Assembly (NCBI GenBank): GCA_016712745.1
Contig: JADJQN010000001.1
Coordinates: 1,009,494 to 1,073,493 of the forward strand
DNA: 64,000 nt
Direction of reading: 5' to 3'
DNA from: Sandaracinaceae bacterium
Lineage (GTDB): Bacteria > Myxococcota_A > Polyangia > Polyangiales > JADJQN01
Positions 1 to 64,000 of this stretch are shown here, in pieces. The notes below the pieces were generated by a model that worked only from the letters and a program-made list of their open reading frames with translations, had not been told where the DNA came from and ran no database searches. Within the stretch, counting starts at the first letter, position 1. Every line of letters starts with the position of its first letter. A program made the position numbers and the translations under genes.

Positions 1-607
1 CGTCGGCGCCCGTGCGGATCATGCGGCCGTTCTCGAAGTACTCCCAGCGATCGGGACTCCAGTGATCGGCGGTGCTGCGAGCAGCGGTATCGCGCTCGGT
101 GCGAAGGGGCTGGCCAGCTTCGTAGAAGACTTTGAGGTCAACGCGACCGTCGTGGTTTGTGTCGGTCTCGATGCGCTGAATGCGACCGTTTTCGTAGTAG
201 CTGATCTCGTCCATCGCTGCGTCGAAGTCGCGGTCGGCTTCCTCGCGCATCGGACGGCCTTCGTCGTCGTAGTAGCGAACGACATCTTTGGTGCCGTCGC
301 CGTTCAAGTCCGCTTCGCGGCAGATCAAGACGAGACGCACGGTCGGTGCCGTGCCCATGCGCTGAAAGACTTTGCGAACGTCGGGATGATCGTCGCCGGA
401 CGTGTCGTATTCGCTGACTTCGCGGCCACGTTCGGTGGCGTCGCAGCGGTTGTTGGCCGTGGCGCTGTTGGAATCAGTTGTGACCCCGCGCGCTTGCACG
501 CTTGGCCCGCCACGCTCGGAAGCAGAGCCTCCGCCGCACGCCTGTACGATGACGAGAGTCGATGCGCCGCCAAGGGCCAAAGCGATTGCGAGACGTTGCT
601 GATTCAC
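1..607 (-). CDS. Lipoprotein with EF-hand-like Dx[DN]xDG calcium-binding repeats. It is a paralog of 604..1476, and its C-terminal part runs off the window start.
   Basis: The ORF is absent from the track because it has no in-window stop. My minus-strand translation from GTG (605-607) reads VNQQRLAIALALGGASTLVIVQACGGGSASERGGPSVQARGVTTDSNSATANNRCDATERGREVSEYDTSGDDHPDVRKVFQ... This gives a signal peptide with a lipobox (VQAC), followed by the same repeat style as the upstream gene. The frame stays open to nt 1. The GTG overlaps the upstream stop (GTGA). Confidence 0.7.
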   Translation of the reverse strand, partial: MNQQRLAIALALGGASTLVIVQACGGGSASERGGPSVQARGVTTDSNSATANNRCDATERGREVSEYDTSGDDHPDVRKVFQRMGTAPTVRLVLICREADLNGDGTKDVVRYYDDEGRPMREEADRDFDAAMDEISYYENGRIQRIETDTNHDGRVDLKVFYEAGQPLRTERDTAARSTADHWSPDRWEYFENGRMIRTGAD

Positions 608-1476
608 TTTGCGCCTCCTGCGGCGGGAGTAGCGGCGGGAGCTGCTGCTGGATCGGCCGCCGGAGCAGCCGGTGTTCCTGCGTCTGCGTCGGTCGACGGC
701 GACGGCGGGGTTGGCGGCGTTCCGCCATCTGCGACTGCGGCGCCGGCGACTGGCGTGCCGTCACAGCTCACTGGCTCATCGAGCGGGCCTGCCGACTCTT
801 CGTCGATAGACTCGTTGTGCTGCGGGTCGGGCTGACCGTCGCCGTTCGTATCGACTTGAACTTGATAGGGGCGGCCGGCGCGGTAGTTTTCCCAGCGGTC
901 GGGACGGCCGTCGCGGTTGTCGTCGTAGGCGACGCGTAAAAGTCGTCCGCGCTCGTAGCTCTCCCATTGATCGGGACGCCCGCGATGATGGCGATCACGC
1001 TCAGCGCGTGTGACTTCGGCGCCCGTGCACCAAACCCAGGTGTCGATCGCATTGTCGAAGTTGGTGTCGATCTCTTTGTTCACGAGACGACCGTTTTCGA
1101 AGTAGCGAATCTCGTCCATACGACCGTCGAAGTCGTAATCGTCCTCTTCGCGGATGACGGTGCGACCATCGGGACCAAAGAAGCGCGTAATGTCGACGCG
1201 ACCGTCGTAGTTCATGTCGAGGATGGCGCAGCGCTCGACGCCATTCTGAAAGACGTGGCGAAGGTCGGGTGTGCCGTCGCCGTTCACGTCGACCGAGCGG
1301 ACCTCGCCGTTGTCGGGGTTGCACTGTTCGCGGACGGTGGCATCGCCACGTGAGCCGGAGAGGGTTTCCTGGTTGGCGACTTCACTGCTTGAGCCGCAAC
1401 CCGGCGCCACAGTAAGCGCCCCGAATCCCGCAAGCGTGCACAGCGAAAGAAGAATTGACCGCTTCGACAAGCCCAT
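604..1476 (-). CDS. Lipoprotein with six EF-hand-like Dx[DN]xDG calcium-binding loops and a Pro/Ala-rich tail
   Basis: The ORF is 290 aa. It opens with signal/lipobox MGLSKRSILLSLCTLAGFGALTVAPGCGSS. The spaced loops are DVNGDGTPD, DMNYDGRVD, DYDFDGRMD, DTNFDNAID, DDNRDGRPD and DTNGDGQPD. The C-terminus is low-complexity (PAAPAADPAAAPAATPAAGGAK). Confidence 0.75.
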   Translation of the reverse strand: MGLSKRSILLSLCTLAGFGALTVAPGCGSSSEVANQETLSGSRGDATVREQCNPDNGEVRSVDVNGDGTPDLRHVFQNGVERCAILDMNYDGRVDITRFFGPDGRTVIREEDDYDFDGRMDEIRYFENGRLVNKEIDTNFDNAIDTWVWCTGAEVTRAERDRHHRGRPDQWESYERGRLLRVAYDDNRDGRPDRWENYRAGRPYQVQVDTNGDGQPDPQHNESIDEESAGPLDEPVSCDGTPVAGAAVADGGTPPTPPSPSTDADAGTPAAPAADPAAAPAATPAAGGAK

Positions 1477-1675
1477 CTAAAGCCCTGGCTCCCCTGCCAT
1501 ACGCCCACTGGCTTTGGCGGGCGGAGCATACCCACTCCTTATAACTGACCGCAAGCGCGCAAAACTCGCGGGCTTTCCGGATTGACCGTATACATGGTGG
1601 CATGTATGTTCACGCGTAGTCGCAAGACACGACTTCGCGATGAACACGACGTTCACACGAGCAGCGGGTAACGAG

Positions 1676-1867
1676 ATGGCGCGCAAGAAGATTTCCACGA
1701 CGATTTACATCACGCCCGAGCAGAATGACCGCTTGAAGGTCCTGCACGAGCGCACGAAAGTGCCGGTCGCAGTCTACATCCGTGAGGGCATCGATCTCGT
1801 GCTCGAAAAGCACGCGGATTCAATGCCAGGTCAGCTAACGCTCGACGCTAGCCCTCGTAAGCGCTAA
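1676..1867 (+). CDS. Ribbon-helix-helix (CopG/Arc/MetJ-like) DNA-binding protein
   Basis: The track ORF is 1640..1867, but I prefer ATG 1676. From there the sequence MARKKISTTIYITPEQNDRLKVLHERTKVPVAVYIREGIDLVLEKH shows a short beta-strand followed by two helices, which is typical of the RHH fold. It ends 15 nt upstream of lepA. The start codon is uncertain. Confidence 0.6.
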   Translation: MARKKISTTIYITPEQNDRLKVLHERTKVPVAVYIREGIDLVLEKHADSMPGQLTLDASPRKR

Positions 1868-1882
1868 TCCTCCGCCCCCCCC

Positions 1883-3685
<1,803 letters not shown>

Positions 3686-3689
3686 GCGC

Positions 3690-4776
3690 TCAGCTTGCCG
3701 GGACGGTGCAGTGGAAGGTGCTGCCCTTGCCGACTTCGCTCTCCGCCCAGATTTTTCCGCCGTGCGCTTCCACGATAGCGCGCGAGATGTGCAGTCCAAG
3801 GCCCGCCGCGGCGGTCGAAGCGAACCTGGGAAAAGCGGTCGAAGATACCGGGCAGCGCGTCCTTGGCGATGCCGATACCCGTGTCGCTCACCGTAAATTC
3901 GATTCCGTTGGCGTCCTGCCGCGCGTGAATGCTCACGCGGCCGCCTGCCTTGGTGAACTTGATCGCGTTGCTCACAAGATTGGCGAGGACTTGCATGATG
4001 CGTCCACCGTCAACCGTGACCTCTTGCGACGCAGAGCTTGCGTCCGCAGTGAGCGTAATTTTATTAAGCTGCGCGATTGCTTCGAAGGCTATCAGTGTGT
4101 CGCTCAAGACGGTGTCTACCTGGGTGTGCTCTCGCGCAACTGCCAGCTTGCCAGCCTCGATGGCGGTGACATCTAGAAGATCGTTCACGAGGCGGTTCAT
4201 GCGCGCGAGCAATCGAGCGCTGGATTGCGTGCGTTTGCGAACGCCCTCGCCGGCCGCACCCTTGGGCGATTCGGACTCAAGCAGATGGGTGTTGATGGCC
4301 AGGCCACTGAGCAAAGAGCGCAGGTCGTGACTTACCGTCGCCAGGAACTCGTCCTGCGCGGCAATTACCGCGTCGGCGTGCTCGCGCTCTTCCGTAAGGT
4401 CTTTGTCGGTTGCTTCGCGCTCAACCATGAGAAACGCGGCGAGGTAGGACTTTCGTGCATCCCGCTCGCGCTGCATCTTGGCATCGGCTTGCGCGCGTTC
4501 AGCTGCGAGCGACGAGTCCGCTTGCGCCCGCTTCCGTTGCAGCGATTCGGAGGTTCCCTCTTCATCCGCTTTATCGCGCGCGACCTCGACGACCGCGTCG
4601 GCTTTCTCACGCGCGACTTGCATGACCGCGTCGGCACGTTCTTCCATAGCGTCGCGCTTGAGCTCGGCGTTCGCGTCGACCTTGCTACGCTCGTCGCGCA
4701 GACTCTCGTCGGTGTGACCTCGCTGAGTACTGCTCTTGCCACTGCGTTGCTCGTGCATCGCGACATTATGCGCCAT
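3690..4776 (-). pseudogene. Cytoplasmic sensor histidine kinase with a coiled-coil N-terminus, HisKA and HATPase_c domains, carrying a frameshift in the G2 box as sequenced
   Basis: The H-box is FLATVSHDLRSLLSGL, and the N and G1 regions are LANLVSNAIKFT and VSDTGIGI. After ...[14 protein letters not shown] the track frame turns into nonsense and runs 130 nt into lepA. Shifting frame at about 3796-3810 restores [36 protein letters not shown], with a stop at 3690-3692. Confidence 0.8.
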
Positions 4777-4872
4777 TTGGCAAGCGACGAGTACGAAGTT
4801 CCGCCGATTTGTCGCGAAGTCTTGAATCCGCGCGCGGCGCTTGCAAGAGACCGAGTTCGCAGATGAAAGGGC

Positions 4873-5949
4873 TTAGTCGTGTCGATCTTCCGCTGGCACA
4901 TTCGCTGAGGGCGTCGCGCTCACGTCCGCGGTGAGCGGACCCGTGCCGAAGCGCCCGAGCTCAATACGGTAAGTACCAGGCTCGAGCTGCGCGGTGATGC
5001 GCGGGTTCTTTCCATCTGTATCGTCGTCAGTCGCGATGGACTCACCCGCAGCGTTGCGCAGCGTGAGCTTGGGATCCCCATTACCAACGGCCGTCGCACG
5101 GAACTGGTAGCTGCCTGCTTGTCGCACGATGAATTCGATCCCCGGGTCTTCCGCGTTGCTCTCGCCTGACATCTCGACGCGGATGCTTCCTTGTCCCTGC
5201 AAGCGGCCAACAACCGGCGCTGGCACAAACGGCGCGACCGTTACTCGGTACGTACCGCCTTCATTCGACGATCCCTTCACGCGAATGCGATATCGCCCGG
5301 GTGCTATCTGCATTCCCGTGAGAGTGAAATAGCCATCGCGGATGTTCACCGGATGACCGAGCTCAGTTTCGTCGTCGTGCAGAATCGAAATCCATGGGCT
5401 GCCTGGCCCTGCGCGCAAATTGATTCGCTGGGCACTCGCGACGGTGTACGCGATGTCAACGTAGGCATGCGTGCCCTCAACTTCCGATCGCGGTACATCA
5501 ACGCTCACTTCGCCTGCGTTCGCGATGCTTGCCGCCGGCGCTTGGCGTGCGACGGACGACCACGTGAGCTCTGCGTTCGCTCGCGCGCCATCGTTTGCGC
5601 GCACTCGCACGTGATAGACGCCCGCAGCGAGGCGAGTCTCTTCGCCGAAGCTACCACTGCCAGTGAACGTGACGACCTCTTCGTCTGTTTGATCGAGCAC
5701 AGTGGCCGTGCCGGCGAGCGGCCGATGCGAGGTCGCGTCGAGCAGATTGACGCGAATTAAATAGGAGCCCGCCTCAGGCACGGTGAGGGCAAAACGCGGC
5801 ATCGCAGGGATAAGCGTGCGAGCCGTCGCGCCGGCGGAAACGTTCGTATCAGCAGATGAGGCGACGGCGGGAGTCGGCGACGCCTGTGGCGTGGCCTTCT
5901 CTCCGCAAGCAGCCAGAACGAGCACGCACGTCGCGAGAAGTTTCTTCAT
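4873..5949 (-). CDS. Lipoprotein with about five tandem PPC-like (pre-peptidase C-terminal / beta-sandwich) repeats
   Basis: The start is taken at MKKLLATCVLVLAACGEK (lipobox LAAC). The track ORF extends to 5988. A G-x-Y-x-[IV]-R motif recurs every 60-70 aa: GSYLIRVNL, GVYHVRVRAN, GRYRIRVKGS, GSYQFRATAV, GTYRIELGRF. Confidence 0.65.
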   Translation of the reverse strand: MKKLLATCVLVLAACGEKATPQASPTPAVASSADTNVSAGATARTLIPAMPRFALTVPEAGSYLIRVNLLDATSHRPLAGTATVLDQTDEEVVTFTGSGSFGEETRLAAGVYHVRVRANDGARANAELTWSSVARQAPAASIANAGEVSVDVPRSEVEGTHAYVDIAYTVASAQRINLRAGPGSPWISILHDDETELGHPVNIRDGYFTLTGMQIAPGRYRIRVKGSSNEGGTYRVTVAPFVPAPVVGRLQGQGSIRVEMSGESNAEDPGIEFIVRQAGSYQFRATAVGNGDPKLTLRNAAGESIATDDDTDGKNPRITAQLEPGTYRIELGRFGTGPLTADVSATPSANVPAEDRHD

Positions 5950-5994
5950 CGTGCACGCACAAGACCCCGATCTGGTACTGCGTTGCAACTCCTA

Positions 5995-6759
5995 TCAGTC
6001 GACCGGCGGAAGCACGGGCATGGGCTCGCCCGTCGGGGCGCATTCACCGATGGCGCTAACACTCATGCTCGCGGCCGCCGCGACGCATGCGTTCGAATAG
6101 GTTTCGCCGTCGCAGCCGCAGACGGGGAAGTACTCGCGCGTGCAGCCTTCTGCAATGGCCATGCAGCTACCTGTGCCATCGGTCGCGCCGCACATCTCAG
6201 AAATGGGATAGTTGCAGAACTGCCCTTCGGGGCAGCTCACGCCTGTGCGTCCGCCGCAGGTCGCGCCCACACCAACGCAACCGGTGTACGTGCGGTTGCA
6301 CTCATCGATGGTCTCGAACGTGGATTCGCAATCCGCGCCTGAGCACGAGCAACCGCTGATACCCATACAGTTGACGCCATTCCAAGCGTAGCCCCAGAAG
6401 CCGTCGCACGCGCCGACACCAACCGCGTCCATTGCGTTGCACGGGCCAGCGGGTCCAGCATCGATCGCGCCCCCGTCAACGCTGAGGCCGGAGTCGCGCG
6501 ACCCGCCGTCGCTCGGTGCGCCGCTGTCGCTGTGCGATGCGTCCACGGACAGACCTAAGTCCTGCGCAGCGTCCAGCGCGACGGCGCCGTCGTCGCTAGA
6601 GCCTGAGTCGACGAGCGAGCCTCCGTCCAAGTCGCCTGTCGCGGAATCATTTCCGCCGTCGCGCGGTGAAAGCTGAGTGCGGCTCGAGCAGGCTGTGAGA
6701 ACGATCAACGAGGCGAGGAAGAAGATGCGCGAATGCGAAGTCATACCCAACGATGACAT
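5995..6759 (-). CDS. Cys-rich lipoprotein with a C-terminal Kazal-like protease-inhibitor domain
   Basis: The signal/lipobox is ...RIFFLASLIVLTACSS, followed by an Asp/Ser/Gly-rich linker. The C-terminus reads GSCMAIAEGCTREYFPVCGCDGETYSNACVAAAASMSVSAIGEC. This matches the Kazal core spacing C-x7-C-x10-C with the P-V-C-G-x-D-G-x-T-Y-x-N-x-C signature. An alternative start lies at 6744. Confidence 0.7.
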   Translation of the reverse strand: MSSLGMTSHSRIFFLASLIVLTACSSRTQLSPRDGGNDSATGDLDGGSLVDSGSSDDGAVALDAAQDLGLSVDASHSDSGAPSDGGSRDSGLSVDGGAIDAGPAGPCNAMDAVGVGACDGFWGYAWNGVNCMGISGCSCSGADCESTFETIDECNRTYTGCVGVGATCGGRTGVSCPEGQFCNYPISEMCGATDGTGSCMAIAEGCTREYFPVCGCDGETYSNACVAAAASMSVSAIGECAPTGEPMPVLPPVD

Positions 6760-6891
6760 GGGTTGGTGGTGAGCGCAGCAATCAGTTGCGCCGTATCAGC
6801 GTGATCGCGCGCGGATTAAGCGCTCGTTCGCGCTGTGCATCGAGCGCTGGCCGCTCGGCTATATTCACTATTTCACCGATCGTCCCCGATT

Positions 6892-8262
6892 TTATTGGGG
6901 GTCGCCGGAGTTGCGGAGCCAGTGGCGGGCTAGGTTGGTGGGGTCGAAGCCGGTTTCGGTTTCGATGGTGCTCAGCATGTCTTGCATGTGCATGGCTTGG
7001 CCAGCGTGCGATTGGTAGAAGGTGGCCAGGACGCCGTCGAGCGCTTCTTCGCCGATCTCGCGTGCGAGCGAGCGGTAGAACATCGCGCCTTTGATGTACG
7101 GGATCATCGTGAAGTAGTGATCGTTCAAGAGATCGATTTGGCCGCAGCCTTGCGGCCACGCGTTGGTGTGCTCTTCGTTCTCGAGAGCGTAGTCGAGGTC
7201 TTCTTGGTACGAGGCCCACGTAGCTTCTTCGAGCTCATCACCCGCGACCTCGCCAAGCGCGTGCGCTGCGAGATAGGTGACGGTGCCTTCAGAGAGGACG
7301 AAATCTTCCCAGCATGCGATGCGCACGCCGTCGCCGTACCACCCGTGCGCGGCTTCATGCGCCTGCGTCTCTTCGGATGCCATCGACGCGTCATCGACGT
7401 GCCAGTAGGGATGATGCTCCATGCCGCCAGCACCCGACTCGCCCCAGTTCACGGAGACCGCACCCACGTCGCTGCCAAACATGTAGGGGCCGAGATTCGT
7501 TTCGTACCAGTTGAAGACGTCAACGAGGTGCGCTGTGCCGGCGAGCGCTGCAGTTTTGCCGCGCGGCAACCAGCAGACTTTCAAATCGGTACCAGCGTCG
7601 GTGGTGCCGAGTGATTGGCACTCGTAGTTCCCAACGGCCCACGCCAGCATGTAGGCGGGCGCTTCTTCGTCGATAGTCGATGGGTAAATCGCAGTTTGGC
7701 CGCTGGGCACTCCCGTGAGGTTGAGTGCAAATGCGCTCCCGTCGCGCGTGGCTGAACGACAGGGAAACAAATTGCCGCAGAAGTAGGGCCAGGTCACGGT
7801 CGATGCGCCAAGCCAACCGTTATTCTCGTGCTGAACGTCGAAGGTGTAGTCGACGACGATGTTCGTGGGCCAACGCCCACCGGGAACGTTTACGTAAAGC
7901 TTGCCGCCGGACACCGCGTGCTCGAGCTCTGCGCCGGCTGCGCTGTGCACGCCCGTGACGTTGAGGCCCTGCGCCTCAAAGGTCATGCCGCGCGAAGTCG
8001 AGGTGGCCACGCGTACATCGGCCGTCGCATGGCGCGTCGCGAGGTTCACATCGAGCGAGGTTGAAATGATATCGCGGCGCGAGTTCGAATAGGCTGGTGC
8101 GCTCGGGTCATCGGCTTTGCCATCGTCGGCAAAGGGCGCGTTGTCGTCGGGACCGATCTCGCCCTGCCCCGATTGTGTTGCGCAGGCGCTGATCGATGCG
8201 CCCGCGAGGGCGAGCGCAAGCAAGCACGTAAGCCCACGTTGCGCAGAGAGCATCACTCGCAC
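6892..8262 (-). CDS. M1-family zinc metallopeptidase (aminopeptidase N-like), lipoprotein
   Basis: The ORF is 456 aa with signal/lipobox LALALAGASISACATQ. It has a GGMEH motif (GAMEN-like exopeptidase motif). The zinc site is HEAAHGWYGDGVRIACWEDFVLSEG, which fits HExxH-x18-E. Confidence 0.8.
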   Translation of the reverse strand: MRVMLSAQRGLTCLLALALAGASISACATQSGQGEIGPDDNAPFADDGKADDPSAPAYSNSRRDIISTSLDVNLATRHATADVRVATSTSRGMTFEAQGLNVTGVHSAAGAELEHAVSGGKLYVNVPGGRWPTNIVVDYTFDVQHENNGWLGASTVTWPYFCGNLFPCRSATRDGSAFALNLTGVPSGQTAIYPSTIDEEAPAYMLAWAVGNYECQSLGTTDAGTDLKVCWLPRGKTAALAGTAHLVDVFNWYETNLGPYMFGSDVGAVSVNWGESGAGGMEHHPYWHVDDASMASEETQAHEAAHGWYGDGVRIACWEDFVLSEGTVTYLAAHALGEVAGDELEEATWASYQEDLDYALENEEHTNAWPQGCGQIDLLNDHYFTMIPYIKGAMFYRSLAREIGEEALDGVLATFYQSHAGQAMHMQDMLSTIETETGFDPTNLARHWLRNSGDPQ

Positions 8263-9890
8263 CGGAAGTTGTTAGGCACGCAGGCGCTCGTGTAGATCGC
8301 GCGTGAAGACGACGACGCGATGGGGCGGCACTCCGAATCGTCGGGGCACGCGTCGCTGGCCGTGCACGCCGGGACGCAATGGCGTCCGCTGCGTCCGATG
8401 CTCGCGCACACGCTGCCGTCGCCGCACTGCGCGGAGGATGAGCAGCTCGTGCACATCAAGTCGAGGTTTGCGTAGGGGTGGAGGCGCGGATCATCGTCCA
8501 CACCATGAATGCCGTACATCGCGTCGCTGTAGGTTGCCGTGCGCAAGTCGCCGAGCAGGCGCGTGAGCGTACGCGGGCGGTGATGACCGCGCGAGTCTTG
8601 CTCCACCATGTGACTGATGAAATTCATCGTGGTGTACGGGTAGTCTCCATCGGCGAACGTTGTCGACGTGATGATGTCGAGCAAAGAGCCGTCGGGCTTG
8701 TTCGGGTTCTGACGGAAGGCCTCGCCCATATGATAGGTGTCGCAACCGTCGGCGTAGATGATCTGGTATTGGTCCGCGGGCATCTGCACGCTCGCAAGCT
8801 CTTCATAGGAGAGGTCGCCTTCCGAGGTGCGCTTCCAGTTGGCCAACGCAAAACCGTAGAACGGACCGGAATGACCGCTCCACACGATGACATCGCTGTG
8901 GGCGAGTGAGTCACGCACGTCGGCTTCAAGTTGACGGCCACCCGCCGCCGTATCCGGGTCCGTCGCGGGACCGTCCTTCGGATAGAAGATGCGAATTTCG
9001 ATCATCGCCTCGTTGCCGTTCACGTTGATGCTGCGCGTAAAGGCACCGCTCGAGCGGGTGAGGTCATCAAAGGTGCGAACCGGCGCCGTGAAGCCCATGT
9101 CGTCGCGTAGCCAGTAGAAGAGCTTGCGTGGGTGCTTGCGGTGGTAGGCGTTGTGATAGTCGTAGCCAAAATGCACGTCGATCGTGAGGCGCCCATCGTC
9201 GAAGAGCGCGTTGTAGTCGAACCACGCATCCGACGATGCGGGCTCAAGTGCAATCTCGAGCTCAACATCTTGCTTCTGCTCGGCGGCAACGCGCGTCGGA
9301 TTCCAATCTTTCCACGGCGCTTGACGAAACCACTGAGCGTCAGTCTCGAGCTCGGCAAGCTCTTCGTTGGTGGGCGTGCCCATCGTGACGGTGAAGTAGT
9401 CCTTGCCGCCGCGGCGTGTCGTGTCGAGAAGTGCAATCATATTGCTGCGACCAGCGATGACTTGAGAGAAGTCAAACTCGTAGGTGAGATTGTCGATGGC
9501 ATGCACGTGGCTCTGCTCGTAATCGCCCACCTTGGAGAGACCGCCCTGACCGCCGAAGCCGAAGTTGGGATCCTTCTTCTCTTTCTCGATCAAGAACGAA
9601 GTCAGGAAGTACGCGAACTGAATCTGCTTCATCGCGATGAGCTCATTCACGCGCGCCAAACGATGCGCCTCGGTCTGATTGGCAAAGTTCGACTCGAGCG
9701 TTACGCGCGAGGTGCCAGAGACGCGGAACTCACGCGCGCTCAAGCTGAGGAAGTCGTCAGCCTTGCCATCTTCGACCGCCATGCCGTCGTCGAGGTCCTC
9801 CGGGTCCACGTTCGAAAGCCCCGAAGGCGCCGAGGCACAGCCCGTAAGCAGCATCGCGATCGCGAGGATGGAAAATGGCCGGTTTTGCAT
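8253..9890 (-). CDS. Hypothetical lipoprotein with a C-terminal Cys-rich module; possible clan-CD-like His/Cys dyad, which is speculative
   Basis: The ORF is 545 aa with lipobox MLLTGCAS. The C-terminal 65 aa contain 10 Cys (CTSCSSSAQCGDGSVCASIGRSGRHCVPACTASDACPDDSECRP...). Hydrophobic strands precede SGHSG (H340) and ADGCD (C383). The gene overlaps the M1 peptidase start by 10 nt. Confidence 0.6.
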   Translation of the reverse strand: MQNRPFSILAIAMLLTGCASAPSGLSNVDPEDLDDGMAVEDGKADDFLSLSAREFRVSGTSRVTLESNFANQTEAHRLARVNELIAMKQIQFAYFLTSFLIEKEKKDPNFGFGGQGGLSKVGDYEQSHVHAIDNLTYEFDFSQVIAGRSNMIALLDTTRRGGKDYFTVTMGTPTNEELAELETDAQWFRQAPWKDWNPTRVAAEQKQDVELEIALEPASSDAWFDYNALFDDGRLTIDVHFGYDYHNAYHRKHPRKLFYWLRDDMGFTAPVRTFDDLTRSSGAFTRSINVNGNEAMIEIRIFYPKDGPATDPDTAAGGRQLEADVRDSLAHSDVIVWSGHSGPFYGFALANWKRTSEGDLSYEELASVQMPADQYQIIYADGCDTYHMGEAFRQNPNKPDGSLLDIITSTTFADGDYPYTTMNFISHMVEQDSRGHHRPRTLTRLLGDLRTATYSDAMYGIHGVDDDPRLHPYANLDLMCTSCSSSAQCGDGSVCASIGRSGRHCVPACTASDACPDDSECRPIASSSSRAIYTSACVPNNFRCE

Positions 9891-10019
9891 GGAGGGTCTA
9901 GTTGCAGCCCTCGTGCCAGTTTTCCACCGGCCGGGCGCACGAAAACCCTAGCTATTCCATGGGCGTAAGATCCCGTCGGGTGGCCGCCAAAGTAGCCGTA
10001 GACGGGTTTGGAGTCGCCA

Positions 10020-10040
10020 GCGCCAGGCGATCGCTGGCGC
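10020..10040 (-). terminator. Possible stem-loop downstream of the miaB-vanZ-gamma-CA operon
   Basis: GCGCCAG-gcgatcg-CTGGCGC forms a 7-bp GC stem with a 7-nt loop, immediately 3' of the gene ending at 10044. There is no U-tract, so this is weak as an intrinsic terminator. Confidence 0.3.
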
Positions 10041-10043
10041 CCG

Positions 10044-10559
10044 TCAGCCTGCGAGGTAGTCGCGACCGTAGCCGACGTAAAGGACGGCTGCGCCCTTGAT
10101 CATCGTCTGCTCGTCTTCGGTGAGGGGGCGAACGACTTTCGCCGGTCGACCATGAGCAAGCACTCCGGAAGGAATTTTCGTTCCGACCGTGACGAGTGAT
10201 CCCGCTCCTACCATTGAGTTGGCGCCAATCTCAGCGTTGTCGAGGACGATCGAGCCCATGCCGATCAAGGAGCCATTGCCAACGGTGCAGCCGTGCAGCG
10301 TTACGCCGTGTCCGATGGTGCAATCGTCGCCGACGCTGCATGCGCTTATGCCGCCGGTCGCGTGAATGACGCTGTTGTCCTGAATCGATGTACGTGCGCC
10401 GATGCGGATCGGCGCGACGTCGCCTCGCAGCACGGTGCCGAACCAAATGCTTGTCTCCGCCCCAAGCGTTACCTGGCCGATGACCGATGCATTGGGGGCG
10501 ATGAAGCACGTTGAATCAACGCGCGGCATGAGGCCTTTGTACGGGTAGAGATTGGTCAT
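10044..10559 (-). CDS. Gamma-carbonic-anhydrase-family / hexapeptide-repeat protein (YrdA/PaaY-like)
   Basis: Start is taken at the internal ATG, giving MTNLYPYKGLMPRVDSTCFIAPNASVIGQVTLGAETSIWFGTVLRGDVAPIRIG... (171 aa). It has left-handed beta-helix hexapeptide repeats. The longer track ORF (to 11087) would overlap vanZ. Confidence 0.85.
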   Translation of the reverse strand: MTNLYPYKGLMPRVDSTCFIAPNASVIGQVTLGAETSIWFGTVLRGDVAPIRIGARTSIQDNSVIHATGGISACSVGDDCTIGHGVTLHGCTVGNGSLIGMGSIVLDNAEIGANSMVGAGSLVTVGTKIPSGVLAHGRPAKVVRPLTEDEQTMIKGAAVLYVGYGRDYLAG

Positions 10560-10630
10560 TGGGATTCCTTCGGATCGCCGGTTGTCTTGAGACGGTGCAG
10601 CGAGGTCGGCATTTTTGGATGGATAACGTA

Positions 10631-11053
10631 TCAAGGAGATTCCTTTGGTGCGCCGTGGTCCCTCGCCTGCCTGCGCGATATCCAAAAGCGATAGAGACCA
10701 TGACACACGAGAGCGCCAATGCACGCTCCCAAACAGTCTGCAGCGAGATCGAAGATGTCGGAGTTTCGGGCCGGCACGAACGCTTGGTGCACTTCGTCGA
10801 GTGCCCCCCACGCGGTCGTCATGATGACCGCCATGAGCCATGTGCGGGGCCCACGCTTGCTTTTCCAGGTTTGGATGCACGCGTGCGCGAGTAGGATCCC
10901 GAGCATTCCGTACTCGACAAAGTGCGCGCCCTTGTCTTGAAAGGGCATTTCGTCGATGGGCACGCTTACAGCGCTGAACGACGAGAGCGTCCAGATCAGC
11001 GCCATGTAGAGCACGGCCGGCGCCCACGCGAAAAACCCTTGGCGCAGAGTCAT
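10631..11053 (-). CDS. VanZ-family membrane protein
   Basis: The ORF is 140 aa with 4 hydrophobic segments. Motifs DKGAHFVEYGML and LDEVHQAFVPARNSDIFDLAADCLGA are typical of VanZ-like proteins. Its start overlaps the miaB stop (ATGA). Confidence 0.75.
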   Translation of the reverse strand: MTLRQGFFAWAPAVLYMALIWTLSSFSAVSVPIDEMPFQDKGAHFVEYGMLGILLAHACIQTWKSKRGPRTWLMAVIMTTAWGALDEVHQAFVPARNSDIFDLAADCLGACIGALVCHGLYRFWISRRQARDHGAPKESP

Positions 11054-12486
11054 TCGCTTGCAGCGGTGGACGCGACTGACGGCGCAACGGGCAGGCGAAC
11101 GCGTGCCGGCGTCGACTTCACTGGCCGCGCGGGCATTGCGATCGCGCCCTCCATGCGGCCGAGAAGTGAATGCTTGTAGGCTTCAACGATGGTGACTTCT
11201 ACGAGCGCACCGATCGGGTCGATGCCTTCGGCGACTTCGACGTGCGTAATTTCATTCTGCGCCGTGCGGCCCACGAAGCGGCCGGAGTTGTCCCGACTTC
11301 TATCCTCGATGAGAACTTCTTGGCGCGTGCCGAGCAAGCGAGCGAGATGTGCGCCCTGAAGCTCATCGACGAGAGCGAAGAGCGTTGCGAGGCGCGCGTC
11401 TTTCACTGCTTCAGAAACGTCGTCACCAAGCTTTAGGGCTGGCGTGTAGGGACGCGGCGAGTACTTGAACGCAAACGCTGCGACGAAGCCGACCTCGCGC
11501 ACGAGCGAGAGCGTCTCTTCGAAGTCTTCATCGGTCTCGCCGGGAAAGCCGACGATGATGTCGGTCGCGAGCGTCATGCCGGGCCGCGCGCTCAAAAGCT
11601 TGCGCGCCCGATCGATGTAGTCCTCGCGCGTGTAGCGTCGAATCATGCGCTTTAGCACGCGATTGGATCCCGATTGCACAGGCAGATGCACGTGCGCTGG
11701 CATGACCTTGAGCTCGGCATGCGCTTTGACCAGAGCGGGGGTCACATGGCGCGGATGCGGAGATGTGTAACGCAGGCGAAGAAGACCGGGGACTTCTTCC
11801 GAAATGCGCGTGAGCAACGCTGCGAAGCGGGAGTCGCCCTCTTCGGCTGTTCCGTCGGTCGGATCGAACCACGAGTTGACGGTCTGCCCAAGCAAGGTGA
11901 TCTCGCGCACGCCGCCGTCCACGAGACCGCGGATCTCGCCGATGATGTCATCGGCCGGGCGATAGCGCTCGGAGCCGCGCGTGTAGGGAACGATGCAGAA
12001 GCTGCAACGTTCGTCGCAGCCCTTCATGATCGTCACAAAGCCGGTCACCTCGGCGATGCCCTCGCGGGGGCTTGCACGCAAAAACTTCGGAGCTTCGTTG
12101 TCGAAGACTGTGCGCGCGATGGGCGGAGCGCCGTCTTGGATGTGTTCGATGAGATTCGGAAGCTCGGAAATGTTGTCAGGGCCGATGACGATGTCGACAT
12201 GCGACATGCGACGAAGGAGTGCCTCGCCCTCTTGTTGGGCGACGCATCCGGCAATCGCGATCACAAGATTGGGATTTGTGTCTTTGAGTGGCCTCAGCGT
12301 TCCCACAACGCTGCGAAGTTTCTGCTCGGCCTTCTCGCGCACGCTGCAGGTGTTGAAGAGAATGAGCGAGGCGAGCGTGGGCTCGTCGGTCGCGGTCCAG
12401 CCGGCGTGCTCGAGCACTTCCTCGATACGTCTCGAGTCGTGCACGTTCATTTGGCAGCCGAAAGTCTGAACGAGGTACCGCTTCAC
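11050..12486 (-). CDS. miaB: tRNA (i6A37) methylthiotransferase MiaB (radical SAM)
   Basis: The ORF is 478 aa. The N-terminal UPF0004 region reads YLVQTFGCQMNVHDS. The radical-SAM cluster motif is CDERCSFCIVPYTRG, and a TRAM-like C-terminus follows. Confidence 0.93.
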   Translation of the reverse strand: MKRYLVQTFGCQMNVHDSRRIEEVLEHAGWTATDEPTLASLILFNTCSVREKAEQKLRSVVGTLRPLKDTNPNLVIAIAGCVAQQEGEALLRRMSHVDIVIGPDNISELPNLIEHIQDGAPPIARTVFDNEAPKFLRASPREGIAEVTGFVTIMKGCDERCSFCIVPYTRGSERYRPADDIIGEIRGLVDGGVREITLLGQTVNSWFDPTDGTAEEGDSRFAALLTRISEEVPGLLRLRYTSPHPRHVTPALVKAHAELKVMPAHVHLPVQSGSNRVLKRMIRRYTREDYIDRARKLLSARPGMTLATDIIVGFPGETDEDFEETLSLVREVGFVAAFAFKYSPRPYTPALKLGDDVSEAVKDARLATLFALVDELQGAHLARLLGTRQEVLIEDRSRDNSGRFVGRTAQNEITHVEVAEGIDPIGALVEVTIVEAYKHSLLGRMEGAIAMPARPVKSTPARVRLPVAPSVASTAASE

Positions 12487-12513
12487 AGGGGGCGCAACTT
12501 AGCATAGGCCGAC

Positions 12514-13230
12514 GTGGTCGCCAGGGCGCAAATGAGCGGCTATCGTTGGAAAATGCCTTCGGAACGCAAAACGCCGCCGGACGTTCCTGCGCTCAGCGAC
12601 CGAACGGATGTGGCCGAGGCGCTCGAGGCCAGAATCGATTCAGTTACGAGTGAGCTCGAAGTCGCCTACGCACATCTCGAGCAGAACATCCGCAACCACG
12701 CCGCCCTGTCGCAGCGATGGCAACGAATCGCGGGCGCGAATCGAGCATCACCGTTGTCGTTCGCCTCACCTTCCGAGCCGGAGAACGACAAAGCACCGAT
12801 GGAGCCCCATATCCCAGCGGCCATCGACTACCGGGGGAATGCGAGTGGCCAGCAGGCCAAGCTCGACGCGATCGAATCCGAGTTGAAACGGATCGAGCGC
12901 GAAAACGCGCGCGTTGCACTTGAGAACAGGAAGTATCTGAGCGCGATCGAAGCGGAGCTCGGCCCTGTCGATACGGCACCGCACCAAACGGAGCAATCCG
13001 AGTTGCGCAGCCTGCTCACGCTTCTGCCCCGGCCTTTCGCACTGCTGATGCTGCACGGCGCATTCCGAGGCGATACTCGCCACTGGATCGCGCTCTTTGC
13101 ATTTGCGCTACTGACAGTGGTGACCTTCCTCATAAACCGTTCGCTGAACATCAAGCAGCGCATTCCTCCTCGCTTTTCAGTCGCCGAGATGGGCGCGTGG
13201 ATCTTGAGTGCAGTCGCGTGGCCGTATTAG
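12514..13230 (+). CDS. Hypothetical coiled-coil protein with a C-terminal membrane anchor
   Basis: The ORF is 238 aa and divergent from miaB. Coiled-coil-like stretches include ELEVAYAHLEQNI and KLDAIESELKRIERENARVALENRKY. Hydrophobic C-terminal segments include WIALFAFALLTVVTFLI. The start is uncertain (GTG 12514, ATG 12532 or ATG 12553). Confidence 0.5.
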   Translation: MVARAQMSGYRWKMPSERKTPPDVPALSDRTDVAEALEARIDSVTSELEVAYAHLEQNIRNHAALSQRWQRIAGANRASPLSFASPSEPENDKAPMEPHIPAAIDYRGNASGQQAKLDAIESELKRIERENARVALENRKYLSAIEAELGPVDTAPHQTEQSELRSLLTLLPRPFALLMLHGAFRGDTRHWIALFAFALLTVVTFLINRSLNIKQRIPPRFSVAEMGAWILSAVAWPY

Positions 13231-13372
13231 CTTCTAGCTTGCCAGTTCCAACGATTTGGGAGTCGATTCGCGGTTCAGAGGTGTTGGCGTGGGTAGCCTC
13301 CCTGCTCGCTTTTGGCTTCATGCAGTTGCTGCCCGAGATGACCTGACCGTCGGCACTGTCGTTTAGCCAGGC

Positions 13373-14770
13373 TCACTCGACGAGCGCATCAACAGCGTCG
13401 CGCAGCGTTTGCAGATTGTGCACGGTCATCACGCGCGTTGTGTAGGGCTCGTAGAGACGCATTGCGCTATCACCGAAGCCCCACGCGCCGGGCGGCTCCG
13501 GGTTCATCCACAGCACCCGTCCCGCCTTGCGCTGGATCGATGCCAACGCGCCCGTATTCGCGTCGTTGTAATTGTTGCGGCCATCGCCGATGACTACAAC
13601 AGTTGTGTTGTGGTCGACGGCATCGCGGTGCAGCTCGTCGAACATGCCGAAGGCGCGACCGTAGTTGCTGTTGGCCGCGACGCTGATGATGGATCCGCCG
13701 TAGGCGAGTTGAATCGCGTGCTCGACCGGATGCTCTTTGAAGAGATCCGTGGTCTCCCCCAGATCGCTCACAAAGACGAAGCAGCGCGTTCGCGAAAACA
13801 CTTCTTGCACGGCGTAGGCGAAGATCAAAAGAAAGCGCGCGACCGAGCGGACCGAATCGCTTACGTCACAGAGCAGAACCAGTTTCGGTCGATCGCGACG
13901 CCGCCGGCGAAACATGGGGACGAAAGGCAAGCCCCCTGTGCGGTGCGCATGCCGAAGCGTGCGACGCACGTCAAGATGACCGCGGCGTTGCCTGCGGCGA
14001 CGAACGGCGAGCGCGCCCTTCAGCCGTTCCGCAAGTCGCTTTACCTCAAGCGTGATTTGCTCCATCTCCTCGGGGCGAAGGTTTACAAAGGAACGTTCTT
14101 CCAGCTGCTGGCGGCGCAAGTCTTCATAGAGCGTACTGTTGCGGCGGCGAAACGCTTCTTGAACGTGCGAACGGGCGAGGCCGCGAAAATTCTCGAGTTC
14201 TTCCGCGACCGCGTCGGCGAGCTCGTTGCCGCGATTACCCAGCGCATCGCGCAAGCGTTCGCGAATCGCGATGAGATCCGTCTGCGCGCGCGACGCACCC
14301 GCCGAGTCCAAGAGACGTTGCGTGTAGAAGCCGATTTGCATCGGGCTCTGCATCCGATCAAGAGCGGCCGTTTTTCCGGCGAGTGCCAGCAAGCGATCGA
14401 GTGCGCCGCCACCGGATGCGATGCTGGATAACGATGAATCCCCGTCGGCTGTTTGCGCCAAATGCGAAAGCAACTCTGTCAGCGCTTTGACCTCGTCCTC
14501 TGAGAAGCCCCGCGAACGCAAGCGATCGAAGAGGTTGCCCTGCCCTCGCCCGTCCGCTTTGAAGAACGCCTCAAACGCACGCTCAAAGATGGGCAGATGC
14601 GACGGCTCCTTCACGAAAACCGAACGCAGCGCGGCTTTGAGATCAGCTCGCTCGCTGACGCCGACGGTCATCGCCGCGCGCTGTGCATCAATCGCTTCAA
14701 CGGGCGAGAGAGTCAGACCCGCGCGACGCGCTGCCGATACAAACTCTGCAAAAACGAGATCCATCCCCAC
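13373..14770 (-). CDS. VWA-domain protein, CoxE-like
   Basis: The ORF is 465 aa. The MIDAS motif DxSxS appears in KLVLLCDVSDSVRS. The C-terminal VWA fold region reads VVVIGDGRNNYN. The overall layout resembles CoxE-family proteins. Confidence 0.7.
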   Translation of the reverse strand: MGMDLVFAEFVSAARRAGLTLSPVEAIDAQRAAMTVGVSERADLKAALRSVFVKEPSHLPIFERAFEAFFKADGRGQGNLFDRLRSRGFSEDEVKALTELLSHLAQTADGDSSLSSIASGGGALDRLLALAGKTAALDRMQSPMQIGFYTQRLLDSAGASRAQTDLIAIRERLRDALGNRGNELADAVAEELENFRGLARSHVQEAFRRRNSTLYEDLRRQQLEERSFVNLRPEEMEQITLEVKRLAERLKGALAVRRRRQRRGHLDVRRTLRHAHRTGGLPFVPMFRRRRRDRPKLVLLCDVSDSVRSVARFLLIFAYAVQEVFSRTRCFVFVSDLGETTDLFKEHPVEHAIQLAYGGSIISVAANSNYGRAFGMFDELHRDAVDHNTTVVVIGDGRNNYNDANTGALASIQRKAGRVLWMNPEPPGAWGFGDSAMRLYEPYTTRVMTVHNLQTLRDAVDALVE

Positions 14771-14786
14771 GCGAAAGCTCCGTTCT

Positions 14787-15599
14787 TTAGGGAGCCGGCT
14801 CGGCGAGTAGCATGTCCACCTCGGCGCGCAGCCGCGCGAACGTGCTCGAATCGAAACCTACTTGCACGTCGCGTACGACGCCGCGGCGATCAATCACAAC
14901 GATCGTTGGCAACGCGTTCACGCCAAACGCCGCCTGCGCTGCGCCGGTCTCGCGTGCAATCGTATAGGTTACGGCGTGGCGCGCGAGATGGGAGCGAATC
15001 AGAGATTCCGACTCATCACTCACGCCCAAAATGGTGAGGCCTCGATCATGGCTTGCGGCGTGCAACGCATCGAGTTGCGGCATGATGCGTGCGCACGGGC
15101 CACACCAGGTCGCCCAGAAGTCCAATACGACCACGCGTCCGCGCAACGAGCTCAGCGTTGCGTTGTCGGGACCTGAAATACGTGTACCGGTAACTTCCGG
15201 CGCGGCTTGGCCGACGGCCACTCGCCCACTACCGCCGCGTTGCGCAGAAGCTGTCGCGGTCGGTGCGGCGAGCGTCACGTTGAGCGTTCGCGTCGCGCTT
15301 CCACGGCGCATGCGCACGTGCACGAGTCGCCCAGCCGTGCTCATGTAGACGAATTGAATTAGCTCGTCAGGCCGATGCACGGGCGTTCCATCAAGGTCGA
15401 CGATCAGATCGCCGACCGCGACGCCTGCCCGCTCGGCTGGCGAACCCGGTGCCACTTCTCGGACAACGAGTCCTCCATTTTCTGTTTCGGTACGAACTCC
15501 GAAAAACGCTCCACGCGCGCCGCCGCCTGGGGACGCGAGCGCCACGACCGCGACGCTTGAAAGCGAGGCCACGATGGCCCAACGCGACAACCACTTCAT
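14787..15599 (-). CDS. Periplasmic PDZ-domain thiol:disulfide oxidoreductase (TlpA/ResA-like redoxin)
   Basis: A signal peptide is followed by a PDZ-like segment (GLVVREVAPGSPAERAGVAVGDLIVDLDG). The thioredoxin-fold active site is VVVLDFWATWCGPC. Confidence 0.85.
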   Translation of the reverse strand: MKWLSRWAIVASLSSVAVVALASPGGGARGAFFGVRTETENGGLVVREVAPGSPAERAGVAVGDLIVDLDGTPVHRPDELIQFVYMSTAGRLVHVRMRRGSATRTLNVTLAAPTATASAQRGGSGRVAVGQAAPEVTGTRISGPDNATLSSLRGRVVVLDFWATWCGPCARIMPQLDALHAASHDRGLTILGVSDESESLIRSHLARHAVTYTIARETGAAQAAFGVNALPTIVVIDRRGVVRDVQVGFDSSTFARLRAEVDMLLAEPAP

Positions 15600-15646
15600 A
15601 CGCGAAAGTTAGCACGGTATTCGTCGGCGCGCGTTCGGGTTACAAC

Positions 15647-18177
15647 ATGCAGATGCGACGTGTTTGGGCGGTGCTCTTGATGTGCGTGCTGCTGCCGAGC
15701 TACGGCTTCGAATGGCAAGGCCGACTCTCGCACATTACGCGCGAATTCGACTCGGCGGATGCGTCGCGCAGGCGTGATCTACTTCGCATGCTCACTGGCT
15801 ACGGCGCCGATGAGGTACGCGCCCTGCTCCTCACGCCCTCGAGGACACGGACCTGAGTGTGCGTCACGAAGCAGCTGAGGCCGTGGGACGCGTTCGCCTG
15901 CGTGCGGCCACGGCGACGCTCACAGACTGGCTCGACGACCCCGATGTTCCGACGCGCATCATCGCCGTGCGCGCACTTGGGCGCATCGCCGATGCGGGTG
16001 TCACGACGCAACTCGTGCGAGCGCTCGGCGACGCGGATGCTGAGGTGCGGCGTGCAGCGGTAACTGCTCTCGGTGCGATCGGCACGCGGGACGTAGTCGT
16101 CCCACTGCTCGGCCGCTTGGACGATTTGGATTCGAATGTTCGCGTCGACACCTGCGCCGTATTAGCGCGCCTGCACGACTCGCGGGCAGTTGTGCCTCTT
16201 GTGGGCCGTGCGCACGATAATGCGCCAGAAGTGCGAACCGCAGTCTTTCGCGCGCTCGGTGAGTTGTCCGATCGACGCGCTCTCGCGCCGCTCTTCCAGG
16301 GCCTGCGCGACGACGCGGACGAGGCGCGCCTTGCTGCGATAGCGGCACTTGGAGTGTTGCGTGACGAAAGTGCGGTCGACGCCTTGATCGAAGTTGCGGC
16401 CGCACGCGACGAACACACCGCACGCGCAGCAATCAGCTCCCTCGGCCTTGTCGGCGGCGCGCGCGCCACTCGGGCGGTCGTTCGCCAACTGACCGTCAGC
16501 GCCAATCTGAGCACCACCGTCGCCGTCGTAACGTCCATGGTTGAACGCGCTTCGAACGATGCAGCGCGCACGGCAATCGTGCACGAAATCGTGGCGGCGT
16601 TCGAAGACGCGGATGCGTCCGGTGTGCGCAATCTCGCGGCGGCGCTCGAGGAGCTAGCGCCAATTACGTCAATTGAGGCCGCCGTGCCGGTGCTTCTGCG
16701 CAAGCTCGCAGAACGTCGAGGCGACGTCAGCCAGATTGAGCGCACCCTCGCCACTAGCCGCGATGCACGTGTCCTGTTGCCGCTCCTTGAGCGCCTGCGC
16801 GAAGCCTCGCCGACGAGCTTGCGCGCAACAGTGCAAGCTCTCGCGGTCTACTTCAGGCACCAGCCGCCTGATGGACGCGCTGCAGACCCGTTGCTTGAAG
16901 CACTTGGACGCGTCGCCCGCGAGGCGCGCGCCGACGTCGTGACATTGCTTGGGCGCGTGGGTGCACGTCGCGCCATTCCCGCGATCCGCCCTTTCCTCGA
17001 CGCAACGGATCGGCCGACGCGCCTGGCAGCAGTCACGGCACTTGGCGCAATCGGGGACGCGGCAGGGGCGAACTTGTTGCTGCCGTTGCTCGGCGATCGG
17101 GACGCCGAGATTCGAACGCGTGCTGCCGATGCGGTAGGCGCTTCGGCCTCGCTTGAGATCCTTCGCGAGTTGGTGCGCCGCTTCGTGGGCGACGCGCCCG
17201 TCGATCGCAGCGCCTTCGCTCACGCAATCGGCATCGCTGTCCGCCACCTTGGTGAAGAACACGCCCTACCGGCCTCGGACCGGGATGCTGCACGCGACGC
17301 ACTTGCTCACGCCGTGCGCGCGCCTGACTCGCGCCTCGCTGCAGTAGCGATCGATGCGCTCGCGCGAGCGAACGATGAATCGTTCGTGCCGATGCTCGTC
17401 ACGCTGCTCGAGCGTGGACCACGGTTGGTGCGACCTGGAGCCGTGCGCGCCTTGAGCCGCTCTGACTCAGACGCCGCGCGCACCGCTCTGCGCGCAGCCC
17501 TCACCGATCCCGATACCGAGGTCGCATCTGCGGCGGCGGCCGCGCTTGCGAATTATGGTCAGGCTGTGGACGCGGACCGCCTGGTCGCGCTGGTTTCGGC
17601 TCTGAATTGGCCCGTTTCAACGAACGCATCGTTTGCGCTTGCGCATCTAGCCGCGCGAGGCGTTTTGAGCGCTGAAACTAAGGCCGGCTTGTGCGCTTTG
17701 CTGCGCGCGCGCGATCCGTATACGCGTGCCAATATTTTGGTCGCGCTCGGCAATGCTCACGTGGACGCATGCCCCGACGCCGGCGGCGGCGCATCTACAT
17801 GGCTCGCAAGCACTCACCACCCCATCGTGCGTATCGGTGCAGCCCGCTGGCTGAACGAGCTTGTCGCCGCACACCCCGAGAGCTCGGAGCAAATGCGAGC
17901 GGAGCTCGCTCGGTGTGTTGCGTCGGACTCATCTTTCGACGTCACGGCTGCCTGCCGACTGTCACGCGTTGCGCAGGCGGACGACACGGTCGACGTGACC
18001 GCCTACCGTCCCGACGGTCGCACGCTGCTCGCCAACACCTTGGTCGCTGTTCGACTCGCCGACGGAACCTCGCTCATCGTGCGCACCGACAACAACGCGC
18101 ACGTGCGCGTCTGGAACGCGCCCCGCGGCCCTGTGAATCTCGACGACCCGCTCAACGCGGCGCTCGAAGCGCGCTGA
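15647..18177 (+). CDS. Secreted HEAT-repeat (PBS-lyase-type) protein, needing a 1-nt frameshift correction near 15830
   Basis: The track gives the body as 15859..18177, with many repeats of the type D..VR..A..ALG.IG. The signal-peptide exon-like ORF starts at 15647 (MQMRRVWAVLLMCVLLPSYG...DLLRMLTGYGADEVRALLL). It continues logically in the body frame as ALEDTDLSVRHEAAEAVGRV. Confidence 0.75.
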
Positions 18178-18198
18178 CGCGAGGGCCTGCTGTCACCT

Positions 18199-19245
18199 TT
18201 ACGGCGTACAACTCTCACCGCCGCCCGCAGTCACGAGGAAGAGCTCTGCGCCCGGCCCGCTTGCCGGATTGCCTTGCGGAGATGTGCTCGCGTTGTTGAG
18301 CGCGGGAGCTGCGCCCACGATCAAATCGGCCGGTGAAATGTAGAGTCCCCCGCCCATATTGTCGCCGGCAGGGACTGTCCCGACGGGCCATGCCCACGTG
18401 ATGACGTCGTCGAATGCGCCGTGCATGTTGGGATGACGCAGCACACGTACATCATTGGCAGGCGCAGCCGCGTCGGCGAGTGGATTGCTCTCACCAAACG
18501 ACGAGAGCGCCGGCAAACAGCTCCCGTTTCCAGCGGTAACTGGCGAGGTGGCGTTTTCGATCACGGCGTGAATCGCGTAACGCGGAAACCCAGTCGAATC
18601 GTCGGTCGATGTCTCTTCAGGCGCGCCTTCGAAACGCACGCGAATCGGCTTGTCGAGGCCCGTGAACGCGAAGCTAGGAGGGTCGCCGTCAGTTCGCGTC
18701 GAAGCAAGCCCTTCGTACACTCGACCTGCCAGCATGCGCTGAAAGACGCGGTCGTCGATGCGCACAACCGGCGTGACCGAATTGACCGTGGTGCCGATCG
18801 CGTTCGCCACGTAAATGAAATAGGCATAGCGAAGGGAATCTGACATCGACTCCGCTTGGACCCAGGCTTGCGTCGTATCGATCTCGTAGTCCTGCGTACG
18901 CGTACGGAAAACCAGCGCGTTGGACTTGGCGTCATGTGTGAACGCACCATACGGGCGGTCGTAGCCTTCCGCCGATGTATCCACCGGCAGGTGCACGAAG
19001 GGCGGCGAATCGAACGCGACATCGCAGACCGTCACCATCACGCCACCTGCAAGCGTTTCCTGATGCTCGGTCGCGCAGTACGGCGGCGCGATGGGTCCAG
19101 CGTCTACGCCCGCATCCACAACCTCTGCGTCGGTGCGTGCGCCATCGGCCCCTGCATCAAGCACCGAACCGCCGTCCACTTGGTTGTCGGCTGATGACGA
19201 ACACGCTGCAAGAATCGGTAACAGTGCAAAAGCGAAAAGGCGCAT
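18199..19245 (-). CDS. Hypothetical lipoprotein, last gene of the Rieske/cytochrome b operon
   Basis: The start is taken at MRLFAFALLPILAACSSS (lipobox LAAC), giving 348 aa. I recognised no motif. It begins 29 nt after the cytochrome b/c gene stop. Confidence 0.6.
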   Translation of the reverse strand: MRLFAFALLPILAACSSSADNQVDGGSVLDAGADGARTDAEVVDAGVDAGPIAPPYCATEHQETLAGGVMVTVCDVAFDSPPFVHLPVDTSAEGYDRPYGAFTHDAKSNALVFRTRTQDYEIDTTQAWVQAESMSDSLRYAYFIYVANAIGTTVNSVTPVVRIDDRVFQRMLAGRVYEGLASTRTDGDPPSFAFTGLDKPIRVRFEGAPEETSTDDSTGFPRYAIHAVIENATSPVTAGNGSCLPALSSFGESNPLADAAAPANDVRVLRHPNMHGAFDDVITWAWPVGTVPAGDNMGGGLYISPADLIVGAAPALNNASTSPQGNPASGPGAELFLVTAGGGESCTP

Positions 19246-19274
19246 GGTTTCCCCCGAAGCGTAAGAATCGTAGT

Positions 19275-20966
19275 CTACTCGAAACGCTGCAGCCGCAAAT
19301 ACGCGGCGATTGTTCGGATTTGCGCCTCGCTCAGCTGATCGGCGAAGGCCGGCATCGTGTTGAGCTCGCCGTACTGACTGGCCGCTGCGGGTGTCGCTAT
19401 CTGCCGTGCGATCCAAGTCCGCGACGCGTAGCCGGTCAGGTTCGGACCGCCTTCCGCGAGGTAGTCACCCTCGCCGCGGTAGACGTGGCATTCCATGCAC
19501 TTCGTCTCGAAGACATGGCTGCCGCGCGCAACCAACGCAGCGTTCACGGGCGGGTCTTGTGGCTCGCGACCTTCAGCGAATAGGAATTCTGTAACCGCCT
19601 CGAGGGCCGGCTCGCCCAGGCGCGCCTGCGAGCGCATGCCATCAATGCGCGTGTGCGCGAAGAAGCGCTCGCCGCGCGGATTGCGCAAGAAGTTCAACAA
19701 CCATTCGCGCGACGCGAAGCCGGTGTGTTCGGGTGCGCGCCGCCGGCCGTGCCCGTTCATCACGTGGCACGACGTGCACTTGTCGGAAAAAGTATCGCGA
19801 CCACCCGTGAGCGGATCGTTTGCCAACATCAGAAGCGGTCCTTCGGGAGGAATGCCGTTGCGCGCGAGTTGAACGGCGCGCGCGGCACGCGAATCGGCAT
19901 CGCGACGCTGCGCTTGAAACTTTGCGTCGTGCGCGTCTGCGTTCAGCGACATGGCCGTAAGGCCTACGATGGCGCAGGCGCCGAGAAGCACCGGCGTGAT
20001 GATGCCCAGGCGATCCCGCAAACGATTGGTGGGCTTGCGATCGATGAACGGTAGCGCGAACAAAAAGCCGCCGACCAAGGCCGGGATGCCGAGAGTCACG
20101 AGCGACTCGAGATTTCCTGGCACTAAGTTGAGAGCTTGGTAGAGCCACAAGAAATACCACTCAGGTCGCGGCGGATATTGAACGGAAGGGTCGGCCGGCG
20201 CGTCGAGCGGCGCCCCGACATTAATCGTGACGAGAGCCACGACGAGCAAAACAAAGACCGCGAAGCTCACGTCCCGAACGATCTGCCACGGATAATATGC
20301 CTGTTTTATGGCAAGATTTGCCCCGGCCGGCGCGGTCGGTCCGTGCCTCCTATAGAGAAGCACGTGCAACAAAAGTAGGATGCCGATGAGACCGGGGAGT
20401 GCGCCAACGTGCGCAGCGTACAGGCGCGTCAGTGTCGACTGACCGTACTGTGCACCGCCCACGACGACTTCTCGCACCTGAGCTCCGATAGCGGGAGTGC
20501 TACCGGCGATATTCGTTGCGACGGTCGTCGCCCAATACCCTTTTTGGTCCCACGGTAAAAGATAGCCAGTGATGGCGAGGCCGACGGTGGCTCCCATCAA
20601 CGCAAGACCTAGCCACCACTGCACTTCGCGCGGCTTCTTGTACGCACCGTAGATGGTGACCTGCAAAAGGTGCATGCCCATCACGACCATCATCGCCTGG
20701 GCGCCGTAGTGATGCATCCCGCGGATGAACCAACCGCTCGTGACGCGGTGTTGGATGTAAAAGACACTCGACCATGCGTCGTGCACAGACGGCGTGTACG
20801 TCGCCATAAGCATGAGGCCGGTCACAAGCTGGGTAAGAAAGACCACCGCGAGTCCGCTGCCGAATACGTACGCCCAGCGCGCCCCGCCTTGGATTTCTTC
20901 TTCGAGTGCGCGCGTCATCAATTTGCGAACGCCAGTGCGCGAATCGAGCCATTCGATGAGTTTCAC
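19275..20966 (-). CDS. Cytochrome b fused to a C-terminal di-heme cytochrome c domain
   Basis: The ORF is 563 aa. The cytochrome b N-terminus includes WAYVFGSGLAVVFLTQLVTGLMLM, GWFIRGMHHYGAQ and multiple TM segments. The C-terminal soluble part carries two CxxCH motifs (CTSCH, CMECH). Confidence 0.88.
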   Translation of the reverse strand: MKLIEWLDSRTGVRKLMTRALEEEIQGGARWAYVFGSGLAVVFLTQLVTGLMLMATYTPSVHDAWSSVFYIQHRVTSGWFIRGMHHYGAQAMMVVMGMHLLQVTIYGAYKKPREVQWWLGLALMGATVGLAITGYLLPWDQKGYWATTVATNIAGSTPAIGAQVREVVVGGAQYGQSTLTRLYAAHVGALPGLIGILLLLHVLLYRRHGPTAPAGANLAIKQAYYPWQIVRDVSFAVFVLLVVALVTINVGAPLDAPADPSVQYPPRPEWYFLWLYQALNLVPGNLESLVTLGIPALVGGFLFALPFIDRKPTNRLRDRLGIITPVLLGACAIVGLTAMSLNADAHDAKFQAQRRDADSRAARAVQLARNGIPPEGPLLMLANDPLTGGRDTFSDKCTSCHVMNGHGRRRAPEHTGFASREWLLNFLRNPRGERFFAHTRIDGMRSQARLGEPALEAVTEFLFAEGREPQDPPVNAALVARGSHVFETKCMECHVYRGEGDYLAEGGPNLTGYASRTWIARQIATPAAASQYGELNTMPAFADQLSEAQIRTIAAYLRLQRFE

Positions 20967-20975
20967 AGGCGCCCC

Positions 20976-21521
20976 TCAGCCCAGCGAAGTCCGGTTGCGT
21001 GTTTGCGTGCGGAAGCGTTTGAAGTCGACTTCGACTTGGCCGTCACGCACACGTGTCGCCAAAGGATCCATGCCGCGCGGAGATGGGCCGGCAGTGCAAC
21101 GTCCTTCGAGATCAAAAAAGCTCTCATGGCAGGGACAGGCAAATCTGCGATGTTCCGCGTCGAGCTGAATGCTGCAACCCAAGTGCGGACACTCGGCTTG
21201 CAACGCAATGACCTCGGTGTCGCTCTTTTTACGCAACCAGATCGTTCCAAGGCGCTGTGCGGGCGCGCGCGTCCAGGCGTCGACTTGCTCGCCGATCACG
21301 GGGACCGCGACGGGCATGCCACTGGCGCCAGGAACTTCGCGCAATTTCGCCACACGCTTCCACCGACCCGTGTCACCGGCGCGACGTTTCAGGGGGTGCA
21401 GCAGGTACGAAACGCCGGGCACCAAGACAGCGGCGGCCCACGCAGCGGCGCCAAGCGCAATGAGCGCTTTCAATGCCTTCCGTCGACTGCTCGACGTCCC
21501 TTCCGATTCCGACATAGCCAC
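20976..21521 (-). CDS. Rieske [2Fe-2S] subunit with a Tat signal
   Basis: The ORF is 181 aa. The twin-arginine motif is SSRRKALKALIALG. The Rieske boxes are CPHLGC and CPCHES. It ends 9 nt upstream of the cytochrome b gene. Confidence 0.9.
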   Translation of the reverse strand: MAMSESEGTSSSRRKALKALIALGAAAWAAAVLVPGVSYLLHPLKRRAGDTGRWKRVAKLREVPGASGMPVAVPVIGEQVDAWTRAPAQRLGTIWLRKKSDTEVIALQAECPHLGCSIQLDAEHRRFACPCHESFFDLEGRCTAGPSPRGMDPLATRVRDGQVEVDFKRFRTQTRNRTSLG

Positions 21522-21599
21522 CCCTTTTTCGGAACATCGTTAATACGTTAGAGGCGCGGAAAACGATAGAGTACCCGCGCTGAAAGCTCACGATTTTCC

Positions 21600-23714
21600 A
21601 TGTCCTTGGCCCCTACTCCCCGCTGCTCTCTACTTCTCACCGCGCTCTTTGTCGTTGCGGCCTCTGGCTGCACGCTGCCGAGCATTCCGGCGGGACGTCG
21701 CGGAGTTACTGCGCTGTACATCCACGGCGCGGAACGTTTGGATGAGCGCGCGCTCGCCGTCTGTCTCGCGACGCGTGAGCGCGAAGATCTTGCGATCGAC
21801 ATAAGCACCAATCCAAACCCCACGTGCGGCATCTCTCCGTTCGCAGCGTCGCACTTGCGACTCGCTCTTTGGTCGTGGCCGTGGACGGATTGGCCCCTCT
21901 TCGACCGCGTAATTTTCGACCGCGACATTCAGCGGATCGAACGCTGGTATCGCGCGCGCGGATACTACGACGCGCACGTCACGAGCGCCGTCACCACGCC
22001 GGCTGACGACGCTCCCCCGGAAGCAGGCAATCAGGTTCAGATCGACATTACGCTCACCGAAGGCGAACCGGTTCGCACCGAAAGCGTAACGTTCGAAGGG
22101 ATAGACGCGCTCGATGAGGACTTGCAAGCAGCGCTCCACGCGCGCGCTGTCGAAGTGGGCAAGCGTTTTGACGAAGAAGGTTACGGCGACAGCAAGACGC
22201 GCATGCTTACAGACCTGCGTGAAGCGTCCTATGCCCGCGCGACGGTCGAAGGCGCCGTTGAGGTGAACCCGGCCACGCGAATTGCACGCGTTGTCTATCG
22301 AATCGTGCCCGGTGAGTCGTGCTTGATTGGAAACATCGAGCTGCACATCGACAACCCTCACCTGCCGCCGCAGCCGGTGATCACTGCAGCGAGCCTCGAC
22401 CGCGGAATGCGCTACGCGACCACCACGATTGAAGGAGCGCAGCGTGCGATCTATGCGCTCGGCTCGTTCTCGTCGGTCGAGATCACGCCCGATCTGACGG
22501 GCACCTCGCGGTACATAAACCTGCGCATCGATGCGCGCGCAGGCACCCTCACTCGCTTGGGCTTTGGCGTCGGATTTCAGTACGGCGATGTGCTTCAGGG
22601 CAATAGCGTCGCCGAGCTCGAAACGATTCGGCAGTGGGATATTCACGCGCTCGCCGTGTACGAGAACCGAAATCTCTTTTCCGGCATGCGGCGTTTCCGG
22701 GCCGAGATTCGTCCACGCGAAATTTTTCGGAGCCTTCTCGATCCCATCTTCGGCATGCTCGCGACAACCGAGTTCCGGCAGCCGGATTTTTTCGAAGCAC
22801 GCACCAACTTGGTCGCTGGCGCGCGCTGGGATTGGTCACCCGATCCCTACGGACGAACCTTCCGCCGCCACGTGCTCGACGCTTGGATGGGCCCCGAACG
22901 CTCGTGGTGGCGTGGCAAGTTCTACGGGTACCTCGCCATTCACGGCCTGCTTTTCTATCCGACGGAGCTTCAAGATACGCAGATCCCAAACGATCAAGTT
23001 CGCTATCAAGTTGGCTTCTTCGAGCAGTTGATCAAACTCGACTTGCGCGACAACGCGCTGCAGCCGCGCAACGGCGCTTACTTTCAACTCGGTCTGCAAG
23101 AAGCTGTATTTCCCTCGAACCGCTCATGGCAGTACATGCGCATCACGCCCGAAGCTCGCGCATACGTCGCGCTGCCGTTGGGCATGGTGCTCGCCGGACG
23201 TTTCGCGATGGGCTATCTCGGAATCATCAGCACGGACCTGCCGCAGACGGTGTCGACACCGGACGGCGACAAGCTCGGCCCGGGGGCATTGGGACCGGAA
23301 ACCTACCGTCTGCGTGGCGGTGGCTCGAACAGCAATCGAGGTTACCTCGCAGGTTCGCTCGGCGGCACGACGCTCTTCCCAAATGCTCCAACCGACGGCG
23401 GCATTCGTCGTTGGGAAGCGTCGCTCGAGCTGCGCGTTTCACTGACAGAAAATTTCGGTCTCGTATTCTTTGCTGACGCTGGCGACGTAAGCCCCCTTCC
23501 GCGTTTTCGTTGGTATGCCCTGCAGCTCTCGCTTGGTTTTGGATTTCGCTACCGCACCATCGTCGGTCCGGTGCGACTCGATTTCGGCTTCCGCGTGCCA
23601 AGCGCGCGTGTGCTGGGCACACACGCCGACGTGCCGCCTGAACCGACCGACACCCTCTTCGGCATCAACGGCGTACAAGGCGCATTTCACATCACCATCG
23701 GCGAGTCGTACTGA
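21600..23714 (+). CDS. tamA: Omp85-family outer-membrane protein (TamA/BamA-like)
   Basis: The ORF is 704 aa. It has N-terminal POTRA-like repeats and a C-terminal beta-barrel with alternating aromatic pattern, ending ...GAFHITIGESY. It is coupled to tamB (TGATG junction). The N-terminus has a lipobox-like AASGC. Confidence 0.78.
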   Translation: MSLAPTPRCSLLLTALFVVAASGCTLPSIPAGRRGVTALYIHGAERLDERALAVCLATREREDLAIDISTNPNPTCGISPFAASHLRLALWSWPWTDWPLFDRVIFDRDIQRIERWYRARGYYDAHVTSAVTTPADDAPPEAGNQVQIDITLTEGEPVRTESVTFEGIDALDEDLQAALHARAVEVGKRFDEEGYGDSKTRMLTDLREASYARATVEGAVEVNPATRIARVVYRIVPGESCLIGNIELHIDNPHLPPQPVITAASLDRGMRYATTTIEGAQRAIYALGSFSSVEITPDLTGTSRYINLRIDARAGTLTRLGFGVGFQYGDVLQGNSVAELETIRQWDIHALAVYENRNLFSGMRRFRAEIRPREIFRSLLDPIFGMLATTEFRQPDFFEARTNLVAGARWDWSPDPYGRTFRRHVLDAWMGPERSWWRGKFYGYLAIHGLLFYPTELQDTQIPNDQVRYQVGFFEQLIKLDLRDNALQPRNGAYFQLGLQEAVFPSNRSWQYMRITPEARAYVALPLGMVLAGRFAMGYLGIISTDLPQTVSTPDGDKLGPGALGPETYRLRGGGSNSNRGYLAGSLGGTTLFPNAPTDGGIRRWEASLELRVSLTENFGLVFFADAGDVSPLPRFRWYALQLSLGFGFRYRTIVGPVRLDFGFRVPSARVLGTHADVPPEPTDTLFGINGVQGAFHITIGESY

Positions 23715-26700
23715 TGGTGAAGAAGATCGCAAAGGGAGTTTTCGCGGTGATCGCTTGGACGATCATTGGCGTGCTCGCCCTTGCGGTCAGCATCTTCATT
23801 CACGTGCGCAGCGCCGCGACGAAAAACTTCGTACAAACCTTGGCGCAAGACTTGGTGGCGGAAAACGTGCGCGGTCGCCTGACGATCGGTTCGATCGAAC
23901 GCCTTACGGGTCGTTACGTGGTCATCAACGATGTGCGGATCTTCGACCCAAGCGGCCGCGAAGTAATTCGCGCCTCGCGCGTGAGCGCTCGCCTCAACCT
24001 TGGCGCGCTCACACGTGGCCTAATTCATATTCCGGAAGTCACAATCGATGGCGCGCATTTGGTGTTGGTTCGCGGCGAGGACGAGCTGCCTACGTTCATA
24101 GAAGCTTTTTCACCGCGCAATCCGGCCAGCGATCCAACGACTCCATCTCCGCACGTTCTTGTCGATCGCGTCATCATCAATCGCGCGACCGCCGAGGGCG
24201 AAGTGCAAGGTATCGCTGGGATTCAAATACGCGATTTTCGCGTGCGCGCGCGCTTCGAGCTGCAAGAAGAACTTGTGCTTACGATCTTCGAAGCGCAGGC
24301 GGATATGTATGCTCCGTATCGGCCATCGGTGCTGGTGCGCTCGGTCAAAGGCACAATCGACACGGACCCCACGCACGGAATCTCGTTGCTCGTGGTTGCC
24401 GACAGCGGAGCGACCGACCACATTCGCGCGAACGTCGCAGTGCACCCCGCCGCCGACGATTTACCCACGTCCAAGACGACTGTGGAAATACTCGCACATC
24501 TCAATCCGCTCAGTGTCGAAACCGTGCGGGGCGCGGGCATCGAAGGCTTGGACACGGTCCGCGGAAGTGTTCGCGGCTACGCGCGTTTGATTGGGCCGGT
24601 CGATAACCTGCACTTCGACGCCGCACTCAATCACGAGGCGGGCGACGTGCGTGTCGATGGGCGCTTGTCGGAGACTCAAGGTTTCGACGTGCACGCGCAG
24701 ACGAGCGGGTTGAACCTCGACCGGGCCATCGAAGGAGTGCCTCCCGGGATGCGCATCGGCGGCGACGCGCGTCTACATGTGGCGACGCAGACGCAGGACG
24801 GCCCTCCTCCGACCTTTCACGCCGAGGTCAATGCCTTCGCCTTCGATGAGTGGGCCGTGCCGTCGTTCACCGCTGACGGCGCGATTGCGCCTCACGAGAT
24901 TCGCATTGATCGCGTGGACGCGCCGTACGCGGGTGGCGAAGTGCACGGCAGCGGACGTATATCGACCGAAGACGATGGCGCAATCGCGATCGACATTCGC
25001 GCGCGCATTCCGCAGATCGCGCGCGACCCCAACGTGCATCACCTGGTTCCCGACGCGCGGGCATCGCTCGATGCGACGGTGCACATCGAAACGCATCAGC
25101 ACGGGGGCGGCGCGCAGCACGTCGGCGTCGACGGAAGCGTCGCGCTGCGCAACGTCTCGTACAACGCAATCGAGGCGCAATCGATACGGGCTCGCGGCGA
25201 GCTGCATTTGGTCGGTCGTACGCCGACCGTGCGGGCTGACGTTCGTGCGGAATCACTGCGACTCGGCGGATATGACGTCGGAAGCGGAACCGTTGCTGTG
25301 CGCGGAGGCCCAAACCGATACACAACCGTCGGCCGGTTCGAGACGCACGACCAACGACGCGCCGATTTCGACGCCACGATTACGATTCGCGCGGACGACG
25401 CCATCGAGATTGACGCACCTCGCGTGGAATTGGCGATCGGGGATTTGGTGTGGCGCGGACTCATTCAGCGCATGGTGATCAAGCCCGATCAATTTATCGA
25501 GACGCAAATGCTGCGTCTCGCAAACGGTTCGCAACGGCTTGAGGCTCGGGGCCGCGTGGCGTTTCGCTCCTCACAAAACCTTGACGTTGTTCTGCAGGAC
25601 TTCGACATCTCCGCGATCAATCGCATCGTGCCCGATCTAATTCGTCTTCGTGGCCACGTGGATGCGCACGCAGTGCTTGGCGGCACTCTCGCGCAGCCAA
25701 CTGTGTCGGTGGAAGGGGCGTACCGCGAAGGCATAATCGACCGCATCGAAGGCATCGAGGCGGTCTATCGCGTGACGTACGAGAACGGCGCACTCGAAAT
25801 CGATCAACAAATCGACCTCGGCGAACGCGGCAATCTGATGCTGAGCGGCGGCGGCGCAATCTCAACTCAGATCGCCAATCCAATCGAGGCCATCCAGCGC
25901 GGTCAGTACACGCTGCAGCTCGACATCGGCGACCTCGATATCGCAGTGGCACGTGGCTATATCCCGCAGAAGTATCAGAGCCTCGGTGCACGGATCTCCG
26001 GCACCATCAATTTGGAGAGCTCGCACGATCAGCCACAGTTGCGCTTGGACACCACCGTTAGCGCGGCGTCGATGTACGGACTACCACCGTTCATGCTCGG
26101 CATTACGGGTACGTACACGACGGCACTTACGGAGGCGACCGTTGTGTTGAGTCAGGAAGACAATGCGCTTGGACGAGTCGACGTGCGCTACGAATCCGAC
26201 GTCCGCGATTTTGTTCGTGGCCCCAACCCTATTGCAAACGCACTCGAACGACACGCTTGGCGCTTGCAGGCCAATGTTCCCAATCAACGCTCCGACGAGC
26301 TGAGCCCCACACTTCAAGCGTTGCTCCGCGACTATCCGGTCGAAGGATCACTCGCGCTCGTTACGCAGGGAGGACCTGAAGGTTTTAGCGCGGAGCTCTC
26401 GAGCCGCGCCATCTGGCACGATGATTTGTCACGCTTGCCGTGCGGCCAAGGCGCGCATCCGCGCGTGGAAGTGCAAGCCTTTGTGGCGCAAGGGCAGTTT
26501 CGTGCATCTGCAAAGGGATTCTTGCAATCCAATGAGTCGGCGTTCGAGATGACGGCGGAGACGGCGATTGATGTGGATTCTTGGATACGGCAGATGGCCG
26601 TCCCGGCAACGCTTCCCGCGACCACGGTCGACATCAACTTGCCCAACCTCGACCTCGGGCAAGTGCCCCTCGTGTGCAATCGCTTTTCGGGCCCAGTGAG

Positions 26701-28333
26701 AGGCACCATTCACGCGAGCGACCTTTTCACGGACACGCACGCGCTGCGCGCCGTGATTAACTCGCAAGGTCTGCAAGTGCACAATGGCCCTGCGACAGAC
26801 TTCGAGCTCGTCGCCAACGTGTCCACGCGCGCGCTCGTGGCCGATGTTGCGTTGGCCTCCCCTGGTACCGACTCACACGCAGAGATTCAGGCGACGATGG
26901 AAGTAGATTGGCCTGCTCCGATGCCCTTCCCCATGGTTCGCGCCGATGGCCGTTTTCTCCTCTTGGGACGCTTCGAAGAGGCGCAAGTCGCGCCCATGCT
27001 CGCGATGATTCCTGGCATCGCCGACGCACAGCTGATCGTCGACGGGTCGCTGCAAGCGCAAGGTACGCGCGACGAGCTGACATGGGCCGGAGCTCTCGCG
27101 CTACGCGAGGGAACAATTGAGCTCATCGGACCGGGTCAGCGTTTGGATCATATGAGCGGCGCGCTCACATTCCATTCCGACCGCGCGGTCATCGAAAGCC
27201 TGCACGCCGAGGACATTGAAGGGCGTATCGATGTGACGGGAGAGTTGGTGTTCAGGGGGATTATCCCGCAGAGCGGCGACATGAGATTGCACCTGAATGT
27301 CTTCCCTATTCGGCGCGACGGACTTGTACTTGCAACGATGACTGGTCGCGCGCACGTGGCCGTAGCCGTCAGTTCAGCGCAGACCGAGCTGCGCGTCGGT
27401 GTCCAGGACCTCTCCATCGGCTTACCCGACGAAACGGGCCAAGCCGTTCAATCCCTCGAGCTTAACCCTGACATCGTTGTGATTGGCGAGGAGCGCGAGG
27501 AAGTCGACCCAACTCAAGCTTACCCCTTCCACGTCATCATCGATGCGGACCAGCCCTTCTGGATACGCCGCAGCGATTTCGCGGCGCAGGTGCGCGCAAA
27601 CCTCGACGTGACCTATCGTGATCCCACGCTGCGCGTCGGCGGCTATGTAAATCTGCAGCGGGGCTTCTTCGAAATTTTCGGCAAGCGCTTCGACCTCGCG
27701 CGGGGCAGCCTGGTCTTCGACAATTCGTTCGAGCTCAACCCAACGCTGGATATCGTCGCTGTGTACACGCTGCCAGGCGGAAACGCACGGACCGTCACGG
27801 TGACGGTCTCTGGAAACCTCGCATCACCGCAAATCGATTTCTCCACGAGCGAGCAAACGACAGATCGCGGCGAGATTATCGCGCTGCTATTGAGCGGGCG
27901 CACTTCAATCAGCTCGCAAGGATCGAGCGCGAGCCAGGCGGACGCTCAACAGCAAGCGGCGTCGTTCGTCAGCGGCGTGCTCGCTGGCGTGCTCACACTC
28001 GGATTGCGAAGACAGCTCGGCGAGATGTTCCCCATCATCAGTATCGAGAGCGGCGACACTGCGTTCACGAGCGCGCGCGTGCGCGTTGGCTTCCAAGTCG
28101 AGTCGTTTATTCGCGACAACCTGCCTGCGCTCAGCAACGTCATTCAAGGCGCCTATTTCGAAGGATTCGCGGCCGTCTCATCCACCGACGCCTCGAACAC
28201 GACCGTTACCTCGTCCCAAGGCAATGCGCCGGCCGGCGCGCTGCTCGAACTGCGCTTCCCGCACAGTATCGTCTTCACTGGAACCGTGCGATACCCCGGC
28301 AGCTGGGGTGTAGATTTCACGATCGAACCTTAG
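23714..28333 (+). CDS. tamB: Translocation and assembly module protein TamB (DUF490-type)
   Basis: The ORF is 1539 aa. It has a single N-terminal TM anchor ([21 protein letters not shown]), followed by a long beta-rich repetitive body. It lies immediately downstream of the Omp85 gene. Confidence 0.75.
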
Positions 28334-28350
28334 TTATCTTTCGGAGCAAC

Positions 28351-29712
28351 ATGACGCTGGGAACGAAATTGTTTGGTACCGATGGTGTGCGAGGGCTGGC
28401 AAACGCGGGCGTGATGACACCCGAGATGGCGTTCCGCATTGGCGCGGCAATCACCTACCAAGCGAAGAAGAAAGTCCGTCGTCCTCCGCGCATCGTGATC
28501 GGCAAGGACACGCGCGTGTCCGGCTATCTTTTCGAGACAGCACTCTCCGCAGGCGTATGTGCAATGGGCGGCCGCGTGCTTCTTTCGTCCGTGTTGCCGA
28601 CGCCGGCCATCGCCCACATCACACAGAGCATGCGCGCGGATGTTGGCGTGGTGATAAGCGCGTCGCACAACGCATTCCAGGACAACGGCATCAAGATTTT
28701 CGGTCCCGATGGTTTCAAACTGCCGGATGAAGCAGAGGCAGAGCTTGAAGCGCTGATCGCAAGCGATACTATCGATCGCAAACGCCCAACCGGTGTGAAC
28801 GTCGGGCGCGCCGAACGCCTCTACGACGCATGGGGGCGCTACGTTGCCTTTGTGAAAGGCACCTTCCCCACGGATCTGTCACTCGAGGGGACACGCATTG
28901 TTGTCGACGCCGCTCACGGCGCGGCATATCGCGTCGCTCCTGCGGTTTTCGCGGAGCTTGGCGCGACCGTGACGGCGATCGGCATCAAGCCCAACGGCCG
29001 CAACATCAACGCACAATGCGGCGCGCTGCACCCTAGCCACGCCGCGGCCGAGGTACGCAAACAGCACGCGGATCTTGGTATCGCTCTGGATGGGGATGCC
29101 GACCGCGTGATCGTGATTGACGACAAAGGCCAAGAAGTCGACGGGGACGTTGTGATGGCTCTTTGCGCAACTCGTATGTTGCGCGAGAAGCGTTTGAAGA
29201 AACGCACTCTCGTGGCGACGGTCATGTCGAACCTCGGGCTCGAGCAGGCACTCGCCCGCGAAGGCGGGAAGATGCTGAGGTGCAACGTTGGCGATCGTTA
29301 CGTCGTCGAGGCTATGCGCAAGGGCGGCTACAACCTGGGCGGCGAGCAATCGGGTCACCTGATCTTCCTAGATCACGCAACGACCGGCGACGGTCTGGTC
29401 GCCGCGCTGCAGCTCCTTTCCATCGTGCTGCGCGAAGGCCGCCCTCTCTCTGAGCTAGCCAAAGAGGCGATGAACCGCATCCCGCAATTGCTCGTCAACA
29501 TCTCGCTCAAAGCGCGCAAACCTCTGAGCGATATGCCCACCACAACGAAGGCGATAAGCGCCGCCGAAAAGAAGCTCGGCAAAAACGGCCGCGTTCTTGT
29601 GCGCTGGAGCGGTACTGAGCCCAAGCTCCGCATCATGGTCGAAGGCCCCACCCCGAAACAGATCAAAGCCCTCGCCAACGACATCTCCGAAGCCGCCCAA
29701 CGCGACGCCTAA
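28351..29712 (+). CDS. glmM: Phosphoglucosamine mutase
   Basis: The ORF is 453 aa. The N-terminus is LFGTDGVRG, the active-site loop is [15 protein letters not shown], and the metal-binding loop is ALDGDADR. Confidence 0.95.
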
Positions 29713-29738
29713 CCCGCGCGCATAGGGCTAGAGGGCCT

Positions 29739-30677
29739 CTAAGGGGCCACGAGCACTTCCGGGGGGTTGGTGCGAACTACTTCGACGGCATCGGGGAGGC
29801 CGCGGACCTGCAAGGGGCGCAGCGCCGCGTTTGAGCCCGCGACGATTCCCTCGAGGTCGACCGTGGGCAAAATCTGATCTTGGTCGAGAGTACGCAGGAT
29901 CGAACGCGGACCGCGCAAGACCACGTCGACGCGAGCCGGGCGAATATCGGCGTGCGCACTACCGCCAACCACCGCAACAAGGAGGTGACGCAAAACGCGT
30001 TCTTCGGTTTCGGGAACGATGTCGAAACGCACGACAACTTGCCCATCGTCCGAATAGCTAAGATGCCCGCGCGCGCGCTCAATCGGCACCGGCAACGAGT
30101 GCGAGCCAATGGCAAAAGTATTGATCTGGATGGGCTCGGTCTGCACCTGTTGAATGCGTCGAACCTCGGCGGCCGGCCCGGACACAACGATGGTCGCCGG
30201 TTCGAAGCGAATGGGGTTACGCACCTCGTAGCCGTCGGTCACGCGCCCCGTAATAGTGGCTACGACTGGAACTCGCTTCTCGGCGCGGTCCGCCCACTCG
30301 AGATCAATCGACTGCGGCGAAACTTGAACCGCTGAAACGCCTGGAGGCAGTGCGAAGGCGTTCACATCGAACGAATAAAACCTTCGCGTCGTATCGCGCA
30401 GGTCGAGTTGCACGGGCGGCAAGGGCTCGCGCGACAAACGATTGAGCAGCGCGCTTCGTCCGCTCAATGTAACGCGCACCGTGTCAGGAATATTCGTGAG
30501 CAGAATGCGGCGGCTCGAGGACGCGGGAGGGATGGTGCTGACTTCAACGGACACGCTCCGCTGCGCGTCGCCCGATCCACGCACGGAAGCAAAGAGCGCA
30601 AGCGACGCTACAAGCGAAAGCGCCTTCAATCCTATGTTCTCGCGAAAGACGCGGGTGAGAAGTTTCTGACGAGGCAT
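29739..30677 (-). CDS. cdaR: YbbR-domain protein (CdaR, regulator of diadenylate cyclase)
   Basis: The ORF is 312 aa. It has an N-terminal TM (IGLKALSLVASLALFASV) followed by repeated YbbR-like beta modules. Its start overlaps the cdaA stop (TGATG). Confidence 0.78.
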   Translation of the reverse strand: MPRQKLLTRVFRENIGLKALSLVASLALFASVRGSGDAQRSVSVEVSTIPPASSSRRILLTNIPDTVRVTLSGRSALLNRLSREPLPPVQLDLRDTTRRFYSFDVNAFALPPGVSAVQVSPQSIDLEWADRAEKRVPVVATITGRVTDGYEVRNPIRFEPATIVVSGPAAEVRRIQQVQTEPIQINTFAIGSHSLPVPIERARGHLSYSDDGQVVVRFDIVPETEERVLRHLLVAVVGGSAHADIRPARVDVVLRGPRSILRTLDQDQILPTVDLEGIVAGSNAALRPLQVRGLPDAVEVVRTNPPEVLVAP

Positions 30678-31657
30678 CAGCTGCTCTCCTCAGGTTTTTC
30701 GCCGAGCTGCGACGCAGGATGAGCGATGCGCTCAAGCGTATCCTCCGAGAGTCGCGGCGCCGGCGGAATCGATGGACTTGGCGGCGGCGGTACTGAACCC
30801 CTAGTCGCGGGAATTGTGACGCGGGCGGTGCTTTCGGGACGCACCGTCGGGCGTTTGCCGGCCTTCTTTTGATAGAAGAGGCCCAGCAAGGCTTCGCGCA
30901 GGCTGTTCGGATCGAGGTTGCGAACCATATTGCCGTTGAAGCAGAGGCTCACTGCCCCCCGCTCCTCCGAGACGACGACAACGACTGCGTCGGTTTCCTC
31001 CGTGATGCCGATGGCTGCGCGGTGGCGCGTACCGAGCGTCTTGTCGAGCTTGGGACTTGCAGTCAGAGGCAGGAACGCGCCGGCTTGCCAAACGCGCTGA
31101 TCCCGAATGACGACCGCACCATCGTGCATGGGATTCTCGAAGCTCGGGATGAAGACGCTGTAAAGAAGCTCGGTCGAAACTTTCGCGTCGAGCGTGGTCC
31201 CCTCTTCGATAAACTCATCAAGGGTCGCGTCGCGCTCGAAGACGATTAACGCGCCGACGCGCTTCTGTCCGAGCATATGCGCCGCTTTTATAACCTCCTC
31301 GATCACTTCGCCTTCTTCGGCGGTGCGCACGGCGCGCAAGAACGGACGGCGACCGAATCGCATGAGCGCGCGGCGAATGTCGTTCTGAAAGACGACGACT
31401 ACAATGATGACGATCGACGCAACGATTCCGTCGAGCAAAGCGTAGAGCGTCATCAGGTCGAGAAAACGCGCAACTTCATAGATGACCAAGATCATCAGCA
31501 GGCCGACGCCCATCTGCATCGCACGCGTGCCGCGTAGCAGAAGCAAGACGCGATAGACGATGAACGCGACGATGAAGATATCGAATACGTCGCGCGCCAT
31601 GGCGAGCGGTGAGCGGTGAAGAAACGCGGTGAAATAGGAGAGGATGGAATCGATCAC
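30677..31657 (-). CDS. cdaA: Diadenylate cyclase CdaA (membrane-anchored DAC domain) with a Pro-rich C-terminal extension
   Basis: The DAC motifs are HDGAVVI and GTRHRAAIGITEETDAVVVVVSEERG, and there are three N-terminal TM helices. The proposed GTG start at 31655-31657 overlaps the folP stop (GTGA). An alternative ATG lies at 31597. The track ORF extension to 31972 lies inside folP. Confidence 0.88.
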   Translation of the reverse strand: MIDSILSYFTAFLHRSPLAMARDVFDIFIVAFIVYRVLLLLRGTRAMQMGVGLLMILVIYEVARFLDLMTLYALLDGIVASIVIIVVVVFQNDIRRALMRFGRRPFLRAVRTAEEGEVIEEVIKAAHMLGQKRVGALIVFERDATLDEFIEEGTTLDAKVSTELLYSVFIPSFENPMHDGAVVIRDQRVWQAGAFLPLTASPKLDKTLGTRHRAAIGITEETDAVVVVVSEERGAVSLCFNGNMVRNLDPNSLREALLGLFYQKKAGKRPTVRPESTARVTIPATRGSVPPPPSPSIPPAPRLSEDTLERIAHPASQLGEKPEESS

Positions 31658-32553
31658 ACGCCCCCCAGGTCGCGCGCGTGCATCGCTGCCAAAGTAAGCT
31701 CTACGGTTTGGCGCATCGGAGCAACGTCGTGAACGCGAACCGCGTGGGCGCCGGCGAGCACGGACATCGTGATAGCCGCAGCGGTGCCCCCTAGTCGGTC
31801 GGTGGGCTGAGGCGTCTCGCCAACCGCGTGGCGCACAGCTTCTGCGATGAAGGATTTGCGTGAAGGCCCAACCAAGACCGGGCGTCCTGTGGAAACGAAT
31901 GCGTCGATATGCGCCAGCAAATGAAGAGACTGCGACCACGTTTTGGCAAATCCCAGACCCGGATCGATCCAAATCTTATGCAGCGGCACGCCCCGCGCGC
32001 ACGCGCGCGCCACTGCCACTTCAAGCTCACGCACAACGTCCCCGACGAGGTCGCTGTACCGCGTCGTGGTCTCATCGATCTGGCCACGGTCGCGCGTATG
32101 CATCAGCACGAGCTCGACGCCGGCTTGCGCGACCACCTGCAAGAGCTCGGCGGACGCTCCGCAGGAAACGTCGTTCACAATCTTCGCGCCCGCGCGAATC
32201 GCTGCGCGCGCAACATCTGCTTTCACAGTGTCGATCGAAACGACGGCGTGATGCTCCCGGCAGAGAATCTCGATTACCGGCGCGGTTCGTCGAATCTCTT
32301 CTTCAACCGAGATAGTTTCGGCGCCGTCGCCGTAGGTTGTGCCTTTGGGCCGGGAGGATTCGCCGCCCACGTCGATGACGTGCGCCCCGCTGCGCAGCAT
32401 CCGAACGCCCTGCTCCACCGCTTTGTCACGCGAAAGAAACTCGCCGCCGTCGCTGAAGGAGTCGGGCGTAACGTTGAGCACGCCCCAAATCGCCACCTGA
32501 TGGCCACGGGATGCAGAATTCGAATGCTCGAGCGAAGTCCCCCCGCGAACCAT
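31654..32553 (-). CDS. folP: Dihydropteroate synthase
   Basis: The ORF is 299 aa. The motifs GVLNVTPDSFSDGG, DVGGESSRP and the pterin-binding barrel pattern are present. Confidence 0.93.
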   Translation of the reverse strand: MVRGGTSLEHSNSASRGHQVAIWGVLNVTPDSFSDGGEFLSRDKAVEQGVRMLRSGAHVIDVGGESSRPKGTTYGDGAETISVEEEIRRTAPVIEILCREHHAVVSIDTVKADVARAAIRAGAKIVNDVSCGASAELLQVVAQAGVELVLMHTRDRGQIDETTTRYSDLVGDVVRELEVAVARACARGVPLHKIWIDPGLGFAKTWSQSLHLLAHIDAFVSTGRPVLVGPSRKSFIAEAVRHAVGETPQPTDRLGGTAAAITMSVLAGAHAVRVHDVAPMRQTVELTLAAMHARDLGGV

Positions 32554-32577
32554 GAACGAAAGCTCCCTTCGGCTTGA

Positions 32578-34514
32578 TCAGCCGCCCGACGGTACCTCAC
32601 GAGGCCGCGGGGTGAAGATGGCTCCCTTGCGCTTATCCTTCGCCGACTTTTGCTTCTCGGCGTAGGTCGGAATGATGATGCGCTCACGCGGGGGAAGAGG
32701 CTCGCCCTTCATGAGTGCGTCAATCTCGCCGTGGTCGAGCGTCTCACGCTCCATCAAACCTTCGGCGATGGCGTCGAGACCCTTGCGGTTCTCTTGCAAA
32801 AGCTTCATCGCGCGGGCGTGCTGCTCGACAATGATGCGATGGACTTCCGCGTCGATCTCCTTCGCCGTCTGCTCGGAATATTCGCGCGGGCGTCCACCCC
32901 CAAAGCCGCCGAGGAAAACGTCTTCCTTTTCAGCGTACGAGAGCGGGCCGATGATCGCGCTCATGCCCCACTCCGTGACCATGGCGCGAGCCATTTGAGT
33001 GGCCATGCGGAAATCCGATGCAGCGCCCGACGTGAGCTGACCGAAAACGATTTCCTCAGCGCAGCGTCCTGAGAGAGCCATGGAGATTTTGTCGAGTGCT
33101 TGCTCGCCCGACCAGCTCAAGCGATCTTCCTTCGGCAACGACATGGTCACGCCCAGCGCAGGTCCACGCGGAATAATCGAAACCTTGTGAATCGGATCGT
33201 GCTTTGGAAGGAGCATACCTGCGATGGTGTGACCCGCTTCGTGCCAGGCGGTCATCTTCTTGTCTTCGTCGCTCATGATCATCGAGCGACGCTCGGTGCC
33301 CATGAGGACTTTGTCCTTCGCCATCTCGAAGTCGGACATGCTGACGGCGTCTTTGTCCTGACGCGCGGCAAGCAGAGCGGCTTCGTTGACGAGGTTCTCG
33401 AGGTCAGCGCCTGAGAAGCCGGGAGCTCCCCGCGCGATGACTTCAAGATCGACATCGGGCGAGAGCGGCGTCTTCTTGGTGTGCACCATCAAGATGCCGA
33501 GGCGCCCCTTCAGATCCGGACGTGGAACCATGATGCGGCGGTCGAAACGACCGGGGCGCAGAATGGCAGGGTCGAGAACGTCGGGGCGGTTGGTTGCAGC
33601 GATGATAATGACGCCTTCGTTCGATTCGAAGCCGTCCATTTCGACGAGAAGCTGATTGAGCGTCTGCTCGCGCTCGTCGTGTCCGCCGCCCATGCCTGCG
33701 CCGCGATGACGGCCGACTGCGTCGATTTCATCGATGAAGATGATGCAGGGAGCGTGCTTTTTGCCCTGCTCGAACAAGTCGCGAACGCGGCTCGCTCCTA
33801 CGCCGACAAACATTTCGACGAAGTCAGAGCCCGAGATGCTGAAGAACGGCACTCCTGCTTCGCCGGCGATGGCGCGCGCAAGCAAGGTCTTACCCGTGCC
33901 CGGAGCACCCATGAGCAAAACGCCCTTCGGGATACGGCCGCCAAGGCGCTGGAACTTCTTCGGGTCCTTCAGAAAGGCGATGATCTCTTCGCAATCATCT
34001 TTCGCTTCATCGATGCCGGCGACGTCCGCGAAGGTGACCTTGTTCTGCGTCTCATTCAAAAGGCGCGCGCGCGATTTGCCGAAGCTCATCGCCTTCCCCC
34101 CGACGCCTGCAACTGGCGCATGAAGAAGAAGAACACGACCAAGAGGAAGATCATCGGCAGCCACGTCACGAGCAGGCTCGTCCACAAGCTGTTCTGATCG
34201 TCCGGTACGTAGGTCACGCGCACGTGATGGTCGAGAAGCTCTTTCGAGATGTCGTTGTTCACGACACCGTACGAAAGCTTCTTCACGGTCTCGGCTGTCG
34301 GCCCGGTGCCTGTGGTTTGCCAGTAGGCAATCTCGCCGCCGTTGTCGCGCGACTTGATTTCGACGCGTGTCACGTGGCCCTCGCGAACGTCCGCAACGAA
34401 ATCGCTGAACGGAACCGTGCGTGGCTGCTCGTCGTTCGCGACGAGCGTGTAGATCGCGCCAAACATCATGATCAAGAGCACCCAAAGGAGCGCTGTTTTA
34501 TGACTTTGCTTCAC
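32578..34514 (-). CDS. ftsH: ATP-dependent zinc metalloprotease FtsH, split into two frames by a 1-nt indel in a C6/G6 run
   Basis: The N-terminal TM/periplasmic part is track ORF 34086..34514. The AAA+ part has Walker A GAPGTGKT, Walker B IIFIDEID and SRH. The M41 motif is HEAGH. These sit in the frame of track ORF 32578..34485. The junction [12 protein letters not shown]|[10 protein letters not shown] is restored by adding one G at 34096-34101. Confidence 0.9.
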
Positions 34515-34779
34515 GTCACCCTCATCCCAGCCGAAACAACCAAAGGAATTTTGCCCCTCGAATCGGATAACGGCTCACCGATATCGAGCACAACCTCAAG
34601 GAGCCCAAACCCTTGGAGATCGTGATGGTTCTGAGTAGCACACGGGGTCATTTCATTCAACGCGTGGGGCCTTCCAAATGCACTTCGATTTTCATACGAC
34701 GCGCAGCGCGTCCGTTTGTTTCAGACCTAGCCTAACCATGGGGTTGAAAGGTCCAAACCGTCAGGGGTGATCAGGGGGC

Positions 34780-35823
34780 CTATTGGTCAAGAAGTGTGTC
34801 GACCGCGGTACTGGTCTCTTGGCTTCGGTCGCTCCGCGTGTGACGAGAGTCGCTACGGATCACCCGGAAAAGCTGGCGATCTGGCGAAATCTCGCCGACC
34901 CATTGGTGCGGCAGGAGAACCGACCCACGATCGATCGCGAGCATGTGCACGAGCGCCTCAGTTTGGGCACGGCCGGGCGTAGCGCCGGTCGTTGCACGCA
35001 CGAGCTCGCGCAGGACAGCCCGAAGAACCGCCGGCGGAACTCTTTCTAACCCTTCGATTGAAAGGGTGCCCTCACCGCGTGACGCCTTGCGCAAAACGCG
35101 GCGCGCTCGGGAGCGAAGCACGGATGCGGCCGAACGGGCGTCGTCGGCCAACGCCGCGAGGTGGCGGACGACCGCAGGATCTTCGAGGGAAAGTCGCGGC
35201 AGAAGGTCCGACCGCACCCGCGCTCGCAGAAAGCGTGAATCCACATTGCTCGGGTCGTTCCGGACCACAAGGCTGCGTTCCTGCACGTACGCGTGCACAT
35301 CACGACGCGCGCAGTCAATGAACGGGCGCACTACCCCATCGCGGCGCACCGGCGCGATACCGGCCAAGCCTTCGATGCCAGCACCGCGCAAGATTCGCGC
35401 GAGCACCGTCTCCGCTTGGTCGTCCATGGTGTGGCCGACGGCAACCCGGCGCGAGCCGATTTCCTGCGCTTTTCTGAGCAACGCTTGGTAGCGCACTTCA
35501 CGCGCCGCGTCTTGAATCGATGCCTGCTCAGGCACTTTGACCGTGAGCGAGTGAAACGGCGCGCCGATATTCGACGCATGCGCACGAGCGCACGCCACAT
35601 CCAGATCGGCGTCAGCGCGCAAGCCGTGGTCGACGGACGCGACATGAATTGTAAACTGCATCTCGCGAGAGAGACGCGATAGGACGTCGAGCATCGCAAC
35701 CGAGTCCGGACCGCCCGAACACGCAACAAGCACGACGTCGCCCGGCGCAACCATGCGTCGCTCGTTGAGAGTGCGTCGAGTACGCGCAAGAAGCATGGCG
35801 CAAACTAGCACGGATGCCCGCAT
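34780..35823 (-). CDS. tilS: tRNA(Ile)-lysidine synthase
   Basis: The PP-loop motif is VLVACSGGPDS. Downstream conserved blocks include GHTMDDQAETVL and RPFI. The start codon is uncertain (35823 or 35796). Confidence 0.88.
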   Translation of the reverse strand: MRASVLVCAMLLARTRRTLNERRMVAPGDVVLVACSGGPDSVAMLDVLSRLSREMQFTIHVASVDHGLRADADLDVACARAHASNIGAPFHSLTVKVPEQASIQDAAREVRYQALLRKAQEIGSRRVAVGHTMDDQAETVLARILRGAGIEGLAGIAPVRRDGVVRPFIDCARRDVHAYVQERSLVVRNDPSNVDSRFLRARVRSDLLPRLSLEDPAVVRHLAALADDARSAASVLRSRARRVLRKASRGEGTLSIEGLERVPPAVLRAVLRELVRATTGATPGRAQTEALVHMLAIDRGSVLLPHQWVGEISPDRQLFRVIRSDSRHTRSDRSQETSTAVDTLLDQ

Positions 35824-35875
35824 GCGGATGGCGAATCGCGTGAGCCGTTTCCCGTGCTATGCGGTCCCAAGGGCT

Positions 35876-37156
35876 ATGCTTAACAAAACATTCGCAAACA
35901 TTGCTGCCGTCACCGTAATGCTCGTCGGCACATCGTGCGCTCAGTCTTTCGAAGTGCTCAGCACAAGCGACGCAGGTGCAGACGGTGGCCCACCCGTAGT
36001 TAGCATAAGCGACGCGGGTGCCGACGCCGCGACACCAGTGCCCCCCGGCTGTGCTGCCCAGGCATTCCATGTGTGCTCGAACGCGTGCACGGATGACATG
36101 TTCCCAACCTACCTTTGGGACGGGAGCCGGTGCGTCGCCGTGTGCCCAATTACGTGCGTCGGTGCTGACTGTGGGAGCGGTTCCTCGAGCCCCCAAGAGT
36201 GCATGAACGCGCACGCGCAGTGTGCGCCTGCACTCTGCGGCCTGACGGGAGGAACCTGGAACCCTGCGCAGGGATGCCCGTACGAATGCGGAGCGCGAAT
36301 CAATGACGTTGGGGGATCCGTCCCTTGCGCCGGCGTCGCGGGATGTCAGTGCGCGCCCGGAGAGACTTTCGACGCGGCGAGCGGCTGCGTCGCGGCCCTT
36401 TCCTGCACACGAACCCAGTTGTGCGAGGCAAGTGGCGGCGAGTGGCGCCAGCCGCGCGACACGGCGCGGCACTTCTACGAATGCGGTGAGGATCTGGCGG
36501 CCGAGTTGGAACCGGCTCCGTCCATTGAAGAGTTCTGCTTCTGCGGGCACGGAGGCACGGCGAGCTCAACGACTCACACCTGTGTTTATGGAGCAGACTG
36601 TCGCGCCCGCGCCAGCGATGAAAGCGATCGGGAGTACGCAGACAACTTGTGTACGAGCAGCGGTGGAACCTGGCACACGACGGATTCAGAACACTCATTC
36701 TGCGGCCTTCGCGGTGGCGTGTCCGGGACGGGAGCATGCGAGTGCGGGCCACTGGAAAACTTCGATGCAAGCGCAGGCTGCGTGATCGACGGGGCGTGCT
36801 ACTCGCGCAGCATTGGTAACAACTGCTCCGCGGCTATCAGCGCATACTGCGAGGGGCCCGACGCGTATTGCGACACAAGCGACCCATTCTCTGGAGCGTA
36901 TACGTGTTCGCTAACCTCGCGGTCGTTCTGCGAAATGCCCGCGCACCGCCCCGAGTGTCAGAACATCGGAACGCGCAGTGAAGGCTGGTACTGGGTGGAC
37001 ACGGGCGATTTGATCTGCTGGACCTCCTGCGCATCAAGCACGCCCGTGTGCGAAACACGCACCGGCGCAGGTGGCACCGGATGGTTCACCGACGACACCT
37101 CCGGCTGCGGCAACGATCCGCCAAGCGCCTTCATCGTCGCTGACACGTGCGCCTAA
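35876..37156 (+). CDS. Secreted Cys-rich repeat protein
   Basis: The start is taken at MLNKTFANIAAVTVMLVGTSCAQS. The 426 aa include a very high Cys count. The motif C-x3-GG-x-W recurs (CGLTGGTW, CEASGGEW, CTSSGGTW). Confidence 0.65.
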   Translation: MLNKTFANIAAVTVMLVGTSCAQSFEVLSTSDAGADGGPPVVSISDAGADAATPVPPGCAAQAFHVCSNACTDDMFPTYLWDGSRCVAVCPITCVGADCGSGSSSPQECMNAHAQCAPALCGLTGGTWNPAQGCPYECGARINDVGGSVPCAGVAGCQCAPGETFDAASGCVAALSCTRTQLCEASGGEWRQPRDTARHFYECGEDLAAELEPAPSIEEFCFCGHGGTASSTTHTCVYGADCRARASDESDREYADNLCTSSGGTWHTTDSEHSFCGLRGGVSGTGACECGPLENFDASAGCVIDGACYSRSIGNNCSAAISAYCEGPDAYCDTSDPFSGAYTCSLTSRSFCEMPAHRPECQNIGTRSEGWYWVDTGDLICWTSCASSTPVCETRTGAGGTGWFTDDTSGCGNDPPSAFIVADTCA

Positions 37157-37360
37157 CGCGGCGGAGGTTTTGAACCGCCAACACGCCAGTGACGCCAGCA
37201 AATTCGAACTCGCCCAAACCTCAAATTCCGAATCTAGGAATTTCTGGTTTTGTGCGCACATGTTTCGCTCGTACTGGCGTTACTGGCGCCTTGGCGGTTA
37301 GCCCTGCCTTGACGGGGAGGACCGTGTTGATTGTTGTGGGGTTTCGATCACAATCGGGGG

Positions 37361-38311
37361 GTGAGCTCGACGCGACGGGATTTCTTGATTTCGACGGGCG
37401 TGGTAGCGGGTGCTGCGCTGCTTGGCTGCAAGCCGAGTCGCGCGCCTGCGCAAGTGAACGTCTCGCAGCGAAGGGTTGCGCAGTTAGTTCCGGGCTTGCC
37501 GAGTGCTGATGGCGCGGGCGTTCGGCTCTCGCGCGTGATCGGTCAGCCGATGCTGCGCAACCTTGACCCTTTCATTCTTCTCGATCGCATTCACTCCGAT
37601 GAGCCGCGCGATTACGCGGCTGGGTTTCCGCAGCATCCACATCGCGGATTTGAAACTGTCACCATCATGCTCGATGGCAACATTGAGCATCGCGATAGCC
37701 GCGGCAATCACGGCATCATCACGGGAGGCGGTGCGCAATGGATGACAGCCGGTCGCGGCATCGTGCATTCCGAGATGCCGGCACAGCGTGAGGGACTATT
37801 CTCGGGCTTTCAGCTCTGGGTGAATCTCCCGGCGCGCGAGAAAATGTGCGCCCCGTATTATCACGACCTCTCGCCGACGGTGATTCGAGAAGCATCGCTT
37901 TCGCAGGCAGGAAGCCACGTTCGCGTGATTGCCGGTCACGTGAGCGGACTCGACGGTCCCGTCCGCGAGCGCCCTACCCAACCAACGTTGCTCACGCTCG
38001 CACTTGAAGACGACACTCCGTTCACCCTCGATGTCGCTCGCGAGAATGCCGCATTTGCGTTTGTGCATCGCGGAAGCGTCGAGATTGGCCGAGATGGTCA
38101 CTCAACGCATGTGCCAGAGGGCACTCTCGCCGTGCTCAGCGCCGGCAATCGCGTGCGGATGCGAGCGCTCACGCAGGCAGCCGGAGTTCTCTTTGCGGCG
38201 GCGCGTCCGATTCACGAACCGATTGTGCAGCGTGGCCCCTTCGTGATGAACAGCGAAGCCGAGATTGAGCAGGCATTCGCTGACTACCGCGCCGGCACGC
38301 TCGGCACGTAG
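37361..38311 (+). CDS. Pirin-family cupin protein with a Tat signal and lipobox
   Basis: The pirin motif is GFPQHPHRGFETVTIMLDG..EHRDS.G and AQWMTAGRGIVHSEMP. The N-terminus (GTG 37361) reads VSSTRRDFLISTGVVAGAALLGC, giving a twin-arginine motif plus lipobox. The track ORF starts at 37331. Confidence 0.85.
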   Translation: MSSTRRDFLISTGVVAGAALLGCKPSRAPAQVNVSQRRVAQLVPGLPSADGAGVRLSRVIGQPMLRNLDPFILLDRIHSDEPRDYAAGFPQHPHRGFETVTIMLDGNIEHRDSRGNHGIITGGGAQWMTAGRGIVHSEMPAQREGLFSGFQLWVNLPAREKMCAPYYHDLSPTVIREASLSQAGSHVRVIAGHVSGLDGPVRERPTQPTLLTLALEDDTPFTLDVARENAAFAFVHRGSVEIGRDGHSTHVPEGTLAVLSAGNRVRMRALTQAAGVLFAAARPIHEPIVQRGPFVMNSEAEIEQAFADYRAGTLGT

Positions 38312-39391
38312 TCACTCGTTTCCTTCGCGACGCCAAATGAAAGCGTCGAGAAAGTAGTGGGTGAGTTGCGGCATGGCCAAGAGCGGCACCAGAAATGCCA
38401 GCGCAGTTTCGCCAACCAGCGGTGCGTGACCGAAGATGTTCGGATGATCGTGCCACACGTAACGATCCCAGAGAGTTTCTTCCACAAACGCGAGTGCAAG
38501 CACCGTCACCAGAAAAGCCGGCCATCCGATGCGCGCAAGCCGTACCAGCGCTCCTTCGCCAAGCTGCGCCGCGCGCCGATCCCCATAACGGAACGTGAGA
38601 AAGAAATACGGGATCCCATGCACCAAGACGTTCATCACCGTGAACGCAAAGTCGGAGTCGAACAAGACGATGCCTACGTACCACGTCAGCGCTGTGGTGC
38701 TCAGCAAGAGCAAACGTCCCCACGCCGGCCGGCCCGTGCTACGCGCGTGCATCGCAAATCGAACGCACCACACCAGCAGCGTTGCCACGTAGAGCGGACG
38801 CACAATGTTGACGACGTCCGGCGCGAGACCCGTGATGAAGTCCCCCTCAAGCATCCACGCGAATCGTCGCGGCAAGCGTGCATGCCAGACGATGAGCGGA
38901 TAAAGCATCGCGATGTAGGCCGCGCCGAGATCAAGCAGGCGCTCGTAAGAACTAATGCTCGGATCGCGACGATGATAGAGGCGCATCCAGCCGACTTGTT
39001 GGCGCACAAAATGAAACACTGCCGTATAGGCAACCACGCGCCAAAACAACAGGGCCGAAAATCCGTACGCGAGCAGCCCCACGAGATATGCGAGCACGGG
39101 TGCACCTACGTAGAGCACGACGCGACGTCTGATTTCCGTCTTGTCCAGATAGACGCGAAATATCGTCGACCAAACGTGTGCCACATCCACTGCGACCACG
39201 CAGAGCAACCACACCCACGCTGGAGTGTCGTGGTGCAAAAGTCCCAGCGCGTAGCCAGCCGCGAGCAACGCGAACGCAAGTGCGGTGCTTCCACCAAAAG
39301 CGAGCAGGTCGGAGCGGCGGCCGAAGAGCCATTCGCGCTGCTCTGAAGATCCGAACGACGCGCGCACGCTACATGCGGGGCCGCCCGTCAC
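38312..39391 (-). CDS. Polytopic membrane protein of unknown function with spaced His motifs, last gene of the polyamine-like operon
   Basis: The proposed GTG start at 39389-39391 overlaps the oxidoreductase stop (GTGA). The 359 aa contain about 9 hydrophobic segments. His-containing motifs are VDVAHVWST, FHFVRQQVGW, VLVHGIPYF and LTHYFLDAFIWRRE. The upstream part of the 449-aa track ORF lies over the oxidoreductase C-terminus in another frame. Confidence 0.6.
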   Translation of the reverse strand: MTGGPACSVRASFGSSEQREWLFGRRSDLLAFGGSTALAFALLAAGYALGLLHHDTPAWVWLLCVVAVDVAHVWSTIFRVYLDKTEIRRRVVLYVGAPVLAYLVGLLAYGFSALLFWRVVAYTAVFHFVRQQVGWMRLYHRRDPSISSYERLLDLGAAYIAMLYPLIVWHARLPRRFAWMLEGDFITGLAPDVVNIVRPLYVATLLVWCVRFAMHARSTGRPAWGRLLLLSTTALTWYVGIVLFDSDFAFTVMNVLVHGIPYFFLTFRYGDRRAAQLGEGALVRLARIGWPAFLVTVLALAFVEETLWDRYVWHDHPNIFGHAPLVGETALAFLVPLLAMPQLTHYFLDAFIWRREGNE

Positions 39392-41024
39392 GCCATCACT
39401 CGCAACGCGTCCACCACCTCGCGCGCCGCCCGCAGCCCTTGCTGAAATGCGTTCTCGAAGAGCGCGATGCCCGACAGATCGGAATGTGCGAAGTGAACGG
39501 CCCCCCGCGGGGCTTGCGCCCGCTGGCGCGCACCGCTCCACAACGCACCAACACGGGGCTGCACCATCCCGTGGCCCCACCGCCACACGTCGATGCGCTC
39601 GACGAAGTCGTCGAGCCCCTGATGCGCGCGGCGCAGGTCGGTCAGCACCGCCTCCTGCCAATCGTGCAGATTGTGCCCGAGCAAACGCCGGCGCCCTTCC
39701 CGCGCATCGGCCTCGGTGAAGGGCAAGTAGTAACTCTATACGGTAGGACCGAACTCTCGTCCTCGCTGATGTGTCGCGCTAACGTAACCAAGTGATGGGC
39801 TGTCGTAGATCACGTTGTCCCATGCGAAAGCGAAACCTCGGCTGCGTGGCCGATCCGAAAGATGCAGATTAGCGACCATCCATGCGCCGTGGTCGAAGCC
39901 ATCGGCCAGCTGCGGCGCATTGCGCAACGACGCCACGACACGCTTGGCGATGAACTGCGGCATCGCGACGATTGCGCGGCGCGCGCGATGAACCACGCGC
40001 TCGTTATTGCGGGTGTCCACGCATGTGACGTGCACAACGCCGTCGCGCTCTGTCACATCTGCGATCAGAAGGAGCTTGCGATTCGATCGCCGACCGCGCG
40101 AGTCAGATGCTTGACGATGGCGCCGTTGCCCTCGGGCCATGTGATCAAATCCTGCGCCTCGCTTGTTGCATCACGCATACGCGCTGCGTAGTAATGGACA
40201 AGCGCCCACGCGCTCGTGGTCATAAGACCCATTCCGAAATCATCGCGACACGCGTATTCGCACAGCCAGCGCAGGCGCGGCGACGTGAAACTCTCCCTGC
40301 GAAGCCAGGCGTCGGCGCTCATACGGTCAAGTTGCGTTGTCTCGCTATCGTCGCTGCTCTCATCGACGGGCACGGCAAACGCGCGGCGGCCGCGAGCGTC
40401 GCGCAGCGCCGCAAACTCGCCCATTCGGCGCTTGAATCGCTCGAGCTGCGCTATGTCTTCAGGCGACGCGCCCGCGTACGGATAGAGACCCGCATACCAA
40501 AAGCCGCGATAGAAATGACGCTCATCGGGCTCGCGAACAAGGCATGCCTCGTCGACTACCGGATCTCCGTCCGAGCTTAGGCCCGTTACAACGCCCATCT
40601 CCCGGAGCAGCGCAATCAGGTCCGCGTTCTCACGAAAGGGAGACGGCAGGTAGTGCGCGCCCCAAGGATAATTCGTAACCGCGCTTGTGCCGAACGCCGA
40701 CGTGCCCCCCGCCTCTCGCTCCAACTCGAGCACGCGCACATCGCGGACTCCCCGACGCAACAGTTCCCACGCAGCGCTCAAGCCCGACGGCCCCCCGCCC
40801 AATACGAGCACGTCGTGCAAAGGACCGGACGCCGCGCTCTGCGCCTCTGCCGACGTCGTCGCGGCATTGCGCAGCAGGTGTCCGTGCTCCATGGAGGGGC
40901 CGCGAAGCGCACCCGCAAGCTCGCGTCGTCGCGTAACCGGCGCATCGCAGCCCGTAGCGGCCAAAGTCGCAACCAGCGGCGCGCCGAGCATGGAGGCCAG
41001 CCACTCACGGCGCGACAGGCTCAT
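39388..41024 (-). pseudogene. Tat-signal FAD-dependent oxidoreductase (amine-oxidase-like fold), disrupted by one frameshift and one in-frame TAG
   Basis: Three track ORFs form one protein: 40065..41024, 39736..40140 and 39388..39726. The Tat/lipobox N-terminus is MSLSRREWLASMLGAPLVATLAATGC. The dinucleotide-binding motif is DVLVLGGGPSGLSAAWEL...LELEREAGG. The frame changes near 40075-40085 (..AVGDRI / KLLLIADVTERDG..). An in-frame TAG at 39736-39738 gives (..REFGPTV*SYYLPFTEADA..). Confidence 0.8.
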
Positions 41025-42541
41025 TCGTACTCACTCCACTCCGCGTCGTAGTAGCGAACGAGCGCCTGCGAGTTCATGTGATTTGTTTCGACCTCGACGG
41101 GGCCGGTGTCCGCGCCAAAAACGAAAAGCGTTGGCAGAATCGCGTCGTTGAGAAAGCGCAGACGCTGCACGTCCAAGCGCGTTGGTACATCGAATGGGAC
41201 GCGTCGCGCCAGCACATAGCCCCACTCGCCGAACGACGGCACAAGCGTGTGGTAGGCACGCGTAGCGAAGCCAGCTTCTGCCATCGTGCGCTCGATGCAC
41301 CAGAAGCTACGCCGGGCGAAAAGCGGCGAAGTGCTTTGAACGACGAGCGCGGTGTCGTCGCGCATGACTTCGCGCAAAATACGATAAAAGCGCGTTGTAT
41401 AGAGCTTGCCGAGTGAAAAATTATTGGGATCCGGGAAGTCCACAATAACCACGTCGAAGGTTCGACCGCGCGCGTCTGCAAGCCAGACCATCGCATCGTC
41501 ATTCACGATGGTGACTCTCGGATCGAGCATTGAGTCGTGGTTCAAGCGTCGCAAAAGCGAAACACGCTTGGCCATGTCCGTGACGCCGTGATCCAAATCC
41601 ACCAGCGTCACGTCCTCAACGTCGCGGTAACGAAACACCTCGCGCAACGCCAGACCATCACCGCCGCCAAGAATTAAGATGTGCTTGTGCTCGGCGGCAA
41701 GCGCCATCGCAGGATGCACGAGTGCTTCGTGGTACCGATACTCGTCGATCGAATTGAACTGAAGGTTGCCGTTGAGCAGGAGCTGAACGCCGCCCTTGCT
41801 TGCAGTCAACACGATACGCTGATACGGCGATTGCTCTGCATAGGCGATCTGAGCGCCGTAGGTTTCTTCCTCGCCGAGCACCTCGATGCGACGCGCGTAG
41901 ATGAAGACGACCACCAGCGCCATCGCGATCACAACAGAGGCGACCCGCAAGCGGATTAGCGTTCCCCGACGTATGAGATCGGCCAGAATAAACGTCGAGA
42001 GCAACGCAACTGCGATGTTCAATAGTCCAAAGAACAGAGAGGTGCGCAGCATGCCGAGCCACGGCACAAGCACCAACGCGAACGCAAGCGAGCCCACGAG
42101 AGCCCCGATATAGTCGAAGGTTAGTACGCGCGAGACGAGCGTTTCGAACTTCAGCTCATCCTTCACGATGCGCATCACGAGCGGGATTTCGAGGCCAACG
42201 AGAGTGCCGATCAAGCCAAGCAGCGCATAGAGCACCGCGCGATACGACGATGCATGCCCCGCAGCTAACCAAAGGATCGGCGCCTCGAAGCCGCCTACGA
42301 TGGCGGTCGCAAGCTCGACGTGGACGAAGGTTTCGGCGACGCGCGCTGTGACATAACCCGACAGCCATGCGCCAATACCCATCGAGAAGAGGTAGACGCC
42401 AATCGTCGTCGAGAACTGCGTAATCGAATCGCCAAGACGCTGGCTCGCAAGCGCCCCGCCAAGAAGCTCGTAGACCAGGCCCGCCGTCGATATGACGAGC
42501 ACAGTCAACATCAGCAGGGGCTGTTTGCGCTTCTTTAGCAC
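41021..42541 (-). CDS. Membrane-anchored polyamine aminopropyltransferase (spermidine-synthase fold fused to an N-terminal multi-TM domain)
   Basis: The ORF is 506 aa, with about 7-8 TM segments in the first 230 aa. The SpeE-type domain follows: YHEALVHPAM, ILILGGGDGLALREV, VTLVDLD, VIVDFPDPNN and LYTTRFY. Its stop overlaps the next start (ATGA). Confidence 0.85.
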   Translation of the reverse strand: MLKKRKQPLLMLTVLVISTAGLVYELLGGALASQRLGDSITQFSTTIGVYLFSMGIGAWLSGYVTARVAETFVHVELATAIVGGFEAPILWLAAGHASSYRAVLYALLGLIGTLVGLEIPLVMRIVKDELKFETLVSRVLTFDYIGALVGSLAFALVLVPWLGMLRTSLFFGLLNIAVALLSTFILADLIRRGTLIRLRVASVVIAMALVVVFIYARRIEVLGEEETYGAQIAYAEQSPYQRIVLTASKGGVQLLLNGNLQFNSIDEYRYHEALVHPAMALAAEHKHILILGGGDGLALREVFRYRDVEDVTLVDLDHGVTDMAKRVSLLRRLNHDSMLDPRVTIVNDDAMVWLADARGRTFDVVIVDFPDPNNFSLGKLYTTRFYRILREVMRDDTALVVQSTSPLFARRSFWCIERTMAEAGFATRAYHTLVPSFGEWGYVLARRVPFDVPTRLDVQRLRFLNDAILPTLFVFGADTGPVEVETNHMNSQALVRYYDAEWSEYE

Positions 42542-42553
42542 TGCGGAAACAGC

Positions 42554-42775
42554 TTATCCGTGCACAGCGGCCGACACGATCATCGCGATGCCGATGATGA
42601 TCGAACCGATCACAATGCCGAGCGCGACGTTCTGATCCTCTTCGATTTCCTTCTTGATCGAAAAGGGCAGCGTCTTTTGCAGAATGAAGAATGCCACTGC
42701 GAAGAAGATGACGCCGATGACGCCAAATACGATGGAGCTCACTGCGGCCCGAACCAATGCGTCCAACTGAATCAT
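42554..42775 (-). CDS. DUF350-like small membrane protein
   Basis: The start is taken at MIQLDALVRAAVSSIVFGVIGVIFFAVAFFILQKTLPFSIKKEIEEDQNVALGIVIGSIIIGIAMIVSAAVHG (73 aa). It has two TM segments and the E-x-x-x-NxA-like loop typical of DUF350/YjfL-type proteins. GGAGG lies 9 nt upstream. Confidence 0.7.
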   Translation of the reverse strand: MIQLDALVRAAVSSIVFGVIGVIFFAVAFFILQKTLPFSIKKEIEEDQNVALGIVIGSIIIGIAMIVSAAVHG

Positions 42776-42777
42776 GA

Positions 42778-42960
42778 TTATTTGCCTCCGAAACCGGTTG
42801 CCCAAAAACTGGGATAAGCACTTCGATTGCCCGCCACTCCGGCAGGCATGTGGTCGCGCGTTCCGTCCGCGCCAAACGGTTGCCACCCTGCGAAGAGCGA
42901 GAACGCATAGCCGCCGATGGCGAGGGCGGTAATCACTGCGTAGATTTTGACGAAGCCCAT
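42778..42960 (-). CDS. 60-aa single-pass membrane protein
   Basis: The sequence MGFVKIYAVITALAIGGYAFSLFAGWQPF... has one TM. A GAGGG RBS lies 8-9 nt upstream. It sits 16 nt after the upstream gene and 2 nt before the DUF350 gene, so operon packing supports it. Confidence 0.55.
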   Translation of the reverse strand: MGFVKIYAVITALAIGGYAFSLFAGWQPFGADGTRDHMPAGVAGNRSAYPSFWATGFGGK

Positions 42961-42976
42961 ATCTCTACCCTCTCGC

Positions 42977-44977
42977 TCAAACTACGTTGGAATTTTCCCA
43001 ACGCTTCTTTTCGTGCTGCAGACGCAAATAAATCCCGATGCCGAAAGGCAGTATCAATAGAAGGAACGCCAGCAGCCACGCGCCTGGTCCGCGCCCGTTC
43101 ACAACGACGCTCAGACTGGCACTCGGTGGAAGCGGCGCGGGCGGCGACGATCCGGCGCCAACGTACGTTTCCCAATCCGTCACGCACCGAATGCTGTAGT
43201 GCCCGGAGTGAACGCGCGAAATGTAATCCGTCGTCGAGCGTTGTCCCTCCGACCAATTCTCGCCGCCGGTGTAGCCGCGGTATTCGCCGGTATCCACGGT
43301 AAACTCGATCACCTCGCCGTTGTCTTCGTTAATCAAGGCGCAGTCGGCACCGACCCAAACGTTCGTAGACGTCGTTGCCAGCGTGACCTCGATCGTGGTG
43401 GGGCCACGACGAACGGTGAACGCATCGGTGTAAGTGACCGCACGATTTGGATCGTTCGCAGCTGGACTGTCACCCGGCACGCCGAAGGCAACCCCGCTGC
43501 CGTCAACGTAGGGCGCTGTCCCCTTCGAGTCGACGTTCAACGCGATATCGCGGAACACCGGCGTGTCAGGGAAGCGCGAGCCGTAAATCACGCTGAGTAT
43601 GATCATCACGACAAGCCCCGCGCCGAAGATCGCTGCCGGGATGCCGAATTTATAGGGATTGGGTGACGCGACGGGGACGCCGTCGCCGTGCAAGTTCACG
43701 GAGAACGCTTTTTCAACTTCGGCCCGCGGCAGGTGCTCGCTGAGCGAGCTGATGATCTCGCTCGGGTTGTACTCGATACTGACGACTCGCGGCGGCGCGA
43801 TGTAGTCGCAGGCACGCACTGTCTCGCCGATTTCAACCTTCCAGTAGAACTCACCGACCACCATGTCGACGTAGGCCTGGTTGTCGAAGAAGCGGCGAAA
43901 GCGTGTTCCCTCGTAAACGACGCCATCGCCAAAAGTACCCTGCTGCACATCGGCGTTTTGAATCGTGCGCGTAAGCATGAACGCGCTGTTGTCTTCGACG
44001 AGCCAGGTATAGCCGCCGCCCGACCCGTAGAGCAGGTACTCGCCCCAATCGTAGCGGTCGCCCTCGACGATGGTGTAACGGCGCATGTAGCCGATCACGA
44101 TATACTCGGTGCCGCGCAAGGTGCCCTTGCTGCCGAGCGCGATGGCCGGCATCGCGAGGTTGCGCCGATCCAAAATGCCTAGAAGCTCGAGCTTGCCCTG
44201 GTTGGTATTGAGCGTGGCGCCGCACGAGCCGCAAATCGCACGCTGCGATTCGGACGGCGCGAATAGAGGGATGGGCGCGCCACAATGCGGACACTGCAGT
44301 CGCGAAACATCGACACGTTGTTCTGGACGCGGCCCGAGCGCCGATGACACCAACTTGACTGCGTCGCCCGGCAGAATGCGCCCGATGTAGAGCGAGGCCG
44401 CTTCAATGTTGTCGCCGAAATCCGCGGTAGCGAATCCGCCGCCGGGCGCCGATAGATCGAGGTAATGGCTGAGCTCTCCGACAGCGAGTGCGGCGTCGAA
44501 CTCGCCCTTTGCGGCAATCAACGTGGATTGTCGCTTTTCGTTGATCATCCACGGACGCGGATCAGAGCCGAGGCGAATCCCGCTCATGCCGACCGCGCTT
44601 TGCTCCCACGTGTGCAATGTGGTGCCTGTCGGATCAACGCGCGACGTTAGGTACCAATTGCCCTGTGCTCCGGCGAGCCACGCAGTCGTGCCATCGTCGA
44701 ATGCGACAAAGAACTCATCCCACGGTCCCATTCCCCAATCGCGCTGCGACCGGCCAGCGACCGTTGCGCTACGCCCATCGATTGCGATGGAGTCCTTCAC
44801 TTCGAACGGTGAAGCGGTCGGGACCAGGTCGGCCATTTTTCCGGTCGCGCGAAAGCCCTGATCGTTTCGAATAACGACGAAGTGACAGTATTCGCACACC
44901 AACGCTGGCGAGCTCGCGAGACCGAAAGAAATCGGCGCGCTGCAATTCGGACACGGCGCCGAGCGCACCCCCATCAT
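42977..44977 (-). CDS. Zinc-ribbon / DUF4178-like repeat membrane protein
   Basis: The start ATG at 44975-44977 overlaps the speH stop (ATGA), giving 666 aa. There are two CxxC...CxxC ribbons (CPNCSAP..CEYCH and CPHCGAP..CGSCG). Each is followed by DUF4178-like modules (WDEFFVAFDDGTTAWLAGAQGNWYL; YDWGEYLLYGSGGGYTWLVEDN; VGEFYWKVEIGE). Then come a TM, a beta-rich extracytoplasmic domain and a C-terminal TM. Confidence 0.7.
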   Translation of the reverse strand: MMGVRSAPCPNCSAPISFGLASSPALVCEYCHFVVIRNDQGFRATGKMADLVPTASPFEVKDSIAIDGRSATVAGRSQRDWGMGPWDEFFVAFDDGTTAWLAGAQGNWYLTSRVDPTGTTLHTWEQSAVGMSGIRLGSDPRPWMINEKRQSTLIAAKGEFDAALAVGELSHYLDLSAPGGGFATADFGDNIEAASLYIGRILPGDAVKLVSSALGPRPEQRVDVSRLQCPHCGAPIPLFAPSESQRAICGSCGATLNTNQGKLELLGILDRRNLAMPAIALGSKGTLRGTEYIVIGYMRRYTIVEGDRYDWGEYLLYGSGGGYTWLVEDNSAFMLTRTIQNADVQQGTFGDGVVYEGTRFRRFFDNQAYVDMVVGEFYWKVEIGETVRACDYIAPPRVVSIEYNPSEIISSLSEHLPRAEVEKAFSVNLHGDGVPVASPNPYKFGIPAAIFGAGLVVMIILSVIYGSRFPDTPVFRDIALNVDSKGTAPYVDGSGVAFGVPGDSPAANDPNRAVTYTDAFTVRRGPTTIEVTLATTSTNVWVGADCALINEDNGEVIEFTVDTGEYRGYTGGENWSEGQRSTTDYISRVHSGHYSIRCVTDWETYVGAGSSPPAPLPPSASLSVVVNGRGPGAWLLAFLLLILPFGIGIYLRLQHEKKRWENSNVV

Positions 44978-45348
44978 TGCGAATGGGCCACAGGGGAAAC
45001 GACGGGTGCAATCCCGCGGGCGAGCAAACGCACTTCGCACGACGTTGCCGAGAGCGCCTTGGTCAGAATTGCTTTCGACTTTTCAGGATCGCCACTCCCG
45101 CACGTGTAGAAATCAACCGCCGCATAACCGCGTTCGGGCCACGTGTGAATCGACACGTGCGACTCCTCGAGGAGGAGCACGCCCGTGACGCCTTGCGGTG
45201 CGAACGCATGCATCATGGCGCCAACGACGGAAGCGCCGGTCGCCAACGCGCATTCCCGAAGCACGGCTTCTAGGCGTACAGCGTCGTTGAGCGCTGCCGC
45301 CTGGCAGCCCCAAAAATCCAAAATCAGGTGACGTCCCCTCGTCTGCAC
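44974..45348 (-). CDS. speH: S-adenosylmethionine decarboxylase proenzyme (pyruvoyl, small SpeH/class-1 type)
   Basis: The ORF is 124 aa. The self-cleavage/active-site motif is VLLLEESHVSIHTWPERGYAAVDFYTCG. Confidence 0.88.
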   Translation of the reverse strand: MQTRGRHLILDFWGCQAAALNDAVRLEAVLRECALATGASVVGAMMHAFAPQGVTGVLLLEESHVSIHTWPERGYAAVDFYTCGSGDPEKSKAILTKALSATSCEVRLLARGIAPVVSPVAHSQ

Positions 45349-45466
45349 GCGCTGGCCCCCGAAAACTCGCGCATTGGTATCCTATCAAGCCTCCGTCGTC
45401 GAGCGCCGTCGGGTTGTCCGTCGAGGTAACGTCTTGTAAGGTCCGCGCCTTGAGCCGAGGGGATCC

Positions 45467-46816
45467 ATGCAAAAGATGCTTCGAATCGCGTGTGTGAGTG
45501 CGTTGGTGTTGGCGGGCTGCTCAACGACACCCGAAATGTCGGTTAACGACGCGGGTGTGGACGCATCGTCCATCGACATGGGGCGCGCCGACGGCGGATC
45601 GCGCGATAGCGGCGCTCCCGACGCCGGGAACGACGCTGGCCCGAGTTGCACAAGCGGTTGCGGCATCGCGCAGGTTGAGGCCGGCTTCTGGCACACCTGC
45701 GCACGTCGCGAGAACGGCCAAGTGCTGTGCTGGGGCAACAACCTCTGGAGTGAGCTCGGCGACAACAGTGGTCGTCACATGACGTGTCCGCCCGTGCATG
45801 AAGGAATCGTCACCGACTGCAGCGTGAATCCCGTTCAGCCCGTTGGCTTCACCGACGCCACGGACATCGCGGTTCATCGCAGCACCAATAGCTGCGCGCG
45901 TCATGCCGATGGAAGCTGGCAGTGCTGGGGCGTTTCGTTCGTCCCCGCCACCGGCATGCCGACTCAGAACGCTTCCCCGGTCAGCTACCCGAGCCTTTCC
46001 GGCGCGGTGCAAGTCGCCAACACGAGCAGCTTCGCCTGCATGATTGTCGCTAGCGGCGCGGTCGAGTGCGTCGGCTACAACGACGGCGGCGAGCTTGGCG
46101 ACGGCACGAACGTGCAGCGCACCTCGCGTGTTGCCAATGGCGTGACTGGCGCAACGCAACTCGACGTTGGATCGAGCCACGCGTGCGCCCTGCTTAGCGA
46201 CGGACACATTTCGTGCTGGGGTAGCAACCAATCCGGGCAGCTGGGCGATGGCATAACCCACGGGACATGCGGAGCAGGTGCGCGCCAGTACGACTGTGCG
46301 CTTACCCCCGTGCAAGTCGCGCTAATCGACGACGCGACTCAAGTGGCCACCGGTGCATCCCACACATGCGCACTGCGCGCTGACCACACGGTGTGGTGCT
46401 GGGGCGGCAACTCGTACGGCGCGCTCGGCTCAGGCGAAGAAGCCGATGAGCTTACGCCCGTCCAAGTAGATGCCCTGAGCAACGTGAGCGCGATCGCCGC
46501 GGGCGACAACAATACGTGCGCGCTCAACGACAGCGGCGCTATCTACTGCTGGGGCGCAAACCAGCGAGGGACACTCGGAGACGGCGCAACGACGCACTCG
46601 GTGTGCAGCGTCGACTCCAACGACTGCAGTCGCGTACCAGTCTCCGTCGCAACGATCGACGACGCCACCGCGATCACCGTGGGCGGCGCGCACGCATGCG
46701 CCATTCGCGGCGATGAGTCGGTTTGGTGCTGGGGCTACAACGTCGACTACCAGCTAGGCGTTTCGCCCAACACCGACATTAACACGCCGACCCAGGTCAC
46801 CTCGCTCAATCCCTAG
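45467..46816 (+). CDS. RCC1-repeat (beta-propeller) lipoprotein
   Basis: The lipobox is VLAGCSTT. There are at least six repeats of the type HTCA...DG.V.CWG.N..G.LGDG. Confidence 0.82.
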   Translation: MQKMLRIACVSALVLAGCSTTPEMSVNDAGVDASSIDMGRADGGSRDSGAPDAGNDAGPSCTSGCGIAQVEAGFWHTCARRENGQVLCWGNNLWSELGDNSGRHMTCPPVHEGIVTDCSVNPVQPVGFTDATDIAVHRSTNSCARHADGSWQCWGVSFVPATGMPTQNASPVSYPSLSGAVQVANTSSFACMIVASGAVECVGYNDGGELGDGTNVQRTSRVANGVTGATQLDVGSSHACALLSDGHISCWGSNQSGQLGDGITHGTCGAGARQYDCALTPVQVALIDDATQVATGASHTCALRADHTVWCWGGNSYGALGSGEEADELTPVQVDALSNVSAIAAGDNNTCALNDSGAIYCWGANQRGTLGDGATTHSVCSVDSNDCSRVPVSVATIDDATAITVGGAHACAIRGDESVWCWGYNVDYQLGVSPNTDINTPTQVTSLNP

Positions 46817-46854
46817 GCGCAGGCCGGAATCGCGCGGGCGCGTTCGAATTCTTC

Positions 46855-48234
46855 GTGTATGATTCGTCCATGCGTTTGGGGCGAATCGCGATCTTACCTC
46901 TCGCCGTCTTGCTCCTCGCAAGCGCGCCGGGCAGCTTCGACGGCTGCTCCTGCACGGCCGAGGTGCCAACGCCTCTCCCGCGCGTTGACGCTGGCTTCTG
47001 CAGCGCGGACGACGAATGCCCTCACGAGATATGCGCCGACGTGCGCTGCATTGCCGGTTCCTGCATCCAGATTTCGAGCGCGATCGATCGCGACCGCGAC
47101 GGACACTCTCCCGCCCCGTGCGGCGACGACTGCAACGACGGCGACGCGTTCATTTACACCGGCGCGACCGAGCTGTGCGACGGCGTCGACAATGATTGCG
47201 ACGGCGAGCGCGACGAAAACGCAGACTACGCGACGGACGTTGTCGAGCTCTCGGACGGCAGCGCCAATACTGTCGTCGTTCCGTGGACCCCCGAGTTCAT
47301 GATCACGACCGGAAGCAATCCTATCTTGGGCCGACGCATGGACCGCTTCGGAAACTTGAGCGCGCCCATGTCCCTCTTCCGAGGTCCAGCGAGCATGCTA
47401 AGGGCAGTGGCGAACTCGAGCGGAGCGGTCTTGCTCGTGACCGTCGGTGAACTCGCAGACGAAATCTACTTCGTCACGCTGACGCCCGACGCAAGTGGCC
47501 TCGCCATGATCTCAGCGGAACACTCGATCTCGGTAGCTGGCGCGGTCACGAACATCGAACTCACGCACAACGGCGAAGTCTGGGGCCTCGTCTATGACGT
47601 CACCAACGGCGAGGCGTATTCGCGCTCGCTCGTTCGTATTGCTGATGGCGAAGACGCATCGACGCAAACCAGCATTCCTCTCGAGAGCGAAGCGCTTTCG
47701 CCGAACGGCATCGGCATTACGTCCCACGCGGACGGTTTCGCAGTCACCGACAACGGCAACCACGTTCACCTGGTCGACGCGCTGGGCGTGATAGCGAGCT
47801 CGATCGATGCACCCGATGCGTCGCTTCGATTCGCTGAAGGGCCGCTCGCCTCACTCACCGGTCATCTGGTCATCGCTTACGAGGAGGGTCCTAGCCCGTC
47901 GGCAGACTACCCCGTCTTCGCACGCTTCGCGGATGTCGGAACTGCGCTCACCTGGGAAACAGTGACCGCAGTGGGTTCGGAAGCAAGCTTGGGGGCACTG
48001 TCCATTGCGGGGGCGGGACAAACGCTAGTCGCCTGGCGTGGCTCGGCCTCGCACACGGACGTGTCAGTCTTCGACGACACAGGAACGTTCGTGTTTAGGC
48101 AAAGCGTTCGACACGCCGGCAATGTTGTTGGGCCACGCACCTTGGCCGAGCGAGGAAATACGCTCGTCGTGGTCGAGCAACACGCGGTGCAACCCGCAAC
48201 CGCGATCTTCGTCCGGTCGTGCGTCTCGCACTAG
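46855..48234 (+). CDS. Secreted protein with a Cys-rich 'putative metal-binding motif' (DxDxDG...CxDCxD...CDGxDNDCDG) N-terminal module
   Basis: The signal peptide is MRLGRIAILPLAVLLLASAP, with a possible start at 46870. The motif reads DRDRDGHSPAPCGDDCNDGDAFIYTGATELCDGVDNDCDGERDEN. The remainder is beta-rich with no recognised motif. Confidence 0.7.
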   Translation: MYDSSMRLGRIAILPLAVLLLASAPGSFDGCSCTAEVPTPLPRVDAGFCSADDECPHEICADVRCIAGSCIQISSAIDRDRDGHSPAPCGDDCNDGDAFIYTGATELCDGVDNDCDGERDENADYATDVVELSDGSANTVVVPWTPEFMITTGSNPILGRRMDRFGNLSAPMSLFRGPASMLRAVANSSGAVLLVTVGELADEIYFVTLTPDASGLAMISAEHSISVAGAVTNIELTHNGEVWGLVYDVTNGEAYSRSLVRIADGEDASTQTSIPLESEALSPNGIGITSHADGFAVTDNGNHVHLVDALGVIASSIDAPDASLRFAEGPLASLTGHLVIAYEEGPSPSADYPVFARFADVGTALTWETVTAVGSEASLGALSIAGAGQTLVAWRGSASHTDVSVFDDTGTFVFRQSVRHAGNVVGPRTLAERGNTLVVVEQHAVQPATAIFVRSCVSH

Positions 48235-48263
48235 CGTCTCGCTTTGAGTAGGATGACGGTGCC

Positions 48264-50111
48264 ATGAGCACCCTATCGTCCACGCTGCAGAACCTTACGA
48301 CCGAATACTTGGCGCTACACACGCGCAAGGAAGACCTTTTTTGGGAAGCGAAGATGGGGCTCGGGCGCGACTCCCAAGCGACGCAACGCGCCCTTGGCGA
48401 AGCGGAGATTGCGCTCAACCGTTTTTTGCAATCGCCCGAACGTCTCGCATCCCTTCGCGCACTGGAGAAAAGCGCGGAAGGTGACGAGCGTGAACGCAGA
48501 ATCCTTGGCGGGTGGCTTTCCATGTTCGCGGCGCATGTGGTCGAAGACCCGCGCGGTCGCGCCCTGAGCGAGCGCATCGTCGAGAAAGAACAAGAGCTGG
48601 CGCACAAGCGCGGCACAATGAAGCTTGGCTATGTCGAATCGAGTAGCAACGAGTTCGTCGAGGCCTCGAGTGTTAAGCTTGGCCTTATCCTGCGCACGGA
48701 TCCTGACGAAGCGCGCCGGAAAGCCGCATACGAGGGCCTACTCTCCATCGAGAGGTTCGTTCTCGACAACGGGTTTATTGAAATCGTGAAGCTGCGCAAT
48801 GAGCTTGGGCGTTTGCTCGGCTATGAGGATTACTACGACTACCGGGTGCAAGTTGTGGAGCGTATGAGCAAAGCGCATCTCTTTGAGGTGCTCTCAGCGT
48901 TCGTCGCGCGCACGGAAGCGGGCACGCGGACGGCCCTGGCCGCGTTCGCCAACGAACGAGGCAGCAGCGCGCTCGAACCGTGGAACTTCGTCTACCTGCG
49001 ATCGGGAGATCTTTCGCGCGCGCTCGATCCATACTTCGCATTCGCGGATGCGTTGCGTCGTTGGGGCACCTCGTTCGCTGCGCTCGGCGTCTCGTATCGT
49101 GGCGCAACGCTCACGCTCGATCTCGTCGACCGCCGCGGGAAGTATGAAAACGGCTTCATGCACGGGCCCGGACCGGCGTTCTTCGACGAAGGTCAATGGA
49201 AGCCTGCGCGCATCAACTTCACCGCGAACGCTATTCCGGGTGCCGTGGGCAGCGGTCTTCGCGCAGCGGAAACTCTCTTTCACGAAGGCGGGCACGCCGC
49301 GCATTTCAGCAACATTCTTTCCGATGCCCCCTGCTTTAGCCAGGAGTTCGCGCCGACAAGTGTCGCCTACGCCGAAACTCAATCGATGTTCATGGATTCG
49401 CTTTTGGGCGACGCGGACTGGAGGGCCAAGTACGCGCGCGACAAAGACGGAAACGCGATGCCGCTCGAACTCGTGGAGCGGTCGATTCGCGAGCACCAGC
49501 CGTTTCGCGCTTGGGAGATGCGTGCGATGGTCACAGTGCCCTTCGCCGAGAAGGCAATTTACGAATTGCGCGACGACGAGCTCACCAAAGAGCGCGTGCT
49601 GCAAACGCTACGCACGATTGAACAGCGCATGCAGGGGCTATCCTCCGGCCTGCGCCCTGTTCTCGCGATTCCGCATCTCCTGGCTGGCGAGTCGAGCGCG
49701 TACTATCACGGCTACGTTCTCGCCGAGATGGCGGTGCAGCAAACGCGCGCCTTCTTTCTCGCGCGCGATGGGCGGCTGACCGACAACCCGCGTATCGGCC
49801 CAGATTTGGCGCGCGCATATTGGTCTCCCGGCAATCAAGCGAGCTTCGACGAAACCCTGATGGCACTAACCGGCAAGGCACTCAGCGCCGATGCTCTCGT
49901 CGATACGTGCAACGAAACGGCGGAAGGCGCGGTCGCGGCGGCGCGCGTCGCGTACGCACGCGCAGAAGCTGAGGGACCGTACGCCGGTGCTGTAGAACTC
50001 GATGCAACCATTCATGTCATCCACGGACCGACCGAAGTCGCGTCGACCGATCGCGGCGGATTCGTGAAAGCCGCCGCCGATTTCGCGAACTGGATCGACG
50101 CACAAAGTTAG
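48264..50111 (+). CDS. M3-family zinc metallopeptidase (oligoendopeptidase-like)
   Basis: The ORF is 615 aa. The zinc motif is LFHEGGHAAHF (HExxH), with a downstream Glu-containing region. The size and helical N-terminal domain are typical of M3 peptidases. No signal peptide is present. Confidence 0.72.
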   Translation: MSTLSSTLQNLTTEYLALHTRKEDLFWEAKMGLGRDSQATQRALGEAEIALNRFLQSPERLASLRALEKSAEGDERERRILGGWLSMFAAHVVEDPRGRALSERIVEKEQELAHKRGTMKLGYVESSSNEFVEASSVKLGLILRTDPDEARRKAAYEGLLSIERFVLDNGFIEIVKLRNELGRLLGYEDYYDYRVQVVERMSKAHLFEVLSAFVARTEAGTRTALAAFANERGSSALEPWNFVYLRSGDLSRALDPYFAFADALRRWGTSFAALGVSYRGATLTLDLVDRRGKYENGFMHGPGPAFFDEGQWKPARINFTANAIPGAVGSGLRAAETLFHEGGHAAHFSNILSDAPCFSQEFAPTSVAYAETQSMFMDSLLGDADWRAKYARDKDGNAMPLELVERSIREHQPFRAWEMRAMVTVPFAEKAIYELRDDELTKERVLQTLRTIEQRMQGLSSGLRPVLAIPHLLAGESSAYYHGYVLAEMAVQQTRAFFLARDGRLTDNPRIGPDLARAYWSPGNQASFDETLMALTGKALSADALVDTCNETAEGAVAAARVAYARAEAEGPYAGAVELDATIHVIHGPTEVASTDRGGFVKAAADFANWIDAQS

Positions 50112-50953
50112 TTCGTTCCGCGAACTTCGACGGCGGGGCGAGAACCTTGCGCGGGCTGATCCGCGCCGCGAACTACGTCGCGTACGCTGCCGCCGCGGCG
50201 TGTGCGCTGGCCACCGGAACCACTGCTGCGACCGCTTTCACCCCACGAAGTGTAGAGAACAACACCGGCCGCCGCAGGTAGTCGGATCGTGAAGCCAAGC
50301 TGAAAGACGCCGTACTGCGCGCCATCAATTGACCGATAGTCTACGCCTGCGCTCAAGCCAAATCCCCACTCCCCTGTGCCCGCGCCAAGAAAGCCGGCTG
50401 CGCCGCTGCTATCGACGCCTGCCGCGGCGACGACGCCGCCCGCGAACGAAACGAGCTCGATGTTCAGCGCCGCACCACCGCCAAACCCGACGGTCGTTCC
50501 AAGCCCATTCGCAAAGAGTATGTCGCTATGCACCGCCGTCGAGGTGCGCACAAACCAGTTATCGGAGATCTGCGCCATCCACAGGTTGTATGTGAACTCG
50601 AGATAGGGACCGTGTTTCCAGAACGATGAAAGGCCTGGTTCGGGCATCACCTCGAAGAGATAGCCCGCACCGAGATCAAAACGGCGTGTGAATAGACTCG
50701 GAAATGCCTGAAGAGGATGGAGACCAAGGCGCGTTGTCACCACCGGCGCCACACTTTGCTCCACAGCACTTGCTCTCGTAGGAGCCAGTCGCCCCGCGGC
50801 GAAGCCCCCGCTTTGCGCGATGCGCGCCGGCGGCGAGATCACCGGCACGACAACGCATCCGGCGCTCGCACTTGCGAGCGAGATGACCACAAGGAAAAGG
50901 CGAGCGTAGCTACGTGAAGTCATGTATCGAGGGTGGAGCAAGCGATATGCCAC
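50108..50953 (-). CDS. Hypothetical lipoprotein / beta-rich envelope protein
   Basis: The likely start is MTSRSYARLFLVVISLASASAGC at 50923. The body is Gly/aromatic-rich with an alternating pattern, and the C-terminal tail is basic and Gly/Ser/Arg-rich. Confidence 0.55.
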   Translation of the reverse strand: MAYRLLHPRYMTSRSYARLFLVVISLASASAGCVVVPVISPPARIAQSGGFAAGRLAPTRASAVEQSVAPVVTTRLGLHPLQAFPSLFTRRFDLGAGYLFEVMPEPGLSSFWKHGPYLEFTYNLWMAQISDNWFVRTSTAVHSDILFANGLGTTVGFGGGAALNIELVSFAGGVVAAAGVDSSGAAGFLGAGTGEWGFGLSAGVDYRSIDGAQYGVFQLGFTIRLPAAAGVVLYTSWGESGRSSGSGGQRTRRGGSVRDVVRGADQPAQGSRPAVEVRGTN

Positions 50954-51097
50954 GCGCTTGCGGGGCTAGGATTCCAGATACTCAGAGCGAAATCACGGAA
51001 GATCTCTCTGGCGTCGCCTCGCGGCGCAGCGCGAGCGTGAACAAATGGCAGCAGACAATGTGAAACGCCGTTCACACGAAGCGTAGCGTGCATGCTT

Positions 51098-51131
51098 AAA
51101 GAAAAACCCCGGCGGGCAATGCTCACCGGGG
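51098..51131 (-). terminator. Rho-independent terminator downstream of 51159..51680
   Basis: The minus-strand RNA reads CCCCGGUG-agcauugc-CCGCCGGGG followed by UUUUUCUUU. This gives an 8-bp GC-rich stem including one G-U pair, 28 nt after the stop codon. Confidence 0.78.
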
Positions 51132-51158
51132 CCACTCTATCGAGACGAACGAACCGTG

Positions 51159-51680
51159 TTACGGGTGGTTGCTCTCGAGCTCGGTCACGTGAAGGACCGC
51201 GCGGACCTGCTGACCATTCTGGTAGCTGCCAACCCACACGTCGATCTGGCCGGCGCCTTCATTGCGAAGGTCGACGCTCGGGTTCGTTCCGCCGTACGAG
51301 TCGTCATTGCACGCCCATGAGCCGTTCGCACGGTTGATGATGAGTGTGGTGTCGCCGCCGCCCGTCGCGTAGATGCGAAGGAAGTCGTCCGCCGCAGTGA
51401 GGTTGATGCGGAAGTCCGGCTGGCTCGTGACCCAACCCGTGCAGCCTGGTGCGAGGTTCGCGCCGCTGGCGTCGATGCTGCCGCCCGACGTGACGTTCAC
51501 GTTCATGGGATCCGGCGTGAAGCCTGGGGTCACGTTGCGCACGCCGAAGTTCGGCGTTCCGTTCGTGTTCAAGCCACCGCTCTGCGCGCTAGCCGGAACT
51601 GCGAGAGAAACTACGAGAGCGCCACCAAGCACCAAAGATGCTGATTTACGAAGGCTAAAAATGTTCACGGCTAGCTCCAT
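51159..51680 (-). CDS. Small secreted protein of unknown function
   Basis: The ORF is 173 aa with signal peptide ...SLVLGGALVVSLAVPASAQS. The mature part is beta-rich with two Cys (APGCTGW and SWACNDD). It is followed by a clear terminator. An alternative GTG start lies at 51668, with GGAG upstream. Confidence 0.65.
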   Translation of the reverse strand: MELAVNIFSLRKSASLVLGGALVVSLAVPASAQSGGLNTNGTPNFGVRNVTPGFTPDPMNVNVTSGGSIDASGANLAPGCTGWVTSQPDFRINLTAADDFLRIYATGGGDTTLIINRANGSWACNDDSYGGTNPSVDLRNEGAGQIDVWVGSYQNGQQVRAVLHVTELESNHP

Positions 51681-51825
51681 TCAGGTTGAGAGAAAACGAC
51701 TGCGTCTGACGTGTGAAGGCCGCCCCCGATTCAGCGCCGCGGCTCCCCCGGACAGATCTATATCGATTTGTGTAGCGAACTTCTACGGAAACTATCGGAG
51801 TCGCGCTGATCGCCCCCGCGCCCGC

Positions 51826-53769
51826 TCACGCCGATGGGCCCGCGTAGCTGCTTTGGTCGTGAGTTAACTCAAAGATGACGCGGCGCACCGTAGCGACCGT
51901 AAAAGGCTTCTCAAGAACCTTGCTGGCGTTTTGCGCGAGAAAACCCGCTGCCCGCTCCGTGCACGCGCCGCCCGTCATGAATACGAAGCGAGGCAAGAGT
52001 TCGGGCATGACGTGGGCTACACGCGCGTACACATCCATCCCAGTAACCCCCGGCATCATCATGTCGCAAAGCACGACGTCAAACGATCGTCCCGACAGAA
52101 GGATGGCACATGCGGCCTCGCCGCTGTTGGCCGTGGTCACGTCATGGTCGTCCGCGATGAGCATTCGCAGAGTGGTCAAAAGCGATGGCTCGTCGTCGAC
52201 GATAAGCACCTGGGATCGAGCGCGCGTCGCCCGCGGCGACGAAACCGAACTCGGCGTAGCAAAGGAGCGCGCCGCCACTGCATTTAGAAGCACGCGCGCC
52301 GTCGTGCCCACGCCGACTTGGCTTTCCAAGACGATTTCCCCGCTAAGCTGCTTCACAATGCCGTGACTAATGGAAAGGCCCAGCCCCGTGCCGCCAGAGC
52401 TCGACTTGGTTGTGAAGAACGGGTCAAACACTCTGGGCAAAACCGCGTCGTCCATCCCCGATCCGTTGTCTTTGATCTCGACGGCTACGCGGCCGTCTGC
52501 GGCTACGTACGCACGTATGTCAATTCGGTTCTCCGCTCGTCCCTCGGGCAACGCTTGAGCTGCGTTGATCAACAAGTTCACGAATACTTGCTCAAGTCGC
52601 TGAGCGTGCCCCATCGCCAAGGGCACAACGCCGTAGTCCGTGCACACGCGCGTGTGATGACGCAGTTGGTGTGTGGTCATGCGCTCTGCGGCGGCCAACG
52701 ACTCCAAAACATTGGTAGGACCGGGCGGCGCGGTATCGGTGCGCGAAAACGCACGCAACTCACGAATAATGCCCGCGACCCGATCGACACCGGCGCGCAG
52801 CTCATCGATCGCTGCGGCGATGCTCTTGCGCTCTCCCTGATCCACGCGCTCAAGCGCTGGAGACAACCGATTCGCAAGGTCCTCAAGAGAGAGCGACATA
52901 ACGGCGAGCGGATTGTTAATCTCGTGTGCGACGCCAGCGGCGAGAGTCCCAAGCGCCACCAATCGCTCACTTTGGACGAGCTGCGCTTCGAGCTTCGCCC
53001 GGTACGTTACGTCGCGCGCAAATCCCATCACGGCGAGCTGCCCGTCGTGCTCGTAGGGTACCGACGTGATTTCGGCAATGATGCGCGAGCCATCGCGGCG
53101 CTTCGCCTCATAGACGCGTGGAGCGAACTGCACGCCCTCGCGCATCTTGGCCACGCGCTCGGTCATAGCTTCCGTGTCGACGGGCGACATCAAAGCGTGA
53201 AGCGAGACGCCCTTGATCGCGTGAGCGTCGTCGTAGCCGAGCAGGCGAGCAGCGGCGGGGTTTGCATCGAGCACAACGCCGTTGCGCGAGATAACAATTC
53301 CGTCCGGTGCTGACTCGATCACACGACGAAGCCGCGCTTCTTCTGCGCGACGGCTCGAGATGTCCCAGAAGAAGACGACGATGCCGCGCGACGTGCCAAC
53401 CGGCGGTTCCGCTACCGCGTAGGCTATCGGGACGCGACGCCCGTCCCCTCGGATGATCTCTGTTTCGATAATCGGTTCGCACGGCTCGCCCGCCAGGCGA
53501 CGACGATGCAACTCTTCCAGGCGCTGCCGATCTTCAGGGGCAACGAAATCGAACATGTTGCGCGAAAGCATTTCCTCGCGCGTTCGTCCGACGATCGCTA
53601 GCGCCGCGTCGCTCACGTGGACACCGCGCACAGTTCCCTCGACAGGCATCGTGATGCAGACGCCCATGTTGGCGATGCGCACCGCGTCGAGAATCGCCTG
53701 CCCGTAGAGGTCGAGCTCTACCTGGCTTCCATCAGTATGTTCGTGCTGCGCCATCTGGAGCAGCCACAT
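51826..53769 (-). CDS. Hybrid sensor histidine kinase (2x PAS, HisKA, HATPase_c, C-terminal receiver)
   Basis: The ORF is 647 aa. The H-box is AAGVAHEINNPLAV. The N/G boxes are LINAAQAL, DNGSGM and GTGLGLSISHGIV. The receiver reads VLIVDDEPS...DVVLCDMMMPGVTG. Confidence 0.9.
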   Translation of the reverse strand: MWLLQMAQHEHTDGSQVELDLYGQAILDAVRIANMGVCITMPVEGTVRGVHVSDAALAIVGRTREEMLSRNMFDFVAPEDRQRLEELHRRRLAGEPCEPIIETEIIRGDGRRVPIAYAVAEPPVGTSRGIVVFFWDISSRRAEEARLRRVIESAPDGIVISRNGVVLDANPAAARLLGYDDAHAIKGVSLHALMSPVDTEAMTERVAKMREGVQFAPRVYEAKRRDGSRIIAEITSVPYEHDGQLAVMGFARDVTYRAKLEAQLVQSERLVALGTLAAGVAHEINNPLAVMSLSLEDLANRLSPALERVDQGERKSIAAAIDELRAGVDRVAGIIRELRAFSRTDTAPPGPTNVLESLAAAERMTTHQLRHHTRVCTDYGVVPLAMGHAQRLEQVFVNLLINAAQALPEGRAENRIDIRAYVAADGRVAVEIKDNGSGMDDAVLPRVFDPFFTTKSSSGGTGLGLSISHGIVKQLSGEIVLESQVGVGTTARVLLNAVAARSFATPSSVSSPRATRARSQVLIVDDEPSLLTTLRMLIADDHDVTTANSGEAACAILLSGRSFDVVLCDMMMPGVTGMDVYARVAHVMPELLPRFVFMTGGACTERAAGFLAQNASKVLEKPFTVATVRRVIFELTHDQSSYAGPSA

Positions 53770-53815
53770 TACTACTTAATGGGCGGCGAACCAGGCCACA
53801 ACGCAACACGCGCTA

Positions 53816-54634
53816 TCAGAACGTCGCGGAGAAAAGATCGACGTGCACTTCGGCGCGTTGATCGCGCGGTGACATGCCCATGCGGCGCATATCTTCGACG
53901 GAGTAAGTCGCAACCGTGGTGACCGCGGGCATCCCCACGAACCAGCCGCGCTGGTTCACGCGAAGAAGCCCGGTGCCAACGGCCGCGAGCGGACGCGAAC
54001 GGTGACGACGGCTTGCACCAGGCGAGGGAGCGGGCGCAGGCGTCGCCTCGGGAGCTGCTTGTGCGGGGGGAGACGTCGCTGAGTCGGGGGTCGCGGTGTT
54101 GCCGGTCGAATCTCCAGGATCGATGGAATCGCCAGTATCGACAGCGTCACTGTCGCTTCCGCCACTGCCCACTTCGTAGTCTTCCGCTGCGGCGGCTGGA
54201 ACTTCTGCGCCATCGATCGTCGAGTTCTCGTCGAGATCATCTGCAGGGTCGTACGCGGTCTCCGAGAGGGTCAGAACCATCGCCGGAATCACCAAAGCCA
54301 TACCTGCGGCGAGGGCCGCAACGCCAATCTCTTGGTGCGTTCCCGGTTGGTCAATCAGGAAGAAACCCGTGAGAGCACCCGCCGCAGCACCGACGGTCGG
54401 GAAGACGACGTAGGCCCACGTTTCGTCTACGCCGACCAGGGCCGGAATGACGAAGCCGAGCTCGGCGCCCACAAGACCAAGACCAATGGTGCCTTTGCCC
54501 ATAGTGTCGACTTGCGTGGCCGCCGGAACCTGCGCATGCGCAGTTCCTGCAACGACTTGAGTTGAAAGCACAATCGCAGCGACGGCGGCGACGAACCAAG
54601 AAATCTTACCGAGCTTCAAAGCTCTACCCTCCAT
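53816..54634 (-). CDS. Hypothetical membrane protein with Gly-zipper TM segments and an acidic Pro-rich linker
   Basis: The ORF is 272 aa with a signal peptide ending AGTAHAQ. It has three Gly/Ala-rich hydrophobic segments and a D/E/P/T-rich low-complexity region. It ends ...VDLFSATF. Confidence 0.5.
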   Translation of the reverse strand: MEGRALKLGKISWFVAAVAAIVLSTQVVAGTAHAQVPAATQVDTMGKGTIGLGLVGAELGFVIPALVGVDETWAYVVFPTVGAAAGALTGFFLIDQPGTHQEIGVAALAAGMALVIPAMVLTLSETAYDPADDLDENSTIDGAEVPAAAAEDYEVGSGGSDSDAVDTGDSIDPGDSTGNTATPDSATSPPAQAAPEATPAPAPSPGASRRHRSRPLAAVGTGLLRVNQRGWFVGMPAVTTVATYSVEDMRRMGMSPRDQRAEVHVDLFSATF

Positions 54635-54734
54635 AAGGGACAGCGGGCTGACCTTAACACGTGTCCCTAAATAACAGCAACACGCTTTGGTTTCGCAAAC
54701 CCAGGCGATTATTCACAGTATACTGACCGCCCCC

Positions 54735-55643
54735 ATGAGCTTGACCGACAAAGTCGTCATAACCTGCGCGCTAACAGGCGTGCTCGCGACGCGAAAACAG
54801 TCGCCTGGCATCCCTTACACCCCGGCGGAAATCGGCGAAGAGGCCCGCCGTGCGCACGATGCCGGCGCTTCGGTTGTACACATTCACGCCCGCAACGACG
54901 ACGGGTCGCCAACCTTCAGCCCCAAGGTCTTCGCTGCCATTCGCGACGAGGTGCGTAAACGCTCGCCTGTCATCTTGAACTTCTCAACGGGCACAATCCT
55001 CGACGACGTGAGCGAGCAGTGCACCTACATCAAGGAATCTCGCCCCGAGATTGCCGCGCTCAACATGGGCTCGATGAATTATTCGAAGTACTCGGAGAAG
55101 CGCAAAGAGTTCGTGTTCGACATGATCTTTCCGAACCCGTACGGAAAGATGCTGAAGCTGCTCGCCGCAATGAACGAAGCGGGCGTAAAGCCCGAGCTCG
55201 AGTGTTTCGACTCAGGCCATACAGCGGGCATCGCGCCTCTGATCGATATGGGCATCCTGAAAGCGCCCATGCAGTTTTCCTTCATCGTGAACGTGCTCGG
55301 CGGAATCCCTCCGCTGGTCGAGTCGCTACAGTTGCAAACACGGATCATGCCCGCAGGTTCGCAGTGGGAAGTGATCGGTATCTCCCACGGGCATTGGCGC
55401 ATGCTCGCCGCGGCGCTCGTGCTTGGTGGCAACATTCGCACCGGCCTCGAGGATCATCTCTACTTGCCCAACGGCGAGATGGCCACAAGCAACGGCGCCA
55501 TGGTGGAGGTGGCCGCTCGCCTCACGCGCGACATCGGACGTACTCCAGCGACTGTCGGCGAGGCACGGCAAATCCTTGGCCTACACGAATTCGCAGCAGG
55601 GCGCGACGCTGCGGTCGCGGCCGAGCAGCACGCAGACGCATGA
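54735..55643 (+). CDS. Beta-keto acid cleavage enzyme (BKACE/DUF849, 3-keto-5-aminohexanoate cleavage-like)
   Basis: The start is taken at MSLTDKVVITCALTGV. The motifs TPAEIGEEARRAHDAGASVVHIHAR and the TIM-barrel pattern are typical of Kce-family enzymes. Confidence 0.8.
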   Translation: MSLTDKVVITCALTGVLATRKQSPGIPYTPAEIGEEARRAHDAGASVVHIHARNDDGSPTFSPKVFAAIRDEVRKRSPVILNFSTGTILDDVSEQCTYIKESRPEIAALNMGSMNYSKYSEKRKEFVFDMIFPNPYGKMLKLLAAMNEAGVKPELECFDSGHTAGIAPLIDMGILKAPMQFSFIVNVLGGIPPLVESLQLQTRIMPAGSQWEVIGISHGHWRMLAAALVLGGNIRTGLEDHLYLPNGEMATSNGAMVEVAARLTRDIGRTPATVGEARQILGLHEFAAGRDAAVAAEQHADA

Positions 55644-56428
55644 GCACGCCGGCGTTTCGGACGATTCTTTATACCGTCGCCGACCACGTGGCGACGATCA
55701 CACTCAACCTTCCCGACCGCAAAAATGTGATTGGCGTCGAGATGGCCAACGAGCTTGTGGTCGCCGTGGACGAAGCGGCAGGCGATGCGAATGTGCGCGC
55801 GATCGTGCTCACGGGCGCAGGCAGCGTTTTTTGCGCAGGCGGTGACCTGGCGGGAATGCCCACAGGCAGCGATGCGCATAAGCCGCTCGCGATGCGAGGC
55901 GACTTTGGCGCACTGCTCATACGCCTCGCCGAAATTGAGAAACCGACCGTCGCGCGCGTGCAAGGTCCGGCGATGGGCGGGGGCTTGGGTCTCCTCGCGA
56001 GCTGCCACATCGCAATCGCATGCGAGAGTGCAACTTTTGCGACGCCGGAAATCAAGCGTGGTTTTTTCCCATTCATGATTTCCGCCGTGCTCGAGCGAGT
56101 GATGCCGCGCCGCAAGATGATGGAAATGATTTTGCTGGGCGAGAAGATGAGCGCGCACGAGGCGCGCGAGGCCGGATTGCTTACGCGCGTCGTGCCTGAC
56201 TCGGAGCTAGATGCGATTGTCAGCAACATCGCAAGGAGTCTCGCTGAGCTGTCGCCCTCGGCCGTGCGAACGGGCCTCTCAGCCCTGCAGGACAATGTAG
56301 ACTCATCGCTGCGTGACTCCGTGCCGCGCCTACGCGACGCGCTCATTGCGGCCCTCGCGACCGAGGACGCTCGCGAAGGCATCGCCGCATTCCTAGAAAA
56401 GCGGAAACCGAACTGGACGGGGCGCTAA
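55640..56428 (+). CDS. Enoyl-CoA hydratase/isomerase (crotonase) family protein
   Basis: The ATG overlaps the upstream stop (ATGA). The sequence reads MSTPAFRTILYTVADHVATITLNLPDRKNV..., with VFCAGGDL and the oxyanion-hole pattern, and has 262 aa. The longer track ORF (55019) lies inside the previous gene. Confidence 0.85.
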   Translation: MSTPAFRTILYTVADHVATITLNLPDRKNVIGVEMANELVVAVDEAAGDANVRAIVLTGAGSVFCAGGDLAGMPTGSDAHKPLAMRGDFGALLIRLAEIEKPTVARVQGPAMGGGLGLLASCHIAIACESATFATPEIKRGFFPFMISAVLERVMPRRKMMEMILLGEKMSAHEAREAGLLTRVVPDSELDAIVSNIARSLAELSPSAVRTGLSALQDNVDSSLRDSVPRLRDALIAALATEDAREGIAAFLEKRKPNWTGR

Positions 56429-56489
56429 ACCTCTCGTCTCGCTTCGCGAGTTGTGGTGGGATGCGCCCTACTCTTCGAAGGAGGACGTC

Positions 56490-57134
56490 ATGAACCGTTC
56501 ACTCGCATTTCAAGTTTTGACGCTCTGCGTCGCCGCTTCGCTCGTCGGCTGTGCACACGATCACGAGTCTTGTGCCCACGCGCACACGACGCCAAACGCC
56601 GCCGTTGCGAACGGATTCCCCCTCGCTGATCCAATCACGGCGCCAGCGTCGCTCACGGTACGCTCGGCGGACTTCGCCGAAGGTGGCGCAATCCCGCTCA
56701 CCCATGTTTTTAGCGGTATGGGTTGCGGCGGAGGGAATGAAAGCCCCGCGCTTGCATGGAGCGGCGCTCCCGAAGGCACTCAAAGCTATGCGATCGTCGT
56801 TCACGATCCCGATGCGCCGACCGGCGTTGGATTCTTCCATTGGAGCGTCTTCGATCTGCCGGCAGCCACGACGTCGCTCGCGCGCAACGCTGCGGCGAGT
56901 CCGCCCGCGGGCGCTGTGATGGGCCGCACCGACTTTGGCACCAATACGTATGGCGGCCCTTGCCCGCCCCCGGGCGCGCCGCATCGCTACGCGTTCACTG
57001 TCTATGCGCTCGACGTTCCGAGCCTTGGGGTCGACGCGACGGCATCTGGCGCGCTCCTTCGCTTCATGCTCGCCCAGCACACCCTGGCGTACGGTCGTCT
57101 GGTCGGCACCTACCAGCGCTCAGAAAGTCCGTAG
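56490..57134 (+). CDS. YbhB/YbcL-family PEBP (Raf-kinase-inhibitor-like) lipoprotein
   Basis: The RBS GAAGGAGGA is strong. The sequence MNRSLAFQVLTLCVAASLVGCAHD carries a lipobox. The PEBP motifs are VVHDPDAPTG..FFHWSVFDL and GPCPPPGAPHRYAFTVYALD. Confidence 0.85.
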   Translation: MNRSLAFQVLTLCVAASLVGCAHDHESCAHAHTTPNAAVANGFPLADPITAPASLTVRSADFAEGGAIPLTHVFSGMGCGGGNESPALAWSGAPEGTQSYAIVVHDPDAPTGVGFFHWSVFDLPAATTSLARNAAASPPAGAVMGRTDFGTNTYGGPCPPPGAPHRYAFTVYALDVPSLGVDATASGALLRFMLAQHTLAYGRLVGTYQRSESP

Positions 57135-57225
57135 TTTTGCTGGCGCGCGGGCGAGTGACAGGACACACTCATGTCACTCGTTTGTCACATACCCACTTGG
57201 GGGACGTGTGGCTCGACCCGGCGCG

Positions 57226-58854
57226 ATGGCGAAAGACACAGCATTCAAAGCGAAGAAGTCCGCTCCTCGCCCGCACGTAATCGGCGTTGTCGAAGGCGAT
57301 GTCTCGGCCGCCGCAACGGTACTCTCAAGTGAGGACATTCCCTCGGATTGGGGAAGCCTTGTCGCTGATCTGTCGATGGCCGAAATGCCACGCGAACCCG
57401 AGTGGCGCGTGCACGACCGCACCCATCTCGAGTTTGCGGTCGATTATCGCGTAGCAGCGAACGAAGGCAAACAAGTCTTCGAGTGGGACGCGTACTTCTT
57501 CGTACCCGAGAGCCTTCGTCTCTACGAAGAGACATATGAAAAACGTGAAATCTACGACGACCTTCAATCGTACGTGCGCTTTGCGGTCCCGTCCGTGAAG
57601 TTCAGCGCGCTGATTGGCGCACCCATCAGCCGCCTGAAGGCGTCGCTGCTCGACAACACGAACGAGGCCGCGACGCTACGCGAGCTTCGCCTATTCGCTT
57701 GCTTGGTACGCGCGTCGAGTCTTGCTGCGCGACGGACGGTCTTGGAGGAGCTCGAGAAAGCCGAGAACCCGTTGGCCGCAGGTGAGGCAGCAATCGAGCT
57801 TGTACGAAACGCTGGCGCCGTGACCTCCGCCATGCGCGAGGTCATGAAGATTGCGCCGAAGGATGAGAGTCCTATCGGCACCGCCGTAACCTGGGTGGAC
57901 GAGGACGTGTCGCGCGCGATGGAAACGCTCCTGGGCACGCTCGCGATCGATCTACGCGGTCGCGGCGCGCCCGAGCTTGTCGCTTCCACCGTCGCAGCAG
58001 GGGCAGTCAGTGAAGCTGTTTATCGCCAGGCCAACAGTCTCGAAGGCGTTGGCTACGCAGACGCGAACGAGCGCGCCATCGAACGCCTAGAGTTCCGGCG
58101 CCACGTTCTCAAGCGATTTACCTCTTCGGTGCTGTGGCTGAGCCTCGACGTGCGCGACGGGGCAAAGCTCGCGCTGCAGTTCTTCTACGCGCTCGCAGCC
58201 GGTGTTGCCATGGCCCTCGCCTTCGTGCTCGCCCTCTCACAAGGCGATGCGACCGCCACCGGCAGCAGCGGTTTTGTATGGCGAACGGCACTGCTGGTCG
58301 TGCTCGCGTATGCGATTAAAGATCGGGTGAAGGCGTTTTTGCAGGAGCGATTCTCGCGCGTTGTGTCTCGACACTTTCCCGATCGCCGTTGGCACATCCG
58401 CGAACGCGAACGCAACGTGACCCTCGGCGAAGTGCGCGAACGGTCTGGCTTTGTGAAGTTCAACGAGTTGCCTGCCGAGGTGCTGACGAGTCGGCGCATG
58501 ACCCGCGTGCACTCATTCGAAGAAGACGCGCGGCCGGAGCGGGTGCTTTGGCATCACAAGACGGTGCGCGTGCACGGCGACGATTTAGCAAATGCCGATG
58601 GGCGCTTCCAAGCGCTCACAGAAATCTTCCGTCTCAATCTGCGTCGCTGGCTCGACCACACCGACGATCCGAAACGCAAAATCGTCTTCGCAGATCCCGA
58701 CGACCGCCGCATCTACACAGCGACCGCTCCGCGCGCCTACAACATCGCAATCGTCTACCGGCTGCGAAAGAAGGGCGACACGAACGCGGCCTGGCATCGC
58801 AACCGCGTCGTCGTCACCCGCAAGGGCATCCTGCGCATCGACCCGATCAGCTAG
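57226..58854 (+). CDS. Hypothetical protein with a central pair of TM helices
   Basis: The start is taken at MAKDTAFKAKK (542 aa). The track ORF begins at 56935, inside the previous gene. Hydrophobic segments are LALQFFYALAAGVAMALAFVLAL and WRTALLVVLAYAI. I recognised no catalytic motif. Confidence 0.5.
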   Translation: MAKDTAFKAKKSAPRPHVIGVVEGDVSAAATVLSSEDIPSDWGSLVADLSMAEMPREPEWRVHDRTHLEFAVDYRVAANEGKQVFEWDAYFFVPESLRLYEETYEKREIYDDLQSYVRFAVPSVKFSALIGAPISRLKASLLDNTNEAATLRELRLFACLVRASSLAARRTVLEELEKAENPLAAGEAAIELVRNAGAVTSAMREVMKIAPKDESPIGTAVTWVDEDVSRAMETLLGTLAIDLRGRGAPELVASTVAAGAVSEAVYRQANSLEGVGYADANERAIERLEFRRHVLKRFTSSVLWLSLDVRDGAKLALQFFYALAAGVAMALAFVLALSQGDATATGSSGFVWRTALLVVLAYAIKDRVKAFLQERFSRVVSRHFPDRRWHIRERERNVTLGEVRERSGFVKFNELPAEVLTSRRMTRVHSFEEDARPERVLWHHKTVRVHGDDLANADGRFQALTEIFRLNLRRWLDHTDDPKRKIVFADPDDRRIYTATAPRAYNIAIVYRLRKKGDTNAAWHRNRVVVTRKGILRIDPIS

Positions 58855-58865
58855 ATCTCGATCGC

Positions 58866-60542
58866 TTATTCGAAGTCGCGGACGCGCATTTCGATGGCGC
58901 CGCCGCCGCGCCAGGTGTCGGGAGCGAGTGATCCGAGCACGCTAAGGATCTGGCCTTGCCTGGGCATTCGCGTCGCCAAGCCTGCACCGAAGCCGGACAA
59001 CGTCACGTAGCCGATTTTGAGGTTGAGTTTTAGGTGCGTTTCCCCGACGACCGTTGCGCGTTCGACCCGCGCGTTCTTGACCAAGAAGATTGGCTCCGCA
59101 TTGCCCTCGCCATACGGCTCAAGGTCGCGGAGTTCCTTCGCTGTCGGGAACAATCCCTCGTCCTCGATGACCACATCAACATCCAGCACACGCGGATCCT
59201 TCGCGGGCATAGCCACTTTCGCGCACGCGTCGTGAAACGCAGCGCGAAATACATCGATGCGCGATTCTTGAATCGAAAGGCCTGCCGCGGCCTGATGGCC
59301 ACCAAAGGCAGTTAGCTCTTGGCGACACGCTGCGATGCAATCATAGAGCGGGAAGTCGTCTGGTGTGCGGGCGCTGCCGTGCCCAACGCCATCTTCAACC
59401 GCGATCACGATCGAGGGCACTCCAAAAGTATCGACGAGCCGCGCCGCGGTGATGCCAACGACGCCCCGATGCCAGCCCCGCCCTGCGGCGACGATTCCGG
59501 ACTTCGGCTCATTGCCGTAAATCTCCCTAACCTGCGCGATGGCAGCTTCGGTCACGCGCGCTTCAATGGATTTGCGCTCTTGATTCAGTTGCTCGATGCG
59601 TGCTGCGAGAGTTCGAGCCTCGGACGCAGTCTTGGACTTCAGAAGTTGCAGCGTGATCCCGGGATCCATCAAACGCCCTGCGGCGTTCAACCGCGGCCCC
59701 AACTTGAATCCGACATCGCTTGCGCCAAGTTGGGTGCCGGCACGAAGCTTTGCGACATCCCGCAGTGCGGCGATGCCCGGTCGCGCGTTGGGCGACGACA
59801 AAACGGACAGACCCGCACGAACCAAGCGACGGTTGTCTCCATGTAGCGGCGCGACATCAGCGATAGTTCCGAGGGCCACGAGATCGAGCCAAGCTCGTAA
59901 GTCGACGGCGGCACCGACCGCCGCACGCACGGCGCCCGCAAGCGAAAGTGCGAGCCCCGCACTTGTCATATGCTTGTAGGCAAAGCCGCATTCGGGTCGA
60001 TGCGGGTTCAAAAACGCGTTCGCCGGCAGCGGATCTTTGGGCACGAGGTGGTGATCCACGACGATGACGTCGATCCCAAGGCCTCGCAGTGTTTGGATGC
60101 GGTCGTGATCACTCGAACCGCAATCGCAAGTCACGACCAGCGTCGGGGATGCATCACGTACGCGTATAAGCGCAGCGTCGCTGAGGCCGTAGCCGCCCTC
60201 GAAGCGGCTTGCCAGCAACGTCACGACGTCGGCCCCCAGGAGCGTCAGCACATCGCCTAAAATCACCGCGCTGGTGGTGCCGTCCACGTCATAGTCACCG
60301 AAGACCACAACGCGCTCTTTCGCGCGCACAGCCCGAGCAAGTCGTTCGGCCGCTACGTCACGATCGAGCATCGTGTCCGGTGGCGTCAAGTCCTTCAGCT
60401 TCGGTGAGAGGAAGTCACGCACACTCTCGCTGTCGGTATGTGCCCGGTGCAAAAGCACCTGCGCAACCGTCACCGAAATACCGCACGCATCTGCGAGCGC
60501 ACGCGCCGCCGGAAGATCCGGAGGTCGCAGTGCGAACTTCAC
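58866..60542 (-). CDS. recJ: Single-stranded-DNA-specific exonuclease RecJ
   Basis: The ORF is 558 aa. The DHH family motifs are VVVFGDYDVDGTTS, TCDCGS and VVDHH. A DHHA1 region containing GGHQAAAG follows. Confidence 0.92.
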   Translation of the reverse strand: MKFALRPPDLPAARALADACGISVTVAQVLLHRAHTDSESVRDFLSPKLKDLTPPDTMLDRDVAAERLARAVRAKERVVVFGDYDVDGTTSAVILGDVLTLLGADVVTLLASRFEGGYGLSDAALIRVRDASPTLVVTCDCGSSDHDRIQTLRGLGIDVIVVDHHLVPKDPLPANAFLNPHRPECGFAYKHMTSAGLALSLAGAVRAAVGAAVDLRAWLDLVALGTIADVAPLHGDNRRLVRAGLSVLSSPNARPGIAALRDVAKLRAGTQLGASDVGFKLGPRLNAAGRLMDPGITLQLLKSKTASEARTLAARIEQLNQERKSIEARVTEAAIAQVREIYGNEPKSGIVAAGRGWHRGVVGITAARLVDTFGVPSIVIAVEDGVGHGSARTPDDFPLYDCIAACRQELTAFGGHQAAAGLSIQESRIDVFRAAFHDACAKVAMPAKDPRVLDVDVVIEDEGLFPTAKELRDLEPYGEGNAEPIFLVKNARVERATVVGETHLKLNLKIGYVTLSGFGAGLATRMPRQGQILSVLGSLAPDTWRGGGAIEMRVRDFE

Positions 60543-60546
60543 TCGT

Positions 60547-61758
60547 TCAAGCCTTTGCGGGCGTGCTGCGACGTCCGCCGCGCGCTGCAGCGGCGGTCAT
60601 CACGCGACGGAAGAACTTGCGATCAATCCATTCGGTCACGGGAGCCGCAACGTAGATGGACGAATAGGTTCCGACCACGATGCCAATGAGCATCGCGAGT
60701 GCGAAGTCTTTGATGACCTGTGTTCCCAGGAACAAGAAGGCCAGCATCGAAGTGGCCGTGACGGTCGACGTAAGAATCGTGCGCGACAACGTTTGCGATG
60801 TGCTCACGTTGATGATCTCGATGAGCGACTTGCCGCGCATGCGCTGCAAGTTCTCGCGAATACGGTCATAGACGACGATGGTGTCATTGATGGAGTAACC
60901 GACGATGGTCAGCAACGCCGCGACCGTGGTGAGCGTCAGCTCGCGTCGCAGGAGAACGAGGATGCCAGCCGTGATGACCGCGTCGTGCAACATGGCGATA
61001 ACGCTGCCCGGTGCGAAGCGAAGATCGAAGCGGAACGCGACGAAGATCATGATGAAGAGAACCGCGTAGAGAATCGACATGATCGCGGCGTTACGAAGCT
61101 GAGCACCGGCCTTCGGGCCGACCCACTCTACGCGAAGCGGGCGTTCAGGAGCGCGGTCGCCGAGCTTCTGATGTAGGCCCTCGAGAACCTTGTCGGCCGT
61201 GCCAACGAGCTGCACTTCGTAGCGATGGTCAGCGGCCTGGCCGAAACGCGTCACTTGACGAACGCGCACGCGCTGTTGCTCGAGAGCGGCGCGCACCACG
61301 TCGGGCTCGACGTCATTCGAGAAACGGATCGAGAGCTTGTCACCGCCCGGCGAAACTTTGAGCTCCTGGGCCTGGGCGTGATTTCCTTCACCGATACCGC
61401 GGGCCAGCATGTCATGCATGGCCGTGTACTGCGCGCGCGGCATGGTGGTCACCTGCTCGACGCGGATGATGTACTGGTTCGCGTGTCCCGCGACGCTCAC
61501 AACTTCGACGCCGTCGAAGTCGAGCTCGTCCAACTTCTCGCGCAACTCGTTCGGCGTGACCGTGCCGCTGAACTCGAGTTGAATTTCGGTTCCGCCCTTG
61601 AAATCGATGCCCCATATGGGCGAGAGATCAAAGCTGCCGAACTTGAGCGGCACCACGAAGAGCATGATTGCGATGACGAACGTGATCGCCGATAGACCGA
61701 CGTTGAAACGTCGGAGGCGCATGAAGTCGTAGGTTTTATGGTGCTTGAAGAACTCCAC
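60547..61758 (-). CDS. secF: Protein translocase subunit SecF
   Basis: The ORF is 403 aa. It opens with an N-terminal TM and has a periplasmic domain. A 5-TM C-terminal block includes SINDTIVVYDRIRE. It begins 4 nt after secD. Confidence 0.92.
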   Translation of the reverse strand: MEFFKHHKTYDFMRLRRFNVGLSAITFVIAIMLFVVPLKFGSFDLSPIWGIDFKGGTEIQLEFSGTVTPNELREKLDELDFDGVEVVSVAGHANQYIIRVEQVTTMPRAQYTAMHDMLARGIGEGNHAQAQELKVSPGGDKLSIRFSNDVEPDVVRAALEQQRVRVRQVTRFGQAADHRYEVQLVGTADKVLEGLHQKLGDRAPERPLRVEWVGPKAGAQLRNAAIMSILYAVLFIMIFVAFRFDLRFAPGSVIAMLHDAVITAGILVLLRRELTLTTVAALLTIVGYSINDTIVVYDRIRENLQRMRGKSLIEIINVSTSQTLSRTILTSTVTATSMLAFLFLGTQVIKDFALAMLIGIVVGTYSSIYVAAPVTEWIDRKFFRRVMTAAAARGGRRSTPAKA

Positions 61759-61762
61759 GGAA

Positions 61763-63604
61763 TCACCCGACCCTTAGTGTCTGAACGCGCAAGCCGCGCA
61801 CGATCCAATCCATCGCCACACGCGAGCAGAACACGCCGGTGGTCAAGGATGCGACGATGCCGATCATGAGCGTGTAAGCGAAACCACGAATGGGGCCCGT
61901 GCCGTACTGCGAAAGCACGATGCCCGCGATGAAGGTCGTGACCTGGCTGTCGAAAATGGTCCAGAAGGCCCGAGCGAAGCCTTGGTCGACCGCCGCGCGC
62001 GGCGACTTACCTGCGCGAAGCTCTTCGCGAATGCGCTCGTTGATGAGCACGTTTGCGTCGACGGCCATGGCCACAGTGAGCGCGATACCCGCGACACCAG
62101 GCAAGGTGAGCGTACCTTCGAGGAAGGCGAGAATGGCCATCACGAAGAGCAAGTTCAAGATGACCATCACGTTCGCGACGAGGCCCGCGACTTGGTAATA
62201 GACCAGCATGAAGATGAGCACGGCGACGATGCCGATGAGCGCAGCTTTCACACCGTCCTGAATCGCGTCGGCGCCAAGGGTCGGGCCGATGAGCTGCTCG
62301 TTGCTCGGGCGAATCGGAGCGGGCAAGGAACCAGCTTTCAACACGACGACCAAGTCGCTCGCCTCGGAAAGGATCGCGTTGTAATCGCGCATGCCGCCCA
62401 TGGTGATCTGACAATGACCGCCCGGGATGCGGTTCTGAATGACCGGCGCCGACTGCACCTTATTGTCGAGCACAATCGCCATGCGCTGCTTCACCGCGCG
62501 CGCCGTAAGACGCTCGAAGGTGTCTGCCCCCTGCGGCTGGTTGAACGTGATCGAGACGTAAGGCTTGTTGGTCGTTGGGTCGTTGGCAACCATCGCGTCT
62601 TCGATAGCGTCGCCAGTGATCTCAGCGCGAGAGAATACCATGTACGTACGCCATCCCTCGGCGCTAGCGGCATCGCCGCGACGCGACGAGCTTTCGTCGG
62701 ATTCGATCTTGCCGAGAAGCAGCTCGTGATCTTCTGGGATACTTCCTGCGGCTTCGAGGGTGCCGATGTATGCGGTGAGACGCTCACGCGAACCTGCGCC
62801 ACGCGCAACAAGCATCGAAGTTGGAAGCTGCGGACGGCTCGGGCCGCCGGCACCCATGTCGCCTTCGCGTTCGATGCCTTCCGGCAAATCCGTCAGGCCC
62901 TGAACGAAGTCTGACGCATCGTCGACAATCTTGAACTCAAGGCGCGCCGTTTGGCTGATCAGCGTGCGGATGCGGTTGAACATCACTTCGTCGACGCCCG
63001 GGACTTCGACGATGATGTCTTCGTCGCGTGACTGAACGTTCGCCTCGCGAACGGCCATCTCGTCGATGCGATTGGTGATGGTGGTTTTGGCCTGCGAGAC
63101 CGCGTCTTCGCGGATGCGCGCGAGGCGATCCTCACGAAGGGCGATATGAACAACGAGGCCATCGCGCCCAATTTCGCGCATATCGCCGAGGTGCGTCTCA
63201 ATCAGAGTGTGATCGAGCTTCGCGGCATCGGCTGCATTCTGAAACGTCGCCATGATGTCGCGCTCGCCGACCTTGCGAATTTGCACGCGGCGGCGAACCT
63301 GCTCGAGCTGTTCGCGTGTCGGCTGATCCTCGTCGTTAAAGACGCCGAAGGAGCGACCGAGGGACTCCAAAAGCTGGTCGGCACGCGTATCGCGCAAATC
63401 GCGAATCGCTTCGTCGACTTCAACTTCGTAAGCAAGGCGAAGGCCGCCGCGAATATCGAGGCCTGGGCTGATGCGGCCCGGGAAATTTGCTTTCACCCAT
63501 GCTGGCGCGTGGATGAAACCGTCAAGACTGGGCCACAGCGCAAGCCATGCAAGCACCGTAAGCGAGACGACGATTAGAAAGCGAAAGTACCAACCCCTGT
63601 CCAT
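61763..63604 (-). CDS. secD: Protein translocase subunit SecD
   Basis: The ORF is 613 aa with a large periplasmic P1 domain. The C-terminal TM block includes GIALTVAMAVDANVLINERIREE. Confidence 0.92.
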   Translation of the reverse strand: MDRGWYFRFLIVVSLTVLAWLALWPSLDGFIHAPAWVKANFPGRISPGLDIRGGLRLAYEVEVDEAIRDLRDTRADQLLESLGRSFGVFNDEDQPTREQLEQVRRRVQIRKVGERDIMATFQNAADAAKLDHTLIETHLGDMREIGRDGLVVHIALREDRLARIREDAVSQAKTTITNRIDEMAVREANVQSRDEDIIVEVPGVDEVMFNRIRTLISQTARLEFKIVDDASDFVQGLTDLPEGIEREGDMGAGGPSRPQLPTSMLVARGAGSRERLTAYIGTLEAAGSIPEDHELLLGKIESDESSSRRGDAASAEGWRTYMVFSRAEITGDAIEDAMVANDPTTNKPYVSITFNQPQGADTFERLTARAVKQRMAIVLDNKVQSAPVIQNRIPGGHCQITMGGMRDYNAILSEASDLVVVLKAGSLPAPIRPSNEQLIGPTLGADAIQDGVKAALIGIVAVLIFMLVYYQVAGLVANVMVILNLLFVMAILAFLEGTLTLPGVAGIALTVAMAVDANVLINERIREELRAGKSPRAAVDQGFARAFWTIFDSQVTTFIAGIVLSQYGTGPIRGFAYTLMIGIVASLTTGVFCSRVAMDWIVRGLRVQTLRVG

Positions 63605-63665
63605 TTACACCTCGTGGAGCGCGTTCCGACGAGCGACTGCCTAGCTCGTCTGACTTCTCCGATTC

Positions 63666-63944
63666 CTACTTGTTGTCCGTCTTGCTCTCTGCGACTGGCG
63701 CTGTCGCCGGCGCAGTGTCGAGGCCCGCAACGTGCGTGCGCAAGACGTTGATCTTCACTCGGTCAGCGATGATGAGATTGACATCGCGCTCGTTGATCTC
63801 TGCGACCTCGCCGCGAATGCCGCTGGTCGTGCGAACCTTGTCGCCACGCTTCAAGCTCTTCTGCAAATCGTCGGTCGCACGCTGTTGCTTTTGCTGCGGA
63901 CGCAAAATCAAAAAGTAGAAGACGGCGATCATCAACGGGATCAT
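63666..63944 (-). CDS. yajC: Preprotein translocase subunit YajC; the 5' end may extend beyond the window
   Basis: The sequence is MIPLMIAVFYFLILRPQQKQQRATDDLQKSLKRGDKVRTTSGIRGEVAEI... The frame stays open upstream to nt 64000 (SGGGGGGAGCAGGSTQLL-MIPL...), so the true start may lie outside the window. Confidence 0.85.
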   Translation of the reverse strand: MIPLMIAVFYFLILRPQQKQQRATDDLQKSLKRGDKVRTTSGIRGEVAEINERDVNLIIADRVKINVLRTHVAGLDTAPATAPVAESKTDNK

Positions 63945-64000
63945 CAGGAGCTGCGTGCTACCGCCCGCGCATCCCGCTCCGCCACCGCCGCCGCCGCTCG

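Follow-up and report, generated by a model that had tools for sequence, protein, structure and literature searches.

An operon of seven genes in a Sandaracinaceae bacterium probably makes decarboxylated SAM (dcSAM) for a membrane-embedded aminopropyltransferase that does something other than ordinary spermidine synthesis. The genes, here called g1 to g7, lie in a window of 64,000 nt (the whole stretch of DNA analysed), all on the minus strand and packed between positions 45348 and 38312. All six junctions listed in an earlier note on this DNA match the sequence exactly: the start ATG of g2 lies over the stop of g1 in an ATGA overlap (44974-44977), spacers of 16, 2 and 12 nt separate g2 from g3, g3 from g4 and g4 from g5, and the g5/g6 and g6/g7 junctions are an ATGA overlap (41021-41024) and a GTGA overlap (39388-39391). 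Six of the seven ORFs counted there are open at the lengths given (g1, 124; g2, 666; g3, 60; g4, 73; g5, 506; g7, 359 aa), but g6 is not one ORF. The presumed operon promoter region, assigned by position only, is the 118 nt between g1 and a divergent RCC1-repeat gene (45349..45466, no strand assigned); no sigma-70-like site was found in it, and there was no Rfam match within 37000-47000.

The same arrangement is found in relatives and, beyond these, in several other phyla, which makes it more than chance; the seven genes are a genuine operon with little spacing, of a kind that is widespread and has been described before. We surveyed co-occurrence at 45 loci anchored on gene 7, scoring five partners and treating gene 3 separately. 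All five partners were present in 30 of these loci; the oxidase was found near gene 7 in 39/45, the TM-SpeE in 38/45, DUF350 in 37/45, DUF4178 in 34/45 and SpeD in 30/45. Relatives keep the same order with 56-87% identity of the SpeE-fusion protein, and the gene set spans Myxococcota, Acidobacteriota, Planctomycetota and other phyla, so that the cross-phylum association on which the earlier note had wanted a neighbourhood survey is indeed seen. The 'obligate' coupling it spoke of did not hold: gene 7 is solitary in 6/45 loci, the cluster at L084 is without gene 7, and L004-L006 and L040 are without SpeD, DUF4178 and the small peptide.

The first gene (44974..45348) encodes a class 1b pyruvoyl S-adenosylmethionine decarboxylase proenzyme (SpeD) of 124 aa, with 122.9 bits against PF02675 and 128.3 bits against the equivalog TIGR03330 (cut-off 75.65). 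Residues 1-106 align with T. maritima AdoMetDC (1tlu) across the self-cleavage motif ESH(V/L)(S/T)IHTWPE and the TCG cysteine; judged by its sequence, g1 has the full set of class 1b AdoMetDC hallmarks. The g5 protein (41021..42541) joins a polytopic membrane domain with seven hydrophobic segments (aa 1 to ~217) to a SpeE-type aminopropyltransferase domain (aa ~225-450), and scores 125.7 bits against PF01564, 53.4 bits against NF037959 'fused MFS/spermidine synthase' (cut-off 40) and, at full length, 614.8 bits against NF002956/PRK03612 (cut-off 472). Its YHE, GGGDG, DDA and DFPDP motifs are invariant in 38 homologues, and the acceptor-site DxxD motif retains both Asp. In the AF2 model (pLDDT 90), the C-terminal domain reaches target TM-scores of 0.73-0.81 on superposition with 1uir, 3anx, 7xif, 6bq2 and 1jq3, the closest structures being the T. 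thermophilus triamine/agmatine aminopropyltransferase, P. calidifontis SpeE and a thermospermine synthase. With binding and catalytic motifs kept and the model superposing on solved aminopropyltransferases, the SpeE-like domain with dcSAM-binding residues is borne out. Broad-acceptor aminopropyltransferases, rather than putrescine-specific enzymes, are its best structural relatives, which would fit an acceptor of greater size than putrescine.

Ordinary polyamine synthesis at the membrane would draw on the same two enzymes. On this reading, g1 and g5 turn a free di- or triamine into spermidine, norspermidine or spermine, the membrane domain has no role beyond anchoring the enzyme or exporting product as an envelope coat, and the oxidase catabolises surplus polyamine. 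That g5, with 614.8 bits, passes the equivalog named 'polyamine aminopropyltransferase' by NCBIfam and retains the DxxD Asp pair does leave room for a normal polyamine acceptor, and the conservation of every SpeE catalytic and donor-binding motif, the good fold match and Johnson et al. 2012 count in the same direction. We nevertheless consider ordinary synthesis rather unlikely: it leaves unexplained why linkage to DUF4178, the GGK peptide and DUF350 is so strict, and in Ravi et al. 2024 (PMC11237479) the reference given both for 'aminopropylation of other substrates' and for the AdoMetDC linkage is Li et al. 2019.

Together with g7, the three genes between the decarboxylase and the transferase encode conserved membrane partners that keep the same order across phyla. 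The 666-aa g2 protein (42977..44977) consists of two cytoplasmic Zn-ribbon + DUF4178 modules, a TM segment (446-464), a non-cytoplasmic domain, a second TM segment (633-651) and a short basic tail; it has two PF13785 hits (28.9 bits at aa 62-189 and 70.2 bits at aa 281-414; cut-off 25), the Zn-ribbon matches are weak, both TM segments are backed by hydropathy, and the non-cytoplasmic segment 465-632 (~160 aa) has no Pfam match. The 73-aa g4 protein (42554..42775) belongs to the DUF350 (YjfL) family, with 47.8 bits against PF03994 (cut-off 26); it covers profile positions 5-65 of 133, roughly half of the profile, and its two TM helices are backed by hydropathy. Each family named in the earlier note, i.e. 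AdoMetDC, DUF4178 (twice), DUF350, membrane-fused SpeE and Amino_oxidase, thus passes its HMM.

Between g2 and g4 lies g3 (42778..42960), a single-span micro-protein of 60 aa with a Gly-Gly-Lys end, annotated by NCBI as hypothetical protein IPK60_04545. In 44/50 loci, an ORF of this type occupies the same place, flanked by the DUF4178 and DUF350 genes. The only invariant columns of its alignment are G58, G59 and K60, and of 43 database homologues, 42 have GGK at the C-terminus. Its occurrence follows that of DUF4178: 36 loci have both, four have neither, one has DUF4178 only and none the peptide only. No mention of this GGK-ending family or of its co-variation with DUF4178 was found in the literature searched. 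A lipobox, found in a few members only, would put the tail in the periplasm; the tail charges leave the orientation ambiguous.

The location of the SpeE domain depends on how the g5 membrane domain is read. Among 121 homologues, mean K+R is 2.0 in the N-tail, 0.2, 1.9, 0.6, 2.6, 1.0 and 3.4 in loops 1 to 6, and 0.9 in the 15 aa after TM7, where mean D+E is 3.9; by the positive-inside rule, these charges and seven TM segments would place the SpeE domain outside, a placement of which the literature searched made no mention. In the AF2 model, two of the hydrophobic segments run together as a single helix of 54 residues (132-185), so the TM count may be 6 or 7; dcSAM, moreover, is a cytoplasmic metabolite. 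A reading with the domain outside is extracytoplasmic protein aminopropylation, by a periplasmic SpeE domain to which its own 7-TM domain delivers dcSAM. The target would be the epsilon-amine of the g3 C-terminal lysine or another envelope amine (lipid head group, peptidoglycan), and the Tat-exported flavoenzyme would strip or oxidise the modification. Besides the charge statistics, the invariant acidic and aromatic residues of the membrane domain (E25, E118, D143, Y24, Y50, Y105 and Y144) would suit a cationic ligand, g3 ends in an invariant GGK-stop whose lipobox in some members points to a periplasmic tail, and the oxidase is predicted to be periplasmic. We hold this reading to be distinctly unlikely, however, because the continuous helix would imply six TM segments and a cytoplasmic SpeE domain, and we know of no SAM- or dcSAM-dependent enzyme that works in the periplasm. 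Moreover, g3 co-varies with the DUF4178 protein, whose modules are cytoplasmic, and not with g5; at four loci g3 is missing although g5, g6 and g7 are present, and the g3 orientation is not fixed by its tail charges.

The sixth gene (39388..41024), of the flavin amine-oxidase family with a Tat signal and lipobox, had been taken to be intact; it is disrupted here by a 1-nt deletion and a TGG to TAG change and is an apparent pseudogene. Its span of 1637 nt (41024-39388; mod 3 = 2) contains five stops when read in one frame. Piece 1 (40065-41024) encodes 319 aa, piece 2 (39736-40140) is in a different frame, and piece 3 (39388-39735) continues in the frame of piece 2 beyond an in-frame TAG; the intact orthologues of three relatives (L001, L002 and L003) have 545, 544 and 554 aa. 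DNA alignment with these three and the tblastn frame change locate the frameshift region at 40065..40090, where MAFFT places the deletion between 40080 and 40079, the exact base being uncertain because the stretch is variable; the first frame stops at the TGA at 40065-40067. The TAG (39736..39738) is TGG in all three orthologues and stands for the Trp of the motif VWTYYLP. The N-terminal piece, which begins MSLSRREWLASMLGAPLVATLAATGC, matches NAD_binding_8, DAO and Amino_oxidase (29.6 bits, cut-off 19.8), and the C-terminal piece reaches a sub-threshold 17.6 bits against the end of Amino_oxidase; the oxidase assignment is at superfamily level only, with E ~1e-3 to solved amine oxidases. Tat export, as proposed earlier, agrees with a twin-arginine (RR) motif in 56/57 family members. 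A lipobox Cys occurs in at least 48/57, and the orthologues with both signals are predicted to be periplasmic lipoproteins.

The broken gene implies that the oxidase is dispensable, at least in this genome. If g6 is inactive, the module would run without periplasmic oxidation and g7 would lose its translational coupling to the gene before it. Two independent disabling lesions could also mark a decaying remnant, an operon that is being lost in this lineage and whose intact-looking genes no longer function as a system. The rest of the window shows no sign of assembly-type frameshifts, its overlapping ORF pairs being separate full-length genes and a 1539-aa ORF elsewhere in it being intact, a point in favour of decay; the lesions could nonetheless be consensus errors in a long-read MAG. 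Decay of the whole system appears very unlikely, as all genes but g6 are intact, their motifs conserved and the 4-nt overlaps preserved, and natural variants without individual accessory genes exist. In addition, the protein identity of g6 to its L002 orthologue (~62-70%) is in the same range as for g2 and g7, so any inactivation is recent.

The last gene, g7 (38312..39391), encodes a 359-aa protein of ~10 helices, directly downstream of the oxidase gene in 39/45 loci. It has no match in Pfam, NCBIfam or PADLOC, and the ~1,500 clusters of its family at 90% identity are all named 'hypothetical'; at 50% identity, matches at E<=1e-3 number 2,176 representatives. The polar residues D69, H72, R79, H127, R130, Q131, Q132, H170, D184, N254, H258, E304, E305, D309, H345 and D349 are invariant. 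The AF2 model (pLDDT 90.7, pTM 0.88) found no fold match in the PDB by Foldseek (best E 0.23), nor did the sequence match a PDB entry, and the literature searched contained no mention of this ~10-helix family.

Collectively, these results favour the reading in which dcSAM feeds a non-canonical transferase. In the cytoplasm, g1 would make dcSAM, and g5 would move its aminopropyl group to a non-putrescine amine acceptor at or across the inner membrane, while the g5 membrane domain may conduct the cationic product or the donor. Where it is intact, the exported flavoenzyme would oxidise the resulting amine on the periplasmic side, allowing turnover or reversal, and g2, g3 and g4 could form a membrane-spanning scaffold or sensor, or a substrate carrier. 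Among candidate acceptors, the most concrete would be the invariant lysine at the end of g3. No result here supports the links to lipid head groups and membrane stress that had been suggested.

Among known systems, the clusters of Li et al. 2019 (Biochem J 476:2579), which reportedly combine AdoMetDC, a membrane-fused SpdSyn-like protein and DUF350, likewise place a class 1b AdoMetDC beside a polytopic-SpeE fusion with a DUF350 membrane protein. A non-putrescine aminopropyl acceptor is said to have been proposed there, and the acceptor here is probably also other than putrescine. The AdoMetDCs of such clusters are reportedly active, in species without spermidine, and the fusion reportedly fails to complement an E. 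coli speE deletion. In this window, the oxidase is inactivated.

With canonical cytoplasmic SpeD/SpeE, the operon shares a predicted pyruvoyl AdoMetDC followed by dcSAM-dependent aminopropyl transfer, and g5 shares the GGGDG, YHE and DxxD motifs and the fold of SpeE. In contrast to the canonical pair, the transferase carries a polytopic membrane domain in the same polypeptide, and five membrane or periplasmic partners are linked to it. SpdH of P. aeruginosa is a periplasmic spermidine dehydrogenase (PDB 7d9f) of the same flavin amine-oxidoreductase superfamily as g6, the sole similarity being a weak FAD-binding-motif match (E ~5e-3); unlike SpdH, the g6 orthologues are ~545-aa predicted lipoproteins with no recognised haem domain. 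Braun's lipoprotein has a reactive C-terminal Lys, and deoxyhypusine, an N-epsilon-aminoalkyl-lysine, is a known polyamine-derived protein modification. Like the former, g3 is small and membrane-anchored with a strictly conserved C-terminal lysine; it has no sequence relationship to either system, and modification or attachment of g3 would be an analogy only.

Also close is the PspA/CesT-associated six-to-seven-gene operon of Ravi et al. 2024 (mSystems, PMC11237479), which contains a 7TM-SpeE fusion, YjfL/DUF350, the 'Ctha_1186' lipoprotein and DUF4178, with variants that carry AdoMetDC and a polyamine oxidase. Its small lipoprotein-like protein is probably the g3 family. The earlier note gave the impression that the arrangement was unexplored, which stands as to function, but the gene association was already published. 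The HMM matches, the SpeE motifs and fold, the oxidase export signals and the co-occurrence across phyla make the envelope-directed, non-canonical aminopropyl module put forward in the earlier note a reasonable inference, and it agrees with the conclusion of Ravi et al. 2024 and, reportedly, with that of Li et al. 2019. No PspA/CesT gene was found in the Pfam-annotated flanks of four relatives (<=10 kb per side, less at contig ends). The present operon differs from theirs in that DUF350 is a half-size, 2-TM protein rather than a 4- or 8-TM one, DUF4178 occurs twice in one protein and is joined there to a 2-TM non-cytoplasmic domain, and an extra gene, g7, encodes the ~10-helix protein.

The seven same-strand genes g1 to g7, read on the minus strand from 45348 to 38312, were borne out both by ORF listing and by direct reading of the minus strand, and the junctions listed in the earlier note proved exact. 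The g1/g2 and g5/g6 pairs overlap by ATGA at 44974-44977 and 41021-41024, g6 and g7 by GTGA at 39388-39391, and the spacers between g2 and g3, g3 and g4, and g4 and g5 measure 16, 2 and 12 nt respectively. Six of the seven proposed ORFs are open (124, 666, 60, 73, 506 and 359 aa), but g6 is broken. No riboswitch or leader RNA was matched in Rfam across 37000-47000 at E ≤ 1, and promoter-like sites within the operon numbered one where 1.6 were expected. Weak terminator-like sites were more frequent (17, as against an expected 9 ± 3.6); as candidate internal terminators they are uninformative, since all lie within coding sequence and many are antisense. A PADLOC search for defence systems returned just a methyltransferase-fold match to g5 and an FAD-motif match to g6, both of which we dismissed as generic fold matches.

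Downstream, a plus-strand pirin homologue (Pirin plus Pirin_C, 37331-38311) converges on g7 so closely that the two stop codons abut at 38311/38312. Unusually for a pirin, its N-terminus (…SSTRRDFLISTGVVAGAALLGC…) resembles a twin-arginine signal combined with a lipobox. On the other side, plus-strand genes for an RCC1-repeat protein (45467-46816) and for a Cys-rich protein bearing a metal-binding motif of the MopE type (46855-48234) diverge from g1. The same two genes also flank the operon in two homologous loci, L002 and L003, so that synteny reaches past the operon itself.

The domain assignments made from sequence inspection withstood searching against Pfam: AdoMet_dc in g1 (PF02675, 122.9 bits, cut-off 25), two DUF4178 modules in g2 (PF13785, 28.9 and 70.2 bits, cut-off 25), DUF350 in g4 (PF03994, 47.8 bits, cut-off 26) and Spermine_synth in g5 (PF01564, 125.7 bits, above cut-off). 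The g1 product also passes the TIGR03330 equivalog model (128.3 bits, cut-off 75.65). Its LLEESHVSIHTWPE and FYTCG segments align to ISESHLTIHTWPE and LFTCG of the Thermotoga maritima structure 1tlu, and the alignment retains the ES self-cleavage site and the catalytic His and Cys, which identifies g1, at the level of sequence, as a class 1b pyruvoyl AdoMet decarboxylase (AdoMetDC). SpeD homologues with neofunctionalised activity exist, for which arginine or ornithine rather than AdoMet is the relevant substrate (PMC10407285); adjacency to a SpeE-type gene favours AdoMet as the predicted substrate of g1.

The g5 protein matches the membrane-fused SpeE model NF002956 over profile positions 15-521 of 522 (614.8 bits, cut-off 472) and also passes the NCBIfam cut-off for 'fused MFS/spermidine synthase'. 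A loss of the residues that bind decarboxylated SAM (dcSAM) was looked for and not found. Y270-H271-E272, G292-G296 (GGGDG), D317, D349-A350 and D368-F-P-D371-P are invariant in 38 homologues, and the YHE, GGGDG, DDA and DFPDP (DxxD) motifs align, together with the ribose acidic residue, with 1uir and 7xif. In the AF2 model (pLDDT 90) the SpeE fold is kept, with an N-terminal beta domain and a Rossmann domain; Foldseek superposed it on 1uir, 3anx, 7xif, 6bq2, 1jq3 and 3o4f with target TM-scores of 0.73-0.81 and rmsd of 2-3 Å. The best structural matches were a thermospermine synthase and two enzymes with a broad acceptor range, from T. thermophilus and P. calidifontis. Literature cited by Ravi et al. 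2024 (PMC11237479) suggests that the acceptor is something other than a free polyamine or putrescine.

On which side of the membrane the SpeE domain lies depends on how the helices of g5 are counted. Hydropathy gives seven hydrophobic segments, and mean K+R over 121 homologues alternates sharply from loop to loop (N-tail 2.0; loop 1, 0.2; loop 2, 1.9; loop 3, 0.6; loop 4, 2.6; loop 5, 1.0; loop 6, 3.4), with 0.9 K+R and 3.9 acidic residues on average in the 15 residues past TM7. This pattern favours an N-in/C-out topology, in which, given seven spans, the SpeE domain would lie outside. The secondary structure of the AF2 model (DSSP) points the other way: residues 132-185 form one continuous helix that merges segments 5 and 6, leaving six spans and a cytoplasmic SpeE domain, at the price of the most basic loop then lying outside. 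Because dcSAM is cytoplasmic, we treat an extracytoplasmic SpeE domain as a possibility. The membrane domain itself carries invariant Glu25, Glu118, Asp143 and several Tyr residues, as would be expected of a putative cationic-ligand site.

The break in g6 was localized by comparison with its orthologues, which are intact in three homologous loci, L001, L002 and L003 (545, 544 and 554 aa), and also in a fourth, L084. The g5 protein shares 70%, 87% and 84% identity with the SpeE-fusion proteins of L001, L002 and L003. The g6 span (41024-39388) is 1637 nt long, not divisible by three, and contains five stops when read in a single frame. It falls into three minus-strand pieces: 40065-41024 (319 aa), 39736-40140 in a different frame, and 39388-39735, which continues the frame of the second piece past an in-frame TAG. 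Both tblastn and DNA alignment against the orthologues revealed one missing base near 40080 and a TGG to TAG change at 39736-39738 within the conserved motif VWTYYLP. This frameshift and TAG deprive the window copy of an intact ORF for an exported flavin amine oxidase. Programmed frameshifting or recoding was rejected as unlikely: the frame runs uninterrupted through the orthologues, which encode Trp where the window has TAG. Consensus error in this long-contig Sandaracinaceae (Myxococcota) MAG could also account for the two lesions; we disfavour it because the remaining overlapping ORF pairs that looked like possible frameshifts turned out to be distinct genes of full length, and because long ORFs, one of 1539 aa among them, are uninterrupted. 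With the assembly looking sound elsewhere in the window, the simplest reading is that g6 is a recent pseudogene. Other full-length genes seen in the course of this check lie at 19275-20966 (minus), 30677-32553 (minus) and 54687-56428 (plus); identities among these spans are a cytochrome b/c fusion, a CdaA-type diadenylate cyclase beside a pterin-binding (FolP-like) gene, and a BKACE enzyme beside an enoyl-CoA hydratase.

The pieces of g6 match PF01593 at 29.6 bits in the N-terminal and 17.6 bits in the C-terminal part. Similarity to solved enzymes is distant (E ~1e-3), and the PigB and HpnE models match weakly, so that g6 is best described from its sequence as a distant member of the flavin amine-oxidase superfamily. 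Tat export of the oxidase, proposed previously, is well supported at the level of motifs. The window protein begins MSLSRREWLASMLGAPLVATLAATGC (SRREWL...LAATGC); a [ST]RRx[hydrophobic]L twin-arginine motif is found in 56 of 57 orthologues, and a canonical lipobox Cys follows ~20 residues later in at least 48 of the 57, the box being non-canonical in most of the others. These motifs sharpen the export call, in that the g6 family is predicted to consist of Tat-dependent lipoproteins.

Among the membrane partners, g2 has a Zn-ribbon (CxxC...CxxC) ahead of each DUF4178 module; beyond the modules come two TM helices, separated by a ~160-aa domain without family, and then a short basic tail. The DUF350 protein g4 is half-size, covering profile positions 5-65 of 133 with two TM helices. 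For the 60-aa g3, Pfam, NCBIfam and PADLOC hold no family. In 44 of 50 loci the DUF4178 and DUF350 genes are separated by an ORF of this kind, 49-72 aa long. It encodes a basic N-terminus, one hydrophobic helix (replaced by a lipobox in a few members) and a tail in which Arg, His and aromatic residues abound. The only invariant columns of the alignment are the last three, Gly-Gly-Lys, with the stop codon directly after; among homologues in the protein database, 42 of 43 end in GGK. The peptide co-varies with DUF4178: across 41 informative loci, 36 have both and four have neither, one has DUF4178 only and none the peptide only. Being tiny, membrane-tethered and encoded in an aminopropyl-transfer operon, g3, with its strictly conserved lysine at the C-terminus, would be a concrete candidate for the amine acceptor.

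The last gene, g7, likewise has no family in Pfam, NCBIfam or PADLOC. Clustering of its family at 90% identity gives ~1,500 clusters, none of which has a name, and at 50% identity there are 2,176 representatives. The AF2 model (pLDDT 90.7, pTM 0.88) has about ten long helices, with sixteen invariant polar residues in or beside them, five of which are His. Foldseek found no match in the PDB (best E 0.23, TM < 0.3), nor did a profile search against PDB sequences. The five invariant His led us to consider a di-haem cytochrome b; gene 7 may encode an enzyme, a transporter or a redox partner of the flavoprotein. Two single database proteins, P0247 (1278 aa) and P0285 (990 aa), join the gene 7 domain to an M1 aminopeptidase or to LptD; as single cases, these fusions are probably artefacts of gene calling or read-through.

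We used the gene 7 alignment to scan one genome per species and found homologues in at least 592 genomes of Myxococcota, Acidobacteriota (Pyrinomonadaceae, Chloracidobacterium, Blastocatellia and Vicinamibacteria), Planctomycetota, Bradymonadia and others. Partners were counted in the 45 loci having at least 8 kb upstream of gene 7. The oxidase lies directly upstream in 39, and TM-SpeE, DUF350, DUF4178 and SpeD are nearby in 38, 37, 34 and 30 respectively; all five are present in the same order in 30 of the 45, so the co-occurrence across phyla that the earlier note had asked about is real. Its idea of obligate coupling did not hold. Gene 7 stands alone in six of the 45 loci, which have no consistent neighbours. 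One lone homologue, in the region 9983-13315 of locus L058 (from the cultivated myxobacterium Archangium minus Cbm 6, NZ_CP043494.1), lies directly upstream of a gene for a fused trehalose-6-phosphate synthase/phosphatase (OtsA/OtsB); polyamine genes were not found within 10 kb of it. Conversely, on the 6.1-Mb contig of L084, an ECF-type sigma-70 gene (13161-13970) replaces gene 7 after g1-g6, and this sigma factor may be a regulator of the module. Reduced clusters in L004, L005, L006 and L040 retain DUF350, TM-SpeE, oxidase and gene 7 without SpeD, DUF4178 or the GGK peptide. In L005 (5677-11014), the reduced cluster is preceded by SurA-like genes and by a gene for a 193-aa 2-TM protein; a match of the latter to the C-terminal part of g2, as its stand-alone counterpart, was not significant (E 0.26). 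The conserved order in 30 loci, alongside these variant clusters, shows that the genes do form a conserved module, but one built of a core and optional parts in which the seven are not obligately joined. The SpeE-fusion family alone has at least 8,000 protein clusters, and it also reaches Mycobacterium tuberculosis.

Taken together, gene identity, signals and context point to a module that most likely carries out dcSAM-dependent aminopropyl transfer at the inner membrane, to an acceptor other than putrescine, with the flavoenzyme turning the product over in the periplasm. The earlier note, which had proposed an envelope polyamine-like operon, made a real observation and interpreted it broadly correctly, but had not seen that g6 is broken, and the idea is not new. 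A more specific version, which we consider improbable, is a hypusine-like modification in the envelope. On this view the target of the SpeE fusion would be the invariant lysine at the end of the GGK micro-protein; the fusion might face the periplasm and receive dcSAM by way of its own membrane domain. Removal of the aminopropyl mark would fall to the Tat-exported flavoprotein, while sensing and scaffolding would be the part of DUF4178, DUF350 and gene 7. If true, dcSAM would here be used to modify a protein, and an aminopropyl group transferred outside the cytoplasm, each for the first time.

At stake is what dcSAM is used for in the many bacteria that have an active AdoMetDC and a membrane-fused SpeE-like enzyme, and comparison with the window narrows this question rather than answering it. 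It supplies a testable acceptor candidate, the GGK micro-protein with its conserved C-terminus; it predicts Tat-lipoprotein status for the flavoenzyme partner across its whole family; and it raises the possibility of an extracytoplasmic transferase domain. These three, together with the uncharacterised gene 7 family, are the parts worth follow-up.

Two published systems resemble the operon. In 2019 Li and colleagues are said to have found a class 1b AdoMetDC together with a membrane-SpdSyn fusion and DUF350 in thousands of bacterial genomes. The AdoMetDCs were reportedly active, spermidine was reportedly absent from the species examined, and the fusion is said not to have complemented an E. 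coli speE mutant. All three components of this cluster (Li et al. 2019), the class 1b AdoMetDC, the membrane-fused SpdSyn-like protein and DUF350, are present in the window, and the cluster recurs in other phyla. Ravi et al. 2024 (PMC11237479) described an operon in which a SpeE-like domain joined to a 7TM transporter-like domain is encoded with YjfL/DUF350, a small novel lipoprotein and DUF4178, usually accompanied by a CesT-PspA pair, with related variants encoding AdoMetDC and a polyamine oxidase. As its role they proposed polyamine monitoring or, with reference to Li et al. 2019, 'aminopropylation of other substrates'. In the literature searched, DUF4178 appeared only in this paper and its preprint, and no experimental follow-up was found. 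HMM hits in the window match three of the four components (7TM-SpeE, DUF350 and DUF4178); judged from position and size only, g3 is probably the fourth, the 'Ctha_1186 lipoprotein' of Ravi et al. (PMC11237479). In contrast to the published operon, that of the window (38312-45348) lacks the CesT/Tir-PspA dyad, and neither PF04012 nor CesT was found in the Pfam-annotated flanks of L001, L002, L003 and L084. The window operon is therefore a PspA-less member of a published module.
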